A stretch of 39,011 bases of DNA from a virus (Duplodnaviria; Caudoviricetes). The position numbers and the translations under genes were made by a program. Each line of letters begins with the position of its first letter. Positions within the stretch are counted from its first letter, which is position 1. Location: the IMG/VR virus record IMGVR_UViG_3300020044_010657, positions 1-39,011 of that record, one strand, 5' to 3'. Below, one piece after another: positions 1 to 39,011 of this stretch. The notes beneath the pieces were generated by a model. The model saw nothing but the letters and a program-made list of their open reading frames with translations. It was not told where the DNA came from and made no database searches.

Positions 1-149
1 AAAAGAGATAATATTCGCTCCTGATTTAACATACGAATGGGGGGGAAGACCCTGCATATTTAGAAGAACACGAAGTAGACTTTGAAAATATAGCTAAATT
101 AATTTTTGAAGACTATAGAGGCGAAGAAGTAAAACAATTAATCATTTAA
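1..149 (+). CDS. Partial hypothetical protein (5' truncated, apparent frameshift in G7 run at 39-45)
   Basis: Frame 2 reads KEIIFAPDLTYEWG; frame 3 continues EDPAYLEEHEVDF...QLII to TAA at 147-149. Confidence 0.5.
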
Positions 150-153
150 TATT

Positions 154-483
154 ATGGAGACACAAGACTTTTTAAACGGATTAGACAAATTAACATTTGT
201 AAAGTGTGACAACAAAACCTTATACACTGAAGAGGGTTTTGAGATTAAGTATGAACTCGAATTAATGGGAGGAGCATTGAGTAAATACCCTATACAATTT
301 ATTTTTAGGATATATAGAGAGGGAGCTTATGTCCAGTCATGGGGTTGTGCATCAAATGAAGACAATATAATTGCAAACATATGGTGGCAAAAGAAAGAGT
401 GTGCAATGAATGACTTAGAGTATAGTAAGAAAGATAAAAAGACAGTAGAAAATAAAAGACTATTCGAAAACCTAACACGTTAA
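154..483 (+). CDS. Hypothetical early protein
   Basis: 109-aa ORF, ATG 4 nt after the upstream stop, tightly packed. Confidence 0.8.
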   Translation: METQDFLNGLDKLTFVKCDNKTLYTEEGFEIKYELELMGGALSKYPIQFIFRIYREGAYVQSWGCASNEDNIIANIWWQKKECAMNDLEYSKKDKKTVENKRLFENLTR

Positions 484-494
484 TCACTATCAAC

Positions 495-620
495 ATGAAA
501 AATTTTAGACCATATGCAATAGCATTAGTATTGTTCGCAGTTATATTACTGTGTTCAAGTTGTAGCAGTAATCACTGTTTCCATAAAAGAAGTAATTGGA
601 CACATAATAGTAGAAGATAA
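495..620 (+). CDS. Small putative lipoprotein (41 aa, not in ORF track)
   Basis: MKNFRPYAIALVLFAVILLCSSC|SSNHCFHKRSNWTHNSRR: basic N-terminus, hydrophobic core, SSC lipobox; fills the gap between neighbours. Confidence 0.7.
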   Translation: MKNFRPYAIALVLFAVILLCSSCSSNHCFHKRSNWTHNSRR

Positions 621-624
621 CAAC

Positions 625-852
625 ATGAAAAAAGAAATGTACACATTGAACACACAAAAGGCTGAAATTGGTGATGTTATCTTTTACGATGGCATTGAGC
701 AAATAATAAAAGAACTACACTATCACAATCAAGGCTATTTAGAAACAATCACAACAGATAAGCTACATATAAAAGCTTGGAGTATGAATATTAAAACTAC
801 CAACTTTGAAAAATCTACATTAGCTTTTCAAGGCTATAAAATAAACAATTAA
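625..852 (+). CDS. Hypothetical protein
   Basis: 75-aa ORF with CAACATG start. Confidence 0.75.
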   Translation: MKKEMYTLNTQKAEIGDVIFYDGIEQIIKELHYHNQGYLETITTDKLHIKAWSMNIKTTNFEKSTLAFQGYKINN

Positions 853-861
853 ACAAACAAC

Positions 862-884
862 AGGGGCGGCAAACGTCCGCCCCT
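862..884. promoter_or_regulatory. GC-rich intergenic hairpin 1
   Basis: AGGGGCGG-CAAACGT-CCGCCCCT, followed by AACACTTAAC rather than a U-tract. Confidence 0.6.
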
Positions 885-920
885 TAACACTTAACAAAAC
901 ACACATAAACACATAATAAA

Positions 921-1130
921 ATGAGATACAAACAAAATCTAAAAGTAGAGGGTAACAACGTTTACAGCTATTCAACACATGTTGCCACAATTAACCACGA
1001 AAACAAAACAGTTGAAATATTGGGCTATTGGTCTATGACTACCTCAAAACATATAAATTATGTCGCCCGTGAATGTGGCTATAAAATAGCGAAAAAATAC
1101 GAGGGCATGAAATACAAGGCAATAATTTAA
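921..1130 (+). CDS. Hypothetical phage protein (SYxTxVA...WSxTTSxH type)
   Basis: 69-aa ORF; motif pattern recurs in small phage early proteins. Confidence 0.8.
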   Translation: MRYKQNLKVEGNNVYSYSTHVATINHENKTVEILGYWSMTTSKHINYVARECGYKIAKKYEGMKYKAII

Positions 1131-1157
1131 ACACGCATAAAACACACCAAACAAAAC

Positions 1158-1181
1158 GGGCGGGGTGAAATATACCCGCCC
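1158..1181. promoter_or_regulatory. GC-rich intergenic hairpin 2
   Basis: GGGCGGG-GTGAAATATA-CCCGCCC, followed by AAACACTTTAAAA. Confidence 0.6.
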
Positions 1182-1209
1182 ATATTTAAACACTTTAAAA
1201 CGCACACAA

Positions 1210-1500
1210 ATGAGCAAAACGGAAAACGTTAACGGCATAGACTTCACGCCAATAAACAATAACTACTACGGCAACCCGCGCTATATAGTACACTTTTTTA
1301 CATTCCTTACTGATGATGAGCGCAAAAGTTACGGCATAGATACGCGGGAATATTTGTTTAATCTTGCGCTCAATAGGTCGCGAAAGTTGAGCGGAAAAAT
1401 TTACAGGGGCAAAAGTTACGGGGGCGGCATTGTTTTAAGCTCTTACAACTTGCGAGATACTGCCCAAAAAATACAAAGTATCATGGTCTCCATTTCATAA
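1210..1500 (+). CDS. Hypothetical phage protein (GNPRY...GGGIV...SYN type)
   Basis: ATG at 1210 follows a CA-rich leader; the track's GTG at 1165 lies inside hairpin 2. Confidence 0.8.
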   Translation: MSKTENVNGIDFTPINNNYYGNPRYIVHFFTFLTDDERKSYGIDTREYLFNLALNRSRKLSGKIYRGKSYGGGIVLSSYNLRDTAQKIQSIMVSIS

Positions 1501-1541
1501 CATAAATTTTCACCCCATACACACATACAAAAAAATACACT

Positions 1542-1739
1542 ATGAACACACAAAAAAAATACACTTTTGAAGAGCTAAAAAAGGGCAAAAAATACCTTCT
1601 AAATTTTAGTGGGCTAACAGTAGCGGGGACACTAAAATATAAAAATAAATCGGGGCTTTTATTTGTATATGAGGAATATTTTTCCAAGGTCAAAAAATGC
1701 GACTATTTTTATTCATTCGATGTAATAACAGAAATTTAA
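1542..1739 (+). CDS. Hypothetical protein
   Basis: 65-aa ORF with CA-rich leader. Confidence 0.7.
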   Translation: MNTQKKYTFEELKKGKKYLLNFSGLTVAGTLKYKNKSGLLFVYEEYFSKVKKCDYFYSFDVITEI

Positions 1740-1752
1740 AAAACACACACAC

Positions 1753-2013
1753 ATGAAGCAAGGTAAAAACATTACACGGTTGAAAATATGGCGTGAACTT
1801 GAAAAATTGGGCTTCCACGACTGCAAATATACTTTTCAAGGTCTTTACTATCAGGTCGGGGCATGGAAAGAACACCAAGGGAACGAGATAATTATTGAGC
1901 CTTCTGTAAGTGGTAACGACTGGAAATTGACCTTTTATTGTGGAGATATTACACTACTGAAATATATACCAGCCCGCCAAATTTTACACGAAATAAACGA
2001 GATACTCAAATAA
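1753..2013 (+). CDS. Hypothetical protein
   Basis: 86-aa ORF with AAACACACACACATG leader. Confidence 0.75.
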   Translation: MKQGKNITRLKIWRELEKLGFHDCKYTFQGLYYQVGAWKEHQGNEIIIEPSVSGNDWKLTFYCGDITLLKYIPARQILHEINEILK

Positions 2014-2031
2014 TCAATTTAAGCCCTAAAA

Positions 2032-2055
2032 AAGGCCGTTAATACGGGCGGCCTT
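2032..2055. promoter_or_regulatory. GC-rich intergenic hairpin 3
   Basis: AAGGCCGTT-AATACG-GGCGGCCTT. Confidence 0.55.
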
Positions 2056-2135
2056 ATATACACATCAAAAAAAACATTCCGCTCAATTTTGAGCACTTAA
2101 AATCAAAATTCAAACACTTATAAAATCAATTCACT

Positions 2136-2390
2136 ATGTACACACACACAACACACACACAAAAAGTTTCTATCAACTCAATTGCCCGTTCACTTGCTAT
2201 GTATGAACTTGGCGAACTATCGGCTGAAAATAGTCTTTATCTTTTCTCCGATTTGTTGCGAAATAATCACGTTGACTATTTAGAGCCACACTATAAAAAA
2301 GTAGCTCACAACCTGATTAACCGCGGCATATTAACCCCTCATGGTGACATTGACGAATTTACAGCAATACAAAACGGATTCAATCTCTAA
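2136..2390 (+). CDS. Hypothetical phage protein (YExGEL...HY..A..LI..G type)
   Basis: 84-aa ORF; motif seen in small phage proteins. Confidence 0.75.
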   Translation: MYTHTTHTQKVSINSIARSLAMYELGELSAENSLYLFSDLLRNNHVDYLEPHYKKVAHNLINRGILTPHGDIDEFTAIQNGFNL

Positions 2391-2490
2391 TCAATAAAAA
2401 AATGCGCATGATAGGGGCAACAAAATTTTGCCTCTGTTATGAGCTATCAAAACAAAATAAACACACACAAAACACTTAAAATTTAAACAC

Positions 2491-3477
2491 ATGAACACAC
2501 AATTTTTTGCCAATTATGGCGCAAATTTTAGCGACCTAATCACTCAATTTAACGGGCTGGATAAAAAATATGCATGTCCATTTTTAGCCCTTGAAAAGTT
2601 AACAGGTAAAAAACTACATGAACGGGACGTCGAAACTTTCCAATATGATTTTTTACATGAGCTATCAGGCGAAAATATCAAGCTAAAAAATAAACTATAT
2701 TTAGACATTAGCAATGATATTTTTCTACCTCTATCTATTAACCTATCGAAAAACTATAAAGCAAAGAACCCAATAAAAAACAAAGGTTTTTTGTCGCTTA
2801 AAAATATAGTAGGCAAAGATGAACTTCGACCAGTTTCACAAGGGGTATTTTTAAATAAAGGTGACATGGTAGCTACTGATTCGCACAAATTAGTGATTTT
2901 AACGGGGCAAAATTCGTTTGAAACCCTCTCAGATATATCAGATATCCACATGAACACATTGATGAAATTTAAAGGGCTATATGAGGCTAAAAACGAAACT
3001 GATAATTTTATCAATAATCTAAATTTAGAGGGGCTTGATAACAAGTTGGTAAATTTCAGTACGGGGCAATTAATGCAAGATAAGTATTTCAATTATGCTG
3101 GTGTAATACCTCAATACAAACAAGAATATAAAAACAGGTATGAATGTTCGGTCGAATCTATTCTTTTCAAAATAGAAAAGGCCATGAATACTGCGGCAAA
3201 TTTTAGCAAAAGTCAAAATAACCTTGTATTTGGCTTCGATAAAAAAAATGGCAAAACTACGGCCGTAAACATTAAACTTTTAGCTGATACAATCTATTGT
3301 TTGGCGGCCAATTGTACGGGCAACATGAAATTCTATGTTAGCGATGAAAACAATAGAGCTATATGCATTGAAACTGATAACGGCCATTTTGCACTTGTTA
3401 TGCCTGTTGTGAGAAAAAATGACGGACATGACGCACATATTTTTGTAGGTGGCGTACATACTTTTCCACTTTATTAA
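2491..3477 (+). CDS. DNA polymerase III beta-clamp (DnaN)-like protein, domains II-III only
   Basis: DELRPVSQGV..VATDSHKL, YFNYAGVIP, VNIKLLADTI and ALVMPV align in order with DnaN motifs VATDGHRL, FPDYRRVLP, FNVSYVLDVL and YVVMPM. Confidence 0.75.
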   Translation: MNTQFFANYGANFSDLITQFNGLDKKYACPFLALEKLTGKKLHERDVETFQYDFLHELSGENIKLKNKLYLDISNDIFLPLSINLSKNYKAKNPIKNKGFLSLKNIVGKDELRPVSQGVFLNKGDMVATDSHKLVILTGQNSFETLSDISDIHMNTLMKFKGLYEAKNETDNFINNLNLEGLDNKLVNFSTGQLMQDKYFNYAGVIPQYKQEYKNRYECSVESILFKIEKAMNTAANFSKSQNNLVFGFDKKNGKTTAVNIKLLADTIYCLAANCTGNMKFYVSDENNRAICIETDNGHFALVMPVVRKNDGHDAHIFVGGVHTFPLY

Positions 3478-3518
3478 TCATATAAAAAATAGACTATAAA
3501 CACATAAAAAAAACACAC

Positions 3519-4082
3519 ATGAAAAATTTAGTATTTCACCATACTTCACTACCTATTGAAATTGAAAACTATCCCTATGGTTTTAGGCTCAAAACTACCA
3601 AATTCGATAGTATAGAATTTAGAAAAGGGCATGGATTCAGGCATGTAAGCCAAACTATAAACCCAAAAACAAACAGATTGAATAAGCCAAAAAAATCAAC
3701 TTATTATGAGGTAATGTTGCTGGCAACAAACGAAATAGGGCATGTTGAGGTAATTACAAAATCTTTCTATGATAAGGAAGATATTAATGAAACCTGCAAA
3801 TTTTTACATGAGCAGTTTGGCAATTTTACTGATGAGCAAATAAAAGATATTGCGTCAACTCTACTGCTTCACTTGCTTGCTTCTATAAAAGCTATGGTGA
3901 TTTATACAGGGGCTGAAATTTCACAGGTGAAGCCCCTATATGATAGTGCTATTGAAACTTGCAAAAAAATAATGAATACAGGGGTTAATAGCTGGCATGA
4001 AATACATTTAGACTGTACTGCTATTGAGGCATGCAAGAAACCCGATTTTAACCCATTTGTAGTTACAAACTATGGTGTGTAG
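3519..4082 (+). CDS. Hypothetical phage protein (NYPYGFRL...NKPKKSTY type)
   Basis: 187-aa ORF with CA-rich leader. Confidence 0.8.
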   Translation: MKNLVFHHTSLPIEIENYPYGFRLKTTKFDSIEFRKGHGFRHVSQTINPKTNRLNKPKKSTYYEVMLLATNEIGHVEVITKSFYDKEDINETCKFLHEQFGNFTDEQIKDIASTLLLHLLASIKAMVIYTGAEISQVKPLYDSAIETCKKIMNTGVNSWHEIHLDCTAIEACKKPDFNPFVVTNYGV

Positions 4083-4094
4083 TGTGTTTTAAAA

Positions 4095-4126
4095 AGTTAA
4101 GCCCCTCACGTTTGGGGGGCTTGACT
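4095..4126. promoter_or_regulatory. GC-rich intergenic hairpin 4
   Basis: AGTTAAGCCCCTCA-CGTT-TGGGGGGCTTGACT (14-bp stem with G-U pairs), followed by ATAAACACTTAAAA. Confidence 0.65.
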
Positions 4127-4197
4127 ATAAACACTTAAAATACACAAACATTAAAATTACACTCAGCAAATATAAACTCTTAAAAATAAAAGTCAAT

Positions 4198-4425
4198 ATG
4201 GAAAATTCTAACAAAAAATCAATTGAAAATTTAGGTCAAATTCTGTATGATAACAATATCAGAATCACTAACTATGATTATGAGTCAGCACTATTTCTTC
4301 TACTGAAATTAGGAGCAAGTGATGATACAATTAACCTGTTCAAAAAAGAATCCTTTCATGTTTTTGTAGAAATTATGAGGATAGAGACAGTTGATAGTAT
4401 GCAAAACATGTTTAAACCTATATGA
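4198..4425 (+). CDS. Hypothetical protein
   Basis: 75-aa ORF. Confidence 0.7.
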   Translation: MENSNKKSIENLGQILYDNNIRITNYDYESALFLLLKLGASDDTINLFKKESFHVFVEIMRIETVDSMQNMFKPI

Positions 4426-4465
4426 CAATTAACACAAAAAAGTTAATATCTATTTATCAAAATTA

Positions 4466-4498
4466 TTTGACTTTTGTATAAAAAAGATATTACATTTG
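4466..4498 (+). promoter_or_regulatory. Bacteroidota primary-sigma promoter (-33 TTTG / -7 TAnnTTTG)
   Basis: TTTG at 4466-4469, 21-nt spacer, TACATTTG at 4491-4498, 40 nt upstream of ORF 4539. Confidence 0.75.
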
Positions 4499-4538
4499 TT
4501 TCGATAATTTAATCAATAAATACTTAAAATTTAAACAC

Positions 4539-5090
4539 ATGCACAAAGTACATCTTGTAAGAGGTGAGCAAATCACCACACATGAATTTAATGACGCAAT
4601 GGACGCAGTTCGCTTCTATTACCTTAGTCAAATCAATCCTTTAGAACCAGCAATCATTGAACTTGTTCCCTCTGATTTTGAACACTTCGATTTTATGCCT
4701 CCTAAGGTTACTCATTTTAATGGAACTTTTATTAATGAGTATTTTGTTGGAAAATGCACATTGGAGGCAGCTGATAGCACTAAAGAGCATTTTGAAGGTG
4801 TTATATCAGTTCACGAAGTAGATTTTGGTAAATATGCCATTACACACTACAACAATACATGCAAGCAAGCTATTTTGAACTTGCAACTTGCAGGAGCAAA
4901 GAAAGTAGGTCGCAATGACGATACATGCCAAACTTTTATGTTACTGGGTGACTATATGGTGGCAATTGACGATACTGGTCAAATAAAAATATCCTCCACC
5001 ATGAGTAGCTGGAATGAGGCAATTGACCAAATTTTATACGAATATGAATTTCCTTTCTATGACAAAGATGAAGAAAACTTTGCCTATTAA
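4539..5090 (+). CDS. Hypothetical protein
   Basis: 183-aa ORF downstream of promoter. Confidence 0.8.
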   Translation: MHKVHLVRGEQITTHEFNDAMDAVRFYYLSQINPLEPAIIELVPSDFEHFDFMPPKVTHFNGTFINEYFVGKCTLEAADSTKEHFEGVISVHEVDFGKYAITHYNNTCKQAILNLQLAGAKKVGRNDDTCQTFMLLGDYMVAIDDTGQIKISSTMSSWNEAIDQILYEYEFPFYDKDEENFAY

Positions 5091-5406
5091 AAAGGCCAAA
5101 AAAGCAATGGAGGGAGCTAATAACTCCCACCATGCTATCGAATCACTCAATGAATCGGAAAACAACAACAAGTACAAAGATATGCCACTATTTATAGAAT
5201 GTATTGAAAAATTTAGTGACATCGAGATTAAATTCATTCTCATGCAACTAAACAGAGACAACATGATGGGTAGGAAAGTTACCCGTGTTGAGCTGAAGGA
5301 TATTGAGCAGGAATTTATTCTAAAGGTCATTAGCAATTCTCCATGCGCTGAGTATGGCGCACTATTAAAAAACATTATTCAAACTAAACTTTTAAATTCA
5401 ATTTAA
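5068..5406 (+). CDS. Hypothetical protein
   Basis: Track ORF 5014..5406; a later ATG chosen to reduce overlap, start uncertain. Confidence 0.65.
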   Translation: MKKTLPIKKAKKAMEGANNSHHAIESLNESENNNKYKDMPLFIECIEKFSDIEIKFILMQLNRDNMMGRKVTRVELKDIEQEFILKVISNSPCAEYGALLKNIIQTKLLNSI

Positions 5407-5407
5407 C

Positions 5408-5884
5408 ATGAACACGTTACAACAAACAAAAGGCTATGAGCATTTCACCAAAACATTGGTAAAATCAACCGCTGAATCACTTTTGAGTGAATCACAAGAA
5501 GGAAACATTGACACACTATCAACTTTAGCTCATCTTGAGTTTATGGCTCAGGTAATTGAAATGGCAAAAGATGAATTACGACAAAGAGCAGTTAACGAGC
5601 TTGATTCTTATGGAGCTGAGGCAAAAATTGGTGTAGTTAAGCATGGTGTTACATTCCAGCAAAGAGAGGTAGGTGTTAGATACAACTTTGAAAATACTCC
5701 TGCATGGAATGAAATTAAGGCAAAGGAAGATGCTATTGCAGGTCAAAGAAAAGAACTTGAAGAGCAGCTAAAAGTTCTCAAATCCAAACAGACAATTTTG
5801 GACGAAAGTACTGGCGAGTTAATAGAGATGAATCCTCCAATCAAAACTTCAAAAACATCAGTAGCAATAACTTTGTCAAAATAA
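5408..5884 (+). CDS. Coiled-coil protein preceding Bet (recombination-module accessory)
   Basis: 158 aa, helical, ends ELIEMNPPIKTSKTSVAITL; immediately upstream of the annealase. Confidence 0.7.
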   Translation: MNTLQQTKGYEHFTKTLVKSTAESLLSESQEGNIDTLSTLAHLEFMAQVIEMAKDELRQRAVNELDSYGAEAKIGVVKHGVTFQQREVGVRYNFENTPAWNEIKAKEDAIAGQRKELEEQLKVLKSKQTILDESTGELIEMNPPIKTSKTSVAITLSK

Positions 5885-5899
5885 TTATTAATTTTATTG

Positions 5900-5907
5900 T
5901 ATATTTG
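5900..5907 (+). promoter_or_regulatory. Putative -7 promoter element
   Basis: TATATTTG in the intergenic gap upstream of bet; -33 spacing is atypical. Confidence 0.5.
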
Positions 5908-5922
5908 TAAAACAACAACAAC

Positions 5923-6783
5923 ATGAATCAGATTGAAAAAGCATCACAGGCTTTTGACATTGAACGTGTCAAAACCTATCTAAGAAGCATGAACCTTGCT
6001 TCCAATCTAACCCAAGCTGAGGTAACTCAATTTATTGAAATTGCACAGGGATTTGGGCTTAATCCTTTCAAAAGAGAGATTTACGCAAGTAAGTATGGCA
6101 ACAACTTTTCAGTAATCGTAGGATATGAGACCTATATCAAAAGAGCTGAGCGAAGCGGTCGTCTTGCTGGATGGAATGTAACTACCGATGGTAAAATGGA
6201 AGATGGTAGTCTACGGGCGATTATCACAATTCACCGAAACGACTTTACTCATCCATTTGTGCATGAAGTTTTTTACTCAGAGTATGTGCAAAGAACTAAG
6301 GAAGGTCGTCCGACTAAGTTTTGGGCAGATAAGCCTTATACCATGATTAAGAAGGTTGCAATGGCTCAAGGTTTCCGACTTTGCTTTTCTGACGAGTTAG
6401 GAGGCATGCCATACACAGCGGATGAGCTTCCTGACCATGTAGGCCAAAATCAAATTGTGATTGAGCCTAAAGAGGAAAAAGCATTTTTAATAAATTCCCA
6501 CAAAGAGGTATATGATGCTATTCTCGTTTGCGTGGAAATGGATTGCCTTGCTGAGATTTGGAAGTCAAATCCTGAGCTTCATAACCACGAAGAGTTTAAA
6601 AAACTCGTTACAGACCGAAAAGCAGTTATTGTTGAATGGGAAAGATACGATAACATGGTTGAAAAAATCAATCAATGTGAATCGGTAGAAGAAGTAACTG
6701 AACTTTTAAAGGAAGAAAAAGACAAAGAGGTATTGGAAGCTGGTGCAAGTAAAATTGAAATTTTAAATAAACAAAAATCATAA
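5923..6783 (+). CDS. bet: Phage single-strand annealing protein Bet (Red-beta/RecT family)
   Basis: GLNPFKREIY, IVGYETYIKRAER and PYTMIKKVAMAQGFRLCF...GMPYTADEL motifs. Confidence 0.92.
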   Translation: MNQIEKASQAFDIERVKTYLRSMNLASNLTQAEVTQFIEIAQGFGLNPFKREIYASKYGNNFSVIVGYETYIKRAERSGRLAGWNVTTDGKMEDGSLRAIITIHRNDFTHPFVHEVFYSEYVQRTKEGRPTKFWADKPYTMIKKVAMAQGFRLCFSDELGGMPYTADELPDHVGQNQIVIEPKEEKAFLINSHKEVYDAILVCVEMDCLAEIWKSNPELHNHEEFKKLVTDRKAVIVEWERYDNMVEKINQCESVEEVTELLKEEKDKEVLEAGASKIEILNKQKS

Positions 6784-6785
6784 AA

Positions 6786-7196
6786 ATGGAAACAGTAGAG
6801 AAAACAATTACGAATGTAGAAGCAAAAAAAGAGCTAAAAAACGAAATCAGAAAAAAGTATGGAACTATCCAAAAGTTCTGTGAGGTTTCAGAATTTTCTT
6901 ACTCTAAAATGAACATGCTTTTTGCTAATCGAATGAAAAAAGAGAGCGAAGAAAAGCTAATAACCGAGGTTGCGGTTTTGGTTCACCAAATGGTTCACCA
7001 AATGGTTAATCAAACCATGTCTGAAGAGGAAAGAAAAGCTATTCGAGGTCTCATATTTTCTAAGCATAAAAACGTAAGAACTTTTTGCATGAACCATGAA
7101 GAATTTAGTATCACTTTTGTGTCTAAAATTGTCAATGGTCAGCGTAGAAAGAAAGACAAAAAGTATCACCGTTTTATTGAAATAATTTCACAATAA
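6786..7196 (+). CDS. Tandem Cro/XRE-like HTH regulator
   Basis: Two similar halves: KKYGTIQKFC...FSYSKMNMLFANR and SKHKNVRTFC...FSITFVSKIVNGQR. Confidence 0.6.
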   Translation: METVEKTITNVEAKKELKNEIRKKYGTIQKFCEVSEFSYSKMNMLFANRMKKESEEKLITEVAVLVHQMVHQMVNQTMSEEERKAIRGLIFSKHKNVRTFCMNHEEFSITFVSKIVNGQRRKKDKKYHRFIEIISQ

Positions 7197-7201
7197 CAAA
7201 A

Positions 7202-8017
7202 ATGGCCAAAGACCCAGCATTTCTTTTTTATTCATCTGATTTCTTGGCTGGAACACAAGACCTTACTATGGAAGAGCGAGGTCAATATATTACCCTACTT
7301 TGCTTGCAGCATCAGAAAGGCCATCTTACCGAAAAGATGATACGGCTATGCTGCGGCAATGCCACGGCAGATGTCATGGCAAAGTTTCGGCATGATGAAA
7401 ATGGCCTATTTTTTAATGAAAGATTAGAAGAAGAAATTGGGAAACGCAAGAATCATTCTGATAAACAAAGAGTTAGGGCTATCGAAGGATGGAAAAAGAG
7501 GAAAAACAATGATTGCCAAACGGATGCCACGGCACATGCCACGGCATATACCACGGCAGATGCCGCGGCAATGCCTAATAATATATATATAAATAATAAT
7601 ACTATTACTAAGTTAGAAGATATAGTTATTAGTAAAACATCTAATGAGTTAAAACCTATACTCAAAGAAAAAGAAAAAGAAAAAGAAAAAGAAAAAGAAA
7701 AAGAAAAAGAAAGTTTGTCTAAATTTTTGATTACTCACCCGCTTCAGGTTTTCATCCGCGATAACTGCCCTCAGGTTTCAAAACTTAAAAAACAGATTAC
7801 CGCTGAGGAATGTGAAAAGCTACTTTCCAAATTCAACAACACGGAAATAGCAGACACACTTGTCGCAATGGAGAACTTCAAACAACTCACAAGCAAGTAT
7901 GTCAGCGTCTATCTCACATTAAACAACTGGTTAAACAGAAGACCCAATGAATCAACTACCCGCAACAACCCAAACAATCGAGGAGCAAATTACGAAAATG
8001 CGCTTCGGAACTTTTAG
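7202..8017 (+). CDS. Replication initiator, DUF1376/YdaU family
   Basis: N-terminal PAFLFYSSDFLAGT..LTMEERGQYITLLC...FFNERLEEE; contains iterons. Confidence 0.88.
   Translation: MAKDPAFLFYSSDFLAGTQDLTMEERGQYITLLCLQHQKGHLTEKMIRLCCGNATADVMAKFRHDENGLFFNERLEEEIGKRKNHSDKQRVRAIEGWKKRKNNDCQTDATAHATAYTTADAAAMPNNIYINNNTITKLEDIVISKTSNELKPILKEKEKEKEKEKEKEKESLSKFLITHPLQVFIRDNCPQVSKLKKQITAEECEKLLSKFNNTEIADTLVAMENFKQLTSKYVSVYLTLNNWLNRRPNESTTRNNPNNRGANYENALRNF
7337..7610. repeat. Iteron clusters plus AT-rich tract: putative replication origin
   Basis: ATGCCACGGCA-like units x4 at 7337-7381 and x4.5 at 7524-7575, then an almost pure A/T stretch at 7576-7610. Confidence 0.8.
7664..7711 (+). repeat. (AAAGAA)8 microsatellite encoding (KE)8 linker
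   Basis: Perfect in-frame hexamer repeat. Confidence 0.9.
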
Positions 8018-8819
8018 CGGCAAAGCAATCGTTCTCGCACACCATCAAACACGAATATTTGATTTAAGCGATTTAGAGCCACTCAAACAAGCGCTCAGGT
8101 ATGTTATGACCTTAATCGGGATTAAAGCGGAAAATGTGCCCTCAGAATCGCAAAAAATGGTATTGTTTGATTTCGTCAAGAGTGAACTTGGACATTTTAC
8201 CCCTGAAGAGTTCAGAATCGCTTTCAAACTTGCTGCATCAAAAAAGCTAAATTGTGATGTAGAACACTTTCAGAATTTCAGCGCAGCTTACGTTGGTCGA
8301 ATCATGGACTCATACTCAAGCTACAAAGCAAACGCAATGCGTGAGTTTAAGTCACAGCTTGAGCAAAAAGAACCTGAGCGCGAGATAACTGAAGAGGAAA
8401 AGTCACTTGTGTTTTACGAATTTGTTGAAACTTATATCGTAAAAAAGTTTGAGCATTACAGAGACACAGGTGTGCTTCAAGGAACACTCAGCGGATTTGG
8501 TGCTGTGTTCTCAGCTCTTGAAGAGAAGCTAAAATTGATTGACATTTCAATTGATGAAAAGAAAAGCGTTTACGAAACAGCCAAGAAGATTCATCAATCA
8601 CGAAATGAAAACAAAAAAGCCTCCAGCAAAGATGAGGCTCGTCAGATTCGACAACTCATGGAGAAGACACTCAAGGAGGGCTATGACAACGTGTTTGAGC
8701 ATGAAATCAAAAAGATGTGCTACGAGATGTGCGTGAAAAGTTTTTACGATGAGTTGATTAAAAATAAACGAGATTTACGCCAAATTATTGAACAATTTAA
8801 ACAAGAACAGTATGAATGA
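7947..8819 (+). CDS. Putative helicase-loader / replication protein P analogue
   Basis: 290 aa, overlaps the end of the initiator (lambda O-P-like position); no ATPase motif seen. Confidence 0.55.
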   Translation: MNQLPATTQTIEEQITKMRFGTFSGKAIVLAHHQTRIFDLSDLEPLKQALRYVMTLIGIKAENVPSESQKMVLFDFVKSELGHFTPEEFRIAFKLAASKKLNCDVEHFQNFSAAYVGRIMDSYSSYKANAMREFKSQLEQKEPEREITEEEKSLVFYEFVETYIVKKFEHYRDTGVLQGTLSGFGAVFSALEEKLKLIDISIDEKKSVYETAKKIHQSRNENKKASSKDEARQIRQLMEKTLKEGYDNVFEHEIKKMCYEMCVKSFYDELIKNKRDLRQIIEQFKQEQYE

Positions 8820-9078
8820 AATGGTAAATTACCCAGCGGCAGTTATGTTCATCCTAAAGAACATGTACTTCAATGAATGCACTTTTGAGCCTGAGCTGGA
8901 CGAAGAAGGAAACCAAAAGAAAGACGAAAAAGGTCGTGGAATCCAAAAAGCTAAACATCAAGATGGCAAGACTTTCAAGCAATGGTGTGAATTTCATCAG
9001 CTTGTTGTTAGCGAAAGCACTATTATTAACCCAAATGCTAAGCCTCTAAAAATCGTGAAGCCTGGCATGGTAAAGTAA
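8812..9078 (+). CDS. Hypothetical protein
   Basis: ATG at 8812 overlaps the upstream stop region (track start 8788). Confidence 0.7.
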   Translation: MNEMVNYPAAVMFILKNMYFNECTFEPELDEEGNQKKDEKGRGIQKAKHQDGKTFKQWCEFHQLVVSESTIINPNAKPLKIVKPGMVK

Positions 9079-9083
9079 AATCA

Positions 9084-9353
9084 ATGAAAACATTTTTGCT
9101 AATTATTACAATGTGGTCATGCTTTTTTATCTATGCTTGCGATAAAAATGAACCGCAAGGATATGGAAAAGAAGACTTCTGTAATTGTGGCATGTTGCGT
9201 GAAGACAGCATTCATACAGCATCTCAAACGTATCTTTTCATAATTGAGAACGAATGCTCAGGAAATGAGAAAACCTTTATAGTTGACCCGTTGATTTACA
9301 GCGCATACTACAAAGGAGACAGAATCTGTGTTAACGACCAATCACCTTGGTAA
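9084..9353 (+). CDS. Putative lipoprotein
   Basis: MKTFLLIITMWSCFFIYAC|DKNE signal; four more Cys in the mature part. Confidence 0.7.
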   Translation: MKTFLLIITMWSCFFIYACDKNEPQGYGKEDFCNCGMLREDSIHTASQTYLFIIENECSGNEKTFIVDPLIYSAYYKGDRICVNDQSPW

Positions 9354-9369
9354 ATAAATCAAAATAAAT

Positions 9370-9735
9370 ATGAATAAAGTAATCTTATCAGGCAATGTGG
9401 GGGCAGACCCACAGTACAAGCAGATGGAAAAAACATCAGTTTGTAATTTCAGAATCGCAGTAAACGACAAGTTTAAAAAGGATGCTCCACCAACATGGTT
9501 CACCATCACAACTTTCGGAAAGAGTGCGGATTTCGCAAACAATTACATCAAAAAAGGCACAAAAGTGTTGGTTGAAGGCAAAATTCAACTTGATGAGGTT
9601 GAGAAAGATGGTGTTAAAAGACTTTTTGTTTCAGTAATCTCAGACAATGTTGAGCTTATTGGAGGAAAAGCTGAAGCTCAATCAACACCAGCTGTTTCAA
9701 ATGGTCTTGAAGAAGATAAAAATCTTCCATTCTAA
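9370..9735 (+). CDS. ssb: Single-stranded DNA-binding protein
   Basis: MNKVILSGNVGADP...KKGTKVLVEGKI; acidic tail ending NLPF. Confidence 0.95.
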   Translation: MNKVILSGNVGADPQYKQMEKTSVCNFRIAVNDKFKKDAPPTWFTITTFGKSADFANNYIKKGTKVLVEGKIQLDEVEKDGVKRLFVSVISDNVELIGGKAEAQSTPAVSNGLEEDKNLPF

Positions 9736-9754
9736 TCAAAAAAAAACAACAACA

Positions 9755-10126
9755 ATGAAAAAGTTTTTATTACTGGCTATGGCAGTTAGTGTAATGTCAT
9801 GCAAAAAGGAAAAGTTAGATGAAAACAAGGATATCACAAGTAGTCCTCCAGTTGCCTGCACCTTAAAATTATACAAGGAATACAATCCGCTCGTTGGATA
9901 TGAGTATAAAACATTTACATATACCGATGTAAGCGGAGAGTATCACCTGATTAATAATCCAACAGGAAATGAAATAACCGATGTTGACTTTTCAATGCCC
10001 GTTCGTATCACGGCTTATGGTGGAAATAATCTAAATCCTCAAACCTTATGCGATTGGATGCTTAAAAAGGATGGTGTTGTAATAGATGTGCAAAGCACCT
10101 CATATTACGTTTATGAAAATCAATAA
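9755..10126 (+). CDS. Putative lipoprotein
   Basis: MKKFLLLAMAVSVMSC|KKEKLDE, a Bacteroidota-type lipoprotein signal; true start 9755 rather than 9647. Confidence 0.8.
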   Translation: MKKFLLLAMAVSVMSCKKEKLDENKDITSSPPVACTLKLYKEYNPLVGYEYKTFTYTDVSGEYHLINNPTGNEITDVDFSMPVRITAYGGNNLNPQTLCDWMLKKDGVVIDVQSTSYYVYENQ

Positions 10127-10144
10127 GTTAGCCTTTCACCGCTA

Positions 10145-10211
10145 AGGATGTTAGTTTAAATGGGAAAACGGCTCGATGTAGTTGTTGTGGGTTCGACTCC
10201 CACACATCCTT
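10145..10211 (+). tRNA. tRNA-like element / pseudo-tRNA with truncated anticodon arm (no assignable anticodon)
   Basis: Acceptor AGGATGT/ACATCCT, T8-A9, D-stem GTTT/AAAC with TGG loop, T-arm GTGGG-TTCGACT-CCCAC; only 17 nt between D and T arms. Confidence 0.7.
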
Positions 10212-10224
10212 CTAAATTTTAATT

Positions 10225-10488
10225 ATGAAAAAAAACCTAAGTATTATTGAGAAAGTAGCGATGACCTGGACTTTTCCCATCATGCTTGTAGTATTTTCTT
10301 TATTATCAGTTATGGCAATCTTTCTATTTCTTCTTGCCTCATTCTTCAATATATCAGGAACGATTGGAGCTGCAATTTATCTATTTGACCAAACAAAATT
10401 GATGCTGGTTGGCAGAAGACTAAAAAAACTTGTTAAAAAAGACGAGGAAATACATAAATTTGGAGCAGAGAAAACTGAACAAAAATGA
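10225..10488 (+). CDS. Small membrane protein
   Basis: Long hydrophobic stretch followed by basic C-terminus. Confidence 0.7.
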   Translation: MKKNLSIIEKVAMTWTFPIMLVVFSLLSVMAIFLFLLASFFNISGTIGAAIYLFDQTKLMLVGRRLKKLVKKDEEIHKFGAEKTEQK

Positions 10489-10700
10489 AGACTCCTTTAA
10501 AACTTTTGCTGCAAGAGATAGAAGACAATAAGGAAAATGGATGTCTTTTTCAGTTAAGAGTTATAAAGAATACGATTGAAGAGTTGCTTCAAGAAGAAAG
10601 GAAACAAATCGAAGATGCTTTTTTGCATGGCAAGAGAGATGGATTATTGAACGTACACCAAAAACCTGAAAGTTTTTTTAATTCAAGATATAATCAATGA
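10485..10700 (+). CDS. MKT-family small helical protein, paralogue 1
   Basis: MKTPLK...EERKQIEDAFLHG...FFNSRY; ATGA coupling. Confidence 0.8.
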   Translation: MKTPLKLLLQEIEDNKENGCLFQLRVIKNTIEELLQEERKQIEDAFLHGKRDGLLNVHQKPESFFNSRYNQ

Positions 10701-10987
10701 AAACCGCTTTGCAAACTTTTTTAGACAGCGCAGGTGACAGTATCAAACAGCTTGATTGTGATATGCTTGCCAAGATAAAGGATTTACTCCAGCTTGAGAA
10801 AGAATTAGTTGTTGGAGCTTATGAAGCAGGAATGATTGCCGCTTCAAAAGATTTGAAAATTGACGCTATGGATTATTTTATAAGATTTTACTCAGACCCG
10901 AATGAAAACTCCGATGCAAGAATTGATATGCGGCTTAGCCCTGACACAGGACAAGTCAAAAAACGTAAAAGAAAAAGAATTTCTTGA
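10697..10987 (+). CDS. MKT-family small helical protein, paralogue 2
   Basis: MKTALQ...LEKELVVGAYEAG...YFIRFY. Confidence 0.8.
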   Translation: MKTALQTFLDSAGDSIKQLDCDMLAKIKDLLQLEKELVVGAYEAGMIAASKDLKIDAMDYFIRFYSDPNENSDARIDMRLSPDTGQVKKRKRKRIS

Positions 10988-11156
10988 TTCTTTGATTGAC
11001 CTTGCCATTGACCTTCAAAGAGATGAAAAGCAAACCATAATCAAGGCTTTTAACGAAGGGCAACGGCATGGAATGTTTGATGATGTAATGCCAATTGACG
11101 CAGGAGCGATATACTACAACAAGACTTTTGTAATGAAAAACAATAACAACAAATAA
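10902..11156 (+). CDS. MKT-family small helical protein, paralogue 3
   Basis: MKTPMQ...DEKQTIIKAFNEG...YYNKTF. Confidence 0.8.
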   Translation: MKTPMQELICGLALTQDKSKNVKEKEFLDSLIDLAIDLQRDEKQTIIKAFNEGQRHGMFDDVMPIDAGAIYYNKTFVMKNNNNK

Positions 11157-11158
11157 TA

Positions 11159-11383
11159 ATGACAACAACAAATCGAACACCTATTAGAGAGCTTATTGAC
11201 TCTTTGAATATCGCAATGAAAACGCAGGTTAAAACTGAACATGTAGAGCAAATGCTTTATGACATGCTGGAATATGAAAAATGGGTTATCGCTGAGGCGT
11301 ATGAAAAAGCCTTGACTAACATCACAAATGGCGTTAGTATGGATGGACTTCAGTATTACGAAAGCACATTCGATAACCAATGA
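11159..11383 (+). CDS. MKT-family small helical protein, paralogue 4
   Basis: RTPIRELI...YEKWVIAEAYEKA...YYESTF. Confidence 0.8.
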   Translation: MTTTNRTPIRELIDSLNIAMKTQVKTEHVEQMLYDMLEYEKWVIAEAYEKALTNITNGVSMDGLQYYESTFDNQ

Positions 11384-11751
11384 GAAAGCAAATCGAACAG
11401 CTAAAAGAGTGGAATAAAGCGTGTGATATTGATACACCACCACATTTCATTGCGCTTCATAAAGAGAGAATGCGATTGCGTTATGACCTTATGGAGGAAG
11501 AAAACTCTGAGTATATGCTTGCGGATAATCATGTTGAGCTGGCAGATGCTCTTGGAGACATGCTTTATGTTTTGGTTGGAACTATCGTAGAGCATGGACT
11601 TGCAGATAAGATTGAAGATATCTTTGATGAGATTCACCGCAGCAACATGACTAAGGTGGTCGGTAGTAAAGTCAAAAAGCGTGATGATGGCAAGATTCTC
11701 AAGCCGCAGAGTTATGAAAAGCCTAATCTTGAAAAGATTTTGTTGCAATAA
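11380..11751 (+). CDS. MazG-like / PRA-PH-like all-alpha NTP pyrophosphohydrolase
   Basis: MEEENSEY, ELADALGDMLYV, EIHRSNMTK and DGKILKP motifs. Confidence 0.9.
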   Translation: MRKQIEQLKEWNKACDIDTPPHFIALHKERMRLRYDLMEEENSEYMLADNHVELADALGDMLYVLVGTIVEHGLADKIEDIFDEIHRSNMTKVVGSKVKKRDDGKILKPQSYEKPNLEKILLQ

Positions 11752-11798
11752 TTCCAAAATAGCATATTATTGTGCCCTAATTTATATGAAATCAGAAT

Positions 11799-12107
11799 AT
11801 GGAAAGAATATCCTTTGATGTAGATGGCGTTTTGACTACTGAGCGAGGTAGAAAACTTGCCAAAAGAAAACTACTTGGCGGTTACGATGTTTGGATTGTG
11901 ACTGCAAGAAGGCAAAGCGATGATAACACAGCCTATGACTTTGCCAAAGACCTGGGAATCCGTGATTCGCATGTGGTCTTTACCAACGGAAAAGACAAAT
12001 GGAAATACATTCAGAAGTACAAGATTGAGACTCATTACGACAACAATCCTGAACAGTTGAAGAAAATAAGAGAAAACACAAAAGCTAAAGGCATTCTAAT
12101 CCGATAA
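11799..12107 (+). CDS. Small capless HAD-superfamily protein
   Basis: Motif I FDVDGVL, motif II IVTAR, K, and motif IV-like HYDNN. Confidence 0.8.
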   Translation: MERISFDVDGVLTTERGRKLAKRKLLGGYDVWIVTARRQSDDNTAYDFAKDLGIRDSHVVFTNGKDKWKYIQKYKIETHYDNNPEQLKKIRENTKAKGILIR

Positions 12108-12109
12108 AC

Positions 12110-12277
12110 ATGGAAAGCAAAACACAAACATTTGAACAGCTTAGGTTTAAAAGACTTGACTTGCTAAACGATTTTGTTGATGCAAAGACAGCATTTGCTA
12201 AGCATAATATCACTAAGAAACTCAAGGTGGTAAACATGAAGTTATTTAAACTAACAAACGATACGAGGTATCTATGA
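12110..12277 (+). CDS. Hypothetical protein (55 aa, not in ORF track)
   Basis: MESKTQTFEQLRFKRLDLL...DTRYL; fills the gap, ATGA overlap with the next gene. Confidence 0.7.
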   Translation: MESKTQTFEQLRFKRLDLLNDFVDAKTAFAKHNITKKLKVVNMKLFKLTNDTRYL

Positions 12278-12525
12278 AAAAGAAAACAGAAATGCAAAAA
12301 TTTGTCGAAAGTCTTGAGGACTTTGTCGAGAAGCATAATGTAAAAAATGTAGACAAATATCCAGGCTCTATGGCAATAACGCTAATTGAGGTCATAATTG
12401 AAGAGGCTAAGACAAGATTAGAATCAGAAAAGCAGCAGATTATGGAAGCGTTCCTTGATGGATACAGGTCACATCCATATATGGCTGAATCTTACTTTAA
12501 TGAAACATACGGGGGTGACAAATGA
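12274..12525 (+). CDS. MKT-family small helical protein, paralogue 5
   Basis: KKTEMQKF...SEKQQIMEAFLDG...YFNETY. Confidence 0.8.
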   Translation: MKKKTEMQKFVESLEDFVEKHNVKNVDKYPGSMAITLIEVIIEEAKTRLESEKQQIMEAFLDGYRSHPYMAESYFNETYGGDK

Positions 12526-12812
12526 AGTACAAGGATTTTAAAGACATGATTCAAACGCTTGACTATCAAGCAAAGACTGAAAACAGTCTCTACAAGCTAA
12601 ATGTAGACGTTTACAGTCACTCAGATGGATATAACAAAGTGATAGAGATGCTGATGAGCCATTATTTTGGTAAAGAAGGCTGCGATTGGATTACTTGGTT
12701 CTGCTATGAGAATGACTTTGGTCGCAAAAAAATGGAAGCAACAGACAAAGGCAAACTTATATGCCAAGACATCAAATCACTTTGGGAATATTTAAATCAA
12801 TTGAAAAAATGA
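12522..12812 (+). CDS. Hypothetical phage protein
   Basis: 96 aa, DWITWFCYENDFG...SLWEYL; ATGA coupling at both ends. Confidence 0.8.
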   Translation: MKYKDFKDMIQTLDYQAKTENSLYKLNVDVYSHSDGYNKVIEMLMSHYFGKEGCDWITWFCYENDFGRKKMEATDKGKLICQDIKSLWEYLNQLKK

Positions 12813-13048
12813 TAGATAAAATCTTAGAATGGTTTCCCGAAGAGGAACTACTAAAAATTGATGGATTTGATGACGCAATTATTGGTATTGAGGATTTAGA
12901 TATGCGCCTAATCTATTCATGCTCCAAGATTATTGAAATCCTTCAGCAAGACATGAGCGAAGAAGAGGCAGTAGAACACTTTGAGTACAACATCAAAGGA
13001 GCTTGGCTCGGAGAAAAGACACCAATATTTTGCATTGATAATTTATAG
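12809..13048 (+). CDS. Hypothetical phage protein (DGFDDAIIG...EEAVEHFEYNI type)
   Basis: ATGA-coupled start at 12809 (track start 12761). Confidence 0.8.
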   Translation: MIDKILEWFPEEELLKIDGFDDAIIGIEDLDMRLIYSCSKIIEILQQDMSEEEAVEHFEYNIKGAWLGEKTPIFCIDNL

Positions 13049-13053
13049 AAAAA

Positions 13054-13248
13054 ATGAACACCCACGAGATAATAAAGAACCTAAGAATGAGCGCAAGCTA
13101 CAATCAATGGTACGTTGCAAAAGAGTTAAACATCAGCCAGCCTGAGTATTCAAAACTGGAGAATGGAAAAAGAAAAAAGATAAGCGTTGAATTAGTCAAA
13201 AAATTGAGCGACCTTTACAATATAGACATAGATGTATTTTTTAAATAA
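13054..13248 (+). CDS. XRE-family HTH transcriptional regulator
   Basis: IKNLR...NQWYVAKELNISQPEYSKLENGKRK. Confidence 0.9.
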   Translation: MNTHEIIKNLRMSASYNQWYVAKELNISQPEYSKLENGKRKKISVELVKKLSDLYNIDIDVFFK

Positions 13249-13254
13249 ATCAAA

Positions 13255-13536
13255 ATGGCGAAATGTAAAATCACAAGGGCGACAGCGAAAGGAAAAGCAT
13301 GGAAAGCTGAATGCTCAGTCGAAGGTAAAAAACGAATTATCCAAGGTGGACAAGACACCCAAAGAGGCAAGTGGGGAACACAAGGTGGCAAAACCACAGC
13401 CCAAGTCAAGTCGTTTCTTGCGCGTCATGGAGAGCCTAAAACGGCTAAGCAAAAGATAAATGAAATTAATTGGAAGAAGGGAAGCCAAATCGGAAAGACC
13501 ATCAACGTACCAAACAAGTTCTTTAAGAAGAAGTGA
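13255..13536 (+). CDS. Basic hypothetical protein (SFLARH motif), possibly nucleic-acid binding
   Basis: 93 aa, K/G-rich, A-rich leader, GTGA overlap with the next gene. Confidence 0.7.
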   Translation: MAKCKITRATAKGKAWKAECSVEGKKRIIQGGQDTQRGKWGTQGGKTTAQVKSFLARHGEPKTAKQKINEINWKKGSQIGKTINVPNKFFKKK

Positions 13537-13895
13537 AGCACGAAGAAAGCAATATCCAAAAGAGCTGTGTGGAATGGTTTAAATACAATTTCCCAAAGCA
13601 AGTTATTGCGTCATTTCCCAACGGTGTCTTTATAAGCGGAACACCCGTTCAAAGAGCAAGAAGATGGAATATCCTCAAGGCAGAAGGTGCAATGCTTGGA
13701 ATGCCTGACCTAATAATTTGCATTCCATCGGAAAAGTATCATGGGCTATTTATTGAGATGAAGACTTCAAAAGGTGTTTTATCTCCGAATCAGAAACAAA
13801 CCCATCAGCTTTTAAAAGATGCTGGATACGAGGTAAAAGTATGCCGCTCACTTGATGAGTTTATTCAATCAGTTCACAATTATTTAGAATCATAA
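13533..13895 (+). CDS. VRR-NUC family nuclease (putative junction resolvase)
   Basis: EESNIQ, GMPDL, LFIEMKT..G.LSPNQ motifs of the PD-(D/E)xK fold. Confidence 0.9.
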   Translation: MKHEESNIQKSCVEWFKYNFPKQVIASFPNGVFISGTPVQRARRWNILKAEGAMLGMPDLIICIPSEKYHGLFIEMKTSKGVLSPNQKQTHQLLKDAGYEVKVCRSLDEFIQSVHNYLES

Positions 13896-13907
13896 ACAAC
13901 AACTAAA

Positions 13908-14171
13908 ATGAAAACAGCAATGCAGCAGTTTATCGCTCGGCTAAAGGATGCAAAAGACTCTACCCAAGCGTCAACAATGAAAGTAGTATTTCAAGTAGCA
14001 ATTGAAGAAGCAGAAGCTCTGCTTGAACAAGAAAGCCAACAAATAAGGCTTGCTTATGTGGAGGGAAAAGAACACCACATGAAAGAGAAGAACATCACAT
14101 CTACTGAATACTATAACAGCGTTTATAATTACGATAAACTTAAAATCCAAGAAGATGCTAAAGAAATTTGA
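13908..14171 (+). CDS. MKT-family small helical protein, paralogue 6
   Basis: MKTAMQQF...QESQQIRLAYVEG...YYNSVY. Confidence 0.8.
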   Translation: MKTAMQQFIARLKDAKDSTQASTMKVVFQVAIEEAEALLEQESQQIRLAYVEGKEHHMKEKNITSTEYYNSVYNYDKLKIQEDAKEI

Positions 14172-14550
14172 ATCTGTTACGCAAGAACTAAATCAATTTG
14201 AGCTTGAGTGCGTTGAGTTTCTCGGACAATGGTTTATGGCAAACAAAGGGCGTAAAAACTCCATTAAAAACGCACAGATATCCAAAATAGTAGAGAATAA
14301 ATTTGGTAAAAAACTTGTTGAAGCAAGAGTGAGAAAGGTTGTCCAGGCTCTTAGAATGAATGGACTGCCAAATCTAATTGCATCAGGCAAAGGTTATTTC
14401 TACACGGAAGATATAAAAGAAATTGAAGAGTGGATAATCAGCCTAAAGCAAAGAGAACTTGCAATCCGCACAATTCGTGAAAAAGCTGAAAGACAAGTTG
14501 AAATCATGCAGTTCGCCAAACACGCAAGAAAGCAAATGAACCTTTTTTAA
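14155..14550 (+). CDS. Winged-HTH protein with C-terminal QxxLF
   Basis: IKNAQI...ARVRKVVQALRMNG.P.LIASGKGYF pattern; ends QMNLF. Confidence 0.65.
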   Translation: MLKKFESVTQELNQFELECVEFLGQWFMANKGRKNSIKNAQISKIVENKFGKKLVEARVRKVVQALRMNGLPNLIASGKGYFYTEDIKEIEEWIISLKQRELAIRTIREKAERQVEIMQFAKHARKQMNLF

Positions 14551-14945
14551 GAATTGATTTTTCTATCAATATAGGCTAAGGCTACATGCGATAAAGAAGC
14601 TCCTGGGATAAAATACCACCAGGAGCTTTCTGTATACATATATAGCACAATAAAGCAAGCCGTGAATACATAGACATTCATGCAGAATATGCAATTTCCA
14701 AATGGCTTTGCAAGCACTTTAAATGGACTATTCTCAATTGCCTTGATTACTTTTTGCCAAAATCCAAATATCTGATTCGGTGAAATTAGATAATCAATGA
14801 ATATTGTTACTAAGGCAGCTGCAATAGAGGTGAACGTAACCATATACACCTCTTGAAGCATTGTAGTAGAAGATAGGAAAGCTGTAAGGATTGCTCCAAC
14901 ACAAACTCCTGAGAAAATTGCAATTGGTATTTCTAACTTCTTCAT
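14547..14945 (-). CDS. 4-TM membrane protein with CxxC (DUF1360/VKOR-like motif placement)
   Basis: Start MKKLEIP at 14945 just after the upstream stop; KPFGNCIFC at the start of the third hydrophobic segment. Confidence 0.75.
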   Translation of the reverse strand: MKKLEIPIAIFSGVCVGAILTAFLSSTTMLQEVYMVTFTSIAAALVTIFIDYLISPNQIFGFWQKVIKAIENSPFKVLAKPFGNCIFCMNVYVFTACFIVLYMYTESSWWYFIPGASLSHVALAYIDRKINS

Positions 14946-14946
14946 A

Positions 14947-15243
14947 TTAGCAAATTGGAATAACACCACTAACTTCAAAACAGCAAGCACCATCACTACT
15001 TGTCAAATAAGGAACAGCACTTCCTGGTGGAGTTTTGATTTTTATCATTGTAGTGCTATTCTCATTGTAAGCAAACTCTACTTGAATATTATCTCCTACT
15101 TCAAAATATACAAGGTTAACGCTGAAACCACCGTTAGATGTTATTTCAAAAGTGTAATAACCATCATAAGGAGCGGTAATCCCAAAATCAATTGTATCCC
15201 CTCCAATATAACAACCTAAATTCTTAGTACAGCCGCAGTTCAT
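14947..15243 (-). CDS. Small Cys-rich beta-rich protein, probably virion-associated
   Basis: MNCGC...GACC...PIC; 6 Cys in 98 aa. Confidence 0.7.
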   Translation of the reverse strand: MNCGCTKNLGCYIGGDTIDFGITAPYDGYYTFEITSNGGFSVNLVYFEVGDNIQVEFAYNENSTTMIKIKTPPGSAVPYLTSSDGACCFEVSGVIPIC

Positions 15244-15261
15244 TTGCTTAGTATTTAGTTA

Positions 15262-15269
15262 CAAATATA
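15262..15269 (-). promoter_or_regulatory. Putative -7 promoter element
   Basis: TATATTTG 18 nt upstream of the ATG at 15243; no clear -33. Confidence 0.5.
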
Positions 15270-15270
15270 G

Positions 15271-15825
15271 TTAGCACCCCGAATTGAAACACGGGTTTTG
15301 ACAATAAAATTCCAATGCCATATCTACATCAGCTGTTACATTGAAATCATGAGCAACAAAAATAAGGTTTTTGTCAAAAATCTTTGGTGCTTTTGATTCA
15401 TCAGTTAAAACCTGTATTGAATCTATCTGAGATGAAACAGGTGTTACAGTTGCATTGGCAAAAGTTGATGATACTGGTAGACTCGCGTTCATTAGCACAT
15501 ATCTAATTCTGCTTTCAAGCTCATAGGCATCAACATTCTTCATACAAGCCACAATACGCATTTGATACTCAACCCGAACAAAGTTTTGCATTCCTGTAAA
15601 CTTTTTCTGAGAAGAATCACCATAAGTTATTTCACCTGTTGTTCTGTGGCGAATGTAGAAATAACTATCGTCAAAATCATTAAGACCAGCAAAACGATAC
15701 TCATTTACATTATTATCCTGTATAAGAACCCTGCCTTCTTCATCTAAACGCGCTATTGCTACACCTTTTTTAAACTCAAGTTTTTGTAAAAGGTCTTTGG
15801 CTAAACAATGGATTACATCTTTCAT
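15271..15825 (-). CDS. Putative tail-completion / terminator protein
   Basis: 184 aa, follows the neck gene; call is positional; Cys-rich C-terminus. Confidence 0.5.
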   Translation of the reverse strand: MKDVIHCLAKDLLQKLEFKKGVAIARLDEEGRVLIQDNNVNEYRFAGLNDFDDSYFYIRHRTTGEITYGDSSQKKFTGMQNFVRVEYQMRIVACMKNVDAYELESRIRYVLMNASLPVSSTFANATVTPVSSQIDSIQVLTDESKAPKIFDKNLIFVAHDFNVTADVDMALEFYCQNPCFNSGC

Positions 15826-16274
15826 GAAATAAGTATTTTTTCAATTTGAATATCTAATGCCTTACCAATAAACACTTCAAGAATATCTATTTCATCCTCT
15901 GTTGGTTTGAAAATATAAAATTCCCTCAAGTCTTCTTGCTTCATGGCCTTTTCATTGTAATCAAAATCATTATCAATCACAATGGCAACACTATTTGAAT
16001 CGGCAATTTTAGTTTTCATGCTTTTTCTAAGCCTACCACTAAACTTGAGGTCTACAAAGTTTGTTTGTAATCCTTTTTTAGAACGAACACTACCCCATCT
16101 TTCAGAATATCCAACGCCAATAGGATTATTATCTGAATTTAATCCTTCTAAGAATATGCGCTCTTTCATAATGCCTTCAAGACCCCTTGTAGGACTAAAA
16201 AGAATTTTATTCACTTCTTTGGAAAGCAAATTATCCAATTTTTTTATTTTGCCAATAGCTTGGTCAATGGTCAT
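15822..16274 (-). CDS. Putative neck / virion morphogenesis protein (HK97 gp10 / Mu gpG-like)
   Basis: VDLKFSGRLRKSM motif and size. Confidence 0.6.
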   Translation of the reverse strand: MTIDQAIGKIKKLDNLLSKEVNKILFSPTRGLEGIMKERIFLEGLNSDNNPIGVGYSERWGSVRSKKGLQTNFVDLKFSGRLRKSMKTKIADSNSVAIVIDNDFDYNEKAMKQEDLREFYIFKPTEDEIDILEVFIGKALDIQIEKILIS

Positions 16275-16711
16275 TTCTTCCTAATTGTTTTGATTAGATA
16301 GGCAATAGAACCTATTGCTAAAAATAGTGCAAAACAAAAGATTGCTATCCAGCGAATAGCATTTTTAGTCTCATCAACTTGCTCAATAGCCTTTTCCTTG
16401 ATAATCTCAAGAACTTTCTCAACTCGAACTGTATCAGGAGGACAAGTAGTCTCAACGTAAACTGAATCACCAGGAAGGAACATAAGCTCAGTTCTGATGT
16501 CAGTCTGATGGTCGTGTATGATTAAGGTGTCGAGCCTCTTATACTGCACAAGTGTATCAAAGCTCCTTGTTTCAGTTACAATTACCGTATCCTTGTAATA
16601 AGTCTTAATTTCCGTTTGCGCAGGATATCGTTCAGCACACTTTTCCGCAGTCATGCAGGAATTAAGGATTGCTATTATTGCTATTGTCTGTATGATTAGA
16701 TAAGCTCTCAT
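16271..16711 (-). CDS. Unimolecular spanin (u-spanin)
   Basis: N-terminal lipobox LNSC, beta-rich middle, C-terminal TM plus basic tail; directly downstream of holin. Confidence 0.75.
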   Translation of the reverse strand: MRAYLIIQTIAIIAILNSCMTAEKCAERYPAQTEIKTYYKDTVIVTETRSFDTLVQYKRLDTLIIHDHQTDIRTELMFLPGDSVYVETTCPPDTVRVEKVLEIIKEKAIEQVDETKNAIRWIAIFCFALFLAIGSIAYLIKTIRKK

Positions 16712-17153
16712 TTTTATATGTATCTACTTTTTTGTTAATCCAAGTCGCGAAATCTCTCTTAATATAACCCAAAAGCGAAAGATTCTTGATAAGAGAAAGC
16801 ATATTGACAAGGACAATTGGCACAAAGATACCTTCATTAAGCCATCCAAGAAACACGCTTCCCTTAGCAAGATTATTAGCAAACATCAACAAGCCTATAT
16901 GAGACAACAACTTCCAAAAGATGGATAGTGCCTTCCTTGTGTCAACCGAATCCCTTTTCCAAGCCACAACAAGGCTTGTAATGTGGTCAGCGGCAATGAG
17001 CGCAAGTAAAGCAAACAATGATGCCGCAGGTGAGAAAATCCAATCTTCTACAAAGCCTGTGAAAGCACCAATTGAGAATCCACCTACAACGGTTATCAAT
17101 AGAACATGTTTTTTGAAATTCAAGCATAAAACTTCTATTGCAATGGATTTCAT
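16662..17153 (-). CDS. Holin
   Basis: Several TM segments, ALIAADHITSL and SLIKNLSLLG motifs typical of holin families; start 17153 or TTG at 17195. Confidence 0.8.
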   Translation of the reverse strand: MKSIAIEVLCLNFKKHVLLITVVGGFSIGAFTGFVEDWIFSPAASLFALLALIAADHITSLVVAWKRDSVDTRKALSIFWKLLSHIGLLMFANNLAKGSVFLGWLNEGIFVPIVLVNMLSLIKNLSLLGYIKRDFATWINKKVDTYKNESLSNHTDNSNNSNP

Positions 17154-17203
17154 ATCGCCATGCAACGTATTGTTAATATACGACTTGAGTTTCAAAAATG
17201 TTC

Positions 17204-17305
17204 CTATTTCGGTCGTGATGTTGGTCGTGGTCGTGATGTTGCTGGACGAGTTGATGGTCGTGAAGGCTTTCCACAAGCACCACAGGCTTTAATATTGTTA
17301 TTCAT
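17204..17305 (-). CDS. 33-aa basic CxxC peptide (not in ORF track)
   Basis: MNNNIKACGACGKPSRPSTRPATSRPRPTSRPK; strong A-rich leader. Confidence 0.65.
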   Translation of the reverse strand: MNNNIKACGACGKPSRPSTRPATSRPRPTSRPK

Positions 17306-17335
17306 TTGCTTTTTTATTTTATTGTTTTACATTTG
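17305..17335 (+). promoter_or_regulatory. Bacteroidota consensus promoter, antisense to late operon
   Basis: TTTG at 17305-17308, 19-nt spacer, TACATTTG at 17328-17335. Confidence 0.7.
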
Positions 17336-17339
17336 CATT

Positions 17340-17414
17340 ACCGATACAATAAGCGAAAAACGGTGGAATTCTCATGACAGACATTGCCTCACTAATAAGT
17401 GGGGCTTTGTTTTT
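17340..17414 (+). ncRNA. Putative ~75-nt small RNA
   Basis: Intergenic stretch bracketed by a consensus promoter and an intrinsic terminator on the same strand. Confidence 0.6.
17386..17414 (+). terminator. Intrinsic terminator of the sRNA
   Basis: GCCTCACT-AATA-AGTGGGGC followed by TTTGTTTTT. Confidence 0.7.
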
Positions 17415-18354
17415 ATGGGTTTCCATAAACGTATCTTGATTGATTACAAATCACACAAATATCGTCAATTCGCTTGAATAGTTCAGGCAATTGGTTCACA
17501 ACGATTTTCATGTGGTTGTTATATTGCATGCTAAACTCCTCATAGAGAAAGTTTATTTTATCATTGTCAAGCAAAGTAACTGAGTTAAGTCGGTCAGTAG
17601 CTTTAGCTTCCTTTACTATTTCAAGTCCTGCCTTATAAAGAATTGGAAAGCGAAGATGCTGAGATATGATACATATCAGCTCATCAATCTTGCATTCAGC
17701 AGTCAATTGCGCTTTAATTCCATAAGAATTATTGCCAACTCCTGAACCACTCCATCCATTTACAAGCATGAACTGAGAAGACTTTGAAGAGCAACTGCAT
17801 CCAGATTTTACATCTGTATCTGCTGGATTAATAGCTGTATTATCCATCAGAATGTAAATTTCCCGATTAGAGGAAATGTAATTGGCAAAAACACTTGCCT
17901 CACCATTTGCGTCTGTTATAAAAGGAAACGATGTGGAGTTCAATCCATCAATAATCTCAAAAGAATGAGTGAAATTAGCTTGCTGGATTCTGATTTTCAC
18001 CTCTCCAACAAACACACGCATCATTCGAGTGTTTTTAACTGTTGCCTTTATCCCTCTGTCATTAGGTGATGGAGCAAGATAATTAGCATTGAAATCACCA
18101 ACTAAAAGCTCATCAATTGCACTATTTACTCTAAAATATGGTAGCAAGTAGCCACTAAGCTCTTGCATGACAAGTTCAGAAGCAAAATTAATCTTCTTTT
18201 CAAGCAATTGAAGTCCACTAATGTAGCCGCTATCAGCAATGTCTGCCGCCATGCGAATATTGATTCCTTCAAGGTCGTTTATCCACAAACCACTCTTTGG
18301 ATTTGCAGAAAGGCATTTTACGCCAATTAAATTATCAAGACAACTTGGTAGCAT
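17413..18354 (-). CDS. Virion structural protein (possible head-tail adaptor)
   Basis: 313 aa in the late operon, 8 Cys clustered at termini and in one loop; function inferred by elimination. Confidence 0.5.
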   Translation of the reverse strand: MLPSCLDNLIGVKCLSANPKSGLWINDLEGINIRMAADIADSGYISGLQLLEKKINFASELVMQELSGYLLPYFRVNSAIDELLVGDFNANYLAPSPNDRGIKATVKNTRMMRVFVGEVKIRIQQANFTHSFEIIDGLNSTSFPFITDANGEASVFANYISSNREIYILMDNTAINPADTDVKSGCSCSSKSSQFMLVNGWSGSGVGNNSYGIKAQLTAECKIDELICIISQHLRFPILYKAGLEIVKEAKATDRLNSVTLLDNDKINFLYEEFSMQYNNHMKIVVNQLPELFKRIDDICVICNQSRYVYGNP

Positions 18355-18844
18355 ATCCGAATGGGTCTTTAGTGTAAATGTTTTTTTCAGGTATTCCTAT
18401 CATTCTAAGATAGGTAGGAACAAAGAAAGATGGGCAAGCCTTATTGTCAAATTGATTGTGTCCTCCAATCAAAATATCAGGCTTATATGCAATAACCTCC
18501 CGAATAATTGACTCAAGTGTTTGACTCTGTTCGTTGGTCAACGTGTTTTTAGCTTTTTTTCCACTTGAATCAATACCTCCAACATAGCAAACATGCCTTG
18601 AAATATTGTTCATGCCCTTTACTCCATTGGTTATTTCATTTGGGTCTACGAACTTATCGCCATCATGTTTCACAAATTGATGCCTATCTCCATCAAGCAA
18701 AATAAGGTCTGAATAACCAACCTTACTCCATCCGCGACCAGCAGGAGGTGGTGATGTGTGCCATGCCTTTACATGCTCAGCACCTATATTCTGCTCTTCA
18801 CGAGTTGCTGTGCAATGAATTATGAGATATTTAAGCTCATTCAT
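18335..18844 (-). CDS. Endolysin, N-acetylmuramoyl-L-alanine amidase (T7 lysozyme-like)
   Basis: LIIHCTA, GWSKVGY, VCYVGG and GHNQF..KACPSF motifs; start MNELK at 18844. Confidence 0.92.
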   Translation of the reverse strand: MNELKYLIIHCTATREEQNIGAEHVKAWHTSPPPAGRGWSKVGYSDLILLDGDRHQFVKHDGDKFVDPNEITNGVKGMNNISRHVCYVGGIDSSGKKAKNTLTNEQSQTLESIIREVIAYKPDILIGGHNQFDNKACPSFFVPTYLRMIGIPEKNIYTKDPFGYATKLS

Positions 18845-19319
18845 TTGGGGTTTCTTCTTTAGGAGTTTCTTCAACTATTTCCTCTTTTTCCTTCTTCTTT
18901 TTGATGTAGAAAAAGAAAGTATCATGTCGGTCATTTTCAACTACCTCAATAGATACACTTGGCATTTCTTCAATAACCCAATCTAAAATAGACTGAAAGT
19001 TTTTGTTGTTTTTATGGCGAAAACCATTGGAACGAATCACAAACAAAGCTCCATCTCCTTTTTTGAGGTATTCTGCAAATTTTGGCTTAGCTATTTTTCG
19101 ATTATTTTTTGCGCTAATAGGAAATAGATTTGCAAAAGCTCTTGCCTTATTTACTTCATCAAGTGAACCGCCTTGCAATGTGATATGCTTGGCTTGTTCA
19201 TCAGTAGACTTTCCAGCAAGTATTTGTATAGTATATGGAGAAATGTTTCTCCAAAGCATCTTAATTGCAACTATAACATCGGTTTTTACACCTTCTAATT
19301 TTTCTTCAAATTCAATCAT
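18837..19319 (-). CDS. Hypothetical protein
   Basis: 160 aa, charged C-terminus. Confidence 0.75.
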   Translation of the reverse strand: MIEFEEKLEGVKTDVIVAIKMLWRNISPYTIQILAGKSTDEQAKHITLQGGSLDEVNKARAFANLFPISAKNNRKIAKPKFAEYLKKGDGALFVIRSNGFRHKNNKNFQSILDWVIEEMPSVSIEVVENDRHDTFFFYIKKKKEKEEIVEETPKEETPNE

Positions 19320-19330
19320 ATTGTTGTTTT

Positions 19331-20143
19331 TTATCGTTTACCAAATCTTCTTGCGTTAGTTCTTATTGCAGATTGCATTGATTGTGCTGTTTGACATCGG
19401 TTATTTACCGTTTTTGGAGAACAAGCCTCTACTCGTGTAGTTTGGTCAACCTTATTCTTTTGACCATTTGATGAACCTCCACCTGATGGTGCTTCAACAG
19501 CAGTTCCTGTTACAGGTAGAATTAACTCTTGACCCATAGGAACAATAAAAGTGAGACTACATTCTAAAGTACCTACTGTGGTTGGAATCCAAGTAAACGT
19601 AATCACTTCAGTAGCTCCAATACACATTTTTCGGGTTTCTTCAGGAGAAATAATTGTGTCAGAACAATCAGTAGTAAATAAATAGCTGTAACAACAAGTT
19701 GTTGGGTTATTTATTCCTATTTGAAATTGATTTACGCTATTTACATTTACAGTTCCAAAGTCAATTGAAGAAACATCAATACTTGTAGTCAAATCAATTG
19801 CTTCAAAATCAAAGTTGAAAAGTGTTATATCAACACCATCAGACAATATTTCAATCGTGAATGTATCAGTCAATCCAACATCACCTGCGCAATAATCTGT
19901 TGCAACTTGAAAAATTGTATTTGGCAAAACAAGAAAAGGAGGGACAACTTGTGAGCCACCATAAGTTAAAGTCAAGTTTTGAAGGGCAAAATTACCATTG
20001 AAAACCGCAACCAAATCTTCAATAAGAACAGGTGTAACTCCATCATTTGTAATTTGACAAACCGCACTACAACAAGACAAGCCATAAGTTTGGTTTGTTC
20101 CGCTTCCCTGTGGTATAAGGCAATTATCAATTGTTAAAGCCAT
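19331..20143 (-). CDS. Ig-like (ASH/PapD-type) Cys-rich virion decoration protein
   Basis: SSIDFGTV...I.N...ITFTWIP...LEC...VTGTA pattern; similar to the N-terminal modules of the 1280-aa protein. Confidence 0.65.
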   Translation of the reverse strand: MALTIDNCLIPQGSGTNQTYGLSCCSAVCQITNDGVTPVLIEDLVAVFNGNFALQNLTLTYGGSQVVPPFLVLPNTIFQVATDYCAGDVGLTDTFTIEILSDGVDITLFNFDFEAIDLTTSIDVSSIDFGTVNVNSVNQFQIGINNPTTCCYSYLFTTDCSDTIISPEETRKMCIGATEVITFTWIPTTVGTLECSLTFIVPMGQELILPVTGTAVEAPSGGGSSNGQKNKVDQTTRVEACSPKTVNNRCQTAQSMQSAIRTNARRFGKR

Positions 20144-20160
20144 CTCAATTTATTTTATAT

Positions 20161-20168
20161 CAAAGATA
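20161..20168 (-). promoter_or_regulatory. Putative -7 promoter element
   Basis: TATCTTTG directly after the terminator, 17 nt upstream of the ATG at 20143. Confidence 0.5.
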
Positions 20169-20171
20169 AAT

Positions 20172-20196
20172 AAAAAAGGGAGCTATTACACTCCCC
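20172..20196 (-). terminator. Intrinsic terminator after capsid/tube genes
   Basis: GGGAG-TGTAATAG-CTCCC followed by TTTTTT. Confidence 0.8.
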
Positions 20197-20224
20197 TTTT
20201 AACCATAACCAATAACAATAACTA

Positions 20225-20770
20225 TTAACCTACTCCATTAAGGTTAACATCGACACCGCAAAGCATGTCCAAGTCCAACCAGGAGATAGTTCCATCGAAG
20301 TAGATATTACCTGTTGAGTTATCTTCAATTACTTGGTCAACCTCAATTGAGAATTCAGGTACTAAACCATAGAAGAAACCATCACAAGTGTAATATCCCA
20401 TTTGATAAGATGAGGCATTGTTTACAATCTTGTTCCAAAAGAGAATATCCTTACAAGAAGCGGTATCGCTATTATAATCTTGGAAGGTAATTTGGTTCTC
20501 TTTACCAACGAGCTGTTCAGGAGCGCATGATGAAATACGCTTCTTAGTGAATGAACCCTTTGGCTTCTGAGCAAGAAGCAAACCTGTAAACACAACATTT
20601 TCGTCAGCAACAGCCGCAATCCATTCATCGCGGTCAGAGATGTCAATAAATGTGTAATTACATTTTACGAAAATCAATTTAGAAATACCACCCGAACGAA
20701 CATTAATTCCACATCCTTGGGTGATTGAATCGGGTAGTGATACCGCGCAATTAGTAGGACAAAGTGCCAT
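20225..20770 (-). CDS. Putative major tail (tube) protein
   Basis: 181 aa, beta-rich, GGISKLIF motif; co-transcribed with capsid before a terminator. Confidence 0.6.
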   Translation of the reverse strand: MALCPTNCAVSLPDSITQGCGINVRSGGISKLIFVKCNYTFIDISDRDEWIAAVADENVVFTGLLLAQKPKGSFTKKRISSCAPEQLVGKENQITFQDYNSDTASCKDILFWNKIVNNASSYQMGYYTCDGFFYGLVPEFSIEVDQVIEDNSTGNIYFDGTISWLDLDMLCGVDVNLNGVG

Positions 20771-20806
20771 TTTATTTAATTTATTTTAGAGTTTAACAAG
20801 GTTTTA

Positions 20807-21829
20807 TTAGTCGCAACCTACGATTGTTGAGCAGTCTTCAAAGTTGAACGTGTAGTTAACACCCTCATTGGTATCTCCTGTTGCAAATGCGTTTGTTGGC
20901 AAGAAGAACATAGCCCAATGCAACTGCAACTTGATAGTCCAACGGTCAGCACAATCGTCGTAGTGTACTTTCAAATCGTAAGTCAAGCCTGTGAATGGGT
21001 CAGTAATAGTACCGTGCTCAAACACATCATTACGCTTAGCGTAATCACCTGCATAACGATTCCAAGTAATCAACTGAACAGCACCAGGAGCAAGAACAGC
21101 AAAGTTGCCAGTTCCAAGTACAGACTCAGCGAAACGGTCGTGATAGTACATGTAGTCAGTCCAACGAGCGAGGTCAGTACCTGTGGTTGAGTTGCAACAA
21201 GCGATTTGATTCACTTTAGCAAACAAATCCAAGTTACCACCACCAATCATCATTGGAGCACCACTTGCACCTGTCATATCGTACTGGTGACGAATCTGAG
21301 CAGTAGCAATAGCACGAGAAGCATTGCTTGTGTCTTCAAACAACTTTACACTCTTCAGAGTAGTGCCATCGGCAAAGTTTCCAAAGTTTGTAGCTTGTAG
21401 AGCAAGCATCTGCTTGTCCAAAGCAACACTCAAAGCGTTCATCTGACCCATGATGGTCTGAGAAACCCAAAGTGAATCTGCTTCACACAATTTACGCATC
21501 TCATCTTCATTGAAAAGAAGAGCTGATTCAATACAATTGTCTACATCAACAATAGTTTCCTTTGGAGAAACCTCGTTAGTAGCAGTACAGTTGTTAGAAC
21601 AAGTGAGAGAAACAGTATCCTCGATTCCACGCTGAGCGTAGTTTACTTGAACCATACGCTTCTTTCCATTTGTAGGAATTGGCAAAAGTTCAACTCCAGC
21701 TGTGTTCTCTTGAGATACAACAGCATCCAAATAACCAACGCGGTCACGCTTTAGCTGTGGCGCGTTGCTACCTGCAACATCATTCAAATTGACTTGCAGG
21801 TTTTGACATAAACCTTCTGTAAAAGCCAT
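20807..21829 (-). CDS. Major capsid protein
   Basis: 340 aa, downstream of portal and scaffold, strong A-rich leader. Confidence 0.8.
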   Translation of the reverse strand: MAFTEGLCQNLQVNLNDVAGSNAPQLKRDRVGYLDAVVSQENTAGVELLPIPTNGKKRMVQVNYAQRGIEDTVSLTCSNNCTATNEVSPKETIVDVDNCIESALLFNEDEMRKLCEADSLWVSQTIMGQMNALSVALDKQMLALQATNFGNFADGTTLKSVKLFEDTSNASRAIATAQIRHQYDMTGASGAPMMIGGGNLDLFAKVNQIACCNSTTGTDLARWTDYMYYHDRFAESVLGTGNFAVLAPGAVQLITWNRYAGDYAKRNDVFEHGTITDPFTGLTYDLKVHYDDCADRWTIKLQLHWAMFFLPTNAFATGDTNEGVNYTFNFEDCSTIVGCD

Positions 21830-21872
21830 TTTTTTGTTTTTTAAAAATTAGAATTTGTTTTTTTGGGGTAAT

Positions 21873-21915
21873 AAAAAAAGCCCATCCAAGAGAATATAAT
21901 TCAATTGAATGGGCT
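21873..21915 (-). terminator. Terminator-like hairpin in capsid leader (possible attenuator)
   Basis: AGCCCATTCAA...TTGGATGGGCT followed by TTTTTT. Confidence 0.65.
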
Positions 21916-21981
21916 GAATCTTAGCCCCGAATTGTACTATGGTGTACGAACCCAGGTGAGTGAATGCGCCTCCGCGCCATT

Positions 21982-22791
21982 TTATTCTTTACCAAATACT
22001 TTCATTGACTGAAGACGCTCTGCATTTGCTTGCGCCTTCTGTAAGTGAGGCAGGTTGAATTTTGGTGCTTCAGGACTTGCTGGTCTTGGTGCTTGACCTT
22101 GTGGAGCAGCAGTTCCTGCATTTGATTGTTTTACAACTTGTAACTCAGACAAGTGTGAATCAATCAGTTCATCAAAGGTAATAGATTTTGTGCCATCTTG
22201 GTTCAAAGGTTTTAAACCATTTTTAGTTTTTACCTCAATTTCACCACTATCAAGCACATCATAATCATATTTTGAAGATAAATAGCTCTCAATAGCTGGC
22301 AAAATAGCCTCAGGCTTCACAATCAAATCGCGTTTTGCAAGTGTGGAACGCAAAACATTTGACTTTTTAAATTGCTTGATTGCTGATAGAGACTCATTCT
22401 CCTTTGCTGGAATAACCTCTTCCAAAAGACGCTTATTTTCTTTGGTAAGTTCAATCAGCTTGTTTTGCAACTCTTCAGCACCTTGTGATGGTGTATTTCG
22501 CATCTTATCAAAAGCAAGATTGATTATTTCGTCAAACCTTTTGTCTTTTACCTCTTCATTAGAGAGCGAAAAAGTCTTTTTAATCTTATGCTCCATCTTT
22601 GAAAGCTCAGTACCACGAACCTCGTCCTTGATAGGCTGAATAAAAGAAGGGTCATTAGAAAAAACATCTTGCATTGATGATTTGTAACTATTCACAAACG
22701 GTTCAATGTCCACCTCTTCTTCTGCTGAAAGTTTAGCAATTGTAGACGATGGTACTCCGATTTTCTTTAGAAATGATTCAATGTTCTTCAT
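21982..22791 (-). CDS. Capsid scaffolding protein
   Basis: Coiled-coil, Pro/Ala-rich tail, immediately upstream of MCP. Confidence 0.7.
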   Translation of the reverse strand: MKNIESFLKKIGVPSSTIAKLSAEEEVDIEPFVNSYKSSMQDVFSNDPSFIQPIKDEVRGTELSKMEHKIKKTFSLSNEEVKDKRFDEIINLAFDKMRNTPSQGAEELQNKLIELTKENKRLLEEVIPAKENESLSAIKQFKKSNVLRSTLAKRDLIVKPEAILPAIESYLSSKYDYDVLDSGEIEVKTKNGLKPLNQDGTKSITFDELIDSHLSELQVVKQSNAGTAAPQGQAPRPASPEAPKFNLPHLQKAQANAERLQSMKVFGKE

Positions 22792-22799
22792 GTTGTTGT

Positions 22800-23045
22800 T
22801 TATTTACGTTTACGATATGTGCGCTTGGTTTCACCTTCTTCTGTTGATGTTTCTTCTTCGCCATCTACATAGGTTTCCTCAACTACTTCCTCATTAACCA
22901 CAGGCTTAGGTTGGGTTGGGATAGGCTTCTCAGTTAGAATCTCAAAATTCTTAAACAGACCGCCTTTCTTGAGCTGGTCAACAGCAAACTTGGTCATTAC
23001 AGCGACCTTTCCTGTCTTGACATTTAAAACTTTAATCTTGTTCAT
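22800..23045 (-). CDS. Hypothetical protein with acidic linker and basic tail
   Basis: 81 aa ending EEGETKRTYRKRK. Confidence 0.75.
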   Translation of the reverse strand: MNKIKVLNVKTGKVAVMTKFAVDQLKKGGLFKNFEILTEKPIPTQPKPVVNEEVVEETYVDGEEETSTEEGETKRTYRKRK

Positions 23046-23059
23046 TGTTTAATTTTTTA

Positions 23060-23067
23060 CAAATATA
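23060..23067 (-). promoter_or_regulatory. Putative -7 promoter element
   Basis: TATATTTG 14 nt upstream of the ATG at 23045. Confidence 0.5.
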
Positions 23068-23068
23068 A

Positions 23069-24823
23069 TTAATTGTTGTTTGATGGCGACTCATCTTCAG
23101 AGCTATTTGAATCCATGCTTGAATCACCATTTGAACTCATATCGTTAGGTGAATCTTCCATCATTTCCTCAGCAAGCATTGGAGCTAAGAAAGCATCAAT
23201 CATTGCAAAAATATCACTAATCGGCTCTTCAAGTACAGCAGTTCCATTTTGGGCAACTATTGTTGTCAAAGCCTTGTAGGCGTGAAGTGATTTAAGCACA
23301 TCTTCTTTCTCAATAATACCACTCTGCATCATGGAAATCTTATCCTTTGCGCTGATGGTATAAATAGGGTCATAGCTTACAAGAACCTCTACCAAACGAG
23401 ATACAGCTTTATTTCCGCTGAAACGCTTCCTTGCCAAGTCTTTTGTAGTCTCAATAAGGAAAGAAACAGGAGCATTACGGTCAGTAAGATTGATAATCTC
23501 TTGCATCAAATCCCATTCAGTCTTCATTGAGAAGGAAATAGGCTTGATGATATTTGGTGCTTGAGGATTTGTTACATTGCGATAAGCCTCAACATAAACA
23601 AGCGACTTATAGATTATTTCATCAAAGATGTTGTTGCTAATCTTGGTCAGCTGAGCAAATGAGTCTTCTCTGTCAATAATCTTAGCAACTCCGCTCTGAG
23701 CTTCATCAATCAAATTAAGATGCAAAGCATCCTCAGCCTTTTTGAGCAAAATTTGCCAAGCGTCACCTGAATACTGAATAATGTCAACTGGAGGGCTGAT
23801 AAATCTGATTAGAGGTTCGCTTGATGATTCACCTGAGAATGCAGCATTGCCTTTTTCTCTGATAAACACACCAAATGGCGAACGAGAAACTATTCTACCT
23901 GTTCCATTACATCTGCGACAAGTATCATGCTCATCATTATCTGAATCGTAAATAATACCATCACGGCATCCTTTAGCATCACATGTTTCACCCACTTCTT
24001 CTCTATATGGGAATGCAGATGTAGTCATTACACCCTGCCAATCAGAATACTGTCGTATAGCTTCATTAGCAAAAGGTACAAATGCGCTGAAATAACTCTC
24101 AAAGTATTTTTCAGGTGTCAAGTCACCACCAAGAACACAACCAGGCACTTTGCCAATGTTGTGAACATAAATAGGGATAATCTCAAACTGCAACTTTCTA
24201 TCATCACCATATTGAACGTGCTTATAGAAAGTATCTGTGGTCATAGTGTAATACACCAATCCCTCATCGACCATCTTATTTGACTTCTTAATTCTACTCT
24301 TCTCTTTGTAGTCAATCCAAGTAATAGAATAGCGGTCAATGTACTTTATTTGGTCTGTTCCAATAATCAAAGGCTCAACATCCACTTTTACAGATGGATT
24401 TGTCAATCCCTCACCAGTTGGAATCCATAGAATCCATCCGTTTGGGTCTTCAATCATTCGCGGAACGACAAACTTTTGGATATATGAATAGAAAAAGTTC
24501 TCATTGAACTTAACCGTACTCAAATAAGCATTCAGTTCATCGCTAACCTGAATTGAGAAATTTGCGTTTTGAAATATCCGATAAAGTTTATCTATCGCTT
24601 TCTGAATTGAGCCTTTGGTAATTGGCTCGTATATCATTTCGCGGTATTTCTTTATTTCGGGGTCTTCATTTGGTCTACGCTCAGTCAGAATACGCCCTGG
24701 TTTTTTACCACGGGTATGAACAAACATTGTTTCACGAACTTCAGACCAGTCCTCATAATAATCAGGACGATACTTTTTATCGGTCAAGATTACATTTATA
24801 TCTTCAATTGTTATCATTCGCAA
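23069..24823 (-). CDS. Portal protein with Zn-finger-like insertion
   Basis: 584 aa, AQSGVAKIIDRE motif typical of portals, acidic tail, upstream of scaffold/MCP. Confidence 0.8.
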   Translation of the reverse strand: MRMITIEDINVILTDKKYRPDYYEDWSEVRETMFVHTRGKKPGRILTERRPNEDPEIKKYREMIYEPITKGSIQKAIDKLYRIFQNANFSIQVSDELNAYLSTVKFNENFFYSYIQKFVVPRMIEDPNGWILWIPTGEGLTNPSVKVDVEPLIIGTDQIKYIDRYSITWIDYKEKSRIKKSNKMVDEGLVYYTMTTDTFYKHVQYGDDRKLQFEIIPIYVHNIGKVPGCVLGGDLTPEKYFESYFSAFVPFANEAIRQYSDWQGVMTTSAFPYREEVGETCDAKGCRDGIIYDSDNDEHDTCRRCNGTGRIVSRSPFGVFIREKGNAAFSGESSSEPLIRFISPPVDIIQYSGDAWQILLKKAEDALHLNLIDEAQSGVAKIIDREDSFAQLTKISNNIFDEIIYKSLVYVEAYRNVTNPQAPNIIKPISFSMKTEWDLMQEIINLTDRNAPVSFLIETTKDLARKRFSGNKAVSRLVEVLVSYDPIYTISAKDKISMMQSGIIEKEDVLKSLHAYKALTTIVAQNGTAVLEEPISDIFAMIDAFLAPMLAEEMMEDSPNDMSSNGDSSMDSNSSEDESPSNNN

Positions 24824-25869
24824 GTAAGTGATTTACTACAATCAATTTTTTCAAAATTAACTTCTAAATACCATTGCAAGCCAGTTTCATTGTTTCTGTT
24901 TATGTCACCTTGCACTTGATACTCTTCTCCGTTGACATAAACATTCCTTCCTGACAAAATATTTACTAAGTTTTTAACGAAAGATTGAGGCAAGTGAGTT
25001 GTTTTCAATTGCCAAACCTCACTCTTCTGACTCATTACAGTCTTTAGAGTTGTGCTAATTATCTCTTTTGTTATGTTAAAACTCGCTTGTTCAAAATATC
25101 CTGGCACTCTAATCTTATTAGAATACTCAAAGCTATCCAATCCTGTAAGATTATTTCCAAAGTACATGTCGAAACAATCTTGTTTTGGGTAGATTGATTC
25201 AATCAAAACCGTTGCTTTTTTATTGCAATCGTAGTATTTGAATGGCTCTGAACAGAAAGAAGCAGTTGCTTCGCTTATCGGTAAGCAAAATCTTGTTGTT
25301 GTAAAATTAAATCGGAAATAGAAACAGTTTTCAAGACCCTCAGCTTCCAAAAACAATCTGATTGCCTCAAGATTGAAGCGAATCATCTGAATTGGCTTTT
25401 GAGTCTGATTGCCTGAATAATCTGTTATAGTATAGCTTCCCACATATCTATTTGGAGCAATTATATCTAACATTTGCTCAGTTATGGTGAGAGCTGTATC
25501 ATCACAGCAAGTCAATATCTCAAAAGTAGCAAATGCTGTATTTGTTGGGCTTAAAAGATTAGCAGGAAGCCAATTATTCATGCACTCAACTCCAGTAATC
25601 TCATCAGGTTGCTGAAACTGAAAATCAAAAGTGTCGTTATCTTCGTATGGAATCCAAAATGGCAAGTCGTTACCACAAAGGTTGCAGTTCCAACCATCAC
25701 CACAATCACAAAGAACAAGACCATTACTTACGATTAGATTACCGCAAAATCCACAGATATTTTCAATCTCATGACAAAAAACGCGAGAGTTAGGGTCATC
25801 AAAATAACAGATACCTGTTAAGTCGCAATAAACCGCGTTTGCTTTTGAATAACTATCAAATAATTCCAT
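24814..25869 (-). CDS. Cys-rich tail protein (possible distal tail protein)
   Basis: 351 aa, 19 Cys; position in the tail-tip cluster. Confidence 0.55.
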   Translation of the reverse strand: MELFDSYSKANAVYCDLTGICYFDDPNSRVFCHEIENICGFCGNLIVSNGLVLCDCGDGWNCNLCGNDLPFWIPYEDNDTFDFQFQQPDEITGVECMNNWLPANLLSPTNTAFATFEILTCCDDTALTITEQMLDIIAPNRYVGSYTITDYSGNQTQKPIQMIRFNLEAIRLFLEAEGLENCFYFRFNFTTTRFCLPISEATASFCSEPFKYYDCNKKATVLIESIYPKQDCFDMYFGNNLTGLDSFEYSNKIRVPGYFEQASFNITKEIISTTLKTVMSQKSEVWQLKTTHLPQSFVKNLVNILSGRNVYVNGEEYQVQGDINRNNETGLQWYLEVNFEKIDCSKSLTCE

Positions 25870-25873
25870 ATTT

Positions 25874-25881
25874 CAAAGATA
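25874..25881 (-). promoter_or_regulatory. Putative -7 promoter element (possibly leaderless mRNA)
   Basis: TATCTTTG only 4 nt upstream of the ATG at 25869. Confidence 0.4.
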
Positions 25882-25887
25882 ATTGTT

Positions 25888-28800
25888 TTATGGGCATATT
25901 GCGTTTCCAATTTTAAAGCTACCAACAGTTGTCATATCAGTTCCCGTTGTAATTCTCATTGTCCATTCTCCCTGTGTTCCACTACCCCAAACAAAACTTA
26001 CACTTCCTGACGTTGAGCCTATTGGTAATGTGACCTGTGGAGTTCCTGAGTATCCAAATTGTCCAAACCAAAGTTGTACTATTCTTGTTGTTGCAATACT
26101 AAATGAATATTCAACAACATAGGTTTCGCCAGGAACAGGATATGGGGTTTCTCCCACTCTTGTATAGGCGCGTAGATACCTATTAAGTGTAGCGGAATTA
26201 AATGTCAATTGGAATGTATCACCAATTGTAACTGGTGGCATTGAGATGCCTTGTCCTGACTGATAACGATGGTCTAAGAAATACTCACAAATAGCTGCTG
26301 CATCAGGAGAACTAATGTATCCACAGAAGCGATAACGAGCATTTTCAAAGTTTGGAGCATCCAAAACAACCGAAGCAGTAAATGTAGAAGGGTCAAATGA
26401 TGTGTCCATTGACAGAACAAGCGGATTGGAAAGCTGTGTCATTCCTGTTAGGCTCAATGCTTCATTATTCTCAACAAGAGTGCTTATTCCAAAAGGCTCT
26501 TTTTCCATGAAGAAAATAAAGTTTCCTTCTCTGTTTGCTTGATAAGTAAGTCTGATTGCGTTCCAATCAGCAAAGCAAATTGGAGCTTCAACAGGGAGAT
26601 ATAGACCAGTTATCTTATCAAGACCTTCAACCGTAACATCTGTTATCACTTGCTCAAATCCTGAGTTTGCAGGCTCAAAGTCAATAGCATTTACTTTAAA
26701 TGATTTTACTAAGTTCCAAAGGAAAGTCTCACCAACTTGTGGTCTTAGATTAAATGTAAATATGTACTCAAAGTAAACATCACGATTAACCCAACTCTGT
26801 GTAATGTTGTTAGTTGCAATGTATCCGCTTGCCAAGAAGCCAACAGGAGACCTGTTCATGTACTCATCTGTACTTGCTACCAATACCTGTCCACCGCTAA
26901 AAGGCACAAGCTCCCAAGGCACTCGTATATTGTTTATAGAAGCAACTACTTCATTAGCACCTGTATCTGTAACAATTAAGTTGTTAAGATTTTCAAAGTT
27001 TCCTGCAAAAGCATTATTTCTAATTGAATAATGTGTTTGATATTGGAAGAAAGTGGTCTTATTGCTTGCAGGAAAGTTTTCTACTCTCTTGTAAATATTC
27101 AAGCGAACAGATTGTAATTGACTTCTCCAATCATTTATAAGCAATCCCAAATTATACATGCAAGTAGGAAAATCACCTGATGTTAAGCTAACTGAGTGAC
27201 CAATCCTTTCCTTGCCAACAGGCTGAAAACAATCTACCTCATGCTTTTGCCAAAACTGTGAAAAGTTAGAAACGATTGCAGGACTGCAATCACAATCCAT
27301 ATCAGGGTAACGACTAACTCTTATTTCATCAGAAATAAAAGTGTTAACCATAGTTCCGTTTGAACCATAAACAATTGCAGCAACTCTATAAGAAGAAGCT
27401 GTGTTTAAGTTAGAATCAACATGCAAAGAGAATATCCACCCCCCACTTGAAACCCCTGTTGTTCCAGGGCGAACTAAGTGATTATCTAAAACTCCTGTTC
27501 CTGGATAGCTTAAAACTCTATATCTTGAAGAGTCTGACGAGTTGAAAAAGTCAACCGCATTATCTTCAGAAGTAGCATTAAACAAGTGGAATATAACAAT
27601 AGGAGCAGATGTTCCATAAATTGATGGAACATTAATTTCAAACTGAACCTTTGTATTTTGGAAAACTGAGAAATTAGTTACAGCATTTCCTTGTCTTGAA
27701 AGAGTAAATGAAGGATTCAAGAACTCTGCTACCCCGTTATTCAGTCCTTTATTATAAAACCTTGATGCAAAGTTTGAGCAAGTATAAGTAAGACACTTGA
27801 AAGGAGAGTCATTTACAAGAGTTCCAGGGTCTGTCATCAAGAAAGCACCTTGAATGAATTTATCCAAGCTATTATAAACAGATGGCAATGAGTTACTCCA
27901 ATCTGTTGTTTCTGAAAGAGTATTACGCTTTAGCTTATTTGAATTAGTCCATGTCAAGTTTGTAATGAATCCTTCATAATCTTGAATATCATAAAATGTC
28001 AATTCAATATTGAAAGTTCCGTTTCCTGAATTAATAGGTCTAAAATTAACTTCCCAATTCTTCAGATTCATTGCGTTGGAAGTAACTCCAAGCAAAGTCA
28101 TTGGTTGAGCAACGCCATCTAAATGTGCGCCCGATAAAAATTGATAATAATATCTAACAGGGAAGTTTGCAGTTCCATCAAAAGGAGCTGTACAATCAAA
28201 TGTATAAAGAGCAGGATTAAACTGAATATTCCAACCTGTAATCAATCCTGCCTGATATTTCATCTTAAACACCACAGTCTTTTTCTCTAAGAAACTTGCT
28301 GTGTTATATTGAACGGCACTATCACAAAAGCCAGTCTGCACAGGTAGATAATTGTTTTCAGTTTGAATCTGAATATCTAAGCAGCAAAGACAATCACAAG
28401 GCTCTTCTAAAACAGAACCTGTTACGAAAAAATCAACTCCGCAAAATGTTGGGTAACAAAATAAAGCATCACTTTGATTTGTTGGCGTCCATTCTAATGT
28501 TATTAATCCGCTTGCTCCTTGCAGAATAAATGTGGGGTCTGGATTTAAAATTGGGTCAGGAGAACCACAACCGTTTGTATCAAAGTGAACATCTACACGC
28601 CCGATTGTATTGTTGTTAAATGTAACAGACCTTGTATTTGTTGCATTTAATACGGAATCAGTAAAATCAAAAGTATTAGAGCTTAGAAGCAAATTAAAGT
28701 CTGCACATTCCATATTGAATGTGTATGGCAACTCATCACCATGCTCAACTGTTTGTAATTGAAAAGTCCACGATGATAAGGGGTCTGTAACAGTATCCCA

Positions 28801-29730
28801 ACAAACCGCAAACTTGAAAATAACAGTTTCACCAGGATTCATTGTAGGCCATGATGGTGGCTGTGAGAAGAAATTCACAAACGAAACATTGACACCACTT
28901 CCTGCATCCGTTATGAAAAAGTCATTAAGAGTTACAGGTGTATTGTGAGTGTTTTGAAATGTTACAAATGTATCTTGGCAAGTTTGACAGCATGCAAGAT
29001 AATTTGTTCCTTCGGGGTCTAATCCACCATCTACTATTTCTAATCTGTGAATTTGAACCGCTGCTGTTGCAACACCGCTAAAAGATATAGGTGTATTGCA
29101 AAAATAAACATCACAGTTTAATATATCACCTTCATTGAATGGTGTCCATTGAAATTCTAAACCTACCGTTTCGCCAGGTTGTACTAATACTTGACCTGGA
29201 ATCATTTCAAAAAGACCTACTGAGCATAATGCGGTTTGTGGCTGAAATAAATAAGCCCCCATTGATGTATTTGTAACCTGAATCGTTTGTGTGGCTGGTA
29301 CATCTGATGGAACGCTTCCAAAATTTACTGAAGTTTGACTAAAAAAATCAACAACATCAATACATTCAGTATTGAATTTATAAAATAGGTCATTACCATG
29401 TTCTGCTGTGACCATAGTCATTCTAAAAGCAGAAGTGGGAACTTGATTGTAGCACACCTCAAGTTCAACCTGTATTGTATCCCCTGGAAATACCGTATAT
29501 GGATAAGTGTAGTTCTGATTGCCATTAATTGCCCAAACCTGAACGAAAAGACCATCACCATAGGCAACTGTGTTGATTATAATGTTGGTTAATGTAAGAG
29601 GGCTATTGTGCTGATTCTGAAAAGTTAAAACGGGATTTTGACAATATGAACATAAACATTCCAACCCATTCACTAATCCTGATTCTTCAGGGTTTAAGCC
29701 ATCTGTAAGTACAAACCTATGTATGCTCAT
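25888..29730 (-). CDS. Large tail / receptor-binding protein with duplicated Ig-like modules
   Basis: 1280 aa, beta-rich, two ~225-aa N-terminal repeats, Cys clusters at domain junctions. Confidence 0.7.
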   Translation of the reverse strand: MSIHRFVLTDGLNPEESGLVNGLECLCSYCQNPVLTFQNQHNSPLTLTNIIINTVAYGDGLFVQVWAINGNQNYTYPYTVFPGDTIQVELEVCYNQVPTSAFRMTMVTAEHGNDLFYKFNTECIDVVDFFSQTSVNFGSVPSDVPATQTIQVTNTSMGAYLFQPQTALCSVGLFEMIPGQVLVQPGETVGLEFQWTPFNEGDILNCDVYFCNTPISFSGVATAAVQIHRLEIVDGGLDPEGTNYLACCQTCQDTFVTFQNTHNTPVTLNDFFITDAGSGVNVSFVNFFSQPPSWPTMNPGETVIFKFAVCWDTVTDPLSSWTFQLQTVEHGDELPYTFNMECADFNLLLSSNTFDFTDSVLNATNTRSVTFNNNTIGRVDVHFDTNGCGSPDPILNPDPTFILQGASGLITLEWTPTNQSDALFCYPTFCGVDFFVTGSVLEEPCDCLCCLDIQIQTENNYLPVQTGFCDSAVQYNTASFLEKKTVVFKMKYQAGLITGWNIQFNPALYTFDCTAPFDGTANFPVRYYYQFLSGAHLDGVAQPMTLLGVTSNAMNLKNWEVNFRPINSGNGTFNIELTFYDIQDYEGFITNLTWTNSNKLKRNTLSETTDWSNSLPSVYNSLDKFIQGAFLMTDPGTLVNDSPFKCLTYTCSNFASRFYNKGLNNGVAEFLNPSFTLSRQGNAVTNFSVFQNTKVQFEINVPSIYGTSAPIVIFHLFNATSEDNAVDFFNSSDSSRYRVLSYPGTGVLDNHLVRPGTTGVSSGGWIFSLHVDSNLNTASSYRVAAIVYGSNGTMVNTFISDEIRVSRYPDMDCDCSPAIVSNFSQFWQKHEVDCFQPVGKERIGHSVSLTSGDFPTCMYNLGLLINDWRSQLQSVRLNIYKRVENFPASNKTTFFQYQTHYSIRNNAFAGNFENLNNLIVTDTGANEVVASINNIRVPWELVPFSGGQVLVASTDEYMNRSPVGFLASGYIATNNITQSWVNRDVYFEYIFTFNLRPQVGETFLWNLVKSFKVNAIDFEPANSGFEQVITDVTVEGLDKITGLYLPVEAPICFADWNAIRLTYQANREGNFIFFMEKEPFGISTLVENNEALSLTGMTQLSNPLVLSMDTSFDPSTFTASVVLDAPNFENARYRFCGYISSPDAAAICEYFLDHRYQSGQGISMPPVTIGDTFQLTFNSATLNRYLRAYTRVGETPYPVPGETYVVEYSFSIATTRIVQLWFGQFGYSGTPQVTLPIGSTSGSVSFVWGSGTQGEWTMRITTGTDMTTVGSFKIGNAICP

Positions 29731-29742
29731 TTCTTTGCTTTT

Positions 29743-31527
29743 TTAAACTATACCTTTTACTGCGATAGTGCGTTTTACAAAATCTACGCTCAATTCTTTA
29801 ATCTCACCAAATTTAATATTGTTTCCAACTTTTAGACGCACATTTTTGGTAAAATCTATTGACGAGAACTCACCACAATCAAAATCAAAAGTGAAGCTAA
29901 ACTCATAAAGTTTATTACCAGGAGCCCTTGGATTATTGATATAATGAAATAAAGTGTAAAGATTATTTGTGTTTTCTTCGTTAAACCACATTGGATAATT
30001 GAAAAGCCTGTTTGGGTCGAGTTGTTGGTCAGCAAAATAAGTGTCCATAGTTGGAAACGGGTAAACAGAACCAATAACATATCCACCTGTAAAAGCTGTT
30101 GAATAACCTCTTTCAACCCTCGCTTCATCATCACCTGAACTTGAATCCCAAATCAAAAACTTATAGTTAAAGGCTGTGTGCTGAGACATCAATAGCAAGT
30201 TTCGTGAATTAGCAAGAGCATTACCAAATAAAGGATTTTGAAGACCCCCATTTCCAAAAGCTTCATATCCAGCAAAGTCATCTCTAAAACGAGCTATTCC
30301 TGATAGCATCTGATTATCCATAAAACCTGACTGAGCAGCTGATGGTGGGCTATTCCATTCAACGATAGTATTAAATCGTTCTGCTGCTTCATAAGCAATC
30401 AAATCAGAACCATCCTGCAAATAGTTATATACTCCGTAAGCGTATTTATCTTCATCAATCCAAGATAGGCAAATTCTATTGTCTATAATTCTTCCATTGT
30501 TTAGAAGGTTCTCTGAATCAATCCAAGTGTTTGTGTTTTGAAAAAAGTCTCTCCTCTCAAAAATCAAAACCCCATCTACAATCCAATATCTCGCATTGAA
30601 CAAAGGCTTTAAATGCCGTTGCATCAAAGTATCCAATGTCTCAATTGGCAAGTTCTCACTTATCAATAGACCATTTGTTTCGCTTGGCTTGTATCCTTTT
30701 CTAACAGGAGCTGAAAAAAGCAAAAGATTGTAATAAGGAGAAGCAGGGTCATTTAAAATTGAACTTTCAAATTCAAGACCACATTTATCACAAACATTTT
30801 GTATGTAGTCGCGAACAAGTGCAGTTGGATGATACCATTGACATTGAATAAGCCTGTTTTGTAAATCAGTAAGCCATCCTGAAATTTCACTAAAAGCTCC
30901 ATCAGGATTTGTCCACGTTCCACCTGAACACGTTTGAGAATTACAAGGTGTTCCAGGAATAACACAAACTATTTGACAAACAACAAAAGCAACTGATTGA
31001 ATTACAATAACAACAAGAGATAAAGGAAGCAATACAGCATAAATCACAGCATTTAAGATTGCATAAATAAACAAAAGAACATCGGTGATAAACTGAGGAC
31101 GCATCTCTACGCAATACCTCAATTTCTTTTGCTGACGATTTAAAAACCCATCGTGATTGTCATAAAGAAGCGTACTCTTGATGCAATTAAGCTCAGGGGT
31201 CTTTTCTATGACTTGGCAACTAACCCAACACTCAGGTTCGCACCAATCAACAGAGTCACCCCGAATCACTCCTTGAAAAACAGGAGCAGCACAGCACTCA
31301 TCAAAAACCTCCACATTGACTTCCTTGATGTATCCAGTAGAATCATCAATAAGTTCTGTCCTTAAAATGTTGTATCCATCTCCATAAAAGGTAAGCTCGT
31401 TGCTGTACGATTTGAGCAAAACACCCTCCTCATCACTTTCACGGTATGTGATTACAAATTGGTCAGTTCCGTTAATCTGACCTGTAACTAAAATGCCATT
31501 GAGCTTTATTATAACGGGTGATTTCAT
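29743..31527 (-). CDS. Tail tip / hub protein with internal hydrophobic segment
   Basis: 594 aa directly after the tape measure; PLFNARYWIVDGVLIFERRDFF hub-like pattern. Confidence 0.6.
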   Translation of the reverse strand: MKSPVIIKLNGILVTGQINGTDQFVITYRESDEEGVLLKSYSNELTFYGDGYNILRTELIDDSTGYIKEVNVEVFDECCAAPVFQGVIRGDSVDWCEPECWVSCQVIEKTPELNCIKSTLLYDNHDGFLNRQQKKLRYCVEMRPQFITDVLLFIYAILNAVIYAVLLPLSLVVIVIQSVAFVVCQIVCVIPGTPCNSQTCSGGTWTNPDGAFSEISGWLTDLQNRLIQCQWYHPTALVRDYIQNVCDKCGLEFESSILNDPASPYYNLLLFSAPVRKGYKPSETNGLLISENLPIETLDTLMQRHLKPLFNARYWIVDGVLIFERRDFFQNTNTWIDSENLLNNGRIIDNRICLSWIDEDKYAYGVYNYLQDGSDLIAYEAAERFNTIVEWNSPPSAAQSGFMDNQMLSGIARFRDDFAGYEAFGNGGLQNPLFGNALANSRNLLLMSQHTAFNYKFLIWDSSSGDDEARVERGYSTAFTGGYVIGSVYPFPTMDTYFADQQLDPNRLFNYPMWFNEENTNNLYTLFHYINNPRAPGNKLYEFSFTFDFDCGEFSSIDFTKNVRLKVGNNIKFGEIKELSVDFVKRTIAVKGIV

Positions 31528-34500
31528 CTTGCTCTGTTGTTTATTCTTTGGTTCTTATAAGTAATCCTTGAAACAATTCCATTGATTCCATTCTCGTCAA
31601 TTGAAAGTTGTAATCCTTTCTGACCAACAATAGCTTTTTCAATTCTTTCAAGTCTTTCGTCAGTAGACTTGTTGTTTATGACAACAGCTCTTTCATTAAT
31701 CATTGTAGCAAGCTCAGGCTTTCTTCCTGTATGGATTGCTTCAAGAAGTGGTCTGTATTGTCTTGTCTTTTCAGCAGTAATAACGAACTCGCCTTTGTGA
31801 ACTGTTCCTGCCTCTTGATATTTACCACCATCTCCTGTGTAACCACCCTTGGCAAATGTAGCAGCAGCATTAGCTTGCGCTCTTGCTTGTGCAAATCCAA
31901 CCGCCATAGCTGCGAGTATTGCTACGATTGTAAGTGGCGCACCTGGTTGAGTTGCCGCCTTTGCAACAGCAATTGCACTATTTACAGCAATCTCAACAGC
32001 AGCAAGGTTTTGTTGCTGACGAACAAATGCAGCTCTTTGACGATTAAGTTTGTCAAGGCGTTCCTGCTCAGCTTTTAATAAAATAACATTACCCTTGTCT
32101 GCAATTCGCTGTGCTTCTGAAACTCTTTTTTCTTGAGCAGAGATTGCAGCTTCTGTTTGCTGAATCTGTCCATCAATAAATACCTTTTGGAAATCTAAGA
32201 ATGCTAACGTGATGTCCTGAAACGCTTGTATTCTTGCATCTCGTTCTTCTTTTATTACAGCAAGTTGAGCTTCATTGTTTTCATTGATTGCCTCGGTATC
32301 TTTTTTCTGCCTTTCGCGTCTTCTTTCAGCAAATGTCTTTCTAATACCATCAATTTCTGTTTCAGCCTCTACATTGATTTTGGTTATTTTAAGACCTTTG
32401 TCAGATTCAACTGCAATGTTTTTTTCAATTTCAAGGCGCAAGTCTTTATATCCCTGCTCAATATTTCCAATTTCTATCTGATATTGAATATTGGCTAATC
32501 TTGTTTTCTTAGATTTTTCCGCTTGAGAGTCAGAGGAAGAGTTTATCAAAAACAACTCTAAATCTAATGCATCCTTTTTAATTTTCTTTTCATCATTTAC
32601 CGCCTTCAGATTTAAAGCATAATTTTCATCTAACAAGGCAATTTCAGCATTTCTTTTATCTTCTCTTCTTTTAACCTCATTTTTTTCTCTTTCACTCAAA
32701 AGTGAGAAGTATTCACGCTGGCTATTTTCAACCTCTCTAACAAACGGGTCTTCTTGACCTCTTTCCTGCACACCACGAGAGAATTGGAAAATATTTTGTC
32801 TTTTTGGTGGCTTATTTTGAGCATCGTAAAGCTCCTTTGCTTGTTTTATTCGCTTTTGATATTCTTTGTTAAGTTCTGCTTGAAGGTCAAACTCATTTTC
32901 AACATACTGAAGAGTTGTTTGATATTTTAGATTAAAATCGTCAATCAATTGAGTTCTGAGTTGCAGAGTATCTTGTGATGGCAATCCTAAATCTGAAATC
33001 TCTTTAAATGTTTCTTTTAACTTTTCAAGAGCCTCAGTAGGCGGTTGAATAACATCTTCAAATTGAAACTCAGTACCACCAAACTCTACTCTTGGAGCTG
33101 CAATAAATCTGCCTTTAGCAAACGGATTATCATCAAAGATGTCCTGGTAGAACTCATCAATTTGGTCTCTGAGTTTATCAAGAGAATCAAGTTCTGCATC
33201 AAGCCTTTGATTAGTTAATTCCTGATAAGCATCACCAAGTTCATTAGCAAGTTTTCTTCTTTCAACAAGCCCATCTCTTTCAATCTCGTAAAGTCTTTTT
33301 TCTAAATCTTTGGCTCTCTTTTCTTGCTCCTGACCACGAATGATTTCAAGTTGTTGTATTAAAGTATTCTTTTGCTGTTCGGTAATCTCCTTTCTTCTGA
33401 TAGATGAAATCTCTCTATCAATCTCTCTGTCTACCGTATCTTCATTAATTCTATCAAGCTGTTTCAGTTTAACAATTTCCTCTTCAAAGTCAGCCGCGTT
33501 AACAAACTCAAACTCAATCCGTTGCTTTCCAATGTCTTCGTTGTTTTTGCGAATGCGGTCAAGTAGTGAAGCGTATTCATCTTCAAACTCTTTAAGTTTA
33601 CGAAGACGGTCTTTCCTTTTTTTATCAGCCTCTTCATCTGCGTTTGGGTCGTACACTTCTGTTGCGGCAACCTGCTCTGTTTCTTTGCTCAATGCACCAA
33701 GAACACCATAAGACTCTATAAGTTTTTTAAGTTGAACATCAAGTGTTTGAACGGCATTTGCTCTTTCTAAAAGAACATTGTTTATTTTAACATCAGCACC
33801 ATATTGTGCTTGAACAGCCGCATTTGGATACGCGATAGAGAAAAGTTGGTCTGCTGCTCTTTCCAAAGAATTAGGCACATTGAAATTAGCCTCATCTAAA
33901 GCGGATTGAATTATAGCTTGAGTTTGTTTAAAGCCACTTTGAATCTCAGCATCATCAGTTATAAGCTCTAAAGGTATTTTTACATTGGCTTTAGAAGCAA
34001 CATTTAAAAGTTCTAACTGTACATCAGCAATCTGTTGGTCAAGTTTTTCTTTAATAGCACCAGCTGCTTTTTCTCTATTAGTCTGACTAATGGTAGTCTT
34101 TAAAATAGCGTATGCTGAATCAAGCTGTTTTACAAGTTTCAACTCATCACTACCAAACTCAAGTTGAGTTTTATATTCCTTGTTTATTTGTTCAATTGCA
34201 GCTTTTCTTTCTTCATCACTTTTCTTTGAGTTTTTTGCAGTATCTACAAGTGTTTTTAATGCTTTTGTTTGTTCATTAGTGGCCTTTTGAGCAGTAACCT
34301 CTAATTCGTTAAAAGCTTCGTTAGCATCAATAAAATTATCATTTGCACTATCAACTGCGTCTCCAAAAGTATAATATGCAGCAGCAACTGTCGCAAGTAT
34401 AGTCAATAGTAGACCAAGTGGATTAGCGGCAACAACAGCATTAAAAGCCGCTTGTGCCGCGCTTGCCGTTCTTGTGGCAACTGTCTGAACTACTAATGCG

Positions 34501-35969
34501 GCTGAATACTGACCAGTTAGCGTGTTTCTTATGACGCCCAAACCATTTGACAATGCTGTTAACGCTGCATTTGCTCGTTCAGCAATAGTTCCTGCTATTA
34601 TTCTTGCGGTTACAATAGCCCTTAACTGAGCATATCTAAACTGCATTGTAGTCAAATAAACAGTTGCTCCTGCCAATAGGGTTATTGCAGTAGAGTTATC
34701 GTTTATAAACTTAGGTAGATTTCTGAGGAACTCAATGAAAGACCTACCCCCACTTACAAGCGCGTTGAAGGCAGGTAAAAGACCTTCCCCGACAACGCGA
34801 AGCAATTCAGACCATTCCTCTTTAAGCCTTGCAAGTCTACCTTGGGTTGTGTTAGCAAGAGCGTTTGTAAGATTGAAGAATTTACCACCTTCACTTGTTG
34901 CTGTAATAAAGGCTTGATTAACCTGCTCAAAAGTCACAAGACCTTTTCGCATCTCATCTTTCAATTGACCAAAAGATTTACCTGTTGTGCGTGAAATCTC
35001 TTGAAGCGGATTGAAACCAGCGTTAATCAACTGAAGCAAATCCTGTCCATACAAACGACCTGCCGCGCGTACCTGACCAAATACAAGTGCAATTCTTTCA
35101 AGTGGCGCACCTGTTCCTCCCGCAACATCACCAAGTCTTTTGATGATTGGAATAAGTTCGTTTGCCGCAACGCCATATCCAAGAAGGGTGCGCGATGCTT
35201 TGAAAACCTCATCCACCGTAAATGGAGTTTCGGCCGCAAACTGACGAAGGGCTTTAATCTTTTGCTCAGCAAGAGTAGCATTGCCTATAAATGTTGTAAA
35301 CGCAACCCTTAACACCTCATAATCACTTGCCGCTTTAATCGCTGCTCTACCCAAAGACGCCACAGAAGCCGCAATTGCAACACCCCCAAGTGCAAGACCC
35401 GTACGGGCAATTACGTTACGAAGACGAATAAAGTTAGTGCTTGAGTTTGCTACTGCTTGCGAAATAAAATTTACGCTTTGAGCAAGCCCACCAACTTGTT
35501 GTTGCGCCTGTGCTGCGTTAGTTCTAAAATTAACCTGTCTTGGTCGTGTGATATTGTTTATTTGCTGTTGCGCATTATTAAGAGCCGTAGTGTTTACGGT
35601 AATTGTAACCCTCTGCTTTAACTGATTAATCAGATTAAGCAATCCTTGCAAAGCTTGTCTTGCTTGTGATGTCTGCGCCTGGACAGTTATGTTTGTCTTT
35701 TTATCAGCCTTTGATAAAGAATCACTCAAACGCTTTATCTCAGCAGTAGCACCTTTAGTGTCAATTTTAAGCGAAACAGTCTTTCTACTTAGCTGAGTGA
35801 TTGCACTATTGATATTATTAATTCTACCCGTAGCTTGTGTTGTATCAACACCTACCTTGATAGTAGCCTTTTTCTGTATAAGGTCAAGAGCGCGAGTTAT
35901 CTTAGCAAGCTCCTGTGTTGCTTGAGTAGTATTTGCTGTGACTTGAAAAGTAACATTCTTAACTGCCAT
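31524..35969 (-). CDS. Tail tape measure protein
   Basis: FAAETPF...FGQVRAAGRLYGQDLLQL domain, ANPLGL, long coiled coil, C-terminal FAKGGYTGDGGKY..AGTVHKGEFV. Confidence 0.95.
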   Translation of the reverse strand: MAVKNVTFQVTANTTQATQELAKITRALDLIQKKATIKVGVDTTQATGRINNINSAITQLSRKTVSLKIDTKGATAEIKRLSDSLSKADKKTNITVQAQTSQARQALQGLLNLINQLKQRVTITVNTTALNNAQQQINNITRPRQVNFRTNAAQAQQQVGGLAQSVNFISQAVANSSTNFIRLRNVIARTGLALGGVAIAASVASLGRAAIKAASDYEVLRVAFTTFIGNATLAEQKIKALRQFAAETPFTVDEVFKASRTLLGYGVAANELIPIIKRLGDVAGGTGAPLERIALVFGQVRAAGRLYGQDLLQLINAGFNPLQEISRTTGKSFGQLKDEMRKGLVTFEQVNQAFITATSEGGKFFNLTNALANTTQGRLARLKEEWSELLRVVGEGLLPAFNALVSGGRSFIEFLRNLPKFINDNSTAITLLAGATVYLTTMQFRYAQLRAIVTARIIAGTIAERANAALTALSNGLGVIRNTLTGQYSAALVVQTVATRTASAAQAAFNAVVAANPLGLLLTILATVAAAYYTFGDAVDSANDNFIDANEAFNELEVTAQKATNEQTKALKTLVDTAKNSKKSDEERKAAIEQINKEYKTQLEFGSDELKLVKQLDSAYAILKTTISQTNREKAAGAIKEKLDQQIADVQLELLNVASKANVKIPLELITDDAEIQSGFKQTQAIIQSALDEANFNVPNSLERAADQLFSIAYPNAAVQAQYGADVKINNVLLERANAVQTLDVQLKKLIESYGVLGALSKETEQVAATEVYDPNADEEADKKRKDRLRKLKEFEDEYASLLDRIRKNNEDIGKQRIEFEFVNAADFEEEIVKLKQLDRINEDTVDREIDREISSIRRKEITEQQKNTLIQQLEIIRGQEQEKRAKDLEKRLYEIERDGLVERRKLANELGDAYQELTNQRLDAELDSLDKLRDQIDEFYQDIFDDNPFAKGRFIAAPRVEFGGTEFQFEDVIQPPTEALEKLKETFKEISDLGLPSQDTLQLRTQLIDDFNLKYQTTLQYVENEFDLQAELNKEYQKRIKQAKELYDAQNKPPKRQNIFQFSRGVQERGQEDPFVREVENSQREYFSLLSEREKNEVKRREDKRNAEIALLDENYALNLKAVNDEKKIKKDALDLELFLINSSSDSQAEKSKKTRLANIQYQIEIGNIEQGYKDLRLEIEKNIAVESDKGLKITKINVEAETEIDGIRKTFAERRRERQKKDTEAINENNEAQLAVIKEERDARIQAFQDITLAFLDFQKVFIDGQIQQTEAAISAQEKRVSEAQRIADKGNVILLKAEQERLDKLNRQRAAFVRQQQNLAAVEIAVNSAIAVAKAATQPGAPLTIVAILAAMAVGFAQARAQANAAATFAKGGYTGDGGKYQEAGTVHKGEFVITAEKTRQYRPLLEAIHTGRKPELATMINERAVVINNKSTDERLERIEKAIVGQKGLQLSIDENGINGIVSRITYKNQRINNRAR

Positions 35970-35973
35970 TGTT

Positions 35974-36192
35974 TTAACTTCTTAGTGATGTTCGTTTTGC
36001 TTTGTTGTTGCTTCCACTATCACTTGATGTTCCTTTCTCGTACGCATCAGCCCTTTCTTCTGCAATCCGAATATAAGTACTTAAAGTCATATAATACTCG
36101 TCTACACTTAAAGATTCCAACACTTTCATCTCTGATACCTTGTTATCACAAATCAACTGATTCATGTGATTGATATCGTCTATGTAGGTCAT
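35974..36192 (-). CDS. Tail assembly chaperone, GT-like downstream ORF
   Basis: 72 aa directly before TMP, in the -1 frame relative to the upstream ORF. Confidence 0.65.
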   Translation of the reverse strand: MTYIDDINHMNQLICDNKVSEMKVLESLSVDEYYMTLSTYIRIAEERADAYEKGTSSDSGSNNKAKRTSLRS

Positions 36193-36773
36193 TATCTCTT
36201 GCTGAGCAAATATTTCTTTATTCTTTCCGCGTTTTGGGCGTTCTGAAGCAAATACTCTTGTATATCTATTTCTGACATTTCTGAATAATTCATTGTGAAC
36301 TCGAACGCCCTTTGGACAAAAAAATTGAAAGCCTCCTTGTTCTCTTTGATATACTCAACCTTTTTTACTCTTTCCACTTCGCTGAAATCAGTCTCATCCT
36401 CGCCCTCTAAAACAAAATAAGCAGCCGCAAGGTTGATTAAAGTCTCTTCTTCACCAATAAAGTTTAATCTAAATTCAATTTCATTTAGTATGACGAACAA
36501 ATCAACGATTTTACCATTGTTTGCATGCTCTTTCATCTTACCCATTAGCTCAAGCAAGGACTCTTTGCTGATGTTCATTTCCTGGAACTTGGTTGCAACC
36601 TCAGCCGCAATAGCTCTTTTTGCAGGAATAGTGACTGCACTTTGAAACTCATACCAATTTCTACCAAGTGAATCTGTAAAAATGGGTGTTAAAGGTATTT
36701 GCGAACCTGTTTTTACGACATTTTCTACCTTAATACTCTCTGTTTGTTGTTGTTTTCTCTTAAACCAATTCAT
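36192..36773 (-). CDS. Tail assembly chaperone, G-like
   Basis: 193 aa acidic helical protein two genes upstream of TMP; internal T7 run. Confidence 0.65.
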   Translation of the reverse strand: MNWFKRKQQQTESIKVENVVKTGSQIPLTPIFTDSLGRNWYEFQSAVTIPAKRAIAAEVATKFQEMNISKESLLELMGKMKEHANNGKIVDLFVILNEIEFRLNFIGEEETLINLAAAYFVLEGEDETDFSEVERVKKVEYIKENKEAFNFFVQRAFEFTMNYSEMSEIDIQEYLLQNAQNAERIKKYLLSKR

Positions 36774-36889
36774 TTTTTACCTTTTTTCTTTGATTTATTT
36801 AGTGATGCTGTGCAAATAGCATAAGCAGATGATTTGCTCTTGCCTGTTTTTATCACATCTGTGACACATCGTTCAAGTTTCTTTGGCAT
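36770..36889 (-). CDS. 39-aa basic two-Cys peptide (not in ORF track)
   Basis: MPKKLERCVTDVIKTGKSKSSAYAICTASLNKSKKKGKK; starts 1 nt after the terL stop, ATGA overlap with the next gene. Confidence 0.8.
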   Translation of the reverse strand: MPKKLERCVTDVIKTGKSKSSAYAICTASLNKSKKKGKK

Positions 36890-36890
36890 T

Positions 36891-38165
36891 TTAGGCTTGT
36901 TTTAAATATCTAACAAAGTTACTATGAAATGACCACAAATAATATCGGAAGCAGTCAAGCAAGTGTGTTTTTGTTGCGTCTCTTGCCTTGTCAATAGCAC
37001 CACTTTCGTTACTCTCAACAGCCATTAAGTCTCCAATCAAGAATTGACAGCTTGCGTCAATCAAAAAGTCTGGGTGTTTTTCTAAAAGCGAGTTTAAAAG
37101 TACCCTTGAGTTCTTGATAGATGGATTGAAAGATGGAACACGGAAAGAGCTGCGTGTGATTTGCAACTGCTCTTTGATAATCATGTAGTAGTTCATAGCA
37201 CCTTTGGTCATAGCAGACCTGTTTGCTCCTGATGCGTCACCTGTTACAATGAAAGGTGTATCACCATATTCCTTTTGAATGGCCTCACAAAGAGCAAAGA
37301 TGTCTGAGTTGCGAAGCCTAAACTCTTTCAGTATTCTAATCTTGCCACCATAGTGCTGAGCTGATATGCATGTAATCGGGTCTACGTTAAAGTCAAAGGA
37401 CAAATACAAGTCTTCATTTGGATTGTACTTCAAATTAGGCTTAACCGTTTTGTTCTTGTCAAAGGCGTAGGCAAAAGGTCTATCCACATCAACTGCATCC
37501 CAATTGCCATCTACGAAGATTGCCCGTGTAATTTCATCCAGGTTATTTAAGCTCTCAATGTAATCCTCAGGTAATAAAGTATTATCAGCCATTGTAGCAG
37601 GTAAATAAAAATGCTTATCAGGCATATTCCGCTCTATATATGGCTTGTAAAACTTTTGTTTAGTCCAATTTTGGCTTGGGTTGCAAGTAATAAATATGAG
37701 TTTTGGGGGCATTGGACTGATGATGTTACGCCCACAACGAAGGATAGCCTTGTTAAAAGTCCTTTCCTGCAACTCTTGTCCTTCTTCAAGGAAAAAAAAG
37801 TTACCTTCCAATCCATCAAACTGAGTCAAATCCTTGTCATTTTGGAAGTTCTCTGAGATAAATTGCAGTTCACTTCCATTCTTAAAGATAACCAACTTGT
37901 CTTGCTGATTGTATTTTTTGACAAAAGATTTAGGGCATAGTTTAAAAAAGCTCTTGATAGAAGTCTTCTTCAACCTTGGCAAACTTTCCCTGACTACAAA
38001 TGAACGTGAACCTGGGTAAAACTTAGCAAGCATAATAGCAATAGCCATTGTAACATAGGTCTTTCCACCACCTGCCGCTCCTCCGTACATCAAGTAGCTA
38101 TAATTACCACTCAATGCAGCCTCAATAAACTCCTTCTGCTTAGGAAAAGGTTCAAATGCTACCAT
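36891..38165 (-). CDS. terL: Terminase large subunit
   Basis: Walker A GGAAGGGKT, Walker B FFFLEEGQ, motif III TCNP, nuclease DFNVDP and HLLDCFRY. Confidence 0.95.
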   Translation of the reverse strand: MVAFEPFPKQKEFIEAALSGNYSYLMYGGAAGGGKTYVTMAIAIMLAKFYPGSRSFVVRESLPRLKKTSIKSFFKLCPKSFVKKYNQQDKLVIFKNGSELQFISENFQNDKDLTQFDGLEGNFFFLEEGQELQERTFNKAILRCGRNIISPMPPKLIFITCNPSQNWTKQKFYKPYIERNMPDKHFYLPATMADNTLLPEDYIESLNNLDEITRAIFVDGNWDAVDVDRPFAYAFDKNKTVKPNLKYNPNEDLYLSFDFNVDPITCISAQHYGGKIRILKEFRLRNSDIFALCEAIQKEYGDTPFIVTGDASGANRSAMTKGAMNYYMIIKEQLQITRSSFRVPSFNPSIKNSRVLLNSLLEKHPDFLIDASCQFLIGDLMAVESNESGAIDKARDATKTHLLDCFRYYLWSFHSNFVRYLKQA

Positions 38166-38434
38166 ATACGCTTTTTAAAATATTGCCGTTCAAATGAATA
38201 CTTATGAAGCTCAAAATAAGCCTCAATATCCTTCCAATCAAGGTAATCTTCCCTCTCAAAGTCATTAATCGTATTATTACGATGGATAATCTCATAATCA
38301 GTCAATCTCGTTTGGATATACCTGTCAACCATCCTGATATTACTCGGACTCCTACAAAGAGAGCCAATCAATAACTCAATCTCAGGTATGGTAAAGCTCA
38401 ACCTACCACGAATATACTTTGGTAACTCCCACAT
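38159..38434 (-). CDS. Hypothetical protein
   Basis: 91 aa, overlaps the terL start. Confidence 0.75.
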   Translation of the reverse strand: MWELPKYIRGRLSFTIPEIELLIGSLCRSPSNIRMVDRYIQTRLTDYEIIHRNNTINDFEREDYLDWKDIEAYFELHKYSFERQYFKKRIW

Positions 38435-38435
38435 A

Positions 38436-38660
38436 TTAATTCAACCAAATACGTTCCTCTATCTCATCGTACACATTACAATAAAACATGTACTCATTAC
38501 CCAACTTATCACTTATGTCTAAACGGCATATCGTGTATTCAATCTTGGCTAAAACATATTCAGTATAGGCAAGTGCCTGTAAGATACCTCCATGCTCAGC
38601 AATAGCATTAGAAGCAAACCTTCTAACAACATTCTACTCAGCTTTAGTCATATTATTCAT
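38436..38660 (-). pseudogene. 74-codon ORF interrupted by in-frame TAG at codon 9 (error or pseudogene)
   Basis: MNNMTKAE*NVVRRFASNAIAEHGG...RIWLN; fits tightly between terS and the next gene. Confidence 0.55.
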
Positions 38661-38662
38661 GT

Positions 38663-39011
38663 TTAAGTAAACTTAATAACCTGGTCGCCAATCTTAAACA
38701 CCTGCTCGTCAGCAACAGCCTCATGCAAGCCTTCATTGTTCCAACTCATTGGGTCACAGTTCTTTAACGCAAAGATGATAGCAGTCACATTAGGCTTAAC
38801 AAAGCTCCTCTTCTTGCTCTCAGACCGACCAACAGAATCACCAATCTTATTGAACCTCTCAACACTCTCCGTTTCTTCAATAAAATAGCCCTCTATTGCC
38901 TTTTCTAAGGCTGATTGAGCCTTTTCTATCAGTTCTGATTTATATGCGCTTGTTGCCTCTCTTTTAGCGTTTTTATATTGCTCAGCTCATTCAGCGTATC
39001 TTTTTCAGTAC
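38663..39011 (-). CDS. terS: Terminase small subunit, 5'-truncated (two in-frame TGA in the last 25 nt of the window)
   Basis: AEQYKNAK...ALEKAIEGY...KPNVTAIIFALKNCDPMSW pattern of phage TerS; upstream of terL. Confidence 0.7.

What the first reader, a model, noticed from the sequence alone, without database searches (positions are those of the whole stretch)
14547..14945. Candidate phage-encoded membrane thiol oxidase with cytoplasm-facing CxxC
Seen: four hydrophobic segments. The basic N-terminus (MKK), Lys-rich loop 2 and basic C-terminus (DRK) place KPFGN-CIFC at the cytoplasmic start of TM3 by the positive-inside rule. It is the last gene of a Cys-rich structural operon and shares a putative promoter with a CGC/CC protein. 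Established: DsbB and VKOR use a CxxC at a TM-helix start to pass electrons to quinone; inverted-topology versions can oxidise cytoplasmic proteins; poxviruses encode their own cytoplasmic disulfide pathway. Inference: a minimal oxidase that introduces disulfides into virions assembling in the reducing cytoplasm.
Basis: partly seen in the sequence, partly recalled or inferred. Interest (0 to 1): 0.85.

Follow-up and report, generated by a model that had tools for sequence, protein, structure and literature searches.

The report
Phage membrane CxxC disulfide-forming candidate
A bacterial virus with an unusually cysteine-rich shell carries a small membrane protein related to the uncharacterised DUF1360 family, whose conserved cysteine pair is predicted to face the cell interior and likely helps lock the shell together with disulfide bonds, although no such activity has been measured and some related viruses manage without the gene.

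Summary
The ORF (14547-14945, minus, 132 aa) is real. G83-x-C85-x-x-C88 is invariant in 65 of 65 aligned relatives, and charge bias puts it on the cytoplasmic side in all 65. It is a divergent DUF1360 (PF07098) relative, with no detected DsbB/VKOR homology and no second Cys pair. It ends the virion block of a tailed phage whose shell proteins hold 2.9% Cys. In a panel picked only by terminase motif, the two carriers rank first and second of 25 for virion-module Cys. A Bacillus DUF1360 gene lies between two 12-Cys, likely spore-surface genes. Against: Milano has virion disulfides without it, five crassviruses lack it yet share crAss001's Cys-bearing virion proteins, and some carriers have Cys-poor heads. 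Best reading: a dispensable, likely cytoplasm-facing thiol oxidase assisting shell cross-linking (0.5); activity, direction and electron acceptor are untested. How phage disulfides form is stated as open in a 2026 preprint. The scan raised this idea twice before on other genomes.

The parts
14547..14945 (-). P0001: 132-aa 4-TM membrane protein, divergent DUF1360 relative, candidate thiol oxidase
14682..14708 (-). K80-P-F-G-N-C85-I-F-C88 motif at the predicted cytoplasmic start of TM3
   Evidence: G83, C85, C88 invariant in 65 of 65 rows; topology by charge bias
14947..15243 (-). 98-aa MNCGC...CC...C protein, predicted Ig-like beta-sandwich; likely virion accessory protein and candidate substrate
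   Evidence: adjacent in 58 of 62 member loci, 7 of those without Cys in the first 16 aa; low-confidence Atlas model resembles Ig/cohesin/BACON-like domains
15262..15269 (-). TATATTTG, putative Bacteroidota-type -7 promoter element for the two-gene unit
   Evidence: kept in 5 of 5 related loci shown; consensus recalled; 18 papers hold the term (search listing only)
15271..15825 (-). 184-aa late protein with conserved Cys (likely tail completion; role inferred from position)
16271..16711 (-). lipoprotein with lipobox Cys19 and C-terminal TM, likely unimolecular spanin (pattern recalled)
   Evidence: sequence; C19 13/13, C25 11/13, C90 12/13
16662..17276 (-). holin (Phage_holin_4_1)
17413..18354 (-). 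313-aa Cys-rich late protein (likely head-tail connector, inferred), 4 Cys in at least 20 of 21 rows plus C5
18335..18874 (-). amidase endolysin
20225..20770 (-). tail tube protein with six invariant Cys (C4, C8, C20, C37, C82, C129)
   Evidence: Foldseek hits are tail tube folds, best E 4.5e-4
20807..21829 (-). 340-aa likely major capsid protein (inferred from position after portal and scaffold), 10 Cys, C8/C81/C115 in 12 of 12 rows
23069..31527 (-). likely portal and three Cys-rich tail proteins (19, 32 and 16 Cys)
   Evidence: roles inferred from size and order
31524..35969 (-). tape measure protein, 0 Cys in 1481 aa
36891..38165 (-). terminase large subunit

Best explanation
P0001 is a divergent DUF1360-type membrane protein whose invariant CxxC is predicted to face the cytoplasm and likely acts as a minimal thiol oxidase that helps form disulfide cross-links in the phage's cysteine-rich virion late in infection. 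Shown: the ORF, the motif, its conservation, the DUF1360 link, the late-operon position and the association with Cys-rich shells. Predicted: topology and fold. Inferred: C85-C88 cycles between dithiol and disulfide, takes electrons from virion protein thiols (directly or through the co-transcribed MNCGC protein) and passes them to a membrane acceptor such as menaquinone, perhaps as an oligomer because a 3-helix core is smaller than DsbB or VKOR. It would be a helper rather than a requirement: cross-links can probably also form by air oxidation after lysis.
For: CxxC invariant with no other conserved Cys, so a single-chain four-Cys metal site is unlikely. Cytoplasmic side in 65 of 65 rows, the compartment where virions assemble. 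Conserved late position beside the MNCGC gene in 58 of 62 loci, with a conserved putative promoter. Shell Cys are positionally conserved, e.g. six invariant Cys in the tail tube. Virion-module Cys 0.82-2.38% in 13 carriers against 0.53-1.19% in 23 non-carriers, Mann-Whitney P = 1.7e-5; the two carriers found in the terminase-picked panel (G002, G039) rank 1 and 2 of 25. crAss001, whose virion has solved disulfides (PMC10172136, passages), encodes a member (gp97; E 4e-12; top Foldseek hit). In two unnamed Bacillota genomes the DUF1360 gene lies between two ~150-aa, 12-Cys ORFs, and in B. subtilis, which has a PF07098 match over the cut-off, yjcA adjoins cotV (PMC11708026, passage); that YjcA is the DUF1360 protein, and that these neighbours are CotY/ExsY-type disulfide-linked proteins built in the mother-cell cytoplasm, is recalled.
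Against: Milano has an extensive disulfide network (PMC10811340, title and passages; Jabs preprint section 17) but no member by A2, A3, PF07098 or a generic TM-CxxC scan. Four crassviruses without the gene (cr85_1, IAS, cr116_1, bajarodcaudo 1) keep the tail Cys of crAss001 gp39, gp40 and gp43, and 'tikkala' (capsid 99.8% identical to crAss001, has gp57) lacks it. In crassviruses it sits in a variable accessory region, near a TROVE gene in 2 of 3 examined, not among virion genes. Carriers G058 and G059 have module Cys of only 0.82 and 0.98%, and Gordonia phage Clown has 2 Cys in 618 aa of capsid protein. Ten of the 13 carriers belong to one related phage group, so the P value overstates independence. 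No homology to DsbB or VKOR beyond the CxxC and no second Cys pair. No activity data.
Confidence: 0.5

Rival explanations
1. Same link to the Cys-rich shell, opposite or neutral chemistry: the CxxC keeps virion thiols reduced, shuffles wrong disulfides, or holds and delivers a metal (with a second subunit or the MNCGC protein supplying ligands) until assembly ends; the final cross-links form by air oxidation after lysis.
For: Explains the same co-occurrence and the dispensability; the Jabs preprint proposes oxidation during or after lysis (section 17); no quinone-oxidase fold was found.
Against: The cytoplasm is already reducing, so a dedicated membrane reductant adds little; only two conserved Cys per chain; a membrane anchor with conserved aromatics next to the CxxC (F60 54/65, W/Y63 60/65, W92 48/65) fits a lipid-phase acceptor better than a metal chaperone (inference).
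Confidence: 0.22
2. An accessory membrane protein unrelated to virion Cys (redox sensor, host-takeover or anti-defence factor) that became fixed at the end of the late operon in one phage group.
For: In crassviruses it is patchy and lies in a variable region with tRNA, tmRNA, TROVE or NAMPT genes; most carriers in my statistics are kin.
Against: Four separate settings tie it to shell genes: this phage group, the G002 phage, actinophages where it precedes the portal gene and Bacillus loci flanked by 12-Cys ORFs.
Confidence: 0.16
3. A lysis-cassette helper (holin regulator, or maturation factor for the Cys-bearing spanin).
For: Small multi-TM protein in a block that also holds amidase, holin and a likely spanin.
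Against: A holin is already present; spanin Cys lie in the periplasm while the CxxC is predicted cytoplasmic; in other lineages it adjoins portal, tape-measure or capsid genes rather than lysis genes.
Confidence: 0.08

Closest known systems
DUF1360 (Pfam PF07098), e.g. crAss001 gp97, Gordonia phage Clown gp15, B1 mycobacteriophage Aelin gp7, B. subtilis YjcA (last identity recalled)
   Same: TM - basic amphipathic loop - CxxC-x3-W - TM - TM layout; profile and fold links; often beside shell genes.
   Different: P0001 itself scores nothing on PF07098; its subfamily has a KPLG lead-in and an optional extra N-terminal TM. No function is reported: 2 papers hold the term DUF1360; in the one read (passage) it is only named.
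DsbB (PF02600) and VKOR (PF07884), including the archaeal inverted VKOR
   Same: CxxC at the start of a TM helix in a small helical membrane protein; inverted VKOR is a precedent for a cytoplasm-facing version (named in 10.64898/2026.03.26.714578, passage).
   Different: hhalign probability 0.5% and 1.2%, aligning the CxxC only (small templates of 4 and 3 sequences); no second Cys pair; 3-helix core; no thioredoxin-fold partner recognised in the window by Pfam (30 proteins scanned).
Poxvirus E10R-A2.5L-G4L cytoplasmic disulfide pathway (recalled)
   Same: Virus-encoded route to virion disulfides in a reducing cytoplasm.
   Different: Soluble FAD-dependent Erv/ALR enzyme and glutaredoxin; no such genes seen here; unrelated sequence.
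Disulfide-cross-linked phage virions: Milano, Jabs, crAss001, T1
   Same: Conserved Cys across capsid, connector and tail, Cys-free tape measure (Milano TMP 0 of 778).
   Different: No catalyst was named in the passages read; Milano lacks this gene; Jabs could not be checked (genome not in the collection); T1 not checked.

Membership tests
DUF1360 (PF07098) | Score over the Pfam gathering cut-off (21 bits) | tested here: not met
   P0001 and its 18 close relatives give no PF07098 hit; 3 of 50 distant hits reach 14.8-16.9 bits
DUF1360 (PF07098) | Transitive profile link between this family and true PF07098 members | tested here: met
   cr106_1 member: A3 E 3.8e-14 and PF07098 21.2 bits; A2 finds Clown gp15 at E 2.5e-4; hhalign 78.6%, E 1.7e-5; A3 finds the Bacillus DUF1360 at E 6e-5 in a small ORF set
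DUF1360 (PF07098) | Same predicted fold | tested here: met
   Foldseek BFVD: crAss001 gp97-sized protein first (TM 0.67, prob 1.00, E 7e-3) and five rows named DUF1360 within the top 16; none reach E 0.001
DsbB (PF02600) | Sequence or profile homology | tested here: not met
   No Pfam hit; hhalign 0.5% over 8 columns
DsbB / VKOR | Second redox-active Cys pair in a loop | tested here: not met
   Only C85 and C88 conserved; 10 of 65 rows have no other Cys
VKOR (PF07884) | Sequence or profile homology | tested here: not met
   No Pfam hit; hhalign 1.2% over 12 columns
DsbB / VKOR | Four-helix quinone-binding fold | tested here: inconclusive
   Neither family is listed by Foldseek or VIA-align (best Z 7.6, unrelated)
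DsbB / VKOR | CxxC at the N-terminal end of a TM helix | tested here: met
   C85/C88 at the start of helix 86-105
Membrane thiol oxidases (function) | Quinone binding and dithiol oxidation | not testable with these tools
   Needs biochemistry

The most novel reading that the evidence does not exclude
DUF1360 and its relatives are a third class of membrane thiol oxidase, unrelated to DsbB and VKOR and facing the cytoplasm, used by many phages and by Bacillus mother cells to cross-link cysteine-rich shells (virions, spore crust or exosporium) that are built inside a reducing cytoplasm. This would be the first phage-encoded disulfide-forming pathway and would answer the question left open for Jabs.
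Probability: 0.4. Interest if true: 0.9.

Novelty: new variant of a known kind. Interest (0 to 1): 0.7.

Why it matters
A 2026 cryo-EM preprint on phage Jabs (about 1,700 virion disulfides) states that whether such bonds form spontaneously or through host- or phage-encoded oxidoreductases is open (10.64898/2026.07.24.740622, section 17). This family gives a named, small, easily expressed candidate, with natural plus/minus pairs among cultured phages (crAss001 versus 'tikkala') and a bacterial copy in B. subtilis. If it oxidises cytoplasmic thiols it would give DUF1360 a function, add a new fold to disulfide biochemistry and be useful for making disulfide-bonded proteins in the cytoplasm. I found no paper proposing it (searches; open-access library only; bioRxiv supplements closed; the supplements of PMC10172136 were listed but not read).

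Tried and rejected
Pfam and PHROGs give no direct hit for P0001. PDB sequence search with A2: 0 hits at E 10. Foldseek PDB and VIA-align: nothing clear, VKOR and DsbB not listed. tblastn of P0001 in cultured phages: only E 8 hits; the likely capsid protein has no match there, so no cultured close relative exists for testing. Sigma-70 promoter and terminator scan at chance. Complex prediction of P0001 with the MNCGC neighbour gave no verdict (score 0.00), which is evidence neither way. An apparent perfect co-occurrence with the disulfide-linked crAss001 gp57 (same 3 of 15 genomes) was broken by 'tikkala', which has gp57 but not the gene. A terminase-anchored search of close kin gave no informative gene loss: all 8 records at least 90% complete carry it, and the 9 without are 39-86% complete. 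Whole-genome Cys content does not separate carriers from non-carriers; only the virion module does. Dropped from the 49-record panel: 20 not fetched, G035/G048/G049 (GC-rich, unreliable ORF calls, no terminase found) and G030 (only part fetched; its 1.87% came from the non-structural arm, its structural part gives 0.76%). One of 51 profile hits (P0035, plant NLR-like) and 1 of 55 motif loci (L026) were spurious. In cellular genomes the motif scan gave 3 clear members in 26 loci, 2 in clearly phage-like contigs. Jabs and T1 were not tested for the gene.

Full report
Observation. The window is a complete-looking 39-kb virus record with a plus-strand replication arm and a minus-strand virion and lysis arm: terminase, tape measure, amidase and holin are named by Pfam or PHROGs and the 181-aa gene at 20225-20770 folds like a tail tube. 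The host is likely a Bacteroidota (TAnnTTTG elements; members in Bacteroidota bins). The finding is the last gene of the minus arm, 132 aa. AlphaFold on 53 sequences gives four long helices and two short loop helices, with C85 and C88 at the start of helix 86-105 (pLDDT 87).

Conservation and topology. A profile search of 1.84 billion representatives gave 51 hits; 50 carry G-x-C-x-x-C and one is spurious. In the 65-row alignment A3 only G83, C85 and C88 are invariant; 12 of those rows came from a scan that required the motif, but the 53 rows of A2, found by profile, show the same three, although profile scoring also favours Cys. There is no second conserved Cys pair. Loop 2 averages 4.9 K/R and the C-terminus 1.8, against 0.3 and 0.1 for loops 3 and 1; the bias points the same way in 65 of 65 rows. 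By the positive-inside rule (established knowledge) the CxxC is cytoplasmic. About 47 of 65 rows lack the first helix, so the core is three TM helices.

Family. P0001 has no Pfam hit, but the ESM Atlas puts it nearest a viral cluster with 42% DUF1360, Foldseek ranks a 139-aa crAss001 protein first with several DUF1360 rows behind it, and crAss001 gp97 (139 aa, annotated DUF1360) reads YPLGFCIYC. The family profile finds gp97 at E 4e-12 and Gordonia phage Clown gp15, a PF07098 member over the cut-off, at 2.5e-4; the cr106_1 member satisfies both profiles. So it is a divergent relative of DUF1360. Comparison with small VKOR and DsbB alignments matches the CxxC only (1.2% and 0.5%), and neither appears in fold searches. 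It may work like them; it is not shown to be one of them.

Context. Gene order is kept in 7 of 7 close loci. A motif scan of IMG/VR gave 55 loci, 54 with a true member. The MNCGC gene is adjacent in 58 of 62 member loci, and a TATATTTG element precedes it in the window and in 5 of 5 loci shown. Ten shell proteins hold 2.89% Cys, the plus arm 1.38%, and six other late proteins none (grouping made after seeing counts). The Cys are positionally conserved: six of the tube in 14 of 14 rows, three of the likely capsid protein in 12 of 12. That these form disulfides is inferred from solved virions: crAss001 (PMC10172136, passages), T1 (PMC11945409, passages), Milano (PMC10811340, title and one passage) and Jabs (10.64898/2026.07.24.740622, abstract, passages and section 17).

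Co-occurrence test. I sampled phages by a terminase motif alone (120 loci), searched 49 whole records with A3 and PF07098, fetched 29 and could score 25. Two carry the gene: G039 (E 1e-25) and G002 (a 90-aa CPIC protein, PF07098 12.4 bits, found again by a generic scan). Cys in ORFs of 90-700 aa of the virion module is 2.38% and 1.62% for these, and 0.53-1.19% for the 23 others; both on top has a chance of 1 in 300 by my arithmetic. Adding 11 carriers from the motif scan and the window gives 13 versus 23, P = 1.7e-5. Limits: modules were defined by position, not by labelled proteins; seven were bounded by hand; some non-carriers are incomplete; ten carriers are kin; host and habitat are not matched.

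Results against. Milano has 10 Cys in its capsid protein and a solved disulfide network, yet no member by three profiles or a generic scan. Among 15 crass-like genomes the gene is in 3; whole-genome scans confirm absence in 8 others, and four of these keep the tail Cys of gp39, gp40 and gp43. 'Tikkala', 99.8% identical to crAss001 in capsid protein, lacks it. In crassviruses the gene lies in a variable accessory region. Carriers G058 and G059 have Cys-poor heads, though their likely tube proteins start with a CxC, and Clown's capsid protein has 2 Cys. The gene is therefore neither required for virion disulfides nor a sure mark of a Cys-rich capsid.

Independent settings. In actinophages Clown gp15 has matches in 290 records, and in many listed rows the gene overlaps or precedes the portal gene. 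B. subtilis holds a PF07098 match over the cut-off, and yjcA adjoins cotV (PMC11708026, passage); that YjcA is that match is recalled. Of 201 Bacillota genomes sampled, 2 near-identical loci have DUF1360, and in both it lies between two ORFs of about 150 aa with 12 Cys each, which I recognise from memory as CotY/ExsY-type spore-surface proteins, cross-linked by disulfides and assembled in the mother-cell cytoplasm. This is one lineage and unverified by Pfam, but it repeats the pattern outside phages.

Mechanism. The most likely reading (0.5) is a minimal cytoplasm-facing thiol oxidase: the C85-C88 disulfide would oxidise thiols of late proteins and be re-oxidised by a membrane acceptor, the conserved aromatics around the motif (F60, W/Y63, W92) forming the site, perhaps in an oligomer. 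All of these steps are inferred. Dispensability fits a helper that speeds or directs cross-links which air can also make after lysis. Rivals: reductant, isomerase or metal carrier for the same Cys (0.22); unrelated accessory factor (0.16); lysis helper (0.08).

Novelty. DUF1360 is a known family of unknown function: 2 papers in the library hold the term, and searches for a phage-encoded disulfide catalyst found none. The Jabs preprint calls the question open. Two earlier notes of this scan raised the same idea on other genomes (e1-5324900, e1-6114605); they are not independent evidence, and no look-alike of this sequence was on record. Verdict: real, conserved, a new variant of a known uncharacterised family with a testable and surprising candidate function; interest 0.7.

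Noticed in passing
window 16271-16711 (-): Lipobox (LNSC19) plus C-terminal TM and two further conserved Cys: likely a unimolecular spanin, unannotated by Pfam or PHROGs.
   Followed up: partly
window 15262-15269, 20161-20168, 23060-23067 (-): TAnnTTTG elements sit in short intergenic gaps before three late genes; the one at 20168 follows a terminator-like hairpin at 20173-20200.
   Followed up: partly
window 23069-24823 (-): The likely portal protein carries a CxxxxC...CxxC insertion with a weak DnaJ zinc-finger match (E 0.066), kept in about 7 of 10 rows.
   Followed up: no
window 19331-20143 and 25888-29730 (-): Cys-rich late proteins with ASH/HYDIN Ig-like domains; the 270-aa protein is variable in sequence but keeps about 12 Cys.
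   Followed up: no
L010, L031, L039, L040, L050, L055, L062: A subgroup keeps the CxxC gene while the adjacent MNCGC orthologue has lost its N-terminal Cys, so that neighbour cannot be a universal redox shuttle.
   Followed up: partly
L393 (cr108_1, MT774385.1): This crassvirus has lost most Cys found in crAss001 capsid, ring and tail proteins, gave no gp38/gp39 match in the 20 kb examined, and lacks the CxxC gene.
   Followed up: no
L447 ('tikkala', OQ198717.1 87800-92700): The TROVE/gp97/gp98 block of crAss001 is replaced by other small genes and two tRNAs: a natural deletion control.
   Followed up: partly
L484 and L485, 890-3304: DUF1360 gene flanked by two 12-Cys ORFs, a short ORF ending in GCNCG and a likely exosporium gene (names recalled, not Pfam-checked). 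The GCNCG echoes the phage neighbour's MNCGC.
   Followed up: partly
window 2491-3477 (+): Weak matches to DNA polymerase processivity factor families (PHROGs E 3e-7 to 6e-10).
   Followed up: no
L024 (195-kb contig): A family member in a large phage contig without the MNCGC neighbour.
   Followed up: no
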